From NCBI GenBank assembly GCA_034429075.1, contig DAOUGO010000151.1, positions 2,020 through 66,019 on the forward strand: a DNA stretch of 64,000 bases, given 5' to 3'. Position numbers and translations under genes: made by a program. The first letter of the stretch is position 1; the number at the start of each line of letters is the position of its first letter. The notes under the pieces are model-generated. The model was not told where the DNA came from and searched no databases. It saw only the letters and a list, made by a program, of their open reading frames with translations. Positions 1-64,000 of this stretch are shown piece after piece. This DNA comes from Chloroflexota bacterium (GTDB lineage: Bacteria; Chloroflexota; UBA6077; FW602-bin22; CADDYW01).

Positions 1-1278
1 ATCCCGGGCGACGATGCTTTCAGCCCGACGCGCTTTACCCCGACGTCCTGGAACATTGCTGACCAGCTAACCCTGACCGGTTATGCAATCGACGGCGAGA
101 TCACCGGCGGGCAAACAGTAAACGCCGAGCTCCGCTGGCACGTCCAGCGCACCCCCGCAGCCGACGACGGGATCTGGGTCGAGCTACAGGACGAAAGCGG
201 CCGGGGATGGGGGCGAGCGGATACCCGCCCCCGCGATGCCGGCTACCGCCCGAGTAGCGGCTGGACGCCAGGCGAAGAGGTGATTACCCGCCTCGATCTC
301 CCGATCGCGATCGGAACGCCGCCCGGTCGCTACATCCTCGTCGCAGGCGTGTATCGCCTGAGCGACCTCGCTGGTCTGGATGTACTGGATGCCGACCTGC
401 ATCCTATCGGTCAGATGGTCAGGCTGGGTACGGTTGTGATCACCCGGCCATCAGTTGGGACAACCGACCCCTCGCTCGATCAGATTGGTACCGCTGTCCG
501 ACCAGGGCTCACCCTTGCCGCCGCTCGCCTCTCAACAACGGCCGCCGGACCAGGCGACTCGATCCAGGTGACCCTCCTCTGGCGGGGAAACGGCTCCCTT
601 CCAGCCATGGATGAGACGCTTGCGCTCCAGAGCGGGAACGGGCATACGATCACCCGGGACCAGCGCAGCGTGGGCGACCAGTACCCAGCACCTCTCTGGC
701 CGCCCGGCGCGCTGGTTCGGGAACAGCACACCCTTCGCCTGCCCGCGGACGCCCCGGCCGGACCGGCCCAGGTGCTCCTCTCAGTTGCTGGCGGACAGCC
801 GCTCAGCCTCGGTACCGTAACAATCAATCGCGTTGTCCGCGACTTTGCCCGCCCGTCCCTGCCGCACCCCCTGCAGGCACGCTTCGGTGACGTGATCGCC
901 CTCGACGGCTACGACATCTCGGCAACGGACGCTCACCCGGGCGATCGGCTCGTTATGACCCTGGCCTGGAAATCGCTTCGTCCCACCACGACCAGCTACC
1001 ACGTCTTTGTTCATCTCCTGGATCGGCAGAACCGGATCCGGGCCCAGTGGGATGGCGTGCCGCGCGACTGGAGCTATCCGACCACGGCCTGGATGCCCGG
1101 CGAGTACATTCTCGACCACTACCCCCTGACTCTTCCGGAGACGCTTTCATCTGGTGTGCTCATCCCGGAGATTGGGCTGTACGACGCCCGGTCCGGTCAG
1201 CGCCTGCCCGTGACGACCGCCGAAGGCCAGCCAAGCGATCGCCTTCTCCTGCCCGCGATCCGCATCACGGCGCGCTAG
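1..1278 (+). CDS. 3' part of a larger gene truncated by the window edge. Encodes three copies of the ~90-aa repeat module shared with the neighbouring GT-C proteins, so it is probably the C-terminus of another GT-C/GT39-like protein.
   Basis: Frame 1 is open from nt 1 (IPGDDAFSPTRFTPTSWN...) to TAG at 1276-1278, so the ATG at 280 in the ORF track is internal. The last module, YHVFVHLLDRQNRIRAQWDGVPRDWSYPTTAWMPGEYILDHYPLTLP..EIGLYDARSGQRLPV, matches the C-termini of 1357..3345, 3317..6229 and 6927..9167. Confidence 0.7.
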   Translation: MPGDDAFSPTRFTPTSWNIADQLTLTGYAIDGEITGGQTVNAELRWHVQRTPAADDGIWVELQDESGRGWGRADTRPRDAGYRPSSGWTPGEEVITRLDLPIAIGTPPGRYILVAGVYRLSDLAGLDVLDADLHPIGQMVRLGTVVITRPSVGTTDPSLDQIGTAVRPGLTLAAARLSTTAAGPGDSIQVTLLWRGNGSLPAMDETLALQSGNGHTITRDQRSVGDQYPAPLWPPGALVREQHTLRLPADAPAGPAQVLLSVAGGQPLSLGTVTINRVVRDFARPSLPHPLQARFGDVIALDGYDISATDAHPGDRLVMTLAWKSLRPTTTSYHVFVHLLDRQNRIRAQWDGVPRDWSYPTTAWMPGEYILDHYPLTLPETLSSGVLIPEIGLYDARSGQRLPVTTAEGQPSDRLLLPAIRITAR

Positions 1279-1356
1279 GGGGCGCGCCTCTTCCCAAACC
1301 AGCCAATCCCGTGTACCCTAGAGCCGCTCCGGGGCGGCTCCCCGCCGCTCGGGGAG

Positions 1357-3345
1357 ATGACCCGGAGCACTGGGCCCCACGCCCGATTCTGCACTGCGGG
1401 GACGATGGATACATCGATCGCTCCTTTTACGGGAGCCATCACCAATCAGGCACGGGATGCGATGGCCGCACAGCGCCCCCGCTCCGGGAGGCCTCCGCGG
1501 CAGTGGGACCAGATAGCAATTGGGCTGGTGATCCTCGGTGCCCTGGCACTGCGTCTCTGGCACCTGACATTCCAGAGCCTGTGGTGGGATGAAGGGGTCA
1601 GCATCTATCTGGCGGGGCTCGACCTCCGGGCACTGACCATCGCCAAGGACTTCACCGTGGACCTCCACCCACCGGGCTATTACCTCATCCTATCAGCCTG
1701 GCGCTCTCTCCTCGGACCGTCAGTCTTTGCTGTACGGCTCCTATCGGTGTTCGCGGGAACGGTGACTGTGGCCCTGGTGTACGTCGTCGCCCGCCGTCTC
1801 TTCTCCGCCGGTCCGGCTCTCGGTGCCGCGCTCCTGGCCGCTCTCTCGCCGATTGATATCTACTACAGCCAGGAAGTGCGGATGTATGCGCTCCTGCCGG
1901 TGGTCGGCCTGCTCTCCCTGCTCGCCACCATCGCGGTGATCGAACGGCCGGGCCGCTGGGCGTGGCCTGCCTGGGTTGCCGCGAACGCGGTCGGGCTCTA
2001 CCTGTACTACTACCTGGGACTGCTTGCCGCGGCCGAGGTGCTCCTCCTGCTCGGACTCTCATTCCGTCGGGGCACTCTCACGTCGTGGCTCGGCGCCCAA
2101 AGCGCGCTCATCCTCCTGTACATTCCCTGGGGCTTGATCGCGCGCGTGCACCTCCCGAGCGCTGCCCTTGCTCTGCCCCCGGAAACGGCTGTCCACCTGA
2201 CCCCTTTCACCTACCTGCGCGACAACTGGCAAGACTTTACACTTGGTTTCTCCGCGCCTCCGGGGCAGATGATCCTCCTGGCTCTCTGGACCCTCGGGGT
2301 GGCCGTCGGGATCCTTCGCCTGGCCCGGTCGCACCCTATTCAGCTTGCTCTGTTTCTGCTTGCGGTTATCATCCCGCTGGCCGGGGCCGGTCTGATCGTG
2401 CTGGTCCGGCCGTTCTTCTATCCCCGCTTTATCCTCTTCGTCATCGCTCCCCTGTGGATACTCACCGGTACCGGACTGGCCAGCCTGCCCCGACTTCGCG
2501 GGGTCGGCCTGCTGGCTCTTGCGATCCTGCTTGCTGGCAGTGCCTGGACGGACTATCACGAGCGTACGACACCCCGCTACGGCTACGCGCCCGATGACTA
2601 CCGACAGGTTCTCCCGACGCTCGCCGCGTGGGCCCGTCCGGGCGATGTCATCCTGTGCGGCTATCCATGGCAGGTCGGGTACATTCAGGCATACCTGCCG
2701 GCAGCCAGGATGAACGCTATCTTTCTCCCCGGTCATCCATCCCCTGAGCTCCTCCAGAGCGTGATAGCCGGCTATCGCCGCGTCTGGGTGTACACATACT
2801 CCCCAGACCGCCCGACCTCCGAAAGCTGGATCGAGGGCTTGCTCGGCCAGCGATATCCAACCGCGCTGGTTGACCAGTTCGGCGATACGCGCATCCGGCT
2901 CTTTACCCTTTCCGACACAGAGCCCGCGCTTAGCGGATCATCCCTCGCCACGCTCGGTGGGGAGATCGCGCTCACATCCGCCGAACTCTCCACGACCGGG
3001 CCGCTCCGACCAGGCGAGATCCTCCGGGTTACCCTGCAATGGCAGGCCCTCCGCGCTCCCAGGGATGATTACACTGTGTTCGTCCATCTCCTGGGCCCGG
3101 ACGGCAAGATTCACGGACAGCAGGACGCGCCGCCTCTCCAGGGAGCCTTCCCGACCAGCCGGTGGCGACGGGGCGAGATCGTGATCGACCGATATGCTGT
3201 ACCTCTTCCGGCGAACACGCCAGCCGGCTCGTACCTGGTCGAGGTAGGGCTCTACCGACCATCGAACGGACAGCGCCTGACCGTCGGTCCGATCCCGGAG
3301 GCGGATAATCGGGTCATTGTGGGGAGGTTCACCATTGAGCGCTGA
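1357..3345 (+). CDS. Polytopic membrane glycosyltransferase, GT-C fold, family 39/83-like (ArnT/PMT-like), with one C-terminal repeat module.
   Basis: Many hydrophobic helices. The first-loop acidic motif is LWWDEGVSIYLA, typical of ArnT/PMT-type enzymes. The C-terminus reads DYTVFVHLLGPDGKIHGQQDAPPLQGAFPTSRWRRGEIVIDRYAVPLPANTPAGSYLVEVGLYRPSNGQRL. The start is uncertain (in-frame ATGs at 1357, 1405 and 1462). Confidence 0.8.
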   Translation: MTRSTGPHARFCTAGTMDTSIAPFTGAITNQARDAMAAQRPRSGRPPRQWDQIAIGLVILGALALRLWHLTFQSLWWDEGVSIYLAGLDLRALTIAKDFTVDLHPPGYYLILSAWRSLLGPSVFAVRLLSVFAGTVTVALVYVVARRLFSAGPALGAALLAALSPIDIYYSQEVRMYALLPVVGLLSLLATIAVIERPGRWAWPAWVAANAVGLYLYYYLGLLAAAEVLLLLGLSFRRGTLTSWLGAQSALILLYIPWGLIARVHLPSAALALPPETAVHLTPFTYLRDNWQDFTLGFSAPPGQMILLALWTLGVAVGILRLARSHPIQLALFLLAVIIPLAGAGLIVLVRPFFYPRFILFVIAPLWILTGTGLASLPRLRGVGLLALAILLAGSAWTDYHERTTPRYGYAPDDYRQVLPTLAAWARPGDVILCGYPWQVGYIQAYLPAARMNAIFLPGHPSPELLQSVIAGYRRVWVYTYSPDRPTSESWIEGLLGQRYPTALVDQFGDTRIRLFTLSDTEPALSGSSLATLGGEIALTSAELSTTGPLRPGEILRVTLQWQALRAPRDDYTVFVHLLGPDGKIHGQQDAPPLQGAFPTSRWRRGEIVIDRYAVPLPANTPAGSYLVEVGLYRPSNGQRLTVGPIPEADNRVIVGRFTIER

Positions 3346-6229
3346 TCGCCCCCATGCTCAGCCTGTTAGCTCCGAGCGTCCAATAGATCCTGCCACGCAG
3401 GCGACTGATCCGATTCTCCCGCGCCGTGGCCGGCTGATTGAGGCGCTCACTGCCGCGGCCATCCTCCTGGTCGCGGCAGCGCTCCGCCTGGTCGGCCTGG
3501 ATCATCTCCCGCCAGGGCTGTTCCAGGACGAGGCCGTTAACGGCGTCAACGCCCTGACCATCCTGGCTGGGCACCCGCGCATCTACTACGGCGAGCGCGA
3601 GCCGCTCTTCATGTACCTTGCCGCCTTCACGACCCTTCTCGTTGGATCATCGCCCTTCGCACTTCGTCTGGCCGCGGCCTTCGCCGGAATCCTCGGCGTG
3701 GCCGGGGGTGGTCTCCTGGCGCGCCAGCTCTACGATCGCCGGATCGGGCTGCTCACCGCAATTGGGCTCGGGGCATCGCTCTGGCTCACCACAATTAGCC
3801 GGATCGGACTGCGAGCGATCACCCTGCCCGCCGTCGAAAGCCTCGGCCTCGCCCTCCTGTGGCGTGCCGCGCGAACCGGCCGGATGCGGGATTACGCGAT
3901 CGCGGGCGTGGTCCTCGGCCTGGCCCTCTATACCTACCTCGCAGCACGCTTCCTGCCCGTTGCGCTGGCAGTATTCATCGGGCTGGCACTGCTCCTCGAC
4001 CGTCGCTGGCTTCTCCCCCGGTTCCGGGGCTTCGTCGTCGCAGGTGTGGTTGCCGTCGCTGTCTGCCTCCCTCTCGGCATTTACGCTCTTCACCGGCCAG
4101 ACATGCTTTTCGGGCGTCCCGAGCAGGTCGCCCTGCCAGGCGGCGCGGCGTTCTGGCCAGCGTTTCGGAGCGCGGTCGAGCGCACACTCGGGATGCTCCT
4201 GATCCACGGTGACGAGAACTGGCGGCAGAATTACAGCGGGGCGCCGGTCTTCGACATAATCAACGGGGGAGTGTTTCTCCTCGGGCTCGCGGTGGTAATC
4301 TGGCGGCGCCGCATTACTGACCTGTTCCTGCTTGTCCTGGCACTAACTATGCTCGCGCCCGGCATGCTCTCGATCGACAGCCCGCACTACCTCCGCACCG
4401 CGGGCGCCGCACCTGCGATCTACACGATCTGGGCAATTGGGGTGAATACTCTCGCTCGCCTGAGCCTCCGCCGATCACCGGGTCTGGCAGCAGGAGGACC
4501 AGGCCGCGGTGAGCGAGGCCTGGATGCCGTGCCTGGTAGCAGGGTACCTGCACGCCGCATGGTGCCGACAGTCCTCACGGCCGTAATGACCGTTAGTGTC
4601 ATTACCGTTGCCTTTGGCCGCACGGTTCGGACGTACTTCGTCGACTACGCGGCGAGCCCGGCCATGGCCGCCGCCTTCAACGTCAACCTTGCTGCAGCAG
4701 GGCGCTTCCTGGCCAGCGATCCCACCTGGGCAACCGATCGGGCCGATGTCTATGTCACTGACACCTATCGTCAGGACCGGGCGAGCGTCAGTTTCTTCCT
4801 CTACCCCCACCTGGAGCCGACCGCGCGCCTGAACTGGCTCGATGAGCCCAACGTCGGGACATTCTTCGACCAGGCAAAGACGATTCCCCTCCCGGTGAAG
4901 CCGTCGCTCTATATCATCGAGGGGAATGGCCAGGAGGTGCTTGACGCGCTCGGGCCGGCCGTCCAACGTATCGCGTGGATCTCCGATGGCGGATGGAGCG
5001 ATACGCGAGCGATCTGGGCGAATCCTGTGCCGTCCGAGTGGTTCGGTACGGCAATCGGCGCACGGTTTGGCCAATCGCTCGTCCTGGAACGCGCGATCGT
5101 GAGTGGTCATCGCGTTGGCCTTCGCTGGAAGATCCTTGCCCTCCCTGACTATCAGCCATCTATCTTCGTCCACGTTCTCGATGCCCAGGATCATACCCAG
5201 GCAGTGGCGGACCAGGTCATTGGCTTCCCCATTCAGCAGTGGCGGATCGGCCAGGAGTTCGTCACCTGGCACACGCTCCATCTCCCAACCGGCCTGGTGC
5301 CAGGACGCTACCGGATAACTGCCGGCGTGTATCGGAAGGAAACCCTCGTCCGTGAGCCGGCGGTTCTGGATGGTCAGCCCGTTGCCACGGTAGAGGTGGG
5401 TAAGCTCTCGGTCACGGCACCGGTGCCGGGCCCGCTTGATGTCTCACGGGCCATTGGCCGCGCCCTGGACCCCACTCTCGTGCTCGCTGGCTACGATCTT
5501 CCATCGGGTCACGTCGCGGCAGGGAGCACACTGTCGCTCACTCTGCTCTGGAAGCTCACCCACCCGATTCCCGATGACCGCGATGCAGTGGTCATCCTCC
5601 GGTCACCAAATGGCGACGCGATCAGCGCATGGACCGGGAAGATCGGCGGTCCTGACTATCCGACAAGCCGCTGGCAATCGGGAGTCCTCGTTCGTCAAAA
5701 TGTCGATCTGCCAGTGAGCGCGATAGCCCAGGGAACGGCGACGCTGAGCGTATCCGTGGGATCGGCGAGCATCGAGCTTGCTCGCCTCACCGTAGAGGCC
5801 CCGAGCCACCAGTTCACACCGCCACGCCCCCGCTATCCCCTCGCTGTGCAGTTCACTCCAGTGGGCTCACTCATCGGTGTCGATCTTCCCGACCGGGCGT
5901 TTCATCCCGGCGAGCTGGTCCCGATCACCCTCTACTGGAAGAGTGCAGGAACGGCTCCGATCCCTTATACGGTGTTCGTTCACCTTCTGGACGCGCGAAA
6001 CCACGTGATCGCCCAGCGTGATGAGCCGCCAGTCCACGGAACGCGCCCGACAACCAGCTGGGTGGCCAACGAATACATTACCGACCCGCATCAAATTCCC
6101 CTCGACCCGGCGGTCCCACCCGGCACCTACACGATCGAGGTCGGGTTGTACGATCCGCGAACGGGCGCGCGCGCATTCACTGGCACGCCCGAGAACCGCA
6201 TCATCACTGGCTCGGTGCGGGTGGAGTAG
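3317..6229 (+). CDS. Large polytopic GT-C (family 39-like) glycosyltransferase with a ~550-aa extracytoplasmic tail containing three repeat modules.
   Basis: N-terminal TM bundle with LPPGLFQDEAVNGVNA (a DE-type loop motif). Tail modules include PSIFVHVLDAQDH..QQWRIGQEF..PGRYRITAGVY, then DAVVILRSPNGD..YPTSRWQSGVLV, then PYTVFVHLLDARNHVIAQRDEPPVHGTRPTTSWVANEYITDPHQIPLDPAVPPGTYTIEVGLYDPRTGAR. A likelier start is TTG 3335, preceded by GGGGAGG. The gene overlaps the upstream gene's stop. Confidence 0.8.
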   Translation: MWGGSPLSADRPHAQPVSSERPIDPATQATDPILPRRGRLIEALTAAAILLVAAALRLVGLDHLPPGLFQDEAVNGVNALTILAGHPRIYYGEREPLFMYLAAFTTLLVGSSPFALRLAAAFAGILGVAGGGLLARQLYDRRIGLLTAIGLGASLWLTTISRIGLRAITLPAVESLGLALLWRAARTGRMRDYAIAGVVLGLALYTYLAARFLPVALAVFIGLALLLDRRWLLPRFRGFVVAGVVAVAVCLPLGIYALHRPDMLFGRPEQVALPGGAAFWPAFRSAVERTLGMLLIHGDENWRQNYSGAPVFDIINGGVFLLGLAVVIWRRRITDLFLLVLALTMLAPGMLSIDSPHYLRTAGAAPAIYTIWAIGVNTLARLSLRRSPGLAAGGPGRGERGLDAVPGSRVPARRMVPTVLTAVMTVSVITVAFGRTVRTYFVDYAASPAMAAAFNVNLAAAGRFLASDPTWATDRADVYVTDTYRQDRASVSFFLYPHLEPTARLNWLDEPNVGTFFDQAKTIPLPVKPSLYIIEGNGQEVLDALGPAVQRIAWISDGGWSDTRAIWANPVPSEWFGTAIGARFGQSLVLERAIVSGHRVGLRWKILALPDYQPSIFVHVLDAQDHTQAVADQVIGFPIQQWRIGQEFVTWHTLHLPTGLVPGRYRITAGVYRKETLVREPAVLDGQPVATVEVGKLSVTAPVPGPLDVSRAIGRALDPTLVLAGYDLPSGHVAAGSTLSLTLLWKLTHPIPDDRDAVVILRSPNGDAISAWTGKIGGPDYPTSRWQSGVLVRQNVDLPVSAIAQGTATLSVSVGSASIELARLTVEAPSHQFTPPRPRYPLAVQFTPVGSLIGVDLPDRAFHPGELVPITLYWKSAGTAPIPYTVFVHLLDARNHVIAQRDEPPVHGTRPTTSWVANEYITDPHQIPLDPAVPPGTYTIEVGLYDPRTGARAFTGTPENRIITGSVRVE

Positions 6230-6815
6230 AGGCGATCGGGGCATTGAGGAAGTTCATGGCCGGCCTGAGACCGTGGGTAAGCAAGATCTCGATGCCTGCG
6301 ACGACACGGGCGATGATACCATCGAGCCCGGCTTCTTCATCGGCCGTGAATGTCGAGAGGACATAGTCAACCGGATCGACCCCGGCCGGAGGTCGGCCAA
6401 TTCCCACGCGCAGGCGAAGGAAGTGATCCGTCCCAAGCTGATCGATGATCGACTGGATGCCGCGCTGTCCGCCTGAGCTCCCTTTTTCCCGCAGACGCAG
6501 CCGACCAAACGGTAAATCGAGATCATCGGCAATGACCAGAAGTGCAGATGGTTCGAGGTTCGCCATTCTGATGAGACAGCGCACCGCCTCACCACTCAGG
6601 TTCATGTAGGTCAGCGGCTTCCCGAGCATAAGGCGATGGCCAAAGACCTCACCCTCAGCAACCTCCGCCCGGCAGCGCTCGCGGCGAAACTGGAAGCCCC
6701 AGCGGCGCGCCAGTGCTTCGATACAGCGAAAGCCGATATTGTGGCGAGTCCGCTCGTAACGCTTTCCCGGGTTCCCAAGCCCCACGATAAGGCGGACAGA
6801 CGGCCGGTCGCCCAT
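6204..6815 (-). CDS. pth: Peptidyl-tRNA hydrolase.
   Basis: LIVGLGNPGKRYERTRHNIGF and the rest of the Pth fold motifs. The ORF extends to 6851, but ATG 6815 (MGDRPSVRLIVGLGNPG) gives the canonical N-terminus. The 3' end overlaps the convergent gene 3317..6229 by 26 nt. Confidence 0.9.
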   Translation of the reverse strand: MGDRPSVRLIVGLGNPGKRYERTRHNIGFRCIEALARRWGFQFRRERCRAEVAEGEVFGHRLMLGKPLTYMNLSGEAVRCLIRMANLEPSALLVIADDLDLPFGRLRLREKGSSGGQRGIQSIIDQLGTDHFLRLRVGIGRPPAGVDPVDYVLSTFTADEEAGLDGIIARVVAGIEILLTHGLRPAMNFLNAPIASTPPAPSQ

Positions 6816-6926
6816 ACGCGCGGGTCCCGGCACAGTACCTGATTGCTCCACGCTTCCCCTTGTACTCGCTCGTGATCAGTCGGGCGCAGCCCGGCATCCG
6901 CCCTCCACCATCCATTGCCTGAATCC

Positions 6927-9167
6927 TTACGGTCCGGGCAGGGGCAGGACGGCCAGGAGTGCAGTATCCCCGTGCTGGCCGGGCCCACTCACCGACAGGC
7001 GGTGAAGTGTTTGATGGTCATAGACCACCACCGTGAGGCGATACAAGCCGGACGGTAATCCTCGTGGAAGGTCCAGGGGGACCGCATCCCAGACCTGCTG
7101 CCCCGGCTCCCACGTGGTCGTCGGCATGGTATTATCCACCGGCATCGCATCGTGCTGCGCAACCAGCCTTCCCGTGCTGCTGAGTAGCTGAAGCGACACC
7201 GTGTAATCGCGATCGATCGTGGCGTGGGCCCGCCAGTGAAGGATCACGGTAAGCTTCTCCGAGTGTTCGTCTGGCCCACGTGTCGGCACAACGCGGAAGC
7301 CGGCAAGGACCATGGACCTGCCGAACGTAGCGTTGATCATCTGCTCACCCGGGGCACGCGCGGGGCTGTACGTCTCCAGCTGAACACTCCCGGCTGTCCG
7401 CTCCACCGGCGGACCGTAGCGTGCGGAAAGCCAGCGGCGCACAGCGGGCAGTACTGGCGATGCAGGGGCGCGGGTATCAGACACGACGACAATCGACGAG
7501 TGATCCCGAACCGCATCATCCAGACGGTGATACAGCGAGCGGTCGCCGGTCCAGGACAGCAGATGCGGCTCGGCCAGCAGCACCATCGTCCGCGGTTGAG
7601 CCAATGCGGCGAGCCGGTCCAGGACCGTCGTCTGGGTGAACACGATCACCGCGTTCGGATCGGTCAGCTTCAACGCCTCCGCCACCGGCGCGTCTCCGGT
7701 GCGGTCGAGCATTGCCGCCTCCAGGCGCGGTGCCGTTTCGATCAGGCCGATGAGCGCCGCGAGCGTGATCAGCCCTACCACCGGGCGTACCAGCCCGCGC
7801 CGCCAGCGGTCCAGTTGCGCCGCAGCCGACGGGCTGAGCGTGAACGCGGCCTCGATGGCGATCCACAGCAGCAGGGCGGTCCGGACCGCCACGCTGATCC
7901 AGAGCAGCTCGTGCACCGTTGGAAAGAGAGTGATGTAAAGGTATCCCTCCAGAACGACGCTGTCGAGCCAGAGGAGCGTCGCGAGGATCGCACCATCAAC
8001 GCTCGGCAGAAGAATCGCCACGAACGGTAAAAGCCAGACCAGGAATTGCTCGCTAAACCCTTTCGAGAGAAGCAGGATCAGGGCGACCGCCAGGGCGGTC
8101 ACGCCGATGGCGGCACGTGGTGTACCAATACGGCGAGCCACCCACCAGCGCCAGAGGAAAAAGGCGCCCCCGAGCGCCAGGGCCGCCCACCACAGGACCG
8201 GGGAGCGAGCAGGATGCCCCCACGATGCGCTGGCCGGATAGAAGAGGCGATCCGAGATCGCGGCCACACCGCCAGGATCGTAGTAGCCATCCAGTAAGGC
8301 CCATGGGCTCAACCAGGACCCCCGCGCCAGGATATTCTCGATCGTGGCCAGGAACATTGTCCGCCCGAGGATAAGGAACGGCAGGGAGATCATCCCGACC
8401 GCAATGAGCATCGCACCCACGGCAGTCCCGGCCAGGACGAGCGGCGAGTTGATTAATCGCTCCTCATCCAGCGGACGTGAGGTAGAGGGAGTCCGTGCAA
8501 GTACGGGTGCGGCCACCACAGCCACGGCGGGAAAGAGCTTCAACATCACGCCGACGCCCGCCGCCAGTCCCGCGGCCGCGCTGAGCCCCAATCGCCAGGT
8601 GCGGCCGGCGCCGCGCGCACCCACCAGGAGAAGAGCAAGTGCCAGGAGAAGGAAGAAAGTCGGCAACGCATCGAACCAGCCGAGCACCGCGTACGCCGGC
8701 AGGAAGAACGCGGCGTACAGCACGGCTGATCGTCGGCCGAGCGGCGGTCCCCAGAATGCATCGCCCAGATAATCGATGAGCACAATTGTCCCCGCGTCCG
8801 CCGCGGCCAGCACCAGGGTAACCAGCAGGTCGAACCAAAAGAGAGGATGGATCCAGGGTGGGACGAGCAGGCTCATCCGGTACAACACAACCGCGAGCCA
8901 GGGGAACAGAGGGGGATATTCGACCCAGAAGTGGATAGCCGGCAGGAAGCCCTGGGCCGAGAGCGACGCCAGCTCGTGATAATAGCGAAAATCAGACCAA
9001 TCAGGAGCTGTGCCGCCGTACCGGATCAGAAAGAGGACGGGGAGGCGAAAACCAAAAGCCAGCACGAGCAGCGCGGCCAGCGGGGGCCCCACCCCACTGC
9101 TCTCGCACTGCCCGCCCGGCCTGTCTGCTTCACCAGATCGACCGACCGACCTGACCGGCGCCTTCAC
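6927..9167 (-). CDS. Polytopic GT-C-fold membrane glycosyltransferase-like protein (DUF2029/GT87-like N-terminus) with one C-terminal repeat module.
   Basis: About 12 hydrophobic segments. The N-terminal loop is DFRYYHELASLSAQGFLPAIHFWVEYPPLFPW. The C-terminus is DYTVSLQLLSSTGRLVAQHDAMPVDNTMPTTTWEPGQQVWDAVPLDLPRGLPSGLYRLTVVVYD, the same module as in the three plus-strand proteins. The family assignment is from memory of motif shape only. Confidence 0.65.
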   Translation of the reverse strand: MKAPVRSVGRSGEADRPGGQCESSGVGPPLAALLVLAFGFRLPVLFLIRYGGTAPDWSDFRYYHELASLSAQGFLPAIHFWVEYPPLFPWLAVVLYRMSLLVPPWIHPLFWFDLLVTLVLAAADAGTIVLIDYLGDAFWGPPLGRRSAVLYAAFFLPAYAVLGWFDALPTFFLLLALALLLVGARGAGRTWRLGLSAAAGLAAGVGVMLKLFPAVAVVAAPVLARTPSTSRPLDEERLINSPLVLAGTAVGAMLIAVGMISLPFLILGRTMFLATIENILARGSWLSPWALLDGYYDPGGVAAISDRLFYPASASWGHPARSPVLWWAALALGGAFFLWRWWVARRIGTPRAAIGVTALAVALILLLSKGFSEQFLVWLLPFVAILLPSVDGAILATLLWLDSVVLEGYLYITLFPTVHELLWISVAVRTALLLWIAIEAAFTLSPSAAAQLDRWRRGLVRPVVGLITLAALIGLIETAPRLEAAMLDRTGDAPVAEALKLTDPNAVIVFTQTTVLDRLAALAQPRTMVLLAEPHLLSWTGDRSLYHRLDDAVRDHSSIVVVSDTRAPASPVLPAVRRWLSARYGPPVERTAGSVQLETYSPARAPGEQMINATFGRSMVLAGFRVVPTRGPDEHSEKLTVILHWRAHATIDRDYTVSLQLLSSTGRLVAQHDAMPVDNTMPTTTWEPGQQVWDAVPLDLPRGLPSGLYRLTVVVYDHQTLHRLSVSGPGQHGDTALLAVLPLPGP

Positions 9168-9248
9168 GTGCCCTCTCCATCGGCGAGGCCGATCAGGCGT
9201 GCCGTCCCGACCGCGGCAGGGGAGGCCCTCGGAGGCCCAAGCGGCAGA

Positions 9249-10649
9249 TCAATAGGCATTACGATCGGTGAACACGACGACCAGCGTCTTGAGGAGGATT
9301 TTGATATCCAGCCAGAGCGACCAGTTCTCGATGTACCAGACGTCGTAAGCCGTGCGCTCCTCGATAGAGGTATTTCCTCGCAGGCCATTGACCTGAGCCC
9401 AGCCGGTCAGACCAGCCTTCTCACGGTGGCGCTCGAAGTAACGGGGAATCGTCCGACGGAACTGCTCGACGAAGACCGGTCGCTCCGGGCGCGGCCCGAC
9501 GAGGCTCATATCACCCACCAGGACATTGATGAACTGGGGCAGCTCGTCCAGGGAATAGCGGCGCAGGATAGCCCCCAGACGGGTCCGACGTGGGTCGTTC
9601 GGGACCGCCCAGACGGCACCGGTTTCCTTTTCCGCATCCGGGCGCATCGTCCGAAACTTGATAATCGGAAATGGGCGCCCATCAAGCCCAACGCGCTCCT
9701 GGATCAGGAACACCGGCCCATCTGGTGAGGTTATCTTGATCAAGAGAGCGATCAGGAGCATGAGCGGGGAGAGCAGAACGAGAGCGATCGCGCTAACGAC
9801 AACATCCATCGCCCGCTTGATCGCCAGGTTCCAGCCGCGCAGGGCAACATCCTTGACACTGATTAACGGCAGGCCATTCAGATCGCCGATATTCACCCCT
9901 GAAGTCATGAACTGGAAGAGATCGGGGAAGACCTTAATATTCACCTTCTCGTTAGCGCACTGGGTCACCAGATCAAGAAGCCGCTGCCGGGAAAGGGTCG
10001 GAATAGCGATGACCACATCGTGGATCTGGTGAGTACGCACGACCTCGGCAATAGAGTCGAGAGTGCCCAGGACCGGAAGGCCGTGGGCAACGGTCGGGCC
10101 GGGCTCCTCGGCCAGGAAGCCGACCGGGCGATAGCCAATCCCCGGCGAATGTCGGATGCGCTCCAGCACCAGATGGGCCGGCTCCCCTGTACCGACGATC
10201 AGTAGACGGTGAACACCGATGCCCCGCTTCCGGAGACTAACCTGCAGGCGATAGATGACGTAGCGGACCACGGTGATGTAGAGGATCGAGAGTGCCCAGG
10301 CAAGGGCCACCATGAGACGGGACGAGCTCGTCTCCGGCCAGACGACCGAGGTCGAGACCATGGCAATCGCGGTGGCGACCGAAACACTGGTGAAGATGAG
10401 GTAGATGTGATCGACCCAGGAGATCGAGCGGCGGGGTCGATACATCCCATTGGCCCCGAGGACCACTACGGTCGCGATGACCAGCACGACGAGATAGCCC
10501 AGGTAATTCAGGAAGGGATGGAACTCCTCGAAGGCGATGAGATTACTCGCGAAGCGGAGGTAATAGGCGGTGACAACCGCGTTGACGACGGCAAGCGCGT
10601 CGACCGCCATCAGCACCAGCGTGATGTAGACAACCGACGTTCGCGACAT
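9249..10649 (-). CDS. Polyprenyl-phosphate sugar-1-phosphate transferase (WbaP/large PGT type); initiating enzyme for lipid-linked glycan synthesis.
   Basis: N-terminal TM helices plus a central nucleotide-binding-like domain. The C-terminal bacterial sugar-transferase domain reads SPDGPVFLIQERVGLDGRPFPIIKFRTMRPDAE..RRYSLDELPQFINVLVGDMSLVGPRPERP. Confidence 0.9.
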   Translation of the reverse strand: MSRTSVVYITLVLMAVDALAVVNAVVTAYYLRFASNLIAFEEFHPFLNYLGYLVVLVIATVVVLGANGMYRPRRSISWVDHIYLIFTSVSVATAIAMVSTSVVWPETSSSRLMVALAWALSILYITVVRYVIYRLQVSLRKRGIGVHRLLIVGTGEPAHLVLERIRHSPGIGYRPVGFLAEEPGPTVAHGLPVLGTLDSIAEVVRTHQIHDVVIAIPTLSRQRLLDLVTQCANEKVNIKVFPDLFQFMTSGVNIGDLNGLPLISVKDVALRGWNLAIKRAMDVVVSAIALVLLSPLMLLIALLIKITSPDGPVFLIQERVGLDGRPFPIIKFRTMRPDAEKETGAVWAVPNDPRRTRLGAILRRYSLDELPQFINVLVGDMSLVGPRPERPVFVEQFRRTIPRYFERHREKAGLTGWAQVNGLRGNTSIEERTAYDVWYIENWSLWLDIKILLKTLVVVFTDRNAY

Positions 10650-10689
10650 CCGAAGTCCCTTCGATCGCCTTCCAGGCCTGGCCCGCCAC

Positions 10690-11607
10690 TCAGCGGGCTG
10701 CCGCGGTCCGACCGGGTACCTTCGAGGGAATCTGACTGAGGGCGATCGCGAGCATCCCGCGCAGGTAGATCGCGGCGACGATCAGCCACCGAATCGGCCA
10801 GGCCGTCTGCCGCGCATAGTGCTTGCGGAAAAAGATAAGCATGGCCTGGTAGAAGGCGACCAGGGATTGCACGCTCCGCTGACGGCTGCTCGCTCGCTTG
10901 TAATGGCGCACGACCGTACGCCCATCGTAATAGACCTTCCAGCCAGCCTGCTTGATCCGAAGGGCCCAGTCCAGGTCCTCTCCATACATGAAGAAAGCCT
11001 CGTCCAGCAGACCGACCGTCCGCAGGATCTCCCCGCGGACCATCATGCAGGCACCCGCAACCGCATCTACTTCGGCCACTACGTCTGGATCCAGGTAGGT
11101 CAGGTTGTAGCGCCCAAAGCGGCGGCTTCGGGGGAACAGGCGGCTGAGCCCGGTCAGACGGTAGAGCGAGACAAGCGGCGTGGGGAAACTGCGCCGGCAG
11201 GCAAGGTCAAGCGAACCATCGCCGCGGATCAGCTTCGGGCCAACCACGCCGGCCTCCGGGTGCGCATCCAGGAACGCGACCATATCCGCCAGAGCAGTCG
11301 GCGTCAGCTCAGTATCCGGATTGAGCAGAAGGACATAGCGGGGAAGACCCGTAGGCCCCTCCCGCTCCAGGAGCGCCCGGAGGGCGATGTTGTTCGCCCG
11401 CGCATAGCCGAGATTCTGGTCCAGGGTAACCAGACGGACCCACGGGAACTCGGTCTGCACCATCTCCACCGTTCCATCGCGCGAGCAGTTATCAACAACC
11501 CACGTCTCGAGGCGCGGTGACGGGTCTGACCGGGCGATCGAGACCAGACACGCCCGCAGCAGATCCCGCACATTGTAGCTCACGATAACGATGACGAGGT
11601 CAGGCAC
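10690..11607 (-). CDS. Glycosyltransferase family 2.
   Basis: VIVIVSYNVRDLLRACLVSI..VVDNCSRDGT..LLLNPD; GT-A fold motifs. The likely start is GTG 11607, preceded by GGGGAGG. The ORF track starts at 11634. Confidence 0.85.
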   Translation of the reverse strand: MPDLVIVIVSYNVRDLLRACLVSIARSDPSPRLETWVVDNCSRDGTVEMVQTEFPWVRLVTLDQNLGYARANNIALRALLEREGPTGLPRYVLLLNPDTELTPTALADMVAFLDAHPEAGVVGPKLIRGDGSLDLACRRSFPTPLVSLYRLTGLSRLFPRSRRFGRYNLTYLDPDVVAEVDAVAGACMMVRGEILRTVGLLDEAFFMYGEDLDWALRIKQAGWKVYYDGRTVVRHYKRASSRQRSVQSLVAFYQAMLIFFRKHYARQTAWPIRWLIVAAIYLRGMLAIALSQIPSKVPGRTAAAR

Positions 11608-12554
11608 CGGCCGCCTCCCCGCAGGCGCCACCACACGCCAACCGGGTACCCGAGCATTTTGGCCAGGTCTCCGACCAGACGGAGCAGTGGCACCAGTAGC
11701 AGCGCTGCTCCCAGACGCGCATCAAACCTCCGTCCGTAGGCCCGGATAAGCCGCCGATAGGGCCGCCGGAGGTACAGGCAACCCCCCAGGCCCAGGGCCA
11801 GCCAGGCCGGGTTATACCAGAATCCCAGGCGGAAGACAAGCGGCGCTCCAAGATACGTCAGGTACCGAATCAAGTGCCGATGGAGCCACAGGTTGGCCTT
11901 CCCATCACCCCGCGCATAGAGGAAGTACTGGCGGAAGAAAGCCGCCAGCGATGGGCGCGGGCGAAAGTAGACGACCGCCCCCGGCACCCAGGCGAAGCGC
12001 AGGCCTGCCCGGCGAAGGGCCAGATCGAAGACGACATCCTCGCAGTAGTCCAGCCATTCCGGGTAACCGCCGGCGATCTCCCAGGCCCGCCGCGTATAGG
12101 CGATAGAGCGAGACGAGGGAATGAACCGATCCGGCACGATCTCATCCACATCTGGCAGGGTCGTGGCCCCCAGCGCGCGCTCGAAGAGCGTCCGCGGGTC
12201 GGCCACGAAGAAGCCCATTGCCACGTCCGCGCCCCGGGCGAGCGGCTCGATGATTCGCTCCAGCCAGCGCGGATCAAGCCGCACCCCGGCATCAGTGCAG
12301 GCGATGACATCGCCGGTCGCGGCGGCGATCGCCCGGTTCCGCCCGACCGCGATAGAGGCTCCGGGGCAGGAGATCAGGCGCAGGCCGGCGATGCGGTCGC
12401 CCCAGGCACGAATCCGCGCGACCGTTCGATCGCGCGATCCGCCGTCAACGATTACGACTTCGTCTGGCGGGCGTGTCTGCGCTGCGATCGAGGCGAGCAG
12501 AGCATCAATCGACTGCTCTTCGTTGAGAACGGTGGCAATCAGCGACACCCTCAT
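11580..12554 (-). CDS. Glycosyltransferase family 2 with a C-terminal membrane segment.
   Basis: VSLIATVLNEEQSIDALLASIAAQTRPPDEVVIVDGGSRDRT..CTDAG. ATG 12554 forms an ATGA overlap with the stop of the upstream hydrolase gene (plus strand tcat at 12551-12554). Confidence 0.85.
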   Translation of the reverse strand: MRVSLIATVLNEEQSIDALLASIAAQTRPPDEVVIVDGGSRDRTVARIRAWGDRIAGLRLISCPGASIAVGRNRAIAAATGDVIACTDAGVRLDPRWLERIIEPLARGADVAMGFFVADPRTLFERALGATTLPDVDEIVPDRFIPSSRSIAYTRRAWEIAGGYPEWLDYCEDVVFDLALRRAGLRFAWVPGAVVYFRPRPSLAAFFRQYFLYARGDGKANLWLHRHLIRYLTYLGAPLVFRLGFWYNPAWLALGLGGCLYLRRPYRRLIRAYGRRFDARLGAALLLVPLLRLVGDLAKMLGYPVGVWWRLRGGGRCLTSSSLS

Positions 12555-14371
12555 TGAGATCGCTCCCGCTTCTCGATCACCGCCGGGCATCGCGGGTGTG
12601 CTGCTGTCCAGCCGAGAACCCCCAGTCCAGCGAGAACCCCGGCGATGGTCTCGAAAAGACGCGCTGGGGGCCAGATGCTATCCGCGACGATGCCGTCGAT
12701 CGCGGCGCGGCCGGAGAGAACGCGGACCTCAACGTGGTGGACGCCCGGTCCGAGCCCATCGGCAACCGGCCAGCGCACCTGCCAGCGCTCGGATGGGGCA
12801 GAGAGATCCAGCACCGCCTGCCCATTCACGATCGGCAGGCGATTCGCCTCGAACGGCAGGCCGTCGATCGTGATCGCGAGCCTTCCCCAGGACGGGCCGG
12901 CCGGGGCGACCAGGTCAAACCACGCCGCGTTGATATCGAAGGAGAGCGTCGCACCGGCAGTCGAGCTTTCCTCGACATACCCGAGGCTCGCTCGGGGGTC
13001 AGCGACCCGCGCCCATCCGGGTCCCCAGTGCAAGGCCCAGTGATCCTCCTGATGGTAGCCGCGGTAGAGAACGGGCGGCGACGTCATCAGCCGCTGCAGG
13101 GCGAAGTAGATCGGCTCCTTATGCCAGTTCACATCAACCATGTCGAAGTAGTACTGCTGGGACTGCTGGTTCTGCGGGTAGACCATCCGGAAGTGCCAGA
13201 CGGCCATGACCCCCATCCAGGGCCACTGTTCGGCCGCTCGCTGGTAGGCGCGCACGGTGTACTCGGCCTGCAGATCCCGACTGACGCTCCCCCAGAGCGG
13301 CGGCTCCGGCCAGTTCGGCGGCAGCGAGTTCCAGCCAATCTCGGATGCCCAGATGGGCTTACCAGCATCCCCATTCCGGACCATAATCTCGCGCAGGACG
13401 ACCGGATGCGAGAAGTTCACGTCATTCGGCTGGGTAAAGCGCCAGTCATCTGGTCCATCGCGCAGGCCATAGGCGTTGGTTGAGAGGATATCGAAATACG
13501 GCCGTGCCCCAGCGTCGTACATAGCCTGGAGGAAGAGCGTGTCCGGCATCGCTGTCGCGTCGTTCTGAACAGTCGGCGCCAGTGCAGCGGAGAGAATGAC
13601 CACCGATGGATCGACCTCTTTCGCTCTTATATACGCAACGCGCAACAGGCGGACATAGGCGGCCGGATCCGGGCGCTGCCCCCCCCACTCTACCGCAAGG
13701 TTGGGCTCGTTCCAGATCTGGTAGTAATGCACCTGTCCCTTGTACCGCCGCACTACTGTGGCAACGAAGTCGCCGAAATCGTTGACATCGCGCGGCGGCG
13801 TCCGCTCGGGAATGTGATCTGCCGCCGGCAGCGGCATGGGACGTGCCCACTCCGGGGTGGTATCGATGCGAAAGATCACCTCAAGCCCGCGCTGCCGCGC
13901 GAGTTCGACAATCCGGTCGTAGTTTGCCCACGCACTCTTGCCGGGCACCCGACGGTCCTCATAGAGCCCCTTCCGCGGTCGTTCGACATTACTCCAGAGG
14001 AGTTCCTGCTTGATGAAATGGAAGCCGGCTGCCTTCACCAGATCGAGCGTGCGTGCGACATTCGCCGTCTCAACTTCCTGGTCGAGAAAGACGTTGACTG
14101 CATACGGCGGCACACTCGTATGGGCGATTGGCACCAGGTCGTCGGTCTGGGTCGGCCGAGCAGTCGCCATGGTATACACTGCGAGAATCTGATTCTTCAG
14201 GCGGACGCCGAGGAGACGCACTACCAGTCCGCGAACCGGTGCCCGACTGATGCCCACGAGCCCGACGCCGATGATCAGCACCAGGACAATGACTGCGCAC
14301 AGGTGCCCGATCCTCCAGCGCGCCGGGCTATGGCACCCGGCTGACACCGGCCAGCTCATGGTAGAAGTCAT
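12551..14371 (-). CDS. Membrane-anchored glycoside hydrolase, clan GH-A (GH5-like TIM barrel), with a C-terminal beta-rich extension.
   Basis: Single N-terminal TM helix (LCAVIVLVLIIGVGLVGI). The acid/base motif is YYQIWNEPNL and the nucleophile-like motif is KPIWASEIGWNS. The family number was not verified. Confidence 0.7.
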   Translation of the reverse strand: MTSTMSWPVSAGCHSPARWRIGHLCAVIVLVLIIGVGLVGISRAPVRGLVVRLLGVRLKNQILAVYTMATARPTQTDDLVPIAHTSVPPYAVNVFLDQEVETANVARTLDLVKAAGFHFIKQELLWSNVERPRKGLYEDRRVPGKSAWANYDRIVELARQRGLEVIFRIDTTPEWARPMPLPAADHIPERTPPRDVNDFGDFVATVVRRYKGQVHYYQIWNEPNLAVEWGGQRPDPAAYVRLLRVAYIRAKEVDPSVVILSAALAPTVQNDATAMPDTLFLQAMYDAGARPYFDILSTNAYGLRDGPDDWRFTQPNDVNFSHPVVLREIMVRNGDAGKPIWASEIGWNSLPPNWPEPPLWGSVSRDLQAEYTVRAYQRAAEQWPWMGVMAVWHFRMVYPQNQQSQQYYFDMVDVNWHKEPIYFALQRLMTSPPVLYRGYHQEDHWALHWGPGWARVADPRASLGYVEESSTAGATLSFDINAAWFDLVAPAGPSWGRLAITIDGLPFEANRLPIVNGQAVLDLSAPSERWQVRWPVADGLGPGVHHVEVRVLSGRAAIDGIVADSIWPPARLFETIAGVLAGLGVLGWTAAHPRCPAVIEKRERSQ

Positions 14372-15551
14372 CCAGTCGCGGAAGGATCACCTGCCAATCA
14401 AACCGGCTCCGCACCAGCTCGCGGGCAGAGACGCCCAGTGCCGCTCCCAGGGCCGGCTCCTCCAGCACGCGTACGGTCCGGTCAGCAAACTCCACGGCAG
14501 TCCGTGCCAGGAGATAGTGCTCACCGTCGCGCCCGCCGATCCCGGCGACACCCAGCGGCGTGGAGATGACCGGCACCCCCATGGCCATAGCCTGGAGCAC
14601 CTTCAGCCGAACCCCGCTTCCCATCCGCATCGGTACGACGAGCGCACTGGCTCGATCGAACCACGGACGCTCATCCGGGACGGCGCCGATAATCTCTACA
14701 CCGTCCAGGCGTGCCAGCCGCTGGTACTCCGGGCGCAGATCTCGTCCCACGATCAGGAGTCGAGCTTGCGGTCGGCGCCTGCGGATCAGCGGCCAGATCT
14801 CCGCCGTGAACCAGCTGATCGCGTCGATATTAGGGCGGTAATCCATCTTTCCGATGAACAGGACCGTCTCCCCATTTACCTCGCGCGGTCCGGGTGCGTA
14901 GTGCCCGGTATCAACTCCATTCGGAACAATGCAGGCACGGAGCGGAGGATACAGGGCCCGCAGTGCCGCCTCGTCTTCGCCAGAGACGACGATGACGCCG
15001 TGCACCGCGCGGCAGGCACGCTGCTCATACCGACGGAGACGCCGTGCCTGGATGAACGAGTAGAGTGCAGGTAGCCACTGCCCCGCGCGCACACTGACCC
15101 TCCACGCGGAGGCCTGCAGGCTGTATTCGGCGTTGTGCGCGTCCAGGACGACCAGGGGACCGACTCCGTGCCGTCCGGTGCGCGCGCCCTCCCAGAGCCC
15201 GTACATCTCCAGGCCCTCGATCTGCACGAGATCGAAGGACAAGTGCTCGAGCCGACGACGAACCTGCTCGACAAAGGCCGGTGACCACAGTCGCCGCGCC
15301 AGATCCGGTTCGAGTGAGACGAGTAAGGTCACTATACGCTCGGGGAGTGTCCACCGCGGGGGAGAAAGGATTACCACCTCGCGGGCGTACTCCTGAAGCA
15401 CCCGCATCGCCGCAGTATCGGCGGGATTGCCGAACGCGACAAGCGAGACCTCGTGCTGCCGGCTCAGCCAGCGGAGGAGATAGAAATTCCGCAATGCTGC
15501 CCCGTGGTCCGCCGGGAAAGGCGCGCGCGGGGCAAGCATCAAGACCCGCAT
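14328..15551 (-). CDS. Glycosyltransferase family 4 (GT-B fold).
   Basis: MRVLMLAPRAPFPADHGAALRNFYL.. N-terminus. The C-terminal region reads VVPMRMGSGVRLKVLQAMAMGVPVIST. ATG 15551 is preferred over the ORF-track start at 15623 and overlaps the upstream GT4 stop by 13 nt. Confidence 0.85.
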   Translation of the reverse strand: MRVLMLAPRAPFPADHGAALRNFYLLRWLSRQHEVSLVAFGNPADTAAMRVLQEYAREVVILSPPRWTLPERIVTLLVSLEPDLARRLWSPAFVEQVRRRLEHLSFDLVQIEGLEMYGLWEGARTGRHGVGPLVVLDAHNAEYSLQASAWRVSVRAGQWLPALYSFIQARRLRRYEQRACRAVHGVIVVSGEDEAALRALYPPLRACIVPNGVDTGHYAPGPREVNGETVLFIGKMDYRPNIDAISWFTAEIWPLIRRRRPQARLLIVGRDLRPEYQRLARLDGVEIIGAVPDERPWFDRASALVVPMRMGSGVRLKVLQAMAMGVPVISTPLGVAGIGGRDGEHYLLARTAVEFADRTVRVLEEPALGAALGVSARELVRSRFDWQVILPRLDDFYHELAGVSRVP

Positions 15552-16657
15552 GCCATTGCCTGACGATACACCGCCAACGTCTCCCGCGCTGCGGTCAGCC
15601 AGTCGAACCGACCCGCCCGACACCGCCCGCGCTCACCCAGCTCACGGCGGAGCGTCGGATCATCCCACAGGCAGGCGAGTGCCTGTGCGATCTCCTCAAC
15701 ATCAGTCGGCTCGACGAGAAGCCCTGCATCACCGATCACCTCCGGCAGAGCCGCCACATTGGCGCCGACCACCGGACACCCGCGGGCCATCGCCTCCAGC
15801 GCGGGCAGGCCAAACCCCTCGTAGAGCGATACCAGGACCAGGGCGATCGCTCGGTCATACAGCGCAACGAGATCCTCGCGCGTTACTCCGCCGAGGAAGC
15901 GAACGGCATCCCCGAGACGGGCAGCGGCCTGATCAAGGTCATCCAGGAGCCAGCCGCGCTGGCCAGCCAGCGCAAGCAGCGGGCCGTGCGGGCCGACACG
16001 CTGCCGAAAAAGCTCAAATGCCGTTATCAGGCGTATCAGATTCTTGCGGGGCTCCAGTGTGCCAACGAAGAGAAAGTACGGCCGATCGAGGCCGAAGCGT
16101 TCGACCAGACGGCGCGCCGATCCATCAGGCGGCAGTGTCCTCAGGACTGGATCCACTCCCTCGGCAATCACGGCGATCTTCTCGGCACGTGCCCCGGTCA
16201 GCTCCAGGATGTCGCGGCGTGTCGCTTCAGACACGGCAATGATCCGATCCGCCTCGCGCACTGCACGGTAGATCTGGCCGTAGTAACGACGGCTCTCGGC
16301 GGTCAGCAACTCTGGAAATCGCAGGAAGGCGAGGTCGTGAACCGTCACCACACGCGCCCATGCCGCTCCCAGGCGTGCCGGCGGGATGAAGTCCGGGCTG
16401 TGAACAACATCGACCGACAGCCTCCGCAGCTCAGCACCGAGTGTCCATCGTTCAAGCCGGTGATGGCAGGGCGTCCAGACCACGTGGTGCCGAAATGGGC
16501 ACATCAGTCGGGACTGACGATCGCGACGGCTGACCAGGACGATCACTTCGTCATCGGCGCCGGCGACCTGACGGAATCCCTGAAGAAGGCCGCGGATGTA
16601 GGTCGCCGTTCCGCCCTGCTGATAGGCGAGAAGCCGTGCGTCAATCGCCACTCGCAC
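15539..16657 (-). CDS. Glycosyltransferase family 4 (GT-B fold); first gene of the glycan operon.
   Basis: MRVAIDARLL..GGTATYIRGLL N-terminus and the EX7E-type motif SLYEGFGLPALEAMARGCPVVGANVAALPEV. GTG start at 16657 or 16651. Confidence 0.85.
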   Translation of the reverse strand: MRVAIDARLLAYQQGGTATYIRGLLQGFRQVAGADDEVIVLVSRRDRQSRLMCPFRHHVVWTPCHHRLERWTLGAELRRLSVDVVHSPDFIPPARLGAAWARVVTVHDLAFLRFPELLTAESRRYYGQIYRAVREADRIIAVSEATRRDILELTGARAEKIAVIAEGVDPVLRTLPPDGSARRLVERFGLDRPYFLFVGTLEPRKNLIRLITAFELFRQRVGPHGPLLALAGQRGWLLDDLDQAAARLGDAVRFLGGVTREDLVALYDRAIALVLVSLYEGFGLPALEAMARGCPVVGANVAALPEVIGDAGLLVEPTDVEEIAQALACLWDDPTLRRELGERGRCRAGRFDWLTAARETLAVYRQAMACGS

Positions 16658-16712
16658 TCCGGCGCCCTCGACGACCTGCCTCCGCCCGCGCGGAGCCCGT
16701 AACGCCGGCGCG

Positions 16713-16721
16713 ATTATAGCA
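16713..16721 (-). promoter_or_regulatory. Putative extended -10 promoter element (TGCTATAAT) for the minus-strand glycan operon.
   Basis: The minus strand reads gatgTGCTATAATcgc about 55 nt upstream of the GT4 start. I see no convincing -35 box. A perfect TATAAT is rare in this GC-rich DNA. Confidence 0.35.
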
Positions 16722-16753
16722 CATCAAGGGAGCGGCCTCGTGAAAGAAAGGCA

Positions 16754-16782
16754 TTGCATCAGGGGGGGACTTCAAGTATAAT
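16754..16782 (+). promoter_or_regulatory. Sigma-70-type promoter for tRNA-Arg.
   Basis: TTGCAT (16754-16759), a 17-nt spacer, then TATAAT (16777-16782). The tRNA 5' end lies 12 nt downstream. Confidence 0.55.
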
Positions 16783-16793
16783 TTCCACCGTAA

Positions 16794-16865
16794 GCGCCTG
16801 TAGCTCAGTGGATAGAGCACCGGCCTCCGGAGCCGGGTGCGGGAGTTCGAGTCTCCCCAGGCGTA
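16794..16865 (+). tRNA. tRNA-Arg, anticodon CCG.
   Basis: Hand-folded cloverleaf. The acceptor stem is GCGCCTG/CAGGCGT (G1-U72 wobble) and the D arm is GCTC-AGTGGATA-GAGC. The anticodon arm is CCGGC-CTCCGGA-GCCGG, with CCG at positions 34-36. The T arm is GGGAG-TTCGAGT-CTCCC and the discriminator is A. CCA is not fully encoded (ACCG). Confidence 0.9.
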
Positions 16866-16870
16866 CCGCA

Positions 16871-16903
16871 AAATCCCCTGCTGTGCGTAGGGGATTTTTT
16901 CTT
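16871..16903 (+). terminator. Rho-independent terminator after tRNA-Arg.
   Basis: AAATCCCCT-gctgtgcgt-AGGGGATTT followed by a T-run (TTTTTTCTTT). Confidence 0.75.
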
Positions 16904-16985
16904 TCTCCTGCTTCCAGAGTATCCCTTCCTCAGGCTCCCAGGACGGGACGGCGATACTGTTGCGATGCGGCCAGTCCATTCGAAG

Positions 16986-17021
16986 CAAGAGCCCGCCAGT
17001 CCGCAGGCTGGCGGGCTCTTG
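16986..17021 (-). terminator. Perfect 14-bp inverted repeat immediately downstream of tatC; a probable terminator hairpin without a U-tract.
   Basis: CAAGAGCCCGCCAG-tccgcagg-CTGGCGGGCTCTTG, 14 nt after the tatC stop, between the convergent tRNA and tatC. Confidence 0.5.
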
Positions 17022-17034
17022 CGTGTGGCCTGTA

Positions 17035-17796
17035 TCAGGCAATGCGCGCGAAGAGGATACCGAGCTCGTACAGAAGGTACAGCGGGATCGCGACCAGGGT
17101 TTGATTAAACGGATCAGGGGTTGGCGTAATCGCCGCGGCGATGATGAACACCGCCAGGATGGCGTACTTCCGGTACGATGCCAGACGCCGCACATTAACG
17201 ATATTCACCTTCGCAAGCATATAGATGATCAGCGGCGTCTCGAAAGCCAGTCCAAGCCACAGCTCGATGGTCGTGACGAAGCCGATGTAGTTGCTGATCC
17301 GAATGAACGGCTGGGCAACATTGCTGAAGGTCAGGAGATAATGCGTCGCGAACGGCAACACGACGAAATAGCCGAACAGCATCCCGGTGATGAAGAGGAT
17401 GCTGACCAGCGGTAAGAGCGTGATGACGATTCGCCGCTCCTTCCGAGTAAGCCCCGGTCCCACAAAGGCGAAGATCTCATACACGAACACCGGCATGGCC
17501 AGCGCGATCCCCGTCATGATCGCCACCTTGAAATAGGTGGTGAACATCTCGGTCATGTCGGTGAAGACGGTATTGAAGTTCGCCCCGGCCGGGCGCAGGA
17601 GCAGGTGAAAGACGGGATCGGAGAAGAGAAGGCCGATAACCGTTCCGATCACGAGAGCAATCGCACAAACCGTCAGTCGAGCGCGGAGTTCCTGGAGATG
17701 CTCGACGATCGTCATCTCCGGACCGCCGACTTCCTCCTCCTCACCCTCCGGTCCGGCCAGCACCCATTCCTTCAGCTTCTCAGCAACCGTACTCAC
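17035..17796 (-). CDS. tatC: Twin-arginine translocase subunit TatC.
   Basis: MTIVEHLQELRARL.. start region and six hydrophobic helices in the typical TatC layout. There is a 4-nt overlap with the upstream tatA/B-like gene. Confidence 0.95.
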   Translation of the reverse strand: MSTVAEKLKEWVLAGPEGEEEEVGGPEMTIVEHLQELRARLTVCAIALVIGTVIGLLFSDPVFHLLLRPAGANFNTVFTDMTEMFTTYFKVAIMTGIALAMPVFVYEIFAFVGPGLTRKERRIVITLLPLVSILFITGMLFGYFVVLPFATHYLLTFSNVAQPFIRISNYIGFVTTIELWLGLAFETPLIIYMLAKVNIVNVRRLASYRKYAILAVFIIAAAITPTPDPFNQTLVAIPLYLLYELGILFARIA

Positions 17797-18479
17797 GGAT
17801 GATCACCATCTCTCCCCTGACCTGGTGCGACCGACGCCAGCTCAGACGAGTCGGCCTCATCTCCGCCAGCGGGTTGCTCCTCTCGCATCACCGTCTCCGC
17901 CGGCAGAGCTACGACGCCCACCCCACCTTGCAGGCCACTATCTTCCGCGCACTGTGCGCCGTCCCCCGGTGATGCCAGCGGGTTGCCATCCGGCACACCA
18001 TCCAGAGCCCGCGGCACCCCGTGCGTCCAGTCATCTCCAATCGTCAGGGAATCGTCGAACACGGCACGCCGACGGGACACCCCATCACCATTCAGCGCCC
18101 CGTGGGTCCAGTCATCGGCGATGTAGTCGTAATAAGGCGGGTAGAGGAAGTAGGAACTCCGAACCGGCTCGGCCGGGGGCTGGACTACCGGCGGAGCAGC
18201 CGGTGCCGGCAGAACCTCAGCCGGGGCGGTATCGGCGGCTGGCGTCGGCACCGGTGCCGGGGGCGTCGGTTCATCGGTCAGCGACAGGGCACGCTGGATC
18301 TCATAGAGCGGATTCTCACCGGCGAACTGGGCGGACAATTCCTCGGTCGCCCGACGGAACTCCCGAATCCATCGGCCGATCGAGGCGGCGACCTCCGGGA
18401 TCTTCTCCGGTCCCAGGACCACCATCGCCACCAGCAGAATCAGCAACAGTTCGCCCGGCGACAGGCCGAATAAATTCAC
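17793..18479 (-). CDS. TatA/TatB-family Sec-independent translocase protein with a long Pro/Ala-rich C-terminal extension.
   Basis: N-terminus MNLFGLSPGELLLILLVAMVVLGPEKIPEVAASIGRWIREFRRA (TM helix plus amphipathic helix with the GP..K.P motif). The 228-aa length is TatB-like or longer. Confidence 0.85.
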   Translation of the reverse strand: MNLFGLSPGELLLILLVAMVVLGPEKIPEVAASIGRWIREFRRATEELSAQFAGENPLYEIQRALSLTDEPTPPAPVPTPAADTAPAEVLPAPAAPPVVQPPAEPVRSSYFLYPPYYDYIADDWTHGALNGDGVSRRRAVFDDSLTIGDDWTHGVPRALDGVPDGNPLASPGDGAQCAEDSGLQGGVGVVALPAETVMREEQPAGGDEADSSELASVAPGQGRDGDHP

Positions 18480-18594
18480 CGCTTACTCCTCGCACGGAAA
18501 CCCGCGGCGACCGCCCGGCCGACGACCGATTCCGTGGCGTGGTCCGCGACCGCCCTGTGCCTATCAGGCGGTACGCCCGCCTGGGCAGGACCGC

Positions 18595-18837
18595 TTAGAG
18601 CTGGTGCTCAGTAATATAGTCGACCGCGTCCTGCACCGTGTGGATCTTGGCGGCAGCGTCGTCGGAGATCTCCATGCCAAACTCTTCCTCCAACGACATG
18701 ATAAGCTCGACCAGATCCAACGAGTCGGCGTTGAGATCCTCAACGAACGCTGCGGACGCCTGCACCTGGTCCTCGTCAACGCCCAGCTGCTCCACGATGA
18801 TCTTCTTCACTTTTGCGAAGACTTCGTCAGACGACAT
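18595..18837 (-). CDS. acpP: Acyl carrier protein.
   Basis: [30 protein letters not shown], with the DSLD phosphopantetheine-attachment Ser motif; 80 aa. Confidence 0.95.
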
Positions 18838-18924
18838 CCTGTCACCCCTGCCTGGACTCCTGGGAAGAACGGGTTTTCTCTTCGCTGCTATTCGGAGTTC
18901 GGCGCGATTCGCCTATGGCGATCG

Positions 18925-19368
18925 CTAGGCCTGCTGCCCTCGACCAGCCGCCACCGTCCCGAGGACGCCATTGACGAAGCGGCTGGAGCTGTCACTCCCG
19001 AAGATCTTGGCGATTTCCACAGCCTCGTTGATTGCGGCCTTCATTGGCACGCGCCTATTATCAAACAAAAGCTCATAGATTGCAAGGCGAAGGACATTCT
19101 TGTCCACCGGCGGCATCTGCTCCAGCGGCCACAGCGGAGCGGCCTGGGACAGGATGCGGTCGATCTCAGCTCGATGCTCGACGACACCCGTCACGAGCTG
19201 CCGAGCATATGCGGCATCCACCTCGCCGGCCTCCCCTTCCGCCAGGTTCCGCTCCAGGACGGCCAAGGGATCATGGCCGACCAGATCCGCCTCAAACAGC
19301 GACTGCATGGCGACGATCCGGGCCTGGCGCCGCCGACGCGGTGACAGGCCCGCGTCTCTCTCGCTCAC
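18925..19368 (-). CDS. nusB: Transcription antitermination factor NusB.
   Basis: RRRQARIVAMQSLFEADL.., PPVDKNVLRLAIYELLF.. and VPMKAAINEAVEIAKIFGSDSSSRFVNGVLG. Confidence 0.9.
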   Translation of the reverse strand: MSERDAGLSPRRRRQARIVAMQSLFEADLVGHDPLAVLERNLAEGEAGEVDAAYARQLVTGVVEHRAEIDRILSQAAPLWPLEQMPPVDKNVLRLAIYELLFDNRRVPMKAAINEAVEIAKIFGSDSSSRFVNGVLGTVAAGRGQQA

Positions 19369-20312
19369 GGCATCTGCACCAGGACATCGACCGTTTCCTC
19401 ATCCTCCATGGGAAACACGCGCGGCGCGGGCACGATGCGCCGGACCAGCCCACTCAGAACCCGCCCCGGGGCAAGCTCGATCAGCAGATCGGGCCCGAAG
19501 TCAACCAGCCGCCGCACGCTCTCCGTCCAGCGGACGCGCCCGCACAGCTGATCAACCAGCTCTGCACGGATCTCCGCCGGCTCCTGAATCGCCCTCGCGG
19601 AACAGTTGGCGACGACCGGGCAGACTGCACGGTGGATTGCGACCTCATCAATCACCCGCGCGAGCTCTCGCCGAGCCGATTCCATAAGCGGCGAATGGAA
19701 AGCGCCGCTCGTCGCGAGAGGGACCAGACGCCGCGCGCCCCGCTCGAGTGCGAGTGCTCCCACCCGCTCGACCGCATTCGGCATACCGCTGACCACAATC
19801 TGGCCCGGCGCATTATCGTTCGCGACGACTACAACCCCTGACCGGTCGCCGCACTCAGTTACCTGGCGGCAGAGATCCTCCACGACCGACAGCTCAAGCC
19901 CCAGGATCGCCAGCATGATACCGGGCATCTCTGTACCGGCCTGCTGCATCAGACGCCCTCTCGCCGCAACCAGGCGAAGGCCGTCCGCAAAGCCCAGCGC
20001 CCCGGCCACCGCCAGAGCTGTATACTCACCCAGGCTGTGTCCCGCTGCAACCGCCAACTCGATCCGATCGTCTAGAACCTCGCGCAGTGCCTGCCAGCTG
20101 GCGTAACCGACGACGTACAGCAGCGGCTGGGTGGTATCGGTCGCCCTCAGCTCCGCGTCCGTTCCTTCGAAGCATAAACGGCTGACATCGCGGCCAAGCA
20201 CATCAGAGGCTTCCGCGAAGACGGCCCGGACTGCGGAGAACCGCTCCCACAGGGCCCGTCCCATGCCGGTGTGCTGACTTCCCTGGCCTGGGCACAGCAG
20301 TCCTACACGCAT
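19365..20312 (-). CDS. fabD: Malonyl-CoA:ACP transacylase.
   Basis: LLCPGQGSQHTGMG and the active-site motif GHSLGEYTALAVAG. The stop overlaps the nusB start by 4 nt. Confidence 0.95.
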   Translation of the reverse strand: MRVGLLCPGQGSQHTGMGRALWERFSAVRAVFAEASDVLGRDVSRLCFEGTDAELRATDTTQPLLYVVGYASWQALREVLDDRIELAVAAGHSLGEYTALAVAGALGFADGLRLVAARGRLMQQAGTEMPGIMLAILGLELSVVEDLCRQVTECGDRSGVVVVANDNAPGQIVVSGMPNAVERVGALALERGARRLVPLATSGAFHSPLMESARRELARVIDEVAIHRAVCPVVANCSARAIQEPAEIRAELVDQLCGRVRWTESVRRLVDFGPDLLIELAPGRVLSGLVRRIVPAPRVFPMEDEETVDVLVQMP

Positions 20313-20319
20313 TCCTCAA

Positions 20320-20502
20320 CTAGGCCTTCTTCTTCAGGACCTCCTCCCCCTTATAGGTGCCGCAGTGGGGGCAGACCTGGTGGGACGGCCGCGGGTTGCC
20401 ACAGTGCGGACACCGTACCAGGTGGGGAACCGCGACGTGGAGATGGCTCCGACGCTTCCCCTGGCGGGCATGCGAGGTACGCCGTTTTGGCAGTGGTGGC
20501 AT
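20320..20502 (-). CDS. rpmF: 50S ribosomal protein L32.
   Basis: PKRRTSHARQGKRRSH..CPHCGNPRPSHQVCPHCGTYKG (Zn-ribbon form of L32); 60 aa. Confidence 0.95.
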   Translation of the reverse strand: MPPLPKRRTSHARQGKRRSHLHVAVPHLVRCPHCGNPRPSHQVCPHCGTYKGEEVLKKKA

Positions 20503-20675
20503 GGATCAACCCTCTCTTGATCTTGACTGATGTACAGGCACTGTTCTGGCCCCACCGTCCCGGTCGGCTTCCGCAGCCCAACCGGCTCCCGGGGCAGACA
20601 CCTCCCCTTATCCCGTGCAAACGCCTCCGCCACAGGCTGGCAATTACACGGATACGGGGGGCTATGGCACGACGA

Positions 20676-21215
20676 TTACTCCCCGTGCTCCTCCTCGGAT
20701 GCGAGGAGTGCCCGGAGGACAGCAAACCGGTGGTCTACTGGCTCGACGATACACGTGCACTTCTGTTGATTGAGATTCGTACCGCACTGCGGGCACAAGC
20801 CGCCGCACTCCGTCGAGCACAATGGCTTCATGGGCAGCGCCAGGATGCCGTACTCGCGGATAGCAGGCTCCAGGTCGAGCTCGTGCTTCTCGTTGATCAA
20901 ATAGGCGTAGCTCTCGTGGGGAACACGCGCCGCCAGACCGGTGACAATATCGACTGTCGGAATATATTCCTCCTCGAAGCGGATCGGCAGATCCGCGACG
21001 AAGACGTCCAGGCAGCGGCTGCACTCGAGTCGGACGGATGTAGTCAGCCGCGCTTTCACCACGATGCTCCGGTTGGTCTTCAGGAGCCGCACCGTCCCGG
21101 TGACCGAGCGGGTGAGCTCGATCCGATCGTCCAGGGTCGGTATCTGCTCATCGATCTCATACTCCCGGGTCGTCCCCACGGGCGCCTTCAGCAACTGGGC
21201 AACATTGATGACCAT
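20676..21215 (-). CDS. yceD: YceD/DUF177-family protein (large-subunit rRNA accumulation protein).
   Basis: CSRCLDVF.. and the C-terminal CSTECGGLCPQCGTNLNQQKC cysteine cluster, in the classic position upstream of rpmF. Confidence 0.85.
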   Translation of the reverse strand: MVINVAQLLKAPVGTTREYEIDEQIPTLDDRIELTRSVTGTVRLLKTNRSIVVKARLTTSVRLECSRCLDVFVADLPIRFEEEYIPTVDIVTGLAARVPHESYAYLINEKHELDLEPAIREYGILALPMKPLCSTECGGLCPQCGTNLNQQKCTCIVEPVDHRFAVLRALLASEEEHGE

Positions 21216-21315
21216 CCCTCAACCTCCTCGGCCGGCCGCGCGAGGCACCCACCCCAGATCATGAGAGTATACGCACCCGGCCGCCAGCCGTCAAAAGCGG
21301 CCATCCAGTCTTGGC

Positions 21316-21789
21316 CTACTCGGTCGGATGGCCACTGTTCTCCGGGGTCCGGTGAAGCGACCGATCCAGCGTTGCGCGCCCCTTCCGAACTGTCGCCAGG
21401 AGCTTGGTGAGCTCATTCTCGAGATTGCCGAGGACGTCCAGGGCATACATATCGGCGCCCTGGCGGATCTCCTCGGCCTGCCGCCGGGCCTCGGCGATGA
21501 TCTGTTGAGTCTCTTCCTGGGCCCGTCGGATCAGCTCGTTCTCGCTGAGCATCAGGCTCGCGCGCTCGCGGGCCGCATTGATGATCTTGTCCGCCTCTTC
21601 CTCGGCCTGCATGATCACCCGCTCGCGTTCCTGGCTCATGCGGCGCGCCTGCTTGATCTCCTCAGGCACGGTGACCCGGAGCTGGTCGATGATGTCGAGA
21701 AACTCCTGCTCATCAATGATCGTTCGCGACGAGAGTGGAAGCCGCGTCCCGGAGCTTACCAGCTGTTCCAGGCGGTCAATCAACTGCAA
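21316..21789 (-). CDS. Hypothetical coiled-coil protein (ATP-synthase-b/DivIVA-like charged helix).
   Basis: High GC3 in this frame. The sequence is heptad-rich and charged (QARRMSQERERVIMQAEEEADKIINAARERASLML..RRQAEEIRQGAD). I recognise no catalytic motif. Confidence 0.6.
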   Translation of the reverse strand: MQLIDRLEQLVSSGTRLPLSSRTIIDEQEFLDIIDQLRVTVPEEIKQARRMSQERERVIMQAEEEADKIINAARERASLMLSENELIRRAQEETQQIIAEARRQAEEIRQGADMYALDVLGNLENELTKLLATVRKGRATLDRSLHRTPENSGHPTE

Positions 21790-21817
21790 GACGTCGATGA
21801 TCTCACCCCCTTACCCG

Positions 21818-22339
21818 CTAGCTCGTCAGCCAACGAGGTACTGGTGCCGTCTCTTCCTGCTTTGCCAGCTTCTGACGCAGTGCATCGGCGACAAAATCGG
21901 GAACAAGCCCCTCGACAGTCCCGCCGAGCTTGATAACCTCCTTGATCAGGCTTGCGCTGAGGAAGCTGTACTGCAGACTGGCAACGAGAAAAACTTCTTC
22001 TACATCCGGCGCCAGCGTACGGTTCATAAGGGCCATCTGGGTCTCGATCTCATAATCGGAGACCGCGCGGAGCCCACGCACAATCACCCGGGCGCCCGCC
22101 TGGCGGGCAAACTCCACCAGGAGGCCCCCAAAGGCCCGCACCTCGATATTGCCGACACCAGCCAGCGCCTTCTCGGCCATGGCCACGCGCTCTGCCGTAT
22201 CGAACACGAGGGTCTTGGCGGGCGTATCGTATACCGCGACGATCACGTGCTCGAAGATCTGGGCGGCACGCCGCGCGATATCAACGTGCCCCATCGTAAT
22301 CGGATCAAACGTCCCCGGATATACCGCCGTCATGGTCAT
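21818..22339 (-). CDS. coaD: Phosphopantetheine adenylyltransferase.
   Basis: AVYPGTFDPITMGHVDIARRAAQIF (T/HxGH nucleotidyltransferase motif) and a C-terminal ISASLIKEV-type motif. Confidence 0.95.
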   Translation of the reverse strand: MTMTAVYPGTFDPITMGHVDIARRAAQIFEHVIVAVYDTPAKTLVFDTAERVAMAEKALAGVGNIEVRAFGGLLVEFARQAGARVIVRGLRAVSDYEIETQMALMNRTLAPDVEEVFLVASLQYSFLSASLIKEVIKLGGTVEGLVPDFVADALRQKLAKQEETAPVPRWLTS

Positions 22340-22985
22340 GATGAATCATCTCTCCCGCGTCACCGACCGGCATCCGTCGGTAGATCGTCAGAACCGTATC
22401 CCCATGGCGCCGCACGCGGATCCTGGCGAGATCCTGGCTGATCTCACCAGGATCTGCACCGTGCGCGTGCTCCACCGCCACCAGCCCGTACGGCATTACC
22501 AGACCACGGGTGGTAAGAGCCTCGATCACCTCCCGCACGCTGGGATCCCGGTACGGTGGATCCATAACGACCACCCCATACGGGGCGTGGTGTGCTGGTT
22601 CAACACCGCCCGTGACGAAGCGCAGGGCATCCATCCCAAACACCCGGGCCCGCGTTCGGAAGCCGGTGAGCGCGAGATTCTGGGCGATCACGCGTCGGGC
22701 TGTGGCATCGCGCTCGACAAAATCGCACCACGCCGCTCCACGCGACAGCGCCTCGATTCCCAGGGCTCCAGTCCCGGCGTACAGGTCGAGCACGGTCAGG
22801 CCCCTCCAGAGCTCAGGGCTACCTGGCCCGGCGCCCTCCACGGCGCTCCCCGGCCGTCGCTCCGTGAGAAGCGACTCGAGCATCGAGAATAACGCCGCCT
22901 TGGCCCGGTCCGAAGTCGGCCGCGTCACAGCGCTCGACGGACCGATCAGCTGCCGGCCGCGTGCCGCCCCGGCGATCACTCGCAT
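22305..22985 (-). CDS. rsmD: 16S rRNA (guanine966-N2)-methyltransferase RsmD.
   Basis: MRVIAGAARGRQL..TRPTSDRAKAALFSML..VLDLYAGTGALGIEALSRGA..VVMDPPY. ATG 22985 is preferred over the ORF-track start at 23009. Confidence 0.9.
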   Translation of the reverse strand: MRVIAGAARGRQLIGPSSAVTRPTSDRAKAALFSMLESLLTERRPGSAVEGAGPGSPELWRGLTVLDLYAGTGALGIEALSRGAAWCDFVERDATARRVIAQNLALTGFRTRARVFGMDALRFVTGGVEPAHHAPYGVVVMDPPYRDPSVREVIEALTTRGLVMPYGLVAVEHAHGADPGEISQDLARIRVRRHGDTVLTIYRRMPVGDAGEMIHHDHDGGISGDV

Positions 22986-23105
22986 CACGTGCCGCCCTGA
23001 CTGCCGCACCGTGCTGCGGATAGTCCGCGCTCTCTATGCCGCGTCCAAAATTCCCCACGGGCTACACCCTCCATTGGGCAACGGCATCCACAGCCACGGG
23101 CAGCG

Positions 23106-25559
23106 CTAGCTAAGATCGAGATCCTGCTGCCAGAATCGTTCCACCATCCGACGAATCAGGCAGTGCTCTGGTGCCTCGAGGTCCGGATCCTCGCGCGTCA
23201 GATACTCCGCCGCGCGCCGGGCGTGCTCGATAACCTCACCATCGCCCCACCGTGCAACCTTGAAGCCCGGAAGCCCGCTCTGCCGTGTTCCGAGGAACTC
23301 GCCTGGGCCCCGCAGGCGCAGATCCTGCTCGGCCAGGTCGAAGCCGTCGTGCGTTCGTTCCAGGATCTTCAGCCGCTCGATGGCCACCTCGCTCGGGCTG
23401 TCTGCGATGAGCAGACAGTAAGAGGGAGCTTCGCCCCGGCCGACGCGCCCCCGGAACTGGTGGAGCTGGGCAAGGCCAAATCGATTCGCCCCCTCAATGA
23501 GCATAACCGTCGCATTCGGCACGTCGATGCCAACCTCCACAACGGCAGTCGATACGAGCACATCGAGTTCGCGGCGCTGGAACTGGCGCATGACCAATTC
23601 TTTCTCGGCCGGCTTCATTCGCCCATGGAGAAGGCCCAGACGAAGATCCGGAAACACCTCACGCTGGAGGCGCTGGTACTCGTCGATGGCCGCTCGGGCC
23701 TCCAATCGCTCGCTTTCCTCCACCAGCGGGCAGATGATAAACGCCTGGTGCCCCTCCGCGACCTGCTGACGCACGAACGTATACGCCCTGGGCCGATCGG
23801 TCGGGCGTAGACAGCGTGTTTTAATCCGCTGGCGCCCAGGCGGCAGCTCGTCAATAACGATCAGATCGAGATCGCCGTACAGGGTCAGGGCCAGGGTGCG
23901 AGGGATCGGGGTGGCCGACATCACCAGGACATGGGGATTATACCCTTTCTGCCGGAGGATGCTACGCTGGTGGACCCCGAAGCGGTGCTGCTCGTCGATG
24001 ACCACGAGCCCAAGGCGGCAGAAGGTCAATCCCTCCTGCACCAGGGCATGGGTGCCGACCACGATCTCTGCCGCTCCCTCGGCAATCGCCTGGTAGCGGC
24101 GGCGCCGTTCCGTTCCCTTCACCGAGCCGGTCAGCAAGACGACCTGCGGAGCACGATCGCCCATGGGGGCGAGGAGGCGGAGAAGCGTCTGATAGTGCTG
24201 CTCGGCAAGAATCTCAGTCGGTGCCATCAGGGCCGCCTGATAGCCGCTGGCTGCAGCCTGCACCATCGCCGCAGCCGCCACCACGGTCTTCCCCGAGCCC
24301 ACGTCGCCCTGAAGCAACAGGCTCATCGGACGGGTCCGTTCGATACGCTCCCGGATCGCGGTGAGGGCACGCTCCTGGGCCCCGGTGAGGCGGAACGGCA
24401 GGCTCTCCAGGAAAAGAGGAACCCGATCAGCCCCCGCACCCAGCGCAGGGGCTGGATCGCCAAGCTCCCAGGCCCGCCGCCGCCGAAGCACCCCAACCTG
24501 CACCACCAGCCATTCGTCAAAGGCCAGACGCCGCTTTCCCGCTGCCAGTAGCCGATCGCTGTCCGGGAAATGCGCCTGCATCAGGGCAACCGGCAGCTCC
24601 AGGAGCCCGAACTCGTCGCGAATCGCGGCCGGCAAGGGGTCTGGCACCAGCGATGCGTATTGATCCAGGGTCTGCTTGATCAACCGCCGGAGAAAGCGCT
24701 CGCTCAGCCCATCAACGAGAGGATAGACCGGCACCAGGCGCCCCGTGTGCAGGGTTTCGGCCCCCGCGACGGGTTCCCATTCCGGATCCTTGAAGACAGG
24801 ATGCCCTCCAACGATCCGGGCCTCACCGCTAACGGCGACCTCCCGGCCGGGCCTCAGCTCTGATGAGATGTAGTCCTTCCGGCGAATCCAGACCGCCTCA
24901 GCGGTACCGGTCGCATCCGCCAGCGTCGCGCGAATCACGATCAGCCCGCCAGCCTTCCGTTCTGCCTTGACATCCCAGACGGTCGCAAGGACTGTCTCGA
25001 ACCCCTCGAACGATAAGTCGCGGATTGGCTTCGCCGCTCGATAATCGAGGTGGTAGCGCGGGAAGTGATAGAGAAGATCGCGAATCGTCCGAACCCCGAG
25101 GCGACGCAAACGCTCCGCGTTGGCACTTCCAACCCCGCGAAGCGCAAGCACCGGCGCCTCGAGGGAGTCCGCCGCGCCCCCCTCATTGCCCCCATCCGAT
25201 CGGCGGCGGGATACCGCTCGCGTCCGGGAGCGTGGGCGAACTGGAACAGCCGCTGGCGTGGACGCCGCTGGAACAGCCTCCGCCGGGACCGCCGGAGCAG
25301 GACGGTCCAGCGCCGCCAGCACCTCCTCGATAGCCGCCTGTCGCTCATCGACGCTGCGCGCGGCGTAGCCGACCAACGGTGCGACGAGCCGCTCGGTACG
25401 TGCCCGCGCCCCAGCCGGCTGCCCTGCCAACCACCGCTCCAGGAAGCGCTCAAGCCCGCCGATCACAGCACCGTTGGTATACCCTCGCCGCCGCTCGAGA
25501 TCGAGGACACGACGGAGGAGATCGATCGAGCTGTTAAGGCTCATCGCGTCTCGGCTCAT
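23106..25559 (-). CDS. recG: ATP-dependent DNA helicase RecG.
   Basis: Wedge-domain region, Walker A GDVGSGKT, DEQHRFG, SATPIPRTL, the helicase C motif HGRMK..E, and TTVVEVGIDVPNA. Confidence 0.95.
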   Translation of the reverse strand: MSRDAMSLNSSIDLLRRVLDLERRRGYTNGAVIGGLERFLERWLAGQPAGARARTERLVAPLVGYAARSVDERQAAIEEVLAALDRPAPAVPAEAVPAASTPAAVPVRPRSRTRAVSRRRSDGGNEGGAADSLEAPVLALRGVGSANAERLRRLGVRTIRDLLYHFPRYHLDYRAAKPIRDLSFEGFETVLATVWDVKAERKAGGLIVIRATLADATGTAEAVWIRRKDYISSELRPGREVAVSGEARIVGGHPVFKDPEWEPVAGAETLHTGRLVPVYPLVDGLSERFLRRLIKQTLDQYASLVPDPLPAAIRDEFGLLELPVALMQAHFPDSDRLLAAGKRRLAFDEWLVVQVGVLRRRRAWELGDPAPALGAGADRVPLFLESLPFRLTGAQERALTAIRERIERTRPMSLLLQGDVGSGKTVVAAAAMVQAAASGYQAALMAPTEILAEQHYQTLLRLLAPMGDRAPQVVLLTGSVKGTERRRRYQAIAEGAAEIVVGTHALVQEGLTFCRLGLVVIDEQHRFGVHQRSILRQKGYNPHVLVMSATPIPRTLALTLYGDLDLIVIDELPPGRQRIKTRCLRPTDRPRAYTFVRQQVAEGHQAFIICPLVEESERLEARAAIDEYQRLQREVFPDLRLGLLHGRMKPAEKELVMRQFQRRELDVLVSTAVVEVGIDVPNATVMLIEGANRFGLAQLHQFRGRVGRGEAPSYCLLIADSPSEVAIERLKILERTHDGFDLAEQDLRLRGPGEFLGTRQSGLPGFKVARWGDGEVIEHARRAAEYLTREDPDLEAPEHCLIRRMVERFWQQDLDLS

Positions 25560-25571
25560 CCTCTCTTCGAA

Positions 25572-26417
25572 TCACCCATCCCCACCGGGGAGCACGACAA
25601 CGCCGATGCCTCCCGGTCCGGCGTGGGCACCGATCACCGGGCCATAGCGCCCAACCAGCACGCGCTCGGCTGGACAACGAGCACCTACGCGATCCAGGAG
25701 GGCGGCGGCCTCACCGGGCGTCCCACCGTGCAGAATGGCCAAACGATCAATCCGGGGGAAGGTCTCGACGAACTCGGCCAGCCGATCGAGCGCACGCGCC
25801 CGGGTCCGGACGCGCTCGACCGGCTGCACCTCGCCCTCTTCGAGCTTGAGGATTGGCCGAATGCTCAACAGGGACCCAAGGAAAGCACTCGCCCGTCCGA
25901 TCCGCCCTCCGCGCTGGAGGTACTCCAGGGTATCCACGACAAACATGATACGCACCATGGAGATGCGGCGCTCGATCCAGGATACGATCGCCTCGCGGCT
26001 GGCCCCAGCGCGTGCCTGCTCGGCAGCCTCCAGCACCAGAAGCCCCAGTCCCAGGCTGGCCGAGAGCGAGTCAATGACTGTTACCTGCTCGGGCTCCGGT
26101 AGCCCATCGCGCGCCAGCAAGGCTGACCGGACGGTGCCGCTGAGCTTCGATGAAATGTGAATGGATATGATCGCACTCCCATCGGCCATCAGTTGTCGAT
26201 AGGTCTCTGCGAAAAGGGCCGGAGACGGCTGGGATGTTCGCGGGATATCAGGACGAGCCGCCAGGATCTGGAAGAACTGCTCTGCGTCAAGGTCAATGCC
26301 GTCACGGTACACACGCTCGCCGATGTGGACATTCAGCGGGACCACCGCGATCCCGAGACGTTCGCAGAGCGCGGGCGGCAGATCACTGGTACTATCGGTC
26401 ACAATGCGGACAGCCAT
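25572..26417 (-). CDS. DegV-family fatty-acid-binding protein (FakB-like).
   Basis: MAVRIVTDSTSDLPPALCERLGIAVVPLNVHIGERVYRDGIDL. ATG 26417 lies 7 nt after the upstream stop. The 79-aa N-terminal extension in the ORF track overlaps the DAK2 gene and looks spurious. Confidence 0.9.
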   Translation of the reverse strand: MAVRIVTDSTSDLPPALCERLGIAVVPLNVHIGERVYRDGIDLDAEQFFQILAARPDIPRTSQPSPALFAETYRQLMADGSAIISIHISSKLSGTVRSALLARDGLPEPEQVTVIDSLSASLGLGLLVLEAAEQARAGASREAIVSWIERRISMVRIMFVVDTLEYLQRGGRIGRASAFLGSLLSIRPILKLEEGEVQPVERVRTRARALDRLAEFVETFPRIDRLAILHGGTPGEAAALLDRVGARCPAERVLVGRYGPVIGAHAGPGGIGVVVLPGGDG

Positions 26418-26424
26418 CGCGGCA

Positions 26425-28080
26425 TCACTCGCAGGCGAGGTAGGCCGCGCAGTCGTCCTGCCCCCCGTCCACGACCTCGATAGTCCGGCCCGGCAGGACA
26501 GCCCGGAGACGATCGGCAAGTACACCCACCATCTGCGGGTCAAGCCCCACCCCGTAGTACAGGGTGATGACCTCGCAGTGGTCAGCGCCGAGGCGCGGAA
26601 GCACGCCGATGAGAAGCTCGGCCGGGTCATCCCCTTCCTGGACCGATCCATCCTCCAGTCGGACCGCCCATCGTCCGCGCGATCGGATCAGGGATGCCGT
26701 CGCAACAGACGACCCCGCCTGCTTCATAGCGACAGCGTTCTCGCGTGCTGATCGCGCCGGATTGAAAGCCACCGCGGCAGCGAGGGCACGGACTGGATGC
26801 GCGACAATGATTGTTTCAACTGGCGAGATGGTCGATGCGAGGAGCAACCCGACCGATGGGGGAAGGGGCGTCCGATCGGCCAGGAGGACATATTCCCGCA
26901 TCGGAGATGCGGCGAGAATATCCGCCAGGTCGCTCTCGGACTCGACCACCCGGCCCTCCGGATCGACCACCGCCACCGCGCCGAGGCTCCGGAAGAGACG
27001 CGCGAACCCCATTCCAGAGGCCACAACAACCAGGCCGCAGGAGGACGCCGCGGATTCCCCGTCGTGATCCCCCCGGAAGCGCCGATGCTGCTCGGCCATG
27101 TCTTCGATCTTCACCCGCTCGACTGTGCCGATCCTCGCCCCCAGCGCCACGGCCTCGTCCGGTCGGGCCGTGTGCAGGTGCACCCGTGCCGCAGTCTCAT
27201 CACCGACCACCAGGACCGAACTTCCGAGCGGCCTGAGATACTGGCGGATTGCGACGAGATCAAGATGCCGTCCGCGGATGATGAACTCAGTACAGAAGCC
27301 GTCCGCCTCCGTGTCGCATGGGAGGAGCGCGGGGGGATGGACCGACACGACGCCCGCCACGAGCACAGGAAGCCCGGCGAACGAGCGCCACCAGCCCTCC
27401 AGGATTGTCGCGAGGCCAAGTGCCCCGGCATCGACCACCCCGGCGCGGCGCAGGATCGGGAGGAGTTCTCGCGTCCGCTCCACAGAGGCCATCGCCTCAG
27501 CCGCCGCGGTCTCTAGCACGGCCGCAACCTCTCCTCGCTCCGCACACACAGCCACAGCGCGCGCCACGTCGTCCGCTACAGTCAGGATGGTCCCCGCGGC
27601 TGGCTCATCCACCGCGCCGCAAGCGACATCGCGGGCAGAGATCAGCGCCCGGGCGAGCGTGGGCCCGTCGGCGAGGTCATGAGTTGCAAGGACACCGGCC
27701 ATGCCGCGGAGGTACTGGGAGAGGATCACACCGGAGTTCCCGCGTGCGCCAAGGAGCGCGCCCCGGGCCACGGCCGCCGCGATCGCCCCAATACCCGCCG
27801 CACGCTCGGCCTCAACGGCCTCCACGGCGGCCCGGAGCGTCAGAACCATGTTCGTTCCGGTGTCGCCGTCTGGAACAGGGAAGACATTCAGGGCATTGAG
27901 CTCGTCCAGACGGCTCTCAAGTAGCCGCAGTGCGTCGCGAAGCATCACCCGAAAACACGGGCCGTCGCATCGCTCGCGCGTGGCGAAAGTCACGTATTCC
28001 ACGGGCTCCATCCGGCTCGAGGTGACCGGCGCCCTCGCTCGCTCCCTTGCCATCGACTGCGGCCCGGTGTTATCATGCAA
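26425..28080 (-). CDS. DAK2-domain protein, YloV/FakA-like (fatty acid kinase catalytic subunit).
   Basis: FPVPDGDTGTNMVLTL (Dak2 phosphate-binding motif) and a ~550-aa three-domain layout. The start is uncertain (28080 or ATG 28011). Confidence 0.85.
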   Translation of the reverse strand: MHDNTGPQSMARERARAPVTSSRMEPVEYVTFATRERCDGPCFRVMLRDALRLLESRLDELNALNVFPVPDGDTGTNMVLTLRAAVEAVEAERAAGIGAIAAAVARGALLGARGNSGVILSQYLRGMAGVLATHDLADGPTLARALISARDVACGAVDEPAAGTILTVADDVARAVAVCAERGEVAAVLETAAAEAMASVERTRELLPILRRAGVVDAGALGLATILEGWWRSFAGLPVLVAGVVSVHPPALLPCDTEADGFCTEFIIRGRHLDLVAIRQYLRPLGSSVLVVGDETAARVHLHTARPDEAVALGARIGTVERVKIEDMAEQHRRFRGDHDGESAASSCGLVVVASGMGFARLFRSLGAVAVVDPEGRVVESESDLADILAASPMREYVLLADRTPLPPSVGLLLASTISPVETIIVAHPVRALAAAVAFNPARSARENAVAMKQAGSSVATASLIRSRGRWAVRLEDGSVQEGDDPAELLIGVLPRLGADHCEVITLYYGVGLDPQMVGVLADRLRAVLPGRTIEVVDGGQDDCAAYLACE

Positions 28081-28229
28081 AGCCGATTGTCCAGAGGAAG
28101 CCAGCCAGGTCTCACCGCGCCAGTAAACCCGGGTATTCTACATCCGATAACAAAGGATTCGCCGCGCCGATACGCGGCCCGTTCAGCCAGGCACGGTGAG
28201 ATACACGAACAGGCAGAAGGAGACTCATC

Positions 28230-28433
28230 GTGGCACGACGTTGCGATCTCTGTGGAAAGAAGCCCGCGGCAGGGTATGCCGTCAGCCACTCTCAGCGCCA
28301 CACCAAGCGGCGCTGGCGGCCGAATATCCAGCACGCCACGCTCTTGATCGATGGAACGCCGCGGCGCCTGACCGTTTGCACGCGCTGTCTCCGCACCTAC
28401 CACAAGACTGCGAAGGTGGCGGCGGGAACGTAA
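28230..28433 (+). CDS. rpmB: 50S ribosomal protein L28.
   Basis: ARRCDLCGKKPAAGYAVSHSQRHTKRRWRPNIQ. GTG start preceded by GAAGGAG. Confidence 0.95.
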   Translation: MARRCDLCGKKPAAGYAVSHSQRHTKRRWRPNIQHATLLIDGTPRRLTVCTRCLRTYHKTAKVAAGT

Positions 28434-28530
28434 TCGCTGACTGTGCGGCGCTCCTGGCCCGATCCGTGGTGATTCGACAACGGAACTGCGCCCGAGGTGA
28501 CCGCAATGCGCTCCTGACCGCGGGATGCCT

Positions 28531-29208
28531 CTACTTGCGGGGGTCATTCACCGCGGTCAGGCGGAGTTCCCGCAGACCGGCCTCCACGCCTTTCGGATGG
28601 TGGAACACGGCCGAGCCAGCCACGAGTACCGTCGCCCCCGCCCGGACGATCTCCCCAGCCACGGATGGCGTGACGCCGCCATCAACCGATAGATCGGCCG
28701 GGGAGCCGGCGTCATCAAGCATCCGGCGGATCCGCCGAATCTTCTCCACACTCGAGGGAATGAACTGCTGCCCGCCGAAGCCCGGGCTTACCGACATCAC
28801 CAGGATGATATCGGCCAGGTCAAGCACCGAGTCGAGCAGGAGGGGAGAGCTACCTGGGTTCAGGGCCACGCCGGCCCGGCAGCCCCGGCGGCGGATCTCT
28901 TCGAGATCCCGATACAGGTGCGGGCACGCCTCGACGTGAACCGTAAGGGCATTCGCGCCGCTGGCGACAAATGCATCATAGTAGCGAGACGGGTCCACCA
29001 TCATCAGATGGACATCGAGCGGCAAGTTCGTGGCCTGGCGGATCGCCGCCACGATCATTGGCCCGAAACTGAGATTGGGAACAAACAGACCATCCATGAC
29101 ATCAACGTGTATCTGATCGGCCTCGCCGGCCCGCTCGATCTCCTGGACCTGCTCGGCCAGGCGCCCGAAATCAGCGGCCAGGATCGATGGCGCGAGCTTG
29201 ATCCTCAT
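28531..29208 (-). CDS. rpe: Ribulose-phosphate 3-epimerase.
   Basis: IHVDVMDGLFVPNLSFGP..DVHLMM..MSVSPGFGGQQFI..SVDGG. Confidence 0.95.
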   Translation of the reverse strand: MRIKLAPSILAADFGRLAEQVQEIERAGEADQIHVDVMDGLFVPNLSFGPMIVAAIRQATNLPLDVHLMMVDPSRYYDAFVASGANALTVHVEACPHLYRDLEEIRRRGCRAGVALNPGSSPLLLDSVLDLADIILVMSVSPGFGGQQFIPSSVEKIRRIRRMLDDAGSPADLSVDGGVTPSVAGEIVRAGATVLVAGSAVFHHPKGVEAGLRELRLTAVNDPRK

Positions 29209-30293
29209 GATCCTGTTCCTCCCGACCGGTCATCCGGCAGACTAAATCGGCGGGCCACCTGCCACGGCCAGGCCAGGCCTTCCAGATAGCGAAATGCCCC
29301 TGCAGATGAGAGACGGCGCGCCGCCTGGAACGCGCGCCGCTTGCGCACGGCGCGGGGCAACCCGCGAAGTCCGTCCAGCCGACCGCGAAGACCGGCTAGC
29401 GCAGAGCCGATCGGAGCACCGCGCGCTAGCTCGGCCGCAGCTATCGTGAGCGCGCCCGCGAGATCATACGTTGCGATCGCAGGCAGAAGCCACCAGACCG
29501 CAGGGGACGGGTAATTCTTTGCGATCATCCAGATCTTATTGCGGCCCAGATGATATCGCTTGAAGGGGGAGTTTTCCACTGCGGTCGCTGAATGATCGTG
29601 ATAGACGCGCGCACGCGGCGCATAGCGGCACCGCCAGCCTGCTGTGAGCGCACGCCAGGCCAGATCAACGTCCTCGAGATAGCAGAAGAAATCCTCATCG
29701 AACAGCCCCACATCCTCGAAGAGGGCTCGGCGGTAGAGGGCGGCGCCGCCGCATGGTCCGAATACGTCGACCTCGACGTCAGCCTCGTCAGCCGGATGTC
29801 CAGCGCATCGGTCCCAGGCAATTCCTAACCGGTCCACGCAGATGCCCGCCGAGTCGATCAATGCAGGATTCGAGGCACGGAGCATCTTCGATGCGACCAT
29901 CCCGACACCGGGCTGTTCGATCACGCGAACCATCTCTGCGAGCCAGGCCGGCTCAGCCCGTGCATCGTTGTTGAGGGTCGCGATCAGTGTGCCGCGCGCC
30001 GCCCGAATCCCCGCGTTGCAGCCCCCGGCAAATCCCTGATTGGTCGGCAAGGCGATAACCCGGACCTCTGGAAACCTTTCCCGCACCCACTCCACGGATC
30101 CATCGCTCGACCCGTTATCGACCACGATAACCTCGAAGTGTGGATAGGTCTGGCCGCGGAGACTGGTCAGGCACTCACCCAGGATCGCGCGCCCATTGAG
30201 ATTTGGAATGACGACCGAGACCAGAGGGGCCGATTTGCCCGCGTCGCCGGTCGCCCCGGTGGGGGGTCCTCCAGTCGGCCCACCTCTTCCCAA
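29205..30293 (-). CDS. Glycosyltransferase family 2 (rhamnosyltransferase-like).
   Basis: VSVVIPNLNGRAILGECLTSLRGQTYPHFEVIVVDNGSSDGS..NNDA..YLEDVDLAWR. The stop overlaps the rpe start by 4 nt. The likely start is TTG 30293 (GGAGGAG 9 nt upstream) rather than TTG 30338. Confidence 0.8.
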   Translation of the reverse strand: MGRGGPTGGPPTGATGDAGKSAPLVSVVIPNLNGRAILGECLTSLRGQTYPHFEVIVVDNGSSDGSVEWVRERFPEVRVIALPTNQGFAGGCNAGIRAARGTLIATLNNDARAEPAWLAEMVRVIEQPGVGMVASKMLRASNPALIDSAGICVDRLGIAWDRCAGHPADEADVEVDVFGPCGGAALYRRALFEDVGLFDEDFFCYLEDVDLAWRALTAGWRCRYAPRARVYHDHSATAVENSPFKRYHLGRNKIWMIAKNYPSPAVWWLLPAIATYDLAGALTIAAAELARGAPIGSALAGLRGRLDGLRGLPRAVRKRRAFQAARRLSSAGAFRYLEGLAWPWQVARRFSLPDDRSGGTGS

Positions 30294-30295
30294 CG

Positions 30296-30323
30296 TTGAC
30301 ACCTCCTCCGGGGAGAGTATTAT
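30296..30323 (+). promoter_or_regulatory. Sigma-70-type promoter for the AAA+/VWA operon.
   Basis: TTGACA (30296-30301), a 16-nt spacer, then TATTAT (30318-30323). On the opposite strand the same AT-rich box reads TATAAT (30319-30324) ahead of the divergent GT2 gene. Confidence 0.55.
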
Positions 30324-30422
30324 AGGAACCAGTACCAATGACGCTCCGCACCGGGCATCGCCGCCACCCCATGCCCTTGCCGGTTGGGCTTCGATGAACC
30401 CGCCAGGAGCCAGGAGACAGCG

Positions 30423-31817
30423 ATGACGCTACCGCGCACGATCGGTCAGCTCCGCGAGAGCGGATATGTCGATCGATCCGTCAAGGCGGAGATGCGCCAT
30501 AACCTCATCAAAAAGCTGCAGCGGAACGAAACGATCTTCCCCGGGATCATCGGCTACGAGGAAACAGTCATTCCCCAGATCGAGAGTGCAATCCTCTCTG
30601 GCCACGACCTCGTTCTCCTCGGTGAACGCGGCCAGGCAAAGACCCGCATTGCCCGCAGCCTGGTAAACCTGCTAGACGAGGTGATTCCGGCGATCGCGGG
30701 ATGCGAGATCAACGACAATCCTTTCCACCCGATCTGTGCGGTCTGCCGGGAGAAGGTCGAGACCGAAGGCGATGACGTCGAGATCACCTGGATTCCGCGC
30801 GATCGGCGGTATGGCGAGAAGCTCGCCACTCCAGATATCACGATCGCCGACCTCATCGGCGAGGTCGATCCCATTAAGGTTGCCGAGGGACGCTACCTCT
30901 CTGACGAACTGACCATCCACTACGGGCTGATCCCGCGGACAAATCGCGGCATCTTCTGCATCAATGAGCTCCCCGATCTCGGCGAGCGGATTCAGGTCGG
31001 CCTGCTGAACATTATGGAAGAGCGGGATGTCCAGATCCGCGGCTACAAGATCCGGCTCCCGCTTGACTTATACGTCGTCGCCAGTGCTAACCCGGAGGAC
31101 TATACCAACCGGGGTCGGATCATCACCCCGCTCAAGGACCGCTTCGGGTCCCAGGTCCGGACCCACTACCCGCGCACGATCGAGCATGAGATCGACATTA
31201 TGGAGCAGGAGCGCACGATATTCGCCGATGAAGGATTCCGAACGATCGTGCCCCGCTTCATGAAGGAGATCGTTGCCGAGACAACCCACCTCGCCCGTAA
31301 GAATCCCGATGTGAGCCAGCGCTCCGGCGTCAGCGCACGGGTCTCGATCTGCAACTATGAGAATCTCCTCAGCAGCGCCCTCCGTCGGGCAATTCGGCTG
31401 GGCGAGCAGGAGGTCGCGCCGCGCATCGGAGACCTGGTCGCGCTCATCCCCTCGACCCAGGGCAAGATCGAGCTGGAGACTATCGGCGACGCGCGAGAGG
31501 ATCGCATCGTCGAGAAGCTGGTCCAGGGCGCCGTTCTCAATGTCTTCAATCGCTACTTCAGCGTTGCCGAGTTCGAACCGCTGATCAACCGTTTCGAGCG
31601 CGGCTTCACGGTCGAGATCGGAGATAGTATGCCTTCCGAGCGCTACGTCCGCCTGCTCGGTGAGCTGCCGGAACTCCGGGGAGCGGTGCGCCAGCTCGGG
31701 ACCGAGTCCAGCCCGGCCGCGATCGCCTCGGCGATCGAGTTCGTCCTCGAAGGGCTCCACCTGAACCGCAAGCTAAACAAGGAGCGCACCGCCGGCAAAT
31801 CTCGCTATCGAAGGTGA
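30423..31817 (+). CDS. AAA+ ATPase of the Mg-chelatase ChlI/BchI-like class; partner of the downstream VWA protein.
   Basis: Walker A LLGERGQAKT, Walker B-like GIFCINELPDL, and helix-2-insert-type AAA+ organisation. ATG 30423 is preceded by AGGAGA. Confidence 0.8.
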   Translation: MTLPRTIGQLRESGYVDRSVKAEMRHNLIKKLQRNETIFPGIIGYEETVIPQIESAILSGHDLVLLGERGQAKTRIARSLVNLLDEVIPAIAGCEINDNPFHPICAVCREKVETEGDDVEITWIPRDRRYGEKLATPDITIADLIGEVDPIKVAEGRYLSDELTIHYGLIPRTNRGIFCINELPDLGERIQVGLLNIMEERDVQIRGYKIRLPLDLYVVASANPEDYTNRGRIITPLKDRFGSQVRTHYPRTIEHEIDIMEQERTIFADEGFRTIVPRFMKEIVAETTHLARKNPDVSQRSGVSARVSICNYENLLSSALRRAIRLGEQEVAPRIGDLVALIPSTQGKIELETIGDAREDRIVEKLVQGAVLNVFNRYFSVAEFEPLINRFERGFTVEIGDSMPSERYVRLLGELPELRGAVRQLGTESSPAAIASAIEFVLEGLHLNRKLNKERTAGKSRYRR

Positions 31818-31820
31818 CTC

Positions 31821-33956
31821 ATGTGGTACACCTACTCGCGGTGGGACGGGACCCAGGACGTCTCTCCCTTTACGGCGGATGACGTTCTCGACGCGCTCGC
31901 CGAGGACCTCATCGCCGATGGTGATCTGCAGAGCGCGCTCCACCGCCTGTTCCGCTGGGGAGCCCAGAACCAGGACGGCCAGCGACTTCGCGGCCTCCAG
32001 GATCTCCTGGAGCAGATTCGCGAACGCAAGCAGCGCGAGCTCAGCCGCTATCGGCTGGACTCGCTCATGGATGATCTCAAGAAGCGCCTCGAGTCGGTGA
32101 TCCAGACCGAGCGCGCGGGCATCCAGAAGCGCCTGGAGCAGATTGGTGCCGCACCGCGCGAGGACGCGGCCAGCGGCAAGCAGTCCCATTCCGGTCAGCC
32201 CCAGACTCCGGATCCAGTGCCATCCCGAGAGAGCGACATGCATCCGAATCCCCGGAGACAGGAGGCGTCAGCCGACCGGGGAGCGATGAGTGATGAGCAG
32301 GCGGCGAATCTGCGCCGGGTCGTCGAGTCGATGGCTCGCCGGAAGCTCCAGTTTCTCGATGAACTGCCGCCCGATTTCGCCGGCGCGGTGAAGGCCCTGA
32401 CCGACTATGAGTTCATGGATCCGGAGGCCCAGCGCCAGTTCCAGGAACTCCTGAAGCTCCTGGAACAGCAGATCCTGGGCAGCCGATTCGAGGGGCTCAA
32501 GCAGCAGCTCCAGAGCCTGACCGCGCAGGATCTCCAGCGCCTGCGCGATATGGTCCGGGACCTCAATCGCATGCTCCAGGAGAAACTCCGCGGCGGCAAC
32601 CCAAACTTCCAGGAGTTCATGGAGCGTCACGGCTCTTTCTTCCCTCCGGATATCGAGTCGCTCGATCAGCTCATCGAGCATCTCCAGCGCGGCATCGCCC
32701 AGATGCAGTCCCTCCTCGACAGCATGTCGCCGGAGATGCGTCAGCAGCTTCAGGATCTGATGGACAGCCTGCTCCGCGATGACCGTCTGAAGTGGGATAT
32801 GGCCCAGCTCGCAGCGAATCTCGAGCGGCTGATGCCGGGGCGGCAGTTCCGCAACCGCTACCCCTTCCGGGGGGACGAGTCACTGACCTTCGAAGAGGCC
32901 ATGGAGCTCATGAAGCAGCTCCAGGACCTCGATCAGCTCGAGCGTCAGCTCCGTCGCGCCGGCTCGGCCCAGGCGCTGGACGAGGTGGATCCTGCCGAGG
33001 TCGAGCGTCTGCTCGGCCCTGAGGCGCGCCAGGCGCTCGAGCAGCTTCGACAGCTGGTCCAGATCCTCGAGGATGCGGGGTATGTCCAGCGGACCAGCCA
33101 CGGTCTGGAGCTCACCGCACGGGGCGCCCGACGGATCGGGCAGAAGGCCCTCATGGATATCTTCGGAAAGCTCAAGCGTGACGCCTTCGGGAACCATCCG
33201 GTTGAGGTGCGGGGTGTCGGCGGCGAGCGCACACACGAGAGCAAGCGCTACGAGTTCGGCGATCCTTTCCACCTGGATCTGGAACAAACGATGATGAACT
33301 CCCTGATCCGTGAGGGTCCAGGGCTCCCGCTTCGCCTTCAGCCCGGAGATTTCGAGGTGTACCGGACCGAGCTCAATACCACCTCGGCAACGGTGCTGAT
33401 GGTGGATATGAGCCGCTCGATGATCCTGCGCGGTTGCTTCCAGGCGGCGAAGAAGGTTGCCATTGCGCTCGACAGCCTCATTCGCGGTCAGTACCCGCGT
33501 GATACCCTGTACTTCGTCGTGTTCTCGGATTACGCCCACCAGCTAAAGCCCGAGGAGATTCCGACCGTCGAATGGGATGAGAGCGTCTATGGTACGAACA
33601 TGCACCACGCCTTTATGCTGGCGCGGCGCCTCCTGGCCCGCCACAAGGGTGCAAACAAACAGATCATTATGATCACCGATGGCGAGCCGACTGCTCATCT
33701 GGAAGGCAGCCGGGCGATTTTCTCCTACCCACCGAGCTACCGGACGATCGCCGAGACCCTGAAGGAAGTTGGCCGCTGCACACGGGAACAGATCGTGATC
33801 AACACCTTCATGCTTGAGCGCGGGTACTATCTGGTCGACTTCGTCAACCAGATGACAAAGATCAATCGCGGGCGCGCTTTCTTCTCGACGCCGGATCGCC
33901 TGGGCGAGTATATTCTGGTTGATTACGTAGCGAGCAAGCGCAAGATCATCCGATAG
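31821..33956 (+). CDS. von Willebrand factor A (VWA) domain protein with a long Gln/Glu/Leu-rich coiled-coil N-terminal half.
   Basis: The C-terminal MIDAS motif is VLMVDMSRSM, followed by ITDGEPTA. The N-terminus is MWYTYSRWDGTQDV. The start lies 4 nt after the ATPase stop. Confidence 0.8.
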   Translation: MWYTYSRWDGTQDVSPFTADDVLDALAEDLIADGDLQSALHRLFRWGAQNQDGQRLRGLQDLLEQIRERKQRELSRYRLDSLMDDLKKRLESVIQTERAGIQKRLEQIGAAPREDAASGKQSHSGQPQTPDPVPSRESDMHPNPRRQEASADRGAMSDEQAANLRRVVESMARRKLQFLDELPPDFAGAVKALTDYEFMDPEAQRQFQELLKLLEQQILGSRFEGLKQQLQSLTAQDLQRLRDMVRDLNRMLQEKLRGGNPNFQEFMERHGSFFPPDIESLDQLIEHLQRGIAQMQSLLDSMSPEMRQQLQDLMDSLLRDDRLKWDMAQLAANLERLMPGRQFRNRYPFRGDESLTFEEAMELMKQLQDLDQLERQLRRAGSAQALDEVDPAEVERLLGPEARQALEQLRQLVQILEDAGYVQRTSHGLELTARGARRIGQKALMDIFGKLKRDAFGNHPVEVRGVGGERTHESKRYEFGDPFHLDLEQTMMNSLIREGPGLPLRLQPGDFEVYRTELNTTSATVLMVDMSRSMILRGCFQAAKKVAIALDSLIRGQYPRDTLYFVVFSDYAHQLKPEEIPTVEWDESVYGTNMHHAFMLARRLLARHKGANKQIIMITDGEPTAHLEGSRAIFSYPPSYRTIAETLKEVGRCTREQIVINTFMLERGYYLVDFVNQMTKINRGRAFFSTPDRLGEYILVDYVASKRKIIR

Positions 33957-33995
33957 ATCAATCCTCCACCATCAACACGAACAGGAGAGAACGGG

Positions 33996-34745
33996 GTGAC
34001 ACCAACCGCATCGCGCCCCCTGGAGGGGAAAGTTGCGCTTATCACCGGCGCTGGCACCGGCATTGGCCGCGCCGCAGCCCGCGCCCTGGCCGAGGCCGGC
34101 GCCGCCGTCTCGATCTGCGGACGGCGGCGGGAGCCGCTTGACGAGACTGCGGCCGCGCTTCGCCCTCTCGACGTTCCGGTCCACGTCGCAACCGTGGATG
34201 TCCGCGATCCCGTCGCGGTCGAGCAGTGGGTCACCGAGGCGCGGGATCGCCTCGGACGCATCGACATTCTGGTAAACAGCGCCGGGACGAACACGCCGCA
34301 TCGAAGCTGGGCAGAAACCAGCATCGAAAGCTGGCATGAGATCATCCAGATCAACCTGACCGGGGTCTTCCTGTGCACACGGGCCGTGCTGCCCACAATG
34401 CGTGCCCAGAAGAATGGCCTGATCATCAACGTCGCGTCAATGGCCGGTGTGCACGCCTCGGTCGTCAGCGGCGTTGCCTACTCCGCTTCCAAGTTCGGGG
34501 TCGTCTCCCTCACGCAGTCAACCAACCTCGAGGAGTGGCGCAACGGGATCCGGGCCACGGTCGTCTGCCCTGGTGACGTGAACACGCCGCTCATGGCCAA
34601 ACGGCCGGTTGCCCCGCCCTCCCACGCCTACGCAGAAATGCTCCAACCCGAGGATCTGGGCCAGACAATTCTCTTCCTCGCCACCCTCCCCGCACGGGTT
34701 CTGATCGAGCAGATCCTGCTCCGGCCGACCGTTCGGGAGTACTAA
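33996..34745 (+). CDS. Short-chain dehydrogenase/reductase (SDR).
   Basis: GKVALITGAGTGIGRA (TGxxxGxG), NSAG, and the catalytic YSASKFG (YxxxK). Confidence 0.9.
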   Translation: MTPTASRPLEGKVALITGAGTGIGRAAARALAEAGAAVSICGRRREPLDETAAALRPLDVPVHVATVDVRDPVAVEQWVTEARDRLGRIDILVNSAGTNTPHRSWAETSIESWHEIIQINLTGVFLCTRAVLPTMRAQKNGLIINVASMAGVHASVVSGVAYSASKFGVVSLTQSTNLEEWRNGIRATVVCPGDVNTPLMAKRPVAPPSHAYAEMLQPEDLGQTILFLATLPARVLIEQILLRPTVREY

Positions 34746-34772
34746 GCGTGCCAGACAGCTAAGCGTGCCAGA
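34742..34772. repeat. 17-bp tandem duplication spanning the SDR stop codon.
   Basis: ctaagcgtgccaga-cag-ctaagcgtgccaga-taa. The 14-nt core is identical at 34742-34755 and 34759-34772. Confidence 0.9.
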
Positions 34773-34793
34773 TAATGGCCGCGGTCGTCATGG

Positions 34794-35063
34794 TCACGGC
34801 TGGAGATGATGCGAGGCGCGGTAGCGGTCCAGTGCCTGGCGCGCGAGTGCGCGGGCTTCTTCAAACTCCCACTCGTTGCGGTCGAACGCCAGTGCGTACC
34901 AGTCGGTGACATCCGTGCCGCGAAGAATGCCGCCGAGGATAGTTTGCCCGTGATGCTTCTCGATCTCGCGAATGGTACCCGGCTCAAAGCGCTCGATTGA
35001 CTGGAGGATGGCGACATACTGCCGCTCGGTCCGCTTCCATTCCTGGATCCCCAGTGTTGCCAT
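34794..35063 (-). CDS. Hypothetical small protein (89 aa).
   Basis: MATLGIQEWKRTERQYVAILQSIERFEPGTIREIEKHHGQ.. ATG 35063 is preceded by GAGGGAGAG. GC3 is high and the composition is plausible. I recognise no family. Confidence 0.5.
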   Translation of the reverse strand: MATLGIQEWKRTERQYVAILQSIERFEPGTIREIEKHHGQTILGGILRGTDVTDWYALAFDRNEWEFEEARALARQALDRYRASHHLQP

Positions 35064-35667
35064 AGCTCTCCCTCTCAGTACACAGTACGACACCCACGTG
35101 TCGCATCGTCTCAATCTCGGCATGATTGTACCGCGATCTGACAGTGATCGTCCGCGAGCATCTCCCTGCCCTCTCCCTCGCTAACGCGTGCTCAGACTAG
35201 CCCCGTATGTGGTCAAGAATCTCGGCACAGGCGAGAGTATCGCCCCAGATATGACTGCGACCCTCGATTACTATTACTATGCCCCTCGATTGCCCAGGTC
35301 ACTGCGAGGACGGCCCGGGCAATCACCCAGAGCCGAATGCGTTCCTGATCGAGAGTCAGCTGTCCGGACAGAAGAGTGATCCGTCACGCCAGGACCGCCT
35401 GGGGACGCGGCTGTCTCGGGAGGTCAGGCAAGGGGATCCCGCAGGAATGCTCTTGCGTGAGAGCTGGGGTTTCGTCGTGCCGATGCACGGTCGCAATACA
35501 TATACGACCGCTCCGAGGAGCAGCAGTTCAGGGTGAGCTGCTATTCGCGGGCGCAGGCAGCCACAACCGCGGGAAGCCGTTCTGACGAAGCCGCTCCAGC
35601 GCTGCCTCAGGTGGCCCCACCCGACGGCGGAATGCCCCGGGCAGAACACGGGTCCAGGTCGGGGAAC

Positions 35668-36435
35668 CTATCCACCTCGCGTACGGGCATCAGCATCCAG
35701 GTGGTGCGCCGCGGCCGCATCGGCGATGACACGCACCCGGGGGTGGAGTTGTAGGGCAGACGCCGGGACCAAAGGATCGACCGGCCCGCGCAGGGCACGC
35801 TCAAGGGCGGCCGCTTTCTCCGCGCCGGTCACCAGCAGGAGAATCCTCTCCGCTTCCAGGAGTGTAGCGATGCCCACAGTGATCGCGCGGTCCGGCGGGT
35901 CCACACCGGGGGGGAAGCTCCAGCGATTCGCCTCGCGGGTCTCCTCCGTCACGAGTGCGACGTGCGTCCGCGAATCAAACGGCGTACCCGGCTCGTTGAA
36001 ACCAATGTGACCGTTCCGCCCGATCCCGAGAACGGCGAGGCCGAAGCCACCGGCGCGCTGAATCAACTCCTCGTACGCAGCGCACTCTGCCGCGAGATCT
36101 GGCGCCAGGCCGTTCGGAAGATGACAGTTCTCCGGCCGCAGATTCACGTGTGAAAAGAGTTGCTCGCGCATGAAGCGCGCATAACTGCCCGCATGATCAG
36201 GGCCGAGGCCGACCCATTCGTCAAGGTTGAAGGTCTGAACCTGCCCGAAATCGATGTGACCCGCCTGATACCGGCGCCTCAGCTCGGCGTAAAGGGGAAG
36301 GGGCGTTCGGCCGGTCGGCAGCGCCAGGACTGCAGCTGGTCGCCCGGTGATGAGTTCCTGGATCTCATCGGCCGCGGCGTGTGCCACCGCCGCCGCATCC
36401 CGGACGACCTCGAGCACCGGGGGGCTCGTGGTCAC
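35668..36435 (-). CDS. nagB: Glucosamine-6-phosphate deaminase (NagB/6-phosphogluconolactonase superfamily).
   Basis: LALPTGRTPLPLY.., NLDEWVGL, and GIGRNGHIGFNEPGTPFDSRTH. The GTG start overlaps the upstream stop (GTGA). Confidence 0.85.
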   Translation of the reverse strand: MTTSPPVLEVVRDAAAVAHAAADEIQELITGRPAAVLALPTGRTPLPLYAELRRRYQAGHIDFGQVQTFNLDEWVGLGPDHAGSYARFMREQLFSHVNLRPENCHLPNGLAPDLAAECAAYEELIQRAGGFGLAVLGIGRNGHIGFNEPGTPFDSRTHVALVTEETREANRWSFPPGVDPPDRAITVGIATLLEAERILLLVTGAEKAAALERALRGPVDPLVPASALQLHPRVRVIADAAAAHHLDADARTRGG

Positions 36436-37316
36436 TCGTCGTCCTCCTCGTCCTCTTCCTCCTCCGACGCATCAGCACCACTCGCGACGCGCGGCAAAAC
36501 AACCGGCACCTCGCTCAGGGCCACGCGCCGACCGCGCGGTTTCCCGAGCCGTGCCACCGCATCGTGAAATACCCGCACCATCTCCTCGACTGCTGTGGCC
36601 TCTGCGTCCGGCCGCGGCCCCACCAGCGCGACCGCTTCGATTCCCGCATCACGCAGGACATTGAGATCTGGCGGCCGCAGATCCCACGAGGGGAGGCTGA
36701 TGATCGGCCGGTGGATCGCGTCGGCCGCCGCGCGCGTCAGAGCAACATCGAGCACGGTCATCTCCCGCGGGCTGTCGATCGGTCGAGGCGTCCGAACGAA
36801 CGCACTGTGGATCGACAGATCGTTAATGCCCCGGGCGAGCTGGCCCCCGGTCTGATCGAGAACGGCCAGGCGTCCGACGTCGGAGAGCTCCAGGAAGTTC
36901 GCGGGTGTCAGATGCGGATAGGCGGCGACGAAGTCCACACCGAATCCAGCCAGACGGTTAATCTCTGCTGGCGTCACCGAACCTGCCGAGCCGATGATCA
37001 CACCAATCATCGCAAAGCTACCAGCGGCCGCGAGGGCTCCCGCAATCGCCGCCTCCTCGCTCGCGAGATCGCCGGTGGAAGCGAGGAGGTCCGTCGCAGC
37101 ACCGTGAATCCGCAGGGCAACTGCATCCGCACCAGCTCGAATGGCTGCCTCAACGAGCGCCACCTCGTTCCGCGGAATCACCGCAACAATCAGCATCGCC
37201 GGGCCCGTGGTCTCGGCCACCCGGCCAAAACCGATCGGCATGGGCGATCCACGACTGATCTCCTTGAGTCGTTCAACCAGCTTGCTCTTCGGGGCCGTGC
37301 CCGGCCTCGTGGACAT
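36432..37316 (-). CDS. Hypothetical protein (294 aa) with alternating beta/alpha, TIM-barrel-like character and a poly-acidic C-terminal tail.
   Basis: ATG 37316 is preceded by AGGAGG at 6-nt spacing. The body reads ..MLIVAVIPRNEVALVEAAIRAGADAVALRIHG..GVDFVAAYPH.. and the protein ends ..ASGADASEEEEDEEDDE. I recognise no family. The ORF-track start at 37442 overlaps the upstream gene. Confidence 0.6.
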   Translation of the reverse strand: MSTRPGTAPKSKLVERLKEISRGSPMPIGFGRVAETTGPAMLIVAVIPRNEVALVEAAIRAGADAVALRIHGAATDLLASTGDLASEEAAIAGALAAAGSFAMIGVIIGSAGSVTPAEINRLAGFGVDFVAAYPHLTPANFLELSDVGRLAVLDQTGGQLARGINDLSIHSAFVRTPRPIDSPREMTVLDVALTRAAADAIHRPIISLPSWDLRPPDLNVLRDAGIEAVALVGPRPDAEATAVEEMVRVFHDAVARLGKPRGRRVALSEVPVVLPRVASGADASEEEEDEEDDE

Positions 37317-37353
37317 CGGGATCCTCCTGGTAATCTCAAACAGGTCCGTCAGA

Positions 37354-38631
37354 TCAGGTGGGAGCAGGCACGCGCTCGCCAAGGCGCATCGGGATGATGG
37401 TACCCGTAGCATCAAAGGCCATCGGGTGGGGCTCACCAACAACCGTCAGCCGGGGATGACGGGCCACCTCCTCGAGAAGCCCTTCGGACACCTCGAACTC
37501 GGCACAGTGGAGCGTATCATGGATGCGCACCAGCCGCGGTCGCGCACGCGCCGACGGGGGCAGGCGAAGGATCGCCGTCTCGATCGCCGTCCGGTCGTCG
37601 GGAAGGGTGATCGGAATCTTCCCCCGGTCCAGGAAGCCACTCGTGATGACATTCACTGCGGTTACTGCCTCGTCGATGCGATCGCGCAATCGTCGACTGA
37701 TCAGATCCGCCAGACCGACCCCGACCGCGTTTCCATGCGATGCCTCAGTGAGTCCGAGTGCGACAATCGTCCGGATGCGCGGACGCCGCGGTTCGGGCTG
37801 ACCTGGCACCCGAAACCGGCCGATAACATTGGTGTCCATCCCGGTGCCGGAGATGTCCTTCCCGATCCAATCCACGACCAGTACATCCAGCTCGTCAAAC
37901 GGGAGACCCGGGTAGGTTCGCTTGTTCCGACGGAGCAGACGCCGTTCACCTTCCTCGATCTCCCCGGGTTCGAGCACGGCGACTTCCGCCGTCTCCTCGT
38001 AGCCGTTCTCGCGGGTCGCGATACCGAGCAGTATCGGCGCCCGAGCAAGCGTCACTCGGGCTACCAGCGGCACATATCGCTTGATCCCTTCTGCGCCGTG
38101 AGCGTGGATGAGATCGGCCTGCGCCTTCTTTCCCAGCCCGATGGCGATCATTTTCATGAGGCCGCTCTCGATCTCACCGCGGAAGTCAGTATGCTTCTTC
38201 ACCCGATTGATAACGATGATGCCGTCTGCTTCCGCCGCGTTCCGATCAAGATAGACCGGCATTCCATCGTCGGTCGCCCCGATCTGAACAACATCCATCG
38301 AGGCACGGATCGGACAGCGGACGAAGGCTTCGGTCACCCCCAGCGAGGCGAGAACCGCCACCTGTCCTTCCGCCGTTGCCCCACCGTGGCTCCCCATGGC
38401 CGGGACAACAAAGGGACTTCCCCCGGCTCGCCGGACAGCTTCGGCTGTGCTTCGCACGATGCGCGCAATATTTGCCACCCCCCGGCTTCCCACGGCGATC
38501 GCAATCGCCTGACCGGGCCGAATCTTCCCTTCCAGGTGGCGCTCGACCTGACGAAGCACGACGCTGTCCAGATCGATAACCACTCGATCATCGAGGCGCT
38601 GGCGCACCCGGACCATGAGCGGGAGGTCCAT
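37354..38631 (-). CDS. LarA-like protein (lactate racemase N-terminal domain/DUF2088 family), function unknown.
   Basis: IAIAVGSRGVANIARIV..GGSPFVVPAMGSHGGATAEGQVAVLASLGVTE..FRGEIESGLMKMIAIGLGK (compare the SGGRKSILPG region of LarA). This assignment is from memory of family motifs. Confidence 0.65.
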   Translation of the reverse strand: MDLPLMVRVRQRLDDRVVIDLDSVVLRQVERHLEGKIRPGQAIAIAVGSRGVANIARIVRSTAEAVRRAGGSPFVVPAMGSHGGATAEGQVAVLASLGVTEAFVRCPIRASMDVVQIGATDDGMPVYLDRNAAEADGIIVINRVKKHTDFRGEIESGLMKMIAIGLGKKAQADLIHAHGAEGIKRYVPLVARVTLARAPILLGIATRENGYEETAEVAVLEPGEIEEGERRLLRRNKRTYPGLPFDELDVLVVDWIGKDISGTGMDTNVIGRFRVPGQPEPRRPRIRTIVALGLTEASHGNAVGVGLADLISRRLRDRIDEAVTAVNVITSGFLDRGKIPITLPDDRTAIETAILRLPPSARARPRLVRIHDTLHCAEFEVSEGLLEEVARHPRLTVVGEPHPMAFDATGTIIPMRLGERVPAPT

Positions 38632-38700
38632 TGGCTACCTCCGGCGCGAGCAGGCCGTGCACTGGTCCGCGACCCGCTGAATCTTTCCTGAACGCCAGTG

Positions 38701-38706
38701 ATTATA
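38701..38706 (-). promoter_or_regulatory. Putative -10 box (TATAAT) upstream of the LarA-like operon.
   Basis: The minus strand reads gcgtagTATAATcactgg, 70 nt upstream of ATG 38631, which has GGAGG as its RBS. I see no clear -35. Confidence 0.3.
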
Positions 38707-38799
38707 CTACGCGTCCTCGCGTCGGTTCCTGTTCCATCACCGTGAGCCAGCAGGCCTCAACACCCGGCACCACGAGCGATATGATGGAACTTCTGCCGC

Positions 38800-40344
38800 T
38801 CAGGTAGCCGGGAGAGGCATCTCACCCTCTGGGGGCTCCACATGAACGAGAACACTACCAAGGCCGGGCAGGGCCTCACGAAGGGCCTGCTCGAGCCGCT
38901 CGGCCTCTTCATGGGCGCGGGTCACGTTCAGCGAAGCTGGAAAGGTGCAGTGGAGTACAACATCGAGAGACCGGCCCTGACCGGTCCTGCGGTAGATGTG
39001 CACTTCGTGACAGCGTCCACTTCCGATGACCGAGCTGGCCAGTGCATGAATCCGGTGAACGAGCTCAGGCTCAAGAGCGGTGACCTCGGTCCGGACTTCC
39101 CCGACCTCCGGCTCGATCTCCAGGTGGGTGTGCACGGCACTGACATCCGGGTTTTGCGCAGCGATACGCTCCTCGAGCTTACTTGCCAGTCCGTGTGCCG
39201 CGTCGAGCGACAGCCCCGGTCTGACCTCGACGTGCAGCTTCACCTGCGAGGTGTCATCCACGCGATGCACCTGGACATCATGCACCCGTACTCCGAGCTC
39301 GCGGGCCGCCTGGTGGATCCGGTCCAGGATCGTCTCGCCTACCAGCGGCGCCGGCTCGATCTGCACGATCACATCACTCTGCGGTTCAACGGCGTGGATA
39401 GCCTGGCGAATGCGCTCCACAAGTCGGTGCATCTCCTCGACAGTCGTGGTCCGATCGGCGACGGCGACGACATCAACGAAGTAATATCCACCGACGCGGC
39501 GGAGCCGGAGACGCTGACAGGCGATCACCCCCGGCACGCCCGCGACCGCATCAATCAAACGTGGGGTGAGATCGGTCGGCGATCGGTCAAGGAGCGCGTC
39601 AATCGTCCTGCGTGCCAGGTGTCCAGCAGCGCCGATCACCAGGAGCGCAACGATCAGCGCCGCGGCGGCATCGCCGTATGAGGCGAGCGCAGGAAGATGG
39701 AACGCCCGCCCCGCGGCGACGAGCGCGAGTCCGCCGAGGACGACGAGCGAACTCCAGACATCGGCTCGGAAGTTCAGGGCGTCCGCGGCGAGCGCGTCAC
39801 TCTGATACCGGACCGCGAGATGGTGCAGGACACGCGAGCGCCAATAGGCGACGGCGATCGAGGCGAGCAGGACGCCGAAGGACGGAGCGGTCGGAATGAC
39901 CTCCTCCTGGCCTCCCAGAATATGACGAACGGCCTCATAGCCGATCCCGATTGCGGTGCCCAGGATGATCAGTGCCTCGATGAAACCGGACAGATTCTCT
40001 ACCCGCCCGTGCCCATAGGGATGGTCCGCATCAGCTGGCCGATCGGCCAGGCGCACGGCGAGGTAAGTAAGGAATGAGGTGATCAGGTCAAGCCCGGAGT
40101 GCACCGCGTCGGCGATCAGTCCGAGGCTACCGGTGAGAATGCCCAGGGCAAGCTTGGCAATCCCGAGGATCAGGACGGCGATCGCGGAGACCAGTGCCGC
40201 CGACTGCTTCGCCGCGCGGCTAGAGCCTGCCCCGGCCGCTCTCTCCGCTTTCGGCTGATCGTGATGCTGCACCGATGACAACAAGATTGAGACACCATCG
40301 CATACATAAATCGAATGGGCCCCCAGACCACCCGCGAGGCCCAT
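38800..40344 (-). CDS. Cation diffusion facilitator (CDF) metal efflux transporter with three tandem C-terminal cytoplasmic domains.
   Basis: TM-domain motifs SLGLIADAVHSGLDL and HPYGHGRVE, followed by three ZT_dimer-like units ending ..VIVQIEP, ..THLEIEP and ..VLVHVEP. The start is uncertain (ATG 40344 or a downstream GTG). The ORF-track start at 40734 overlaps the upstream gene. Confidence 0.85.
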   Translation of the reverse strand: MGLAGGLGAHSIYVCDGVSILLSSVQHHDQPKAERAAGAGSSRAAKQSAALVSAIAVLILGIAKLALGILTGSLGLIADAVHSGLDLITSFLTYLAVRLADRPADADHPYGHGRVENLSGFIEALIILGTAIGIGYEAVRHILGGQEEVIPTAPSFGVLLASIAVAYWRSRVLHHLAVRYQSDALAADALNFRADVWSSLVVLGGLALVAAGRAFHLPALASYGDAAAALIVALLVIGAAGHLARRTIDALLDRSPTDLTPRLIDAVAGVPGVIACQRLRLRRVGGYYFVDVVAVADRTTTVEEMHRLVERIRQAIHAVEPQSDVIVQIEPAPLVGETILDRIHQAARELGVRVHDVQVHRVDDTSQVKLHVEVRPGLSLDAAHGLASKLEERIAAQNPDVSAVHTHLEIEPEVGEVRTEVTALEPELVHRIHALASSVIGSGRCHEVHIYRRTGQGRSLDVVLHCTFPASLNVTRAHEEAERLEQALREALPGLGSVLVHVEPPEGEMPLPAT

Positions 40345-40385
40345 CTCGAGTGTACCGCGGACGCCGTGAACACGCCAGGGCGGTG

Positions 40386-40943
40386 TCAGAGCGTCGGGAA
40401 GCGATCGACCGCGGCACAGTTCACATCCAGGAAAACCTTCCCCTCGACCGCATCGATGTTCCGGATCGCCTGGACGGGAATCCGAACCCGCTGCCGGAAG
40501 ATGAACCAACCGCGCTCCATGTCCAGGCCATCCGGTCTGACCGCAGAAACCTTCCCGACAACCCGCCCCTCGGTGCAGATGACCGGCCATCCCGGCCGCG
40601 CCGTCGCGAGAGCCGCCGGCCCTAGGGCGGATGAGACAGCAGTGGCCGCCGGAGCGGCCTGCTCCGCTGGCATGGCGGCCCCCTGACCACCCGTGGGACA
40701 GCCAGCGGCCGCTCCTGGGGGCGGCTGTTCCCATGGCATCCGGGCTACCTGCTCACCGGGGATGGTCAAATACACCGTCGTTCCATCAGTCTGGCGAATC
40801 GCGTCCATTGGCACGAAAAGCGGGCGTCCCAGCCCCAGAATACCCGTATCCACCTCGCAGTACTCCCGTGCACAGGACGCGATCGTCCCGACCTCCCGAC
40901 CATCTGAGCCGACGACGCGAAATCCCGGTTCGATATTTCGCAT
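40386..40943 (-). CDS. Hypothetical protein with two PRC-barrel/DUF2171-like modules joined by an Ala/Pro/Gly-rich linker.
   Basis: MRNIEPGFRVVGSDGREVGTI..LFVPMDAIRQTDGTTVYL and ..VICTEGRVVGKVSAV..VRIPVQAIRNIDAVEGKVFL. ATG 40943 is preceded by AGGTGAG. Confidence 0.6.
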   Translation of the reverse strand: MRNIEPGFRVVGSDGREVGTIASCAREYCEVDTGILGLGRPLFVPMDAIRQTDGTTVYLTIPGEQVARMPWEQPPPGAAAGCPTGGQGAAMPAEQAAPAATAVSSALGPAALATARPGWPVICTEGRVVGKVSAVRPDGLDMERGWFIFRQRVRIPVQAIRNIDAVEGKVFLDVNCAAVDRFPTL

Positions 40944-41173
40944 GATGCTCACCTGATCTTTCTGGCACACCGCCTCCCCAGGGCGCGGCCTGGTCACGCC
41001 CGCCGGGTAGGCACGGCTTCGGACTGAAACCGTAAATCTCGGCAAGATGCGCGCCAGAAACACTGAGACCCAGGGGTAGAGGGGGGAGAGCCAGACCAGG
41101 GACACCCGAAAAAGAGGCCGCTGCCTGCCGGATGGCGCCGGCGGCCGCCCAATTTACCGACCAGGTGGGGATG

Positions 41174-41980
41174 CTAGAACAAGCAGACCCCACCGCACAC
41201 GGAGATGATCTGGCCGGTGACGTAGTCGGACAGGTCACTCGCCAGAAACTCAACCACCTTCGCACAGTCCTCCGGCGTTCCCAGGCGCCGCAGAGCGATC
41301 TCTTGCTCCAGCCGGGCTCGCGTCTCCGGATCATTCCGCCCCTGCGCGATCGCGCGTGAGGAGAGAATCCATCCTGGAGCGATGCAGTTCACCGTGATGT
41401 TGTACGGCCCCAGCTCGCTCGCCAGTTTTCGTGTATAGTGGTGGATCGCTGCCTTCGCTACGGCATATGCCGTTCCTTCTCCGCCCGTCGAGCGAAGTCC
41501 GGCCTGGGAACCAACGGTGATGATCTTTCCCCGCCTCTGCTGCTTCATCGGCTCGGCCGCGGCCTGACAGCAGAAGATCGTCCCCATCAGGTTGAGGTCC
41601 AAAAGCCGCCGGAGATCTGCCTCCGGGACTGATGAGGCGTAGCTCGGACCGGGCACCAGAGCTCCCCCGGCATTTGCGACCAGGATATCCAGATGGCCGA
41701 ACTCGGCGATCACCTGATCGACCATTCGCTGCACCGCCGCCCGGTCCGTCACATCGGCGACGATGCCAAGCGAGCGGCGGCCCAGCGCCCGGATCTCGTC
41801 CATAACTGTCGGCGCGGTGAGTTCCTCCCCATACTGCCGCGCCGCATCCAGATCGATATCGTTGACCACGACGTCGGCCCCGATCGCTGCCAGGTGAAGC
41901 GCGTAAGCACGTCCGAGCCCTCGGGCCGCGCCAGTCACCAGAGCGACCTTACCTGCCAGCCTCACGCACGCCTCCGCCAA
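41174..41980 (-). CDS. Short-chain dehydrogenase/reductase (FabG-like).
   Basis: GKVALVTGAARGLGRA, NAGG, YAVAKAA (YxxxK), and a C-terminal GQIISVCGG. Confidence 0.9.
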   Translation of the reverse strand: MAEACVRLAGKVALVTGAARGLGRAYALHLAAIGADVVVNDIDLDAARQYGEELTAPTVMDEIRALGRRSLGIVADVTDRAAVQRMVDQVIAEFGHLDILVANAGGALVPGPSYASSVPEADLRRLLDLNLMGTIFCCQAAAEPMKQQRRGKIITVGSQAGLRSTGGEGTAYAVAKAAIHHYTRKLASELGPYNITVNCIAPGWILSSRAIAQGRNDPETRARLEQEIALRRLGTPEDCAKVVEFLASDLSDYVTGQIISVCGGVCLF

Positions 41981-42018
41981 CCAGGAGAATCATCGCGCCG
42001 AGCTGATCACCGCTCTGC

Positions 42019-43248
<1,230 letters not shown>

Positions 43249-43345
43249 CGGTCGCCCTCCCGACAGGTGATGCGTGCTAAAGGAGAGTCCGCTGGCATCC
43301 TGGACGATTCCATGATCCGCGCCTCCACGCCCCGCTCGCATCGTG

Positions 43346-45220
43346 TCATGGCACACTCCGCGACCAGACCCGGGCAAGCTTGCTCAATCGTTCCTCGCTC
43401 GCCAGCTGGGCAAGCTCGCGTTCTGCCTGGCGATGAAGCTCCACGGCGGCCTCGGCCTCCCCGCTGGACTCGAGATCCCGCAAGTGAGTCGCGTACTGCC
43501 GCAATCGAATTCGGCGGAGCCGCCGCCGCAGCTCGTGTAAACACCGCTCCTGCTCCCGTACCACCGCGCGCTCGTCGAGAACCGGCCGCCTCTCCTCCTG
43601 GCGCAGCACCGCGCGTAGCCATTCAGCGACCGGCTCCGGTAGCTCCTCCAGCAATCGTTCCCGGTCCGGCACATCCCCAGCGTCAAGCTGGCGCCGGATC
43701 GCGAGAAACACCTCCCGGCTCTCGACCAGCTCCCAGTCCTCCTCGCGCAATTCGGCCGCAAACGCAGACGCCTGCGCCGGATACAAGAGTAGCAATCCGA
43801 GTGCGTATTCGTCCAGCGTCGAGCGCCGCCGGTCCGGGACGGCCAGAGGATCGGGCTCCGCCGCGGCAGGCGCCCGCGCGGTCAAACGCAGGCGTGCCAA
43901 CTCCGAGGCGAGAAGTTGCTCGGCGATATGAACACGATCTGATAGTCTCTGCAGATAGACCGTCTGCTGAACCGGATCGCGGATCTCGCCGATGATCGGC
44001 AGAAGGGTCCGCACCGCCGCTGCCGTTTCCTTCGCCGAGCCGAGGTTTGCCCGCCCCAGAACAAGGTCGAAGTAGAAGTCAACAACCGGCCGCGCATCAT
44101 CGATGATTGACCGCCAGAGGTCGAGATCCGCGCGAATAATCTCGTCCGGATCGCGTCCGCGCGGCAGGGCGGCGATGCGGATATCCGCGCCCAGACGGCT
44201 CTCCAGGCGGACCAGTCCCCGTGGAAGCGGCACTGCCACCGCGTCGCTGTACACCTGCCGCGTTACCTCCAGACCGCGCAGCACGGCCTCGTCTCCCGCT
44301 GCATCCGCGTCAAGGGCCAGTACGACGCGGCGAGTGAGCCGCTTAAGCACTCCTACCTGCCGCTCACTCAGCGCTGTGCCGAGCGAGGCGACCACATCCC
44401 GAACGCCGTACTGGTGTGCAATGATAACATCGACGTATCCCTCGACAATGGTGACCCGATCTATGGCTCGGATCGCAGCCCGCGCCTGGTCAATACCGTA
44501 CAGGATCGCCCCTTTGTCAAAGAGTTCCGTCTGCGGCGAGTTCAGGTACTTTGGCTGACCGTCTCCGAGAAGACGGCCGCCGAACCCGACAAGCTCGCCC
44601 CGTTCGTTGGCGATGGGGAACATGAGGCGACCGCGGAAGAGGTCGCGGTAGCCCCCACCATCGCGCTCGACGGCGAGGCCTGCTCCGACGATCTGCTCGG
44701 GGCGAGCGCCCAGACCGGTGAGGTAGCGAAACAGGGAATCCCATCCCTCGGGTGCCCAACCGAGTCGAAACTGATCAATCGCCTCCGGCTTGATTCCGCG
44801 ACGGGTCAGGTACTCGCGCACCGGGCGCGCCTCGGGATGCCGAAGTGCCTGTTGGAAGAAAAGGGCGGCCTGCTCGAGGAGCGCAGTTAACTCGGCACGG
44901 CGCCGCCGAAGCGCATCCTCCGATGGGCGCGTCGTGAGCTCTACCCCCGCCCGAGCCGCCAGCAGCCGGAGCGCCTCGCCAAAATCCAGATTCTCGGTCT
45001 TCATCACGAAGCTGAAGACATCACCGTTGGCGCCGCAGCCGAAACAATGGTAGTTCCCGCGATCCGGAAAGACGACGAACGAGGGGGTTTTCTCGGTATG
45101 GAACGGACAGAGCCCCTTGAAGGTGCGGCCGGTCTTTTTCAAAGCCACCTTCTGGCCCACGATCTCGGTGATGTCCAGGCGGGCCTTGATCTCCGCGATC
45201 GGATCCGCACTCGGGCTCAT
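43346..45220 (-). CDS. dnaG: DNA primase.
   Basis: Zinc finger [30 protein letters not shown] and the TOPRIM region [25 protein letters not shown]. Confidence 0.95.
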
Positions 45221-45248
45221 CTTCTCTTCACCGCTCTTACCGCGTCTC

Positions 45249-46199
45249 CTAGCGCGGACTCACGTACAGCGCGATGATGAAGAGGGCATTATTCATCACG
45301 TGTGCGACCATGGAGGGTACGAGACTGCCAGTCCTCCAGTATACGAAGGCAAAGATGCTTCCGATAAGGAGAATGGGAACGAAGGCCGCGAGATTGAGGT
45401 GAGCCAGCGCGAAGAGGATACTGCTGAGGGCGAGGGCCGGACCGACGCCGTAGGTGCGGCAGGCCGCGGTAAAGATATAACCGCGAAAAAAGATCTCCTC
45501 GCAGATCGGACCGATGATCGCGGCGGCCAGGAAAACCCCGACGAACTGAGGGAAGCTGGCATTGAGCACTCCCCGGAACATCTCTTCCTGCGTCTGATGA
45601 ATCCCGAACCGCTGAAGGATCTGCGCCACGGCCAGCGACCCGATGATGACAATAATCCCAACCCCCACTCCCTGACGCAGGTGCCGCAGGAAGTGAGTGG
45701 CATCCAGCCCCATCTGTCTCCAGGATAGCACGCGCGGACGCACAATGCGCACGTAGACAACGCCGAGAAACGATCCATCGAGGGCCAGGACTGACAGCAC
45801 CAGCTCCCCCGGCGTGAGAACCATCGGCTGGCCGCCTCGGCCCTGCGCGGTCACCAGCAGGGCATACGGCAGGGTCAGCAGGTTTGCCACGATCACCGCG
45901 GTGATCAGGCACGCCAGGATCGTTCCGACCGAGCCGTAGCCGCGTCGGGCATTCTGGTAGGAGAGTGAGTTGACAATCACGTACGCCACTACCCCACTGC
46001 CCGCGCAGAGCAGGCCTGCCGCGGCCATGGCCAGCAACAGCAGAAACGTCGGCCGCGCCTGGCTAGCCGCGAGCAACATTCGCAGGTTGGGCCCCGCCAG
46101 CATGACCAGCCGAGCGGCGCTGACCACCCCGGGGGCGGCCAGCGCCAGCCCGACGATAATGAGCCAGACCGGCCAGGACAGACGGGGAATTCCGCGCAC
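45249..46199 (-). CDS. CPBP-family intramembrane glutamic endopeptidase (CAAX protease-like).
   Basis: Motif 1 ICEEIFFRGY and motif 2 SSILFALAHL, on a multi-TM body. Confidence 0.85.
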   Translation of the reverse strand: MRGIPRLSWPVWLIIVGLALAAPGVVSAARLVMLAGPNLRMLLAASQARPTFLLLLAMAAAGLLCAGSGVVAYVIVNSLSYQNARRGYGSVGTILACLITAVIVANLLTLPYALLVTAQGRGGQPMVLTPGELVLSVLALDGSFLGVVYVRIVRPRVLSWRQMGLDATHFLRHLRQGVGVGIIVIIGSLAVAQILQRFGIHQTQEEMFRGVLNASFPQFVGVFLAAAIIGPICEEIFFRGYIFTAACRTYGVGPALALSSILFALAHLNLAAFVPILLIGSIFAFVYWRTGSLVPSMVAHVMNNALFIIALYVSPR

Positions 46200-46208
46200 C
46201 GGCGGTGA

Positions 46209-48866
46209 TCAGACCCCCACCGGCACGCGCTCCGCGAGGACTGCCTGAGCCGCGGCAAGCCGCGCGATCGGCACCCGATACGGCGAGGCACTCACGTAGT
46301 TCAGGCCGATCCGATGGCAGAAGGCCACCGTACTCGGCTCTCCCCCGTGCTCACCGCAGATGCCCAGCTCGATATCCGGTCGAGTCTGGCGACCCGCCTC
46401 GACCGCCAGCTTCATCAACTTGCCGACGCCAGCCTGATCCAGGACCTGGAAGGGATTGGCGGGCAGGATCTTCCGCTCAACGTACTGGAGCAAGAACTTC
46501 CCCTCGGCATCGTCACGGCTGATGGCGAATGTAGTCTGGGTCAGGTCATTCGTGCCGAAGCTGAAGAACTCGGCATATTCGGCAATCTCGTCGGCGGTCA
46601 GCGCGGCGCGCGGTACCTCGATCATCGTCCCAAACTTGTACGGGATCCGAATCCCCGCCTCCTGCATGACCTCCTCAGCTACCTTCTCCAGCTGCTCGCG
46701 GACGATCTTCAGCTCGTTGACGTGGCCGACCAGCGGAATCATGATCTCCGGGCGGACGTCGACACCCTCACGCTTCACCTCGACTGCCGCCTGGAAGATC
46801 GCCCGCACCTGCATCGCGTTGACCTCGGGGAACATCAGCCCGAGCCGGCAGCCGCGCAGCCCCAGCATCGGGTTGGCCTCCCGCATGGCCGCCACGGCCT
46901 TGAGAAGCTCCTCTTTCCGCTCGATCTCTGGCGTCCGAACACCTTTCGCCCGGGCCTCGGTGACCTCGACAAGGAGTTCCTCATAATCCGGCAGGAACTC
47001 GTGAAGGGGCGGATCGAGCAGGCGGATCACCACCGGCAGGCCGTCCATGACCCGGAAGATGCCGATGAAATCGTTCTTCTGGAAAACGAGCAGACGATCG
47101 AGCGCGGCCTTCCGCGTCGCCTCGTCGCGGGCGAGGATCATCTCCTGCATAATCGGCAGGCGGTCGGTTTCGAAGAACATATGCTCGGTGCGGCACAGCC
47201 CGATGCCCTGCGCACCATTCCGTCGGGCGATCTCGGCATCCCGCGGGTAGTCCGCGTTCGCCCAGACCTGGAGGCGGCGGATCGAGTCCGCGTAGCCGAG
47301 AAGCGCCTGAAGCTCAGGGGTCATCTCCGGCTCGATCATCGGCACAGCGCCCTGGATAACCTCGCCAGTACTGCCGTTGATCGAGATGACATCCCCTTCC
47401 TTCACGACAATGCCGTCAGCCACGAACTCGCGCCGCTCCAGATCAATCTTGAGCGTCTCGGTCCCCGCGACGCACGGCTTGCCGATACTGCGCGCGACCA
47501 CGGCCGCGTGGCTGGTCGCTCCACCGCGTGCGGTCAGGATGCCCTGAGCGACGATCATCCCGTGCACATCGTCCGGGCTCGTCTCCGGCCGCACCAGGAT
47601 CACCTTCTCCCCGTTTTTACTCCAGGCGACCGCTGTATCGGCGTCGAAGACAACCTTACCACTCGCCGCGCCCGGCGAGGCGTTCAAGCCGCGGGCGATG
47701 ACGTGGACCTTTGCCGAAGGGTCAATCTGCCGGTGGAGTAGCTGCTCGACCTGTCCGGGCTCGATGCGCTGGACTGCTTCCTCTTTGGTAATCAGCCCCT
47801 CGTTGACCATATCCACCGCGATCTTGACCGCAGCGGTCGCACTCCGCTTCCCCGACCGCGTCTGGAGCATATAAAGCTTGCCGTTCTCGACGGTGAACTC
47901 GAGGTCCTGCATATCGCGATAGTGACGCTCGAGGAGATCGGCGTAGCGCTTGAACTCCTGATACACTGACGGCCATTCCTGGGCCATCATCGCGATCGGG
48001 TGCGGCGTTCGGATGCCGGCGACCACGTCCTCCCCCTGAGCATTCGGGAGATACTCGCCGTACAGCTCCCGCTCACCGGTGTTCGGGTTCCGGGTGAAGG
48101 CCACGCCAGTGCCCGAATCCGGCCCCATATTGCCAAAGACCATCGTCTGCACATTGACCGCTGTGCCGAGGTCGTGCGGGATCTTGTGGAAATCGCGATA
48201 GGTAATCGCCCGGGCGCTATTCCAGGACCGGAACACCGCGCGAATCGCCAGTCGGAGCTGCTCATAGGGATCGGTTGGGAACTCCGCGCCGGTCTCGCGC
48301 CGTACGAGCTCCATGAATTCCTCGGCCACCGCCTTGAGGTCGTCCGCACTCAGATCGGTATCGAGCCGGGCGCCAACCATCTGCTTGCGCCGCTCGAGAA
48401 TCTCCTCGAACTTTTCCGCATCGACATCCAGCACGATCTTGCCGAACATCTGGATGAAGCGGCGGTAGGCATCATAACCAAAGCGCGGGTTGTTCGTGCG
48501 CGCGATTAGCCCCTGGAGCGTTTCTGCATTCAGCCCGAGGTTGAGCACCGTATCCATCATGCCCGGCATTGAGATGCGCGCGCCGGAGCGGACCGAGACA
48601 AGGAGCGGATTATTAGGATCGCCGAACTTCTTGCCCGTCTTCGCTTCGAGTGCATGGAGCGCATCGATCACCTGTTCCCACAGTCCCTCGGGAAACTGTT
48701 CGCCCGCCGCATAGTAAGCATTGCAGGCCGCGGTCGTGATCGTGAAGCCGGGCGGCACGGGGAGCCCAGCACGGGTCATCTCGGCAGCCCCGGCCCCCTT
48801 TCCCCCGAGCAGGTCGCGCATCTGCGCACTGCCTTCTTCAAACGCATAGACCCACTTTGTCGCCAT
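46209..48866 (-). CDS. ppdK: Pyruvate, phosphate dikinase.
   Basis: MATKWVYAFEEGSAQMRDLLGGKGAGAAEM, the phospho-His loop RGGATSHAAVVAR, and the PEP/pyruvate domain GICGEHGGEP. ATG 48866 is preceded by GGAGAGGAGG. Confidence 0.95.
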   Translation of the reverse strand: MATKWVYAFEEGSAQMRDLLGGKGAGAAEMTRAGLPVPPGFTITTAACNAYYAAGEQFPEGLWEQVIDALHALEAKTGKKFGDPNNPLLVSVRSGARISMPGMMDTVLNLGLNAETLQGLIARTNNPRFGYDAYRRFIQMFGKIVLDVDAEKFEEILERRKQMVGARLDTDLSADDLKAVAEEFMELVRRETGAEFPTDPYEQLRLAIRAVFRSWNSARAITYRDFHKIPHDLGTAVNVQTMVFGNMGPDSGTGVAFTRNPNTGERELYGEYLPNAQGEDVVAGIRTPHPIAMMAQEWPSVYQEFKRYADLLERHYRDMQDLEFTVENGKLYMLQTRSGKRSATAAVKIAVDMVNEGLITKEEAVQRIEPGQVEQLLHRQIDPSAKVHVIARGLNASPGAASGKVVFDADTAVAWSKNGEKVILVRPETSPDDVHGMIVAQGILTARGGATSHAAVVARSIGKPCVAGTETLKIDLERREFVADGIVVKEGDVISINGSTGEVIQGAVPMIEPEMTPELQALLGYADSIRRLQVWANADYPRDAEIARRNGAQGIGLCRTEHMFFETDRLPIMQEMILARDEATRKAALDRLLVFQKNDFIGIFRVMDGLPVVIRLLDPPLHEFLPDYEELLVEVTEARAKGVRTPEIERKEELLKAVAAMREANPMLGLRGCRLGLMFPEVNAMQVRAIFQAAVEVKREGVDVRPEIMIPLVGHVNELKIVREQLEKVAEEVMQEAGIRIPYKFGTMIEVPRAALTADEIAEYAEFFSFGTNDLTQTTFAISRDDAEGKFLLQYVERKILPANPFQVLDQAGVGKLMKLAVEAGRQTRPDIELGICGEHGGEPSTVAFCHRIGLNYVSASPYRVPIARLAAAQAVLAERVPVGV

Positions 48867-48929
48867 GTCTCGGGAAAAACCTCCTCTCCGTGGGTGCATC
48901 ACGCCAGCTTATGATCTCAACGGCGTTAG

Positions 48930-48938
48930 ATTATAGCA
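48930..48938 (-). promoter_or_regulatory. Putative extended -10 promoter (TGCTATAAT) for ppdK and the genes downstream of it.
   Basis: The minus strand reads gcgTGCTATAATcta, about 65 nt upstream of the ppdK ATG. It is the same 9-mer as upstream of the glycan operon. Confidence 0.35.
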
Positions 48939-49010
48939 CGCGCCGCAGAGCCGACCGCTGGCACGCTTCCCCTGCTGTATCCCTCGCCCGATCCCGCGGT
49001 GCCCCGCGGT

Positions 49011-49775
49011 CTATCCCCGGATGAAGAAATACACCGTCAGAACAATGCCGACCACGCTGACGAAGCGGCGAACCAGGAGCGGATTCAACTGCCGCGCGAT
49101 GTGCGCCCCACCATACCCCCCGGTGATCGCGCCGACCAGCATAACCAGGGCCTGGGGCCAGGCCACCGCCCCAGCGGCGATAAACGTAACCACCGCCACG
49201 CCATTGATGCAGGTGGCCAGAAGCGTCTTCAGGGCGTTCATCTCGTGGATGTTCTCCATGCCGGCCAGGGCTAGCGCCGCCAGCATCAGGATGCCGATCC
49301 CGCCACCAAAATATCCGCCATAGGTCGCGATGATCAGCTGAATGAACGCCAGGGCGCCCGTGATGACCCAGGGAGCCATCTCCATTTTCTCCACCCGGCG
49401 GCGCAGGCCAGCGGTCAGCGAGCCGCCGAAGGTGAACAGCAGGGTTGCCACGAGCAGAAGGAAAGGGATGAGCCGGACGAACGTCGCCGGCGGGGTGTGG
49501 AGCAGGAGCTCCGCCCCGAGCAGGCCGCCGACCAGACTGGAAAGGCCCAGGAGAAAGAGCCCCGGCCAGGGGCGGAACTCTCGTCGATAGGCTCCGACGC
49601 TTGCGACCGAGCCTGGCCACAGCGCGACTGTGCTGGTCGCGTTCGCCGTAATCGCCGGCACGCCCGTGAAAATCAGGGTGGGAAACGATATAAAGCTCCC
49701 CCCACCGGCCACTGAGTTCAGCGCTCCAGCGAGGACGGCGGCAAGGAAAAGGATCACAGCCTGTAGAAGGGTCAT
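49011..49775 (-). CDS. TauE/SafE-family (sulfite-exporter-like) integral membrane protein.
   Basis: [36 protein letters not shown] and a second internal-repeat half [16 protein letters not shown]. The ATG overlaps the trpA stop by 4 nt. Confidence 0.85.
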
Positions 49776-50590
49776 GGGCGGACTGCCTCCGTGGCAAGGT
49801 CGCGAATGAAGGCGGCGGCCCCGGCAACCTGCTCCGCACGCGGGAGCGCATCCAGACGATCGATCAGCGCGCTGGCAACGATCGCTCCATCAGCATATCG
49901 GGCGATCTGCCGCACGTGCTCCGGACGACTGATCCCGAAGCCAACGGCCAGGGGAAGTGAGGTAACCCGGCGCACCCGCGTCAGATAGTCCGCCAGACCG
50001 GATGCGAGATGGGCCCGGGCGCCGGTCACCCCGGCAAGGGAGACACAGTAGAGGAAGCCAGTTGCCGCCGCCGCGACCAGCCGCAGGCGCTCGTCGGTCG
50101 AGGTCGGCGCAACGAGAAAGATCAGGTCGAGCGCGTTGGCTCGAGCGGCCCCCCGCAGTTCATCCGCCTCTTCCGGCGGCAGATCAGGCACGATCAGACC
50201 ATCGGCACCCGCCGCGGCCGCCTGCCGGCAGAAACGTTCCGGCCCGAAGCGAGCGATCGGATTGTAGTAGCTCATGAGGAGAATCGGCGCATCGACCGCA
50301 CGGCGGATCGCCGATGCCACCTCGAGGCAGAGCGCGGGGGTCACCCCGTTTTCAAGCGCTACGTGAGTGGCACGCTGGATGGTCGCCCCATCGGCGAGCG
50401 GATCCGAGTATGGAATACCCAGCTCGAAGAGGTCGGCACCGGCTCTGGCGAGCGCGGGAGCGAGGGCCACTGTCGTCTCAACATCCGGATAGCCGACCGG
50501 CAGGTATGGCATCAGCGCAATCCGTCCCTGGGCCTGCGTCCGCGCGAACGCCTGTCCGATCCGTCCCCCTATCCCATTCCTTGCGCTCAT
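49772..50590 (-). CDS. trpA: Tryptophan synthase alpha chain.
   Basis: [11 protein letters not shown].., [17 protein letters not shown], and [13 protein letters not shown]. Confidence 0.95.
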
Positions 50591-51795
50591 TCCAGCGTCA
50601 CCCCGAGCGCCCGTGCCACGGTTTCCATATCCTTATCGCCGCGTCCGGACAGGTTGACCAGGACAACACGATTAGAAGGCAGCACGCGAGCGATCTCAGC
50701 CGCCTGCCAGATCGCGTGGGCCGATTCCAGAGCGGGGATGATTCCCTCGGTCTCGCAAAGGAGCCGAAAGCCAGCCAGGGCCTGCTCGTCAGTCACTGCG
50801 ACGTACTCGGCCCGGCCGCTGTCTTTCAAGAAGCTGTGCTCTGGCCCGACGCCAGGGTAGTCCAGGCCAGCTGAGATGCTGTGAGTCTCACGAATCTGTC
50901 CGTGCTCGTCCTGCAGTACATAGGAGCGAGCCCCGTGCAGCACCCCGACCGAACCGGCCGCGAGCGTCGCCGCGTGCCGTCCCGTCTCCAGCCCGCACCC
51001 GGCCGCCTCGACACCAACGAGGCGCACACCCCGATCCTCCAGGAAGGGATGAAAGATGCCGATGGCGTTACTGCCGCCACCGACGCAGGCGACGATGCAG
51101 TCGGGCAGACGTCCCTCGGCCGTGAGGATCTGGGCTCGCGCCTCCCGTCCGATGACCGCCTGAAAATCCCGAACCATTGTCGGATACGGATGGGGGCCGA
51201 CGACCGAACCGATCAGGTAGTGGGTCGTTGCCACGTTCGTGACCCAATCGCGAATCGCCTCGTTGATCGCGTCCTTCAGCGTGCGGCTGCCGCCGGTGAC
51301 CGCCCGTACCTCAGCGCCCAGCAGGCGCATGCGGAAGACGTTAAGCGCCTGCCGCCGCATATCCTCCGCGCCCATGTAGACCGTGGTTTCGAGCTTGAGC
51401 ATAGCCCCGACGGCGGCGGTCGCGACGCCGTGCTGGCCGGCACCGGTCTCGGCGATGATCCGCCGCTTGCCCATGCGGGCCGCTAGCAGGGCCTGCCCGA
51501 GAGCATTATTGATCTTGTGCGCGCCGGTATGCGCCAGATCCTCACGTTTGAGGTAGATCTTCGCCCCGCCGATGCGCTCGGTGAGCGCCCGCGCGAAGTA
51601 CAGTGGCGTTGGACGTCCGACGTAGTCGCGAAGATACCGATCGAGCCGCTCCTGGAAGGCGGCATCCTCCCGCGCGGCATTATAGGCCGCCTCGAGCTCT
51701 TCCAGGGCGGGCATGATCGTCTCTGGCACGAACTGCCCGCCATAGATGCCAAAGCGCCCCCGCGGCCTGATATCAAGCCTCATGCCGCCCTCCAC
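50587..51795 (-). CDS. trpB: Tryptophan synthase beta chain.
   Basis: [11 protein letters not shown], the PLP-lysine motif [11 protein letters not shown], and GGGSNAIG. Confidence 0.95.
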
Positions 51796-52429
51796 CAGCT
51801 ATTCCGTGGTCGAGCGCCAGACTGCACGTCTTCGCTGCCGAGACAAAGGCGGCAATCTTCCGAATATCCTTCTGACCATTCGTTTCGACCCCACTGCTCA
51901 CATCCACCCCCCAGGGACGGGCGATCTGAATGGCCTGCACGACGTTCTCCGGTGTAAGACCGCCCGCCAGCATCACGGTATAACGCTCCGTCACCGGCCG
52001 CGCCAGCTGCCAGTCAAAGGAAGCACCGGTTCCACCGTGCGCGCCGGGCTGAAAGCCCTCGAGGATGAACCAGGCGACAACGCCCGCATAGCGAGCGACT
52101 TCCTCAATGATATCCGGTCCCCGGACCTTCAGGCTCTTAATCACCGGGCGGCCAAGCTGCCCGCACAGCTCCGGCGGCTCATCGCCGCAGAGCTGGATGT
52201 AATCCAGACGGCAGGCATCAGCGATAGCCCGAATCCGGGACGGCTCCTCATCGACAAAGACACCCACCGTGCCCACGGACGAGGGAAGCTCCCGAATGAT
52301 TGCCGCTGCAAGCTCCGGCGGCACCTGGCGCCGCGTCGGGGCAAAGACGAAGCCGACCAGATCCGCCCCCGCGTCGACGGCGCCACGGGCGCTCGCGACG
52401 TCCCGAATGCCGCAAATCTTGACCTTCAT
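51773..52429 (-). CDS. trpF: N-(5'-phosphoribosyl)anthranilate isomerase.
   Basis: MKVKICGI.., GADLVGFVF, and [10 protein letters not shown]. The start overlaps the trpS stop by 4 nt. Confidence 0.9.
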
Positions 52430-53442
52430 GGACAGCCTCGCCGGAGCAGTCCCATCTTCTCCTGCACCTCGGCCAGCTTCCGGGATGCCACTGCCTCAGC
52501 GCGCTCCGCTCCCTCAGCCAGCACGCGCTCGATCGCCGCAAGGCCTTCCTCTTCCTGCTGGCGGTAACGCTTCTGAATCGGCTCCAGGGTCGCGATGACG
52601 GCGTCCGCTACATCATTCTTAAAGCGAGCATAGCCGTCATACTGGCCGGCGATCTCCTCCAGCGAGCGTCCGGTGCACAGCGACATGATCACCATGAGAT
52701 TGGCGATGCCTGGCTTCTCCTCCGGATCGTACCGAACCTCGCGCCCGGCATCTGTCGTGGCACGGCGAATCTTGGCACGCACCACATCTGGCGGATCGGT
52801 AAGCAGGATGTAGCTGTCTGGTTCGTCGTCCGACTTTGCCATCTTCTTCGTCGGATCGGTCAGACTCATGATCCGGCCGCCTGCCTGACGCGGGGGAATA
52901 TACGGCTCCGGGACAACAAAGGTAGGGCCGAATCGGTTATTAAAGCGCTGGGCGACGTCGCGGCAGAGCTCGAGGTGCTGCTTTTGATCCTCACCGACCG
53001 GAACGTGCGTCGCATCGTAGAGGAGGATATCCGCCGCCATCAGGACTGGATAGGTCATCAGGCCAGTTGTGACCACTTCGTGCTGGCGCGACTTCTCTTT
53101 GAACTGGGTCATCCGCCGGAGCTCACCGACGTAGGTCATGCACTCCAGCAGCCAGGAGAGCTGGGCGTGCGCCGGGACGTGGGACTGGATGAAGATCGTG
53201 CAGACCGTCGGGTCCAGGCCGCAGGCCATATAGAGCCGCGCCAGGTCCAGCGTCCACGCCCGGAGCTTCTCCGGGTCCTGGGGAACCGTCAGCGCGTGCA
53301 GATCGACCACGCAGAAATAGCACCGCGCACGGTGCTGGAGTTCGACGAAGTTCCGAATCGCTCCCAGGTAGTTACCGAGCGTGAGCCCCCCACTGGGCTT
53401 CACCCCCGAGAACACCACCATCTCGTGTCCACGATCGTGCAT
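52426..53442 (-). CDS. trpS: Tryptophanyl-tRNA synthetase.
   Basis: VFSGVKPSGGLTLGNYLGAIRNF (class I HIGH-region variant), GEDQKQHLEL, and the KMSKS-type KMAKSD. ATG 53442 is preceded by AGGGAGG at 5 nt. Confidence 0.95.
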   Translation of the reverse strand: MHDRGHEMVVFSGVKPSGGLTLGNYLGAIRNFVELQHRARCYFCVVDLHALTVPQDPEKLRAWTLDLARLYMACGLDPTVCTIFIQSHVPAHAQLSWLLECMTYVGELRRMTQFKEKSRQHEVVTTGLMTYPVLMAADILLYDATHVPVGEDQKQHLELCRDVAQRFNNRFGPTFVVPEPYIPPRQAGGRIMSLTDPTKKMAKSDDEPDSYILLTDPPDVVRAKIRRATTDAGREVRYDPEEKPGIANLMVIMSLCTGRSLEEIAGQYDGYARFKNDVADAVIATLEPIQKRYRQQEEEGLAAIERVLAEGAERAEAVASRKLAEVQEKMGLLRRGCP

Positions 53443-53505
53443 CACTGCCTCCCTGATTCTTGGTCGCGCTCCTCGTCCCCTTCCGCCATCAGACACCGCT
53501 GGCGG

Positions 53506-54333
53506 TTACCGGCAGGACCCCTGGCCGAGGAGTTCGCGGATCTTATCAGCCGGATCGGCGCTCGTCATCAGCGCCTCACCAACGTGAATCACCCGGATGC
53601 CCGCTGCTGCCAGCCGTTCCACATCAGAGCGGGTGTGGATGCCACTCTCGCTCACGATAATGCGATCAGACGGAATGAGTGGCCGCAGTCGCTCGGACGT
53701 GCTCAGATCCACGCGGAAACTGCGCAAATCCCGATTGTTGATGCCGAGAATGCGTGCCCCGGCCGCTAGGGCCCGCTCCACCTCGCGCTCGTCGTGAACC
53801 TCGACCTGCGGCTCCATGCCGAGTTCCCGCTGGAGCTGCAGAAGATCGGTCAGCTCGGCATCATCCAGAATGCCCACGATCAGGAGGGCCGAACTCGCCC
53901 CCGCAAGGGCCGCCTCGTACACCTGATAGGGATCGATGACGAAGTCCTTACGGAGCGTCGGGACCGGGCTGACCCGCGATACCTGTTCCAGGTCCTCCAG
54001 CGATCCCCCAAAGAAGCGCCGATCCGTCAATACGGAGATCGCGCTGGCACCTGCCGCAGCAAAGCATGCGGCCAGCACGGACGGCTCGGCGGCAGTCCGC
54101 AGGATCCCCTTGCTCGGCGACGCGCGTTTGATCTCGGCGATAATCCTGATTCCGTCACCACTCAACGCGCTCGCGTAATCCCGGCGGGGAGGAGCCTCTG
54201 CCAGGCGATCAATCAGCGACGAGAGAGGCCGCTGGCGCTTCGCCGCCGCCACTTCCTGCCGTGTGTGTTCTACGATTTCATCCAAGATCACGAGCCGACT
54301 CCCCATACCAGACTCGGGCAGCACCCCGGGCAC
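53506..54333 (-). CDS. trpC: Indole-3-glycerol phosphate synthase.
   Basis: ILDEIVEHTRQEV, IIAEIKRASPSKG, and GINNRDLRSF. The start is uncertain (GTG 54333 or ATG 54306). Confidence 0.95.
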   Translation of the reverse strand: MPGVLPESGMGSRLVILDEIVEHTRQEVAAAKRQRPLSSLIDRLAEAPPRRDYASALSGDGIRIIAEIKRASPSKGILRTAAEPSVLAACFAAAGASAISVLTDRRFFGGSLEDLEQVSRVSPVPTLRKDFVIDPYQVYEAALAGASSALLIVGILDDAELTDLLQLQRELGMEPQVEVHDEREVERALAAGARILGINNRDLRSFRVDLSTSERLRPLIPSDRIIVSESGIHTRSDVERLAAAGIRVIHVGEALMTSADPADKIRELLGQGSCR

Positions 54334-54389
54334 CCGCCATCGCCTGCCGGGGGCAGGCGCGCAGTATCCAGATCGCTCCGTTCCCCACC

Positions 54390-55415
54390 CTATGCACTCG
54401 CGGCGGCAAAACTGCGGGTCAGCGTGATCAACTGATCAAGGCGATCGGCGGCCGCCCCTGAATCAATTGCGCGAGCCGCTAGCTGAACTCCCTCGGCAAG
54501 ATCCTCGGCAAGGTCGCTTGCCACGAGAGCGGCCGCGGCATTGAGCAGGGTCACCGCACGCCGCGGCCCATTCGCCCCCTGGAGCACGGACCGGGTGATC
54601 GCCGCATTGGTCGCGGCATCCCCCCCGCGGATGTCCTCCGGGGAAGCCCGCTCGAAGCCGAGGTCTTCCGGCTGGATGATATACGATCGAATCTCCCCGT
54701 CGCGCACCTCGCTGACCATGGTGGGGGCACAGATCGAGATCTCATCGACACCGTCCTGCCCGTGAACGACCAGGGCATGGTGCGTATCCAGCAGGGTCAG
54801 GGCTTCAGCCATCCGGGTGACCAGGGTGGGCGAGGCAACGCCCAGCACCTGGGCGTGCGCACCCGCCGGATTCGTCAACGGGCCAAGGATGTTGAACACG
54901 GTCCGAATGCCGATTTCTCGACGCGGCCCGGCCGCGAACTTCATCGCGGGGTGAAAGAGCTGGGCAAACATGAAGCCGATGCCGATCTGCTCAAGACACG
55001 CCTCAACCTGGGACGGTCCCAGAGTGATGTTGACCCCCAGCGCCTCGAGGACGTCAGCGCTGCCACACAGGCTCGTCATCGAGCGATTGCCGTGCTTGGC
55101 CACGACGGCCCCGGCCCCCGCGGCGACAAAGGCCGCCGTTGTCGAGATATTGAACGTTCCGCGGCCGTCACCGCCGGTGCCGCAGGTATCGACGACCGGC
55201 CGTCGCGGGCAGACCGGGGTCGCCAGGCGGCGCATCACCGTTGCGAAGCCTGCAATCTCCTCTACCGTCTCCCCCTTCAGACGCAGCGCGGTTACCAGGG
55301 CGCCGAACTGGGCCGGCGTGGCCTGGCCGGTCATGATCTCCTCCATGACCGCGATCGCCTCATCACGCGTGAGATCAACGCCTGCGACAACCTTCTCTAT
55401 CGCTTCTCGAATCAC
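54390..55415 (-). CDS. trpD: Anthranilate phosphoribosyltransferase.
   Basis: [27 protein letters not shown], and [10 protein letters not shown]. Confidence 0.95.
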
Positions 55416-55987
55416 GCGGCCCTCCCGATATCGAGGAAGTTTCGGAGCAGGTCCTTACCCACGGCAGTCATAATCGACTCGGGATGGAACTGCACCCCGT
55501 AGATCGGATATACGCGGTGACGCAGCCCCATGATCGTTCCGCTGGCGGTCTGGGCTGTCACCTCCAGACAGGACGGGAGCTCATGGCGGTCAACCACCAG
55601 CGAGTGATAGCGGACCGCCTCGAACGGGTTGGGCAGGCCTGCCAGAATCCCCTTACCGTCGTGGTAGACCAGCGAGGTCTTTCCGTGCATCAGCGTATCT
55701 GCATGGACAACTCGTCCCCCAAACGCTGCGCCAATGCACTGGTGGCCCAGGCACACCCCGAGCACGGGCACCTGCGGCCCGAAGGTTCGAATGACTTCCA
55801 CCGAGATGCCTGCGTCATCCGGGTCACCCGGCCCGGGCGAGATCACGATCTTTTCGGGCCGAAGCTGCTGGATCTCCGCGATCGTGATCTGATCGTTCCG
55901 CCGGACGAGCACCTCGGCTCCCAGCTCGCTCAGGTACTGGTAGAGGTTGTAGGTGAAGCTATCGTAGTTATCGATAAGTAACAGCAC
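55412..55987 (-). CDS. trpG: Anthranilate synthase component II (glutamine amidotransferase).
   Basis: [15 protein letters not shown], the catalytic Cys in [10 protein letters not shown], and the C-terminal GVQFHPES. Confidence 0.95.
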
Positions 55988-57509
55988 GGTTCACCTCCTT
56001 GCCCGCGTCCGACAGCTCGCGCTCGGCCAGATCGATCGCGCTGAGGACCGCGCGGGCCTTGTTCAGGGTCTCCTGGTGCTCCTGATCCGGGTCCGAGTCG
56101 GCCACGATCCCACCTCCAGCCTGAACTGAGGCCACGCCGTCTCGGTAGACGCAGGTCCGGATGGTAATAGCCGTATCGAGGTTCCCCGAATAGCTGAAGT
56201 AGCCCACTGCCCCGGCATAGGGCCCACGTCGGTCGTTCTCCAGCTCGGCGATGATCTCCATCGCCCGAATCTTGGGAGCCCCGGAGACTGTTCCGGCCGG
56301 GAAACAGGCCTGGAGCGCATCGTATGCGCTCAGCTCAGGCCGGAGTTCCCCGGTCACGTGCGAGACGAGGTGCATAACGTGCGAATACCGCTCGACCTGC
56401 ATGAACTGGCTGACCCGGACTGTACCGGGCCGGCTCACCCGTCCAATGTCGTTCCGGCCGAGATCGACCAGCATGACGTGCTCAGCACGCTCCTTTTCAT
56501 CGCTGACGAGCTCCTGCTCCAGTGCCAGGTCTTCGGCAGGCGTCCGGCCGCGCCGGCGCGTGCCAGCGATCGGGTGGGTTGAGACGACGCCATCCTCAAC
56601 CCGCACCAGGAGCTCCGGCGAGGCCCCGATCAGCTGGAAGTCGCCGACATCGAGGTAGTACATATACGGCGAGGGGTTGACTGTGCGGAGCGCCCGGTAG
56701 ATCGAGAACGGATGGGCCAGTGTTCCGCGCGAAAACCGCTGGGATGGTACAACCTGGATGATCTCCCCCGCGTCGATATAGGTCTTCGCTATCCTGACCA
56801 TCTCCTGATACCGCCCGGGGGGCACGTTCCCATACAGGCCGCCGCCGAACGAGAAGCCAGAAGGCACGCCCGGCGCGGACCGCCGCGGGGTCACCTCAGA
56901 CGGGTCTGCCAGAGGATGCCCAAGACGAGATACGAGCGCCTCGATTCGCTCTACCGCCCGGTCGTACGCAGCGCCCGGATCACCGTCGAGATAGGCATTG
57001 CTAACAACGAGGATCTGGTGACGGAGGTGATCGAAGACAAGGAGCGTGTCCACAAAGAAAAAGACGGCCTCCGGCAATCCCAGCCCGGCACCCGCCGGGC
57101 ACGGCAGCCGCTCGAAATAGCGAGCGCACTCGTAGGACAGATAGCCGACCGCTCCCCCGACGAAACGGGGGAGCCCCGGTACCTCCACCGGCTTGAACCG
57201 TCCGAGCTCCTCCCGAACAACTGAGAGGGGATGATTGACGCGGATGCGCTCCACCGCACCGTCCCGCATCAGGATCGCTTCACCGTGATCGAACTCGGCG
57301 ATCAGATACGGCGAGGTCCCGAGGAAGGAGTAGCGCGCAAGGCGCTCTCCCCCCTCAACACTCTCCAGCAGGAAGCTCCCCTTTCCCCGGGCAGTCTTGA
57401 GATACGCCGACACAGGTGTCTCGAGGTCGGCCAGAATTGCGCGGTACACCGGCACCATGTTCCCAGGACCGCGATAGCTGACGACAAAGTCGCGCGTTGG
57501 CGTATACAT
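55968..57509 (-). CDS. trpE: Anthranilate synthase component I.
   Basis: [29 protein letters not shown], and [13 protein letters not shown] 57509 is preceded by AGGAGG. The 87-codon N-terminal extension in the ORF track runs through the T-box leader and is spurious. Confidence 0.95.
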
Positions 57510-57536
57510 TCCACCCCCTCCTATCGCCGGGGCAAC

Positions 57537-57567
57537 AAAAAACCTCCGTCCCACCAGGGGACGGAGG
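57537..57567 (-). terminator. Intrinsic terminator (expression platform of the T-box leader).
   Basis: Minus strand CCUCCGUCCC-cuggu-GGGACGGAGG followed by UUUUUU. Its 5' arm overlaps the 3' part of the T-box antiterminator sequence. Confidence 0.85.
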
Positions 57568-57840
57568 TCCGTGGTGCCACCCCACTTGGCCGCAGCTGCG
57601 ACCCACTTTTTACGGATACAGGACTCCCTCCACAACTGCAGAGGGCTGGCCGATATCCGATTCCTTGTAACGGCGGAATCTCCGGTCGCACCTACTCGGG
57701 AAGTGTCCCTTACCCTTTCGGACGACGACTCCCGGGTCCATTCAGCGCCCGCGCAGGCATCGGCTCCCACCTACCCCGACTCTCTGGGCCTCGCCTGAGC
57801 GCCTACTCGTCCCGTTCACTGTCTGTACGCAATGAACTTG
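57537..57840 (-). promoter_or_regulatory. T-box riboswitch leader, tryptophan-specific (UGG specifier).
   Basis: On the minus strand I can read, in order:
- an AGTA-like box (GACGAGTAGG);
- the GA/K-turn motif AGAGAG;
- the specifier loop GCUGAA-UGG-A, with UGG at 57738-57740;
- the F-box CCGUUA (57668-57673);
- the T-box AAGUGGGGUGGCACCACGG (about 57569-57588);
- a terminator hairpin.
The UGGC in the T-box bulge would pair with a 3'-GCCA tRNA end. Confidence 0.85.
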
Positions 57841-57846
57841 CTCATC

Positions 57847-57874
57847 AGTATACGCGCCACAAAGCAGATGTCAA
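57847..57874 (-). promoter_or_regulatory. Near-consensus sigma-70 promoter of the trp operon.
   Basis: Minus strand TTGACA (57869-57874), a 16-nt spacer, then TATACT (57847-57852), 25 nt downstream of the moaD-moaE stop. Confidence 0.7.
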
Positions 57875-57899
57875 GTCTCTCCGCGCGGCGGCTGTTCAT

Positions 57900-58577
57900 C
57901 TATTCGACCCACGCTTCCCCGTCCGGACCGATCTCCTTTTTCCAGATCGGAGCCTCCTCCTTGAGACGGTCAATCGCGTAGCGGCACGCCTCGAACGCCT
58001 CGCGCCGGTGGGCACTGCCCACCGCGATGACGACACTCGGCTCCCCGACCGCCAGGCGTCCCACCCGGTGGGTGATCGCGACGCGCTCGATGCCCCAGCG
58101 GGCTTGGATCTCCGCGGCGATCTCGGCCATCTTGGCCTCGGCCATCTCGGGATACGCCTCGTATTCCAGGAAGCTGGTCGCCCGCCCACTCAAGGCGCGA
58201 TTCCGGACCACCCCGAAGAAAACGCAGATCGCCCCGTTTCCCGGATGTTCGACCCGGCGCACGACCTCAGCCGGATCAATAGGATGATCCACGACCTGAA
58301 AGGGTCGCTCGGGAGCGATGCGCGCCTCCGCTTCCCCGCCGGCGACCGGAGGGATCACGGCCACCTCATCGCCATCGCTCAACGGCGTCGTCGTGACCGC
58401 ATACTGACGGTTGATTGCGAAGCGCACGGCCTCGATGCCAGCCGCGAGGACTGGATAGCGGCGGGTAAGCTCAGCGGCCAGCGTAGCCACCGTCGCTCCT
58501 GTGGGAAGCTCCACCACAAGACGGTCGACACCGACTGCCTCGCGATGTCGGGCGAAGAGACGCACCAGGACTCGCAC
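57900..58577 (-). CDS. Fused molybdopterin synthase: MoaD (sulfur carrier) N-terminal domain plus MoaE (catalytic) C-terminal domain.
   Basis: Residues 1-82 end ..LSDGDEVAVIPPVAGG (ubiquitin-like MoaD with the terminal GG). They continue directly into a MoaE-like domain (..GAICVFFGVVRN..FLEYEAYPEMA..ITHRVGRLAVGEPSVVIAVGSAHRREAFEACRYAIDRLKEEAPIWKKE). GTG start. Confidence 0.9.
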   Translation of the reverse strand: MRVLVRLFARHREAVGVDRLVVELPTGATVATLAAELTRRYPVLAAGIEAVRFAINRQYAVTTTPLSDGDEVAVIPPVAGGEAEARIAPERPFQVVDHPIDPAEVVRRVEHPGNGAICVFFGVVRNRALSGRATSFLEYEAYPEMAEAKMAEIAAEIQARWGIERVAITHRVGRLAVGEPSVVIAVGSAHRREAFEACRYAIDRLKEEAPIWKKEIGPDGEAWVE

Positions 58578-58721
58578 GCTCGCTTCCCTCCACGAGTGGG
58601 TTAGAAGCCGCCTCGATCACCGGCCGCGCTGATCACTGCGGGAAAGCCAAGAACGCTGCCGCCCGCTCGCGCCTCCCCGGCACGGCACGGACATAAGGCC
58701 GCCACTCCATATTATTACACC

Positions 58722-59159
58722 TCAGTGCCCGGAAGGGATAACAAGCCGCTGGCCCTCAGCAATCCGGTTCGGGTCGGCCAGGTGATTCGCCTGGCTGATC
58801 GCATCGACCGTGACCTTGAAGCGCTGAGCGATCCCCTCGAGCGAGTCGCCAGCCTGGACGACGTAGACGACCGGCGTTGGCGTCGGGCTAGGAGACGGCG
58901 GATGGGCAGTGACCTGCGGCGTCACCGTCGCACCGAGCAGTGTGGAGGAAGGGGAAGGAACAGCGGTCGCGCCAACCGTCACCGACGGTACCGGCGTGAA
59001 GGTGACGGCGGGAGCAACTGTCGGGGTCGGGACGACCCGAACAGGCGAGGCAGTGCGGAACGGGCGATCCCAGCCCAGTCGCGAGATCAGACCGATCCCT
59101 CCATATCCGATCAAGAGAGCTGCAATGATGCTCACAAGATCAATCAGACGGCTACGCAT
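58722..59159 (-). CDS. Membrane-anchored LysM-domain protein.
   Basis: N-terminal TM helix (LVSIIAALLIGYGGIGLI), a Pro/Thr/Val-rich linker, and the C-terminal LysM domain VYVVQAGDSLEGIAQRFKVTVDAISQANHLADPNRIAEGQRLVIP. ATG 59159 is preferred over the ORF-track start at 59357. Confidence 0.75.
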   Translation of the reverse strand: MRSRLIDLVSIIAALLIGYGGIGLISRLGWDRPFRTASPVRVVPTPTVAPAVTFTPVPSVTVGATAVPSPSSTLLGATVTPQVTAHPPSPSPTPTPVVYVVQAGDSLEGIAQRFKVTVDAISQANHLADPNRIAEGQRLVIPSGH

Positions 59160-59328
59160 GGCCCTAGAAGAACCTACCCGCCCGGCCGGGAGATGACGGC
59201 GCCTCCCCTTCTGCGGACCACCCTGCGTCTCCAGAAGCGAGCAGCCTGGCAGGTGTGATACCGGCCGCGCAATGCTGCGGATGCTCGCTATTGTACATTG
59301 AGGGCAGGCATCACGATAGATCCAGCCG

Positions 59329-59358
59329 TTGACGGCAGACCAGCCAGGCGCGTACAAT
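59329..59358 (+). promoter_or_regulatory. Sigma-70-type promoter for the small membrane protein gene.
   Basis: TTGACG (59329-59334), an 18-nt spacer, then TACAAT (59353-59358), followed by AGGAGG (59366-59371) and GTG 59383. Confidence 0.5.
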
Positions 59359-59382
59359 GATACTCAGGAGGCGACGGGCGAG

Positions 59383-59796
59383 GTGCCAGAGAAGTACGAA
59401 CGGGAAATCGAAGAGATCCTCCGTAAGGCATCATTCTCGGCACCGAGAGGATATTCTCGCTCCTCGGGCTGGATGAGCCACCTCGCTTCGGCGTGGCGGC
59501 GCTATACCGCTGATCTCTCGCCTACTCGCTTGCTGGTCCTCGGAATGATCGTCGCGTTCGCGGGGTATCTGGTTCGTGCGATCATTCCTCAACTGGGTTT
59601 TCTGACGAGCCTGCTGGCGCTGGTCCTGCTCGTGACAGGCCTGGCCCTATCCATAAGCCGGCGGAACTCCTATCGGCCCCGGAGCTGGAGAGGACAGGCA
59701 TTCGACCTCCCCAGGAATGACCTCTGGTCAGAGCTGAAGAGGTGGTGGGATAACTGGCGTCATCGCCGGCCCTTCAACGGCCCCGGCTGGCGCTGA
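59383..59796 (+). CDS. Hypothetical small membrane protein (two predicted TM helices, Arg/Trp-rich C-terminus).
   Basis: VPEKYEREIEEILRKA.. then LLVLGMIVAFAGYLVRAII and LTSLLALVLLVTGLALSI. The ORF-track TTG start at 59329 coincides with the -35 box, so GTG 59383 is preferred. Confidence 0.55.
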   Translation: MPEKYEREIEEILRKASFSAPRGYSRSSGWMSHLASAWRRYTADLSPTRLLVLGMIVAFAGYLVRAIIPQLGFLTSLLALVLLVTGLALSISRRNSYRPRSWRGQAFDLPRNDLWSELKRWWDNWRHRRPFNGPGWR

Positions 59797-59905
59797 GCCA
59801 GGCTCGCACCGCTGGCAAGCGGCGAGAAGCCTCGCCAGGTGACCGGTCCTCTAGCACCGCGGACACGCCTCTCGCCCGTTCCGATATCGGGGATAGGGGT
59901 AGGCC

Positions 59906-60268
59906 GTGCCCAAGAAGCGCCTCAGCAAGAGCAGTCTCCTCTGGTTCATCCGGAGCCGGTCGTACGTCAGCATCCCCGATATTCGACGCCGCTTTAATCT
60001 GACGGCCGGTGATGACGTCACGGTGATGGTCGTGCCAGATGGCCGCGTGTACGTGGGACTGCCATCTGAGGCCGCGCGGGTGCTGGCCGATCTCGTGCGC
60101 GAGGGACGCGTTGGACTGGAGCTGGCACCGGGGATCCTGGCCAAGGCAGTCACCGGGGTCTATATCATCCCCGGACGCCATGAGCGGGCTGTTCCTTCAT
60201 CAAACGCCCCGGCCGCCGAGGATGAACACGAACAGGCCCCACCAGACGAGTCCGCGGCCGCGTCGTAG
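59906..60268 (+). CDS. Hypothetical protein (120 aa) with an acidic/Ala-rich tail.
   Basis: GTG start. GC3 is high in this frame. PKKRLSKSSLLWFIRSRSYVSIPDIRRRFNLTAGDDVTVMVVPDGRVYVGLP.. I recognise no family. The antisense ORFs here are Arg/Pro-rich shadows. Confidence 0.5.
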   Translation: MPKKRLSKSSLLWFIRSRSYVSIPDIRRRFNLTAGDDVTVMVVPDGRVYVGLPSEAARVLADLVREGRVGLELAPGILAKAVTGVYIIPGRHERAVPSSNAPAAEDEHEQAPPDESAAAS

Positions 60269-60276
60269 AAGGCAGA

Positions 60277-60840
60277 TTAGCTTGTGCTGGTTTTCGGGGC
60301 GGATCCCGCAGATGTCGAAGTGGCCGCCTTTCCCGGCGCCGCCGTCAGGATCATCGACATCGTCCGTCCCTCGACGACGGGTGGTCGCTCGACCACGGCT
60401 ACTCCCTGCAACTTCGCCAGCACCGAGTCGAGAACCTGTCGTCCCAACTGGGGATGGGCCATCTGCCGTCCCCGAAAGCGAACGGTGACCTTGACCTTGT
60501 CGCCTTCCTCGAGGAACCGCTGGATCGCCTTGCTCTTGAAGATCAGATCGTGCTCGTCAGTCGAGGGGCCCATGCGCACCTCTTTAAGAAGGGCAACCTT
60601 CTGGTTGCGCCGGGCATCACGCTCCTTCTTCTCCTGCTCGAACTTGTATCGGCCGTAATCGAGAAGGCGACAAACCGGGGGAACAGCGGTCGGGGCAACC
60701 TCGACCAGATCAAGGTTATGCTCCTGGGCAAGCCTCAGGGCCTCGTAAAGGGGGAGAACACCGAATTGCTCGCCGTTTTCGCCGATGACTCGGACCTCGC
60801 GGGCGCGAATGCGTTCGTTAACGCGCAGATCTCTGCTAAT
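60277..60840 (-). CDS. infC: Translation initiation factor IF-3, with a non-canonical ATT start codon.
   Basis: The ORF track only reports the C-terminal domain from an internal Met. The frame is open upstream and reads ISRDLRVNERIRAREVRVIGENGEQFGVLPLYEALRLAQEHNLDLVEV..YGRYKFEQEKKERDARRNQ.., the canonical IF-3 N-domain. The first sense codon compatible with the RBS GGAGAGGTGG is ATT at 60838-60840. Confidence 0.9.
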   Translation of the reverse strand: MSRDLRVNERIRAREVRVIGENGEQFGVLPLYEALRLAQEHNLDLVEVAPTAVPPVCRLLDYGRYKFEQEKKERDARRNQKVALLKEVRMGPSTDEHDLIFKSKAIQRFLEEGDKVKVTVRFRGRQMAHPQLGRQVLDSVLAKLQGVAVVERPPVVEGRTMSMILTAAPGKAATSTSAGSAPKTSTS

Positions 60841-60943
60841 AGGTATCCACCTCTCCGTGGTCTACGTGAATCCACCCCTGATCGGGGCCAGATGCAAGCA
60901 CGGCGTCTGACCGAGCGAACCGCCGTTCAGACGCCCACAATGG

Positions 60944-60973
60944 AATATACCATGTATCCACACGGCCGGTCAA
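60944..60973 (-). promoter_or_regulatory. Putative promoter of infC.
   Basis: Minus strand TTGACC (60968-60973), an 18-nt spacer ending in TGG, then TATATT (60944-60949). The ~95-nt leader contains a 9-bp hairpin GGCGUCUGA..UCAGACGCC (60901-60934). Confidence 0.45.
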
Positions 60974-61046
60974 CGGTCGCACGAGCGCTTCAGCTGTGAT
61001 CAGCGAGACACGGCGGCCTATCCACCAGACGCCCGGGCGCCTGACC

Positions 61047-61074
61047 TTGACACAGCGCGGTTCTGGCGTAGAAT
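61047..61074 (+). promoter_or_regulatory. Near-consensus sigma-70 promoter for the Gfo/Idh/MocA - methyltransferase operon.
   Basis: TTGACA (61047-61052), a 16-nt spacer, then TAGAAT (61069-61074). Confidence 0.6.
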
Positions 61075-61172
61075 TTCGAGGCGCTACTCGCTGCATGCGC
61101 GGGCCACCGGCGCGTTCGTCTAGCATAATGACCACAGGCTTGGTAACAATCGTCGGGTAAGGGGGCGTGTCC

Positions 61173-62375
61173 ATGTCGGATCAGGTTGGCTTCGTGACGA
61201 TGGGTGAGGCCAAAGGGCCATCTGGTGATATCCCTACGATCGGCGTCGGCATGCTCGGTTACGCATTCATGGGCAAGGCCCACGCCAACGCGTACAAGAA
61301 GCTCCCATACATCTTCTGGCCGCCCGCGGCTATTCCTCGCCTCGTTACCATCGCCGGCCGGTCGGAGCAGGCCGTGGCCGAGGCCGCGCGCCGTTACGGC
61401 TTCGCGCGCTACACGACCGACTGGCGGCAGGTTGTCTCCGATCCAGAGGTCCAGATCTTCGACAACGGCGGCCCGAACAACATGCACGCCGAGCCCTGCA
61501 TCGCCGCCGCTGAAGCCGGCAAGCACATTATCTGTGAGAAACCGCTCGGCCGCACCGCCGCGGAAGCGAAGCAGATGCTCGAGGCCGTCCGCAAGGCGGG
61601 CGTCAAGCACGCCTGTGCTTTCAATTACCGCTTCGTCCCGGCCATTCGGCAGGCACGCCAGCTGATCGAGCAAGGAGCGCTCGGCCGGATCTACCATTTC
61701 CGCGCCCGGTACCTGCAGGAATGGATTGCCGATCCGCAGTTCCCCATGGTCTGGCGACTCCAGAAGAGCGTGGCCGGATCGGGCGCGCTCGGCGACCTCG
61801 GTGCCCACATCATCGATCTGGCCCGCTTCCTGGTCGGCGAGCCGCGGTCGGTGAACGGCCTCACCGCGACGTTCATCAAGGAACGTCCGCTAGGGGATGG
61901 CTCGGGCCGGACCGGGACGGTTGACGTCGACGATGCCTTCGTCGCTCTGGTCGAGTTCGAAAACGGTGCTCTGGGAACGCTCGAGGCCACGCGCTTTGCC
62001 CTCGGGCGCAAGAATCTCAACACCTTCGAGATCAACGGCTCGCGCGGTAGCATTAGCTTCAACCTGGAACGGCTGAACGAGCTGGAGGTCTACCTCGCTG
62101 ACGTCGGCCCGCGTGAAGCGCGGGGGTTCAGCGATGTCCTGGTGACTGAATCGTATCATCCGTTCTATGCGAACTGGTGGCCCCACGGCCACATCATCGG
62201 GTGGGAGCACACGTTTGTTCACGAGCTCAATCACCTCATCGAGGCGATTGTTCAGAACAAGCCTGTCGAACCCTACGGAGCGACCTTCGAGGATGGCTAT
62301 CGGTGCGCGGTGATCTGTGACGCGATCCTCCAGTCTGCCGCGAACGGAGGAGCGCCGGTTCCGATCCGCTACTGA
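61173..62375 (+). CDS. Gfo/Idh/MocA-family NAD(P)-dependent oxidoreductase.
   Basis: Rossmann motif [19 protein letters not shown] and the signature [12 protein letters not shown] 61173 lies 7 nt after AAGGGGG. Confidence 0.9.
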
Positions 62376-63168
62376 GCCTGCTCTGGAATCGGCCAGCGCC
62401 TTCGATCGGTTCGCGCGCTTCTACGACCTCGACACGGAGAACGTCGAAGACGACATCCCGCTCTGGACTGCACTGGCCCGCCGGACCGGCGGGCCAGTGC
62501 TCGAGCTGGCCTGCGGAACCGGGCGTGTGCTCCTTCCCCTGGCACGCGCTGGTCTTGCGGTCGTCGGGGTAGACGTATCCGCGGCGATGCTGGCCGTCGC
62601 CCGGGCAAAAGTCCAGGCCGCCAGCGTCCAGTCGCGGGTCGAGCTCATTCAAGCTGATGTGCTTGAGCTGGCTCTTGATCGCCGCTTTCCACTGGTGATT
62701 ATCGCCCTCGATTCCTTCGGTCACTTCGTGGATGACGATGCCCCTCGGCGAGCGCTCGAACGGGTCCGCCAGCACTTGCTCCCTGACGGCATCCTTGCCC
62801 TCGACCTCACGAACCCGGTTCCCGGGGCCTTCGGGGATACGACCGGCCTGATTTTCCACGATTACACCCGACCGGGGCCAGATCCAGGCTGGAGTACAAC
62901 CAAGCTCCGCAGCCAGCGGCAGGATTTTGTCTCCCAGTGCATCACGGTCCAGTGCATCTATGATGAGCTGGGCCCCGAGGGGCAGATTCGCCGAACAATC
63001 CTGCCTTTTATCCTCCGCTACTTTCACCCGCGCGAGATCGAACTCCTGCTTCAGCTGACCGGTTTCGAGATCGAGGGGCTCTACGGCAGCTATGAGCTGG
63101 ATCCCCTGACCAATGAGAGCGAACGGCTGGTGGTCGTTGCCCGAGCGCGGCCGGAGGAGGCGCAATGA
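62317..63168 (+). CDS. Class I SAM-dependent methyltransferase.
   Basis: Motif [17 protein letters not shown], followed by [11 protein letters not shown] and LVIIALDSF. The GTG 62317 start overlaps the upstream gene by 59 nt, so the start is uncertain. Confidence 0.85.
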
Positions 63169-64000
63169 GCGAAACGATCGGAGTGGGAATTATCGGCACT
63201 GGTTTAAGCGCGACCATGCACGTGCAGGCACTGGCACAGGTGCCTGGCGTCCGGGTACTGGCCGTGAGCGGCACGACACGCCAGAAGGCGGCGGAGTTCG
63301 CGGCACGCTACGGAATTCCGGCCGCTTTCGACCGGGTGGAAGATCTCCTGGCGTGGCCGGGCATTCAGGCGATTCACCTCTGCACGCCCCCGTTCGCCCG
63401 CGAGGAGTATGTGACGATGGCAGCCCGGGCCGGTGTGCATGTGCTGATCGAGAAGCCTATGGCTCGTGATCTGCTCGAGGCAGACCGGATCATCGCGGCG
63501 TGCCGGGCCGGCGGGGTCACGCTCGGGGCGATGTTCCAGTTCCGCTTCATGCCGCTCCCGCAGCAGATCAAGCGCGAGCTGGATGCGGGCAAGCTCGGCC
63601 GCATCTTTCTTGCCGACTGCCGCGCCAAGTGGTGGCGCGATCCCGCTTACTACGCGGGTAGTTCCTGGCGCGGCCGTCGGGCGCTTGAAGGCGGGGCCGT
63701 GCTGATCAATCAGGCTATCCACACGATTGATCTGCTGCTCTGGCTCGCCGGACCGGTCCGGCAGGTCGCGGGGCGCGTGGCTACTGCCGTTCATCCGATT
63801 GAGATGGAAGATGTGGCCGCGGCGACGCTGGAGTTCGCCTCCGGCGCGATCGGCTCGCTCGTCGCGAGCACCGCAACGTACCCAGGGTTTGCCGAACAGA
63901 TCGAACTGCACGGTGAGCGAGGCTCGCTGATCCTCAACCAGGGAGACGGCATCGCCGAGTGGCGCCTCAAGGACGCCGCGCCCGAGCGCGTGACCGCTGC
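63165..64000 (+). CDS. Gfo/Idh/MocA-family oxidoreductase, 3'-truncated by the window edge.
   Basis: This gene is not in the ORF track. ATG 63165 forms an ATGA overlap with the methyltransferase stop, and the frame is open to nt 64000. It reads [36 protein letters not shown].. Confidence 0.85.
   Translation, partial: MSETIGVGIIGTGLSATMHVQALAQVPGVRVLAVSGTTRQKAAEFAARYGIPAAFDRVEDLLAWPGIQAIHLCTPPFAREEYVTMAARAGVHVLIEKPMARDLLEADRIIAACRAGGVTLGAMFQFRFMPLPQQIKRELDAGKLGRIFLADCRAKWWRDPAYYAGSSWRGRRALEGGAVLINQAIHTIDLLLWLAGPVRQVAGRVATAVHPIEMEDVAAATLEFASGAIGSLVASTATYPGFAEQIELHGERGSLILNQGDGIAEWRLKDAAPERVTA

Follow-up and report, generated by a model that had tools for sequence, protein, structure and literature searches.

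A repeated beta-sandwich domain at the C-terminus of Chloroflexota GT-C glycosyltransferases, a candidate glycan-binding module

Four neighboring GT-C membrane glycosyltransferase-like proteins, encoded in a 64-kb stretch of Chloroflexota DNA (64,000 nucleotides, hereafter the window), end in copies of the same domain. The repeated unit is a discrete domain of about 135 residues with sharp boundaries, and it is very common in Chloroflexota. By structure prediction its fold is an eight-strand E-set/Ig-like beta-sandwich. On balance, and with moderate confidence, we read it as an extracytoplasmic accessory module that would bind a glycan, either acceptor or product; the analogy of the fold, the conservation of polar and aromatic residues and the gene context all point this way. 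Most likely, the module adds one more, as yet uncatalogued, member to a familiar class of accessory domains and involves no new mechanism.

Results

The four open reading frames named in the initial annotation are all present as described, namely p1 (1..1278, plus strand; partial, 425 aa), p2 (1357..3345, plus strand; 662 aa), p3 (3317..6229, plus strand; 970 aa) and p4 (6927..9167, minus strand; 746 aa). They had been presented as four paralogs side by side. They are neighbors, but they do not form a single unit: p1-p2-p3 lie on the plus strand, p4 comes last among the glycosylation genes of a cluster on the minus strand, and the peptidyl-tRNA hydrolase gene pth (6204..6851, minus strand) intervenes. 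Truncated by the edge of the window, p1 comprises the C-terminal part of a PMT_2-type GT-C protein. A 917-aa PMT_2 protein on the syntenic contig L080 shares 96% identity with it over residues 493-917, and this full-length ortholog matches PMT_2 with 67.8 bits, above the Pfam gathering score. In Pfam profile searches p2 and p3, likewise PMT_2-type GT-C proteins, match PMT_2 (PF13231) with 50.6 and 48.2 bits, respectively, against a cut-off of 26.1. The true start of p2 is likely Met17 (nt 1405), and a 646-aa NCBI entry, 'glycosyltransferase family 39 protein [Chloroflexi bacterium]', is 100% identical to it. The TTG start of p3 is uncertain; its ortholog on L080 has 948 aa.

The proteins carry three, one, three and one copies of the module, eight in total, and an HMM built from these eight finds no further copy within the 64-kb window. 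The copies of p1 lie at 43..450 (HMM envelope aa 15-150, with alignment), 481..819 (aa 161-273, a degenerate middle copy) and 871..1272 (aa 291-424, the terminal and best conserved copy), and that of p2 at 2944..3342 (aa 530-662), all on the plus strand. The HMM envelopes in p3, also on the plus strand, are 5054..5422, 5453..5809 (again a degenerate middle copy) and 5840..6226 (terminal), and the single envelope in p4 is 6933..7340 on the minus strand (aa 610-745). With E-values computed at an effective database size of 1e8, BLASTP aligns p1 with p3 over 396 aa, covering all three modules (E 1.4e-39), and gives E 2.2e-16 for p2/p3, 2.7e-14 for p1/p2, 6.8e-10 for p2/p4 and 1.4e-6 for p3/p4; the p2 module is 40% identical to module 3 of p3 and 39% identical to module 3 of p1. 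The view that the four proteins end in one to three copies of one module is thus borne out, at pairwise E-values of 1e-6 to 1e-39. The length first given for it, about 90 aa, was too short. The true domain has about 120-135 aa and starts some 45 residues upstream of the Y-x-V-F-V-H-L-L motif, at 'FG..I.LLGYDL....PG..L.LTLYWQA'. Its last copy stands at the C-terminus in 150 of the 150 top database representatives, with a median tail of 1 residue.

Conservation within the domain extends beyond a hydrophobic core. Across 53 modules W34 and W75 are invariant, while F47, D62, P71, T72, D83, Y105 and R112 reach at least 90% conservation; within the p2 family the H, Q, D, T, W, D, Y and R of the module are invariant. 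The middle copies of triple arrays, p1 module 2 included, generally have neither the last strand nor the QxD motif, so binding need not extend to all copies.

The initial annotation could assign no named domain to the module, and library searches agree. Against Pfam-A and NCBIfam nothing beyond noise is found at E<=1, and the PDB searched by sequence gives no match, Wzt being absent from its results as well. Nor do the Pfam and PDB sequence searches yield any significant link to a carbohydrate-binding family. The sub-threshold Pfam matches all belong to Ig-like or E-set-type beta-sandwich families. The commonest is the ML domain (PF02221; 7 of 53 modules, best E 0.027), and Wzt_C (PF14524) is another, with 3 of 53 modules (best E 0.017) and, in the p4 family, 2 of 37 proteins (best E 0.0055), all of them sub-threshold.

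A structural model of the p2 module was obtained with AlphaFold2. It is an eight-strand beta-sandwich (pLDDT 96.1, pTM 0.88), in keeping with the beta-rich module first proposed, and the full-length model of p4 (pLDDT 85.6) independently shows the same strand order. The best Foldseek matches of the p2 module are to the carbohydrate-binding domain of Wzt (8dky_A, 8dl0_A and 2r5o_A; E 2.5e-5 to 6.5e-5, TMq 0.62-0.64), with 11-14% identity, that is, a likeness at the level of the fold only. Structures of NPC2 follow from rank 3 onward (E 4e-5, TMq 0.49-0.56), and further matches include accessory sandwiches of glycosidases (GH3, GH2 and GH123), fibronectin-like domains of GH3 enzymes and the biofilm matrix protein RbmA. 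None of the top 50 structural matches is a module of the EmbC or AftD type.

The NPC2 matches, which are almost as good as those to Wzt, raise the question of whether the module is an ML-like lipid-binding cup of the NPC2/MD-2 type, which would supply the GT-C active site with a polyprenyl-phosphate-sugar donor or a glycolipid acceptor. MD-1 and MD-2 are also matched by the p4 model, and ML is the most frequent sub-threshold Pfam family. However, the TM-scores are below those for the Wzt domain, and by sequence nothing is significant. Polar or charged residues, rather than cavity-lining hydrophobics, make up most of the conserved set, three lipid cups in tandem would be hard to rationalize, and in solved GT-C enzymes the lipid donors are, as far as is known, bound within the membrane domain. 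We therefore consider a lipid cup very improbable.

The same fold could also belong to a non-binding Ig-like spacer or scaffold, which would project the enzyme through a wall or sheath layer, or oligomerize it through contacts between paralogs, with no specific ligand. Ig-like and E-set sandwiches often act as spacers, tandem arrays of three to four copies are typical of stalks and do occur in database representatives, the middle copy is degenerate and truncated, and RbmA and the fibronectin-like domains are among the structural matches. Against this, the terminal copy keeps a dense polar and aromatic set (H, Q, D, T, W, E, D, Y and R) at 30-45% identity across unrelated scaffolds, which exceeds what a spacer needs, and the single-copy proteins p2 and p4 retain exactly the best-conserved type of module. 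A spacer is thus an unlikely explanation.

The putative catalytic parts to which the module is attached are of two types, as had been suggested. In p2 and p3 an acidic D-E motif, the putative catalytic one, sits in the extracytoplasmic loop that comes first after TM1, and a multi-helix membrane domain follows. The membrane domain of p2 (1513..2556, plus strand) is predicted to have 11 TM helices and carries WWDE in its first outside loop. W76, W77, D78 and E79 are invariant in an alignment of 27 homologs; p3 also has 11 predicted TM helices, and Q70-D71-E72 in its first loop. p4 is a divergent GT87/PimE/ALG3-like GT-C protein. Its membrane domain (7731..9080, minus strand), delimited from AlphaFold2 secondary structure and loop charges, has 13 helices counted as spanning and the motif EYPPL in the first outside loop. 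p4 itself has no Pfam match at E<=1 and no NCBIfam match, but GT87 (PF09594, DUF2029) is matched by 11 of 37 aligned members of its family (best E 4.3e-9). In Foldseek, the p4 model matches ALG3 (9s6r, TMt 0.65) and PimE (9dm5, E 1.8e-4, TMt 0.59, 19% identity), in both cases as a likeness of the fold only, and also AglB/STT3, with EmbB as a weak whole-protein match at rank 19.

A linker domain connects the last TM helix to the module. That of p4 (7341..7730, minus strand; aa 480-609) is alpha/beta, strands alternating with helices at aa 507-600 of the model, and that of p2 (2557..2943, plus strand) aligns in register with it; compared alone by hhalign, the two linkers reach a probability of only 29% (E 5.7e-4). 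Profile comparison of p2 with p4 matches the tails at E 8e-37 and leaves the membrane domains unmatched (probability 0.4%). This supports the proposal that the module occurs on different catalytic scaffolds.

The side of the membrane on which the module resides was assessed from hand-assigned helices and the positive-inside rule. The density of K+R in p2 is 0.168 inside versus 0.073 outside, and across p2, p3 and p4 the loops assigned inside exceed the others by a factor of 2.3 to 3.1. With these assignments, the tail of each of the three proteins falls on the side of its WWDE, QDE or EYPP loop. By this hand-assigned topology the module tail would lie outside the cell, consistent with the location first proposed.

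In sequence databases, the module matches 34,011 representative clusters (50% identity), and the named matches are almost all from Chloroflexota. The top matching clusters mostly have three C-terminal copies, and the scaffolds among them are PMT_2, PMT, PF10131, DUF2079, TMEM260-like and GT87, at least six GT-C families. The idea that the module defines a lineage-specific family thus holds at the scale of the phylum only, and not for a single family, since what it marks is a multi-scaffold assemblage of 34,011 clusters.

This range of scaffolds bears on whether the acceptor might be a protein, i.e., whether the module, like MIR or TPR domains, docks S-layer, sheath or secreted proteins for O-glycosylation. 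The PMT_2, PMT and TMEM260-like scaffolds include protein O-mannosyltransferases; among the module-bearing proteins checked, 11 of 50 have a PMT scaffold and 1 of 50 a TMEM260-like one, and eukaryotic PMTs, TMTCs and TMEM260 do have lumenal substrate-facing domains. But the module is also found on GT87-like, PF10131 and DUF2079 scaffolds, none of which is known to glycosylate proteins, and the ligands of the nearest folds are carbohydrate or lipid rather than peptide.

The genes around p4 likewise argue against a protein acceptor, in that p4 comes directly after an initiating transferase of the polysaccharide type, accompanied by GT2 and GT4 genes. Upstream of p4 and on the same, minus strand are a WcaJ-like polyprenyl-phosphate hexose-1-phosphate transferase (9249..10649; TIGR03023, 485.8 bits against a cut-off of 410.75) and, as assigned by Pfam, two GT2 genes (10690..11634 and 11580..12590), a GH5-like protein whose N-terminal segment is hydrophobic (12551..14371) and two GT4 genes (14328..15623 and 15539..16657). 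The same gene order is found in contigs L080, L081 and L082 and is kept down to 50% p4 identity. The layout beside a WcaJ-like glycan operon recurs in two further assemblies, and one more shows part of it. All in all, protein recognition by the module seems decidedly improbable.

Discussion

We favor, then, a glycan-binding module. The host enzymes would be polyprenyl-phosphate-sugar-dependent GT-C membrane glycosyltransferases, in which a multi-helix GT-C membrane domain is followed, after the last TM helix, by a linker, some 125-145 residues long and alpha/beta in the p4 model, and by one or three sandwich modules at the extreme C-terminus. The tail, predicted to be extracytoplasmic like the catalytic first loop, may bind an envelope polysaccharide or glycoconjugate, as acceptor or as product. 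The bound polymer would thereby be kept at the active site, and triple arrays could add avidity. The sequential or substrate-specialized transfer steps first suggested for the four paralogs are likewise conjectural.

A bolder version of this proposal, which we regard as distinctly unlikely, is that the module represents a new, very large family of carbohydrate-binding domains, a hallmark of envelope assembly in Chloroflexota, with the position-specific triple arrays acting as a processivity clamp or length ruler that feeds a growing wall or sheath polysaccharide to many interchangeable GT-C scaffolds. If so, the conserved pairing of the GT87-like enzyme with several PMT_2-like enzymes beside the WcaJ-type operon would amount to a dedicated line for extracytoplasmic glycan elaboration, in a phylum with a poorly charted envelope chemistry.

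Among known systems, the catalytic part of p1-p3 is that of PMT_2/GT39-GT83 enzymes (ArnT, protein O-mannosyltransferase-like), and p4 is related to GT87 (PimE-like) through its homologs and its fold. To our knowledge, characterized members such as ArnT and PimE carry no C-terminal sandwich of this type. ML domains (NPC2, MD-2, Der p 2; PF02221), the second-best structural group, have the Ig-like beta-sandwich in common with the module, but they are secreted eukaryotic lipid-binding proteins with a hydrophobic cavity, whereas its conserved residues are largely polar. The best structural match is the C-terminal domain of Wzt (Wzt_C, PF14524; PDB 2r5o, 6o14 and 8dky; PMC9445017) from O-antigen ABC transporters, which is likewise a C-terminal beta-sandwich on a membrane machine that handles polyprenyl-linked glycans. 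Wzt_C, however, is cytoplasmic and fused to the ABC ATPase (nucleotide-binding domain), whereas the module follows the last GT-C TM helix, is predicted to be outside, and often comes in three tandem copies. The closest functional analogy is with the mycobacterial GT-C arabinosyltransferases. According to the accounts in PMC3044687 and bioRxiv 10.1101/2019.12.22.885152, respectively, the C-terminal domain of EmbC is a lectin-like carbohydrate-binding module, and AftD carries carbohydrate-binding modules. These too are GT-C membrane glycosyltransferases with extracytoplasmic beta-sandwich modules that hold a polysaccharide acceptor, although they show no sequence relation to the proteins described here, have GT53 rather than PMT_2 or GT87-like scaffolds, and come from another phylum. 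The modules of EmbC and AftD and the carbohydrate-binding domain of Wzt hold a glycan for their own enzymes, as we propose that the Chloroflexota module may do.

A repeated C-terminal module in four adjacent genes

Four adjacent open reading frames, p1 to p4, encode GT-C membrane glycosyltransferases, and all were found where the initial annotation had placed them: p1 at 1..1278 on the plus strand (partial, 425 aa, cut at the window edge), p2 at 1357..3345 (plus, 662 aa), p3 at 3317..6229 (plus, 970 aa) and p4 at 6927..9167 (minus, 746 aa). p2 is 100% identical to a 646-aa NCBI protein, 'glycosyltransferase family 39 protein [Chloroflexi bacterium]'. Because this protein and the ortholog on the related contig L080 are both 646 aa long, the true start of p2 is, judging from these sequences, probably Met17 (nt 1405) rather than the ATG at 1357. 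The TTG start of p3 at 3317 is likewise uncertain, since its L080 ortholog has 948 aa as against 970.

When the four proteins were compared by BLASTP, with E-values calculated for a database size of 1e8 residues, similarity was confined to their C-terminal parts. It was strongest between p1 and p3 (E 1.4e-39 over 396 aa, three modules in register), followed by p2/p3 (2.2e-16), p1/p2 (2.7e-14), p2/p4 (6.8e-10) and p3/p4 (1.4e-6). These pairwise values, from 1.4e-6 to 1.4e-39, bear out the earlier proposal that all four proteins share one module. Alignment resolves eight copies, arranged 3+1+3+1, and a search of all frames of the window with an HMM of the eight detected no ninth. The repeat itself is thus confirmed, but the length of about 90 aa first assigned to it is too short: the unit spans about 120-135 aa and starts about 45 residues upstream of the YTVFVHLL strand.

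Fold and conservation of the module

Scans of p1-p4 against Pfam-A and NCBIfam gave only noise on the module at E<=1, and no family reached significance when 53 isolated modules were scanned in the same way. Searches of PDB sequences with profiles built from 8 and from 53 modules, and with full-length p2 and p4, returned noise or nothing. The module is therefore without a named domain in these libraries, as had been claimed, and in the full-text literature we found no account of it on Chloroflexota GT-C enzymes. The sub-threshold Pfam matches of the isolated modules are scattered, all of them to beta-sandwich families of Ig-like or E-set type, including ML (7/53 modules), DUF4832 (5/53), FlgD_ig (4/53) and Wzt_C (3/53).

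AlphaFold2 modeling of the p2 module, from 53 aligned sequences, yielded a beta-sandwich of eight strands and one short helix (pLDDT 96.1, pTM 0.88), and its strand order was reproduced independently in the model of full-length p4. The predicted structure thus agrees with the earlier view that the module is beta-rich. In a Foldseek search of the PDB with the p2 module, the carbohydrate-binding domain of Wzt, from O-antigen ABC transporters, ranked first (8dl0_A, 8dky_A and 2r5o; E 2.5e-5 to 6.5e-5, TMq 0.62-0.64, 11-14% identity). NPC2/ML domains formed the second group (TMq 0.49-0.56), followed in order by the fungal effector NIS1, the accessory sandwiches of GH3, GH2 and GH123, and RbmA. For this predicted structure, such matches are a similarity at the level of the fold, and homology is not thereby demonstrated. 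The module could in principle be an ML-like lipid cup, a reading on which the ML matches in both searches would bear directly; with Wzt ranking ahead of the NPC2/ML group, we regard it as very improbable.

Across the 53 modules, W34 and W75 are invariant, and conservation reaches 90% or more at F47, D62, P71, T72, D83, G96, G103, Y105 and R112; all members of the p2 family share a set of H, Q, D, T, W, D, Y and R residues. In the numbering of the p2 module, H49, Q60 and E79 also belong to the conserved set. By these alignments, conservation extends past the hydrophobic core. It is in this light that we weigh the idea that the module is an Ig-like spacer without binding, which the Ig-like character of the sub-threshold matches would suit and which we consider unlikely.

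Side of the membrane

Transmembrane helices were assigned by hand, and the K+R charges of the loops were counted. With 11 predicted helices in p2, 11 in p3 and 13 in p4, K+R densities in the inside and outside loops are 0.168 and 0.073 for p2, 0.248 and 0.081 for p3, and 0.192 and 0.066 for p4; each of the three has a positively charged N-terminus. From this pattern we infer that the C-terminal regions of p2, p3 and p4 lie outside, on the same side as the catalytic-type first loop. In solved GT-C enzymes with soluble C-terminal domains, the domain is on the side of the catalytic first loop.

Two scaffolds with a common tail

The proposal that the N-terminal membrane domains, or scaffolds, are of two GT-C types held up, PMT_2 in p2, p3 and the p1 ortholog versus a GT87-like type in p4. 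p2 and p3 score above the Pfam PMT_2 threshold and carry the first-loop motifs WWDE and QDE, respectively, while p1 matches, at 96% identity, the C-terminal part of a PMT_2 protein of 917 aa on L080, a syntenic metagenome contig. p4 itself matched no family in Pfam or NCBIfam scans. GT87 (PF09594) is matched by 11 of 37 aligned members of its family, and in its AlphaFold2 model (pLDDT 85.6) 13 helices counted as spanning the membrane are followed by an alpha/beta domain at aa 493-600 and by the sandwich at aa 609-743. Foldseek matched this model to ALG3 (TMt 0.65) and PimE (TMt 0.59, 19% identity), and further to AglB/STT3, ALG6, DPY19 and EmbB. Because of the PF09594 matches, the model architecture and the Foldseek matches, p4 is predicted to be a divergent GT87-like GT-C protein.

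When the family profiles of p2 and p4 were compared, the tails (p2 399-662 with p4 481-746) aligned at a probability of 99.9% (E 8e-37), whereas the membrane domains alone gave 0.4%. The linkers between the last transmembrane helix and the sandwich (p4 7341-7730, minus strand; p2 2557-2943, plus strand) comprise an alpha/beta domain of about 125 aa in p4, with which the p2 linker is aligned in register; compared alone by hhalign, they gave a probability of 29% and an E-value of 5.7e-4, not significant alone. From these alignments, the mobile unit may be linker and sandwich together. Among the PMT_2 proteins, the scaffold of the p1 ortholog (L080 17892-20645, minus strand) resembles that of p2 (31% over 628 aa, E 1e-42), and its triple module array that of p3 (32%, E 6e-37); by BLASTP, the p3 scaffold aligns with neither the p1-ortholog nor the p2 scaffold. 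These mosaic similarities suggest that the paralogs have exchanged module arrays or lost them differentially, and they fit tail exchange between scaffolds without proving it. Of the earlier claim that the module was shuffled, a shared tail on unrelated membrane domains therefore stands in the profiles, while exchange is only compatible with the mosaic. Taken together, the interpretation in the initial annotation is largely sound, and the annotation was right in describing a real, uncurated, beta-rich module on two scaffolds, its length of about 90 aa excepted.

Abundance and distribution

A first homolog search with a module profile gave only proteins of up to 240 aa, mostly fragments. The 53-module profile, searched against 1.84 billion representative proteins, matched 34,011 clusters at E<=1e-3, 24,917 at E<=1e-10 and 9,637 at E<=1e-30. 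Among the best 150 of the 34,011, a set that favours multi-copy proteins because it was ranked by summed score, 143 carry three copies each and the other 7 carry four; the last copy is the C-terminal end in all, and median protein length is about 970 aa. In the same set each array position has its own consensus: the terminal position 3 is the strongest (mean 149 bits) with the full motif set, position 1 (104 bits) retains GQxD...PT..W, and position 2 (89 bits) has neither QxD nor the last strand. The shorter representatives were examined for stand-alone module proteins: of the 29 below 720 aa, about half lack an initial Met, and many others look like truncated or mis-started gene calls.

A Pfam scan of 50 proteins from the best 150 assigned the scaffold to PMT_2 in 28, PMT in 11, PTPS_related (PF10131) in 7, DUF2079 in one and a TMEM260-like family in one, with weak STT3 and YfhO matches as well; a p4-based search added GT87 and PF11028. 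We think it rather improbable, given this spread, that the module is a protein-acceptor docking domain in PMT-like O-glycosylation, the reading to which the PMT and PMT_2 scaffolds would lend themselves. One module-bearing protein (among P0144-P0293) has NosD and Chlam_PMP beta-helix repeats, which may hint at module use beyond GT-C enzymes.

All homolog matches with a named source are from Chloroflexota. GTDB species genomes were scanned for DYTVFVHL (six p2-close sequences), with more than 590 confirmed matches; the scan is biased to p2-like modules and so cannot speak to absence from other phyla. The best 80 belong to Anaerolineae, Caldilineae, Ardenticatenales, Promineifilaceae and other Chloroflexota, the two exceptions being a record named only 'uncultured bacterium' and a short contig that carries an Acidobacteria label. 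Of 79 Chloroflexota loci from the genome scan, 26 have another ORF with the module no more than about 3 kb away; clusters of such paralogs are therefore common, and the window is not exceptional in having one.

Gene neighbourhood

Among the glycosylation genes of its minus-strand cluster, p4 comes last: two GT4, a GH5-like, two GT2 and a WcaJ-type transferase gene precede it in that order. The transferase, an undecaprenyl-phosphate glucose phosphotransferase, exceeds the TIGR03023 cut-off of 410.75 with 485.8 bits. The GH5-like protein (12551-14371, minus strand; 606 aa) has a hydrophobic N-terminal segment and a weak match to GH5 Cellulase (25.7 bits), with no match in NCBIfam. The three related contigs all retain its gene inside the GT4-GT2-transferase operon, and the protein could take part in the pathway by trimming or transglycosylating glycans. 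Just past the operon, at 17035-18479 (minus strand), lie TatC and a TatA/B-family protein of unusual length (228 aa), an adjacency also seen in L080.

After p4, on the same strand, is pth, for peptidyl-tRNA hydrolase (6204-6851, minus strand), on which p1-p2-p3 converge from the other strand; the pth ORF as listed shares 26 nt with the 3' end of p3. pth also lies between p4 and PMT_2 genes in L080, L081 and L082. The whole layout, including the 3/1/3/1 modules, recurs in L080 (p4 ortholog 92% identical) and L082 (56%), and L081 (50%) has the operon, p4, pth and a p2-like gene. This recurrence shows that the link with a polyprenyl-linked glycan pathway is conserved.

Proposed role and significance

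The module is an uncurated yet very common member of a familiar class, the accessory beta-sandwiches of glycan-handling membrane enzymes. For tens of thousands of membrane glycosyltransferases in Chloroflexota, the protein name reflects the N-terminal scaffold alone ('glycosyltransferase family 39 protein', 'DUF2723 domain-containing protein', 'hypothetical protein'), which leaves about 135-400 C-terminal residues unannotated. Defining the module would improve annotation and add one more candidate carbohydrate-binding family, and the isolated module could serve, in pull-downs or on glycan arrays, as a handle for identifying the envelope glycans of a major phylum that is poorly represented in culture. 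The family is also a clean case of one accessory domain across many GT-C scaffolds. The accepted view of how GT-C enzymes work is unchanged; the main value of the module lies in annotation and in a route to Chloroflexota envelope glycans.

The best-supported reading, which we hold to be somewhat more probable than its negation, is that the module is an extracytoplasmic, glycan-binding accessory sandwich. It would tether a polymeric acceptor or product to the GT-C enzymes, and triple arrays would give added avidity or reach. For a role of this kind, the modules of EmbC and AftD and the carbohydrate-binding domain of Wzt would be the functional analogues.
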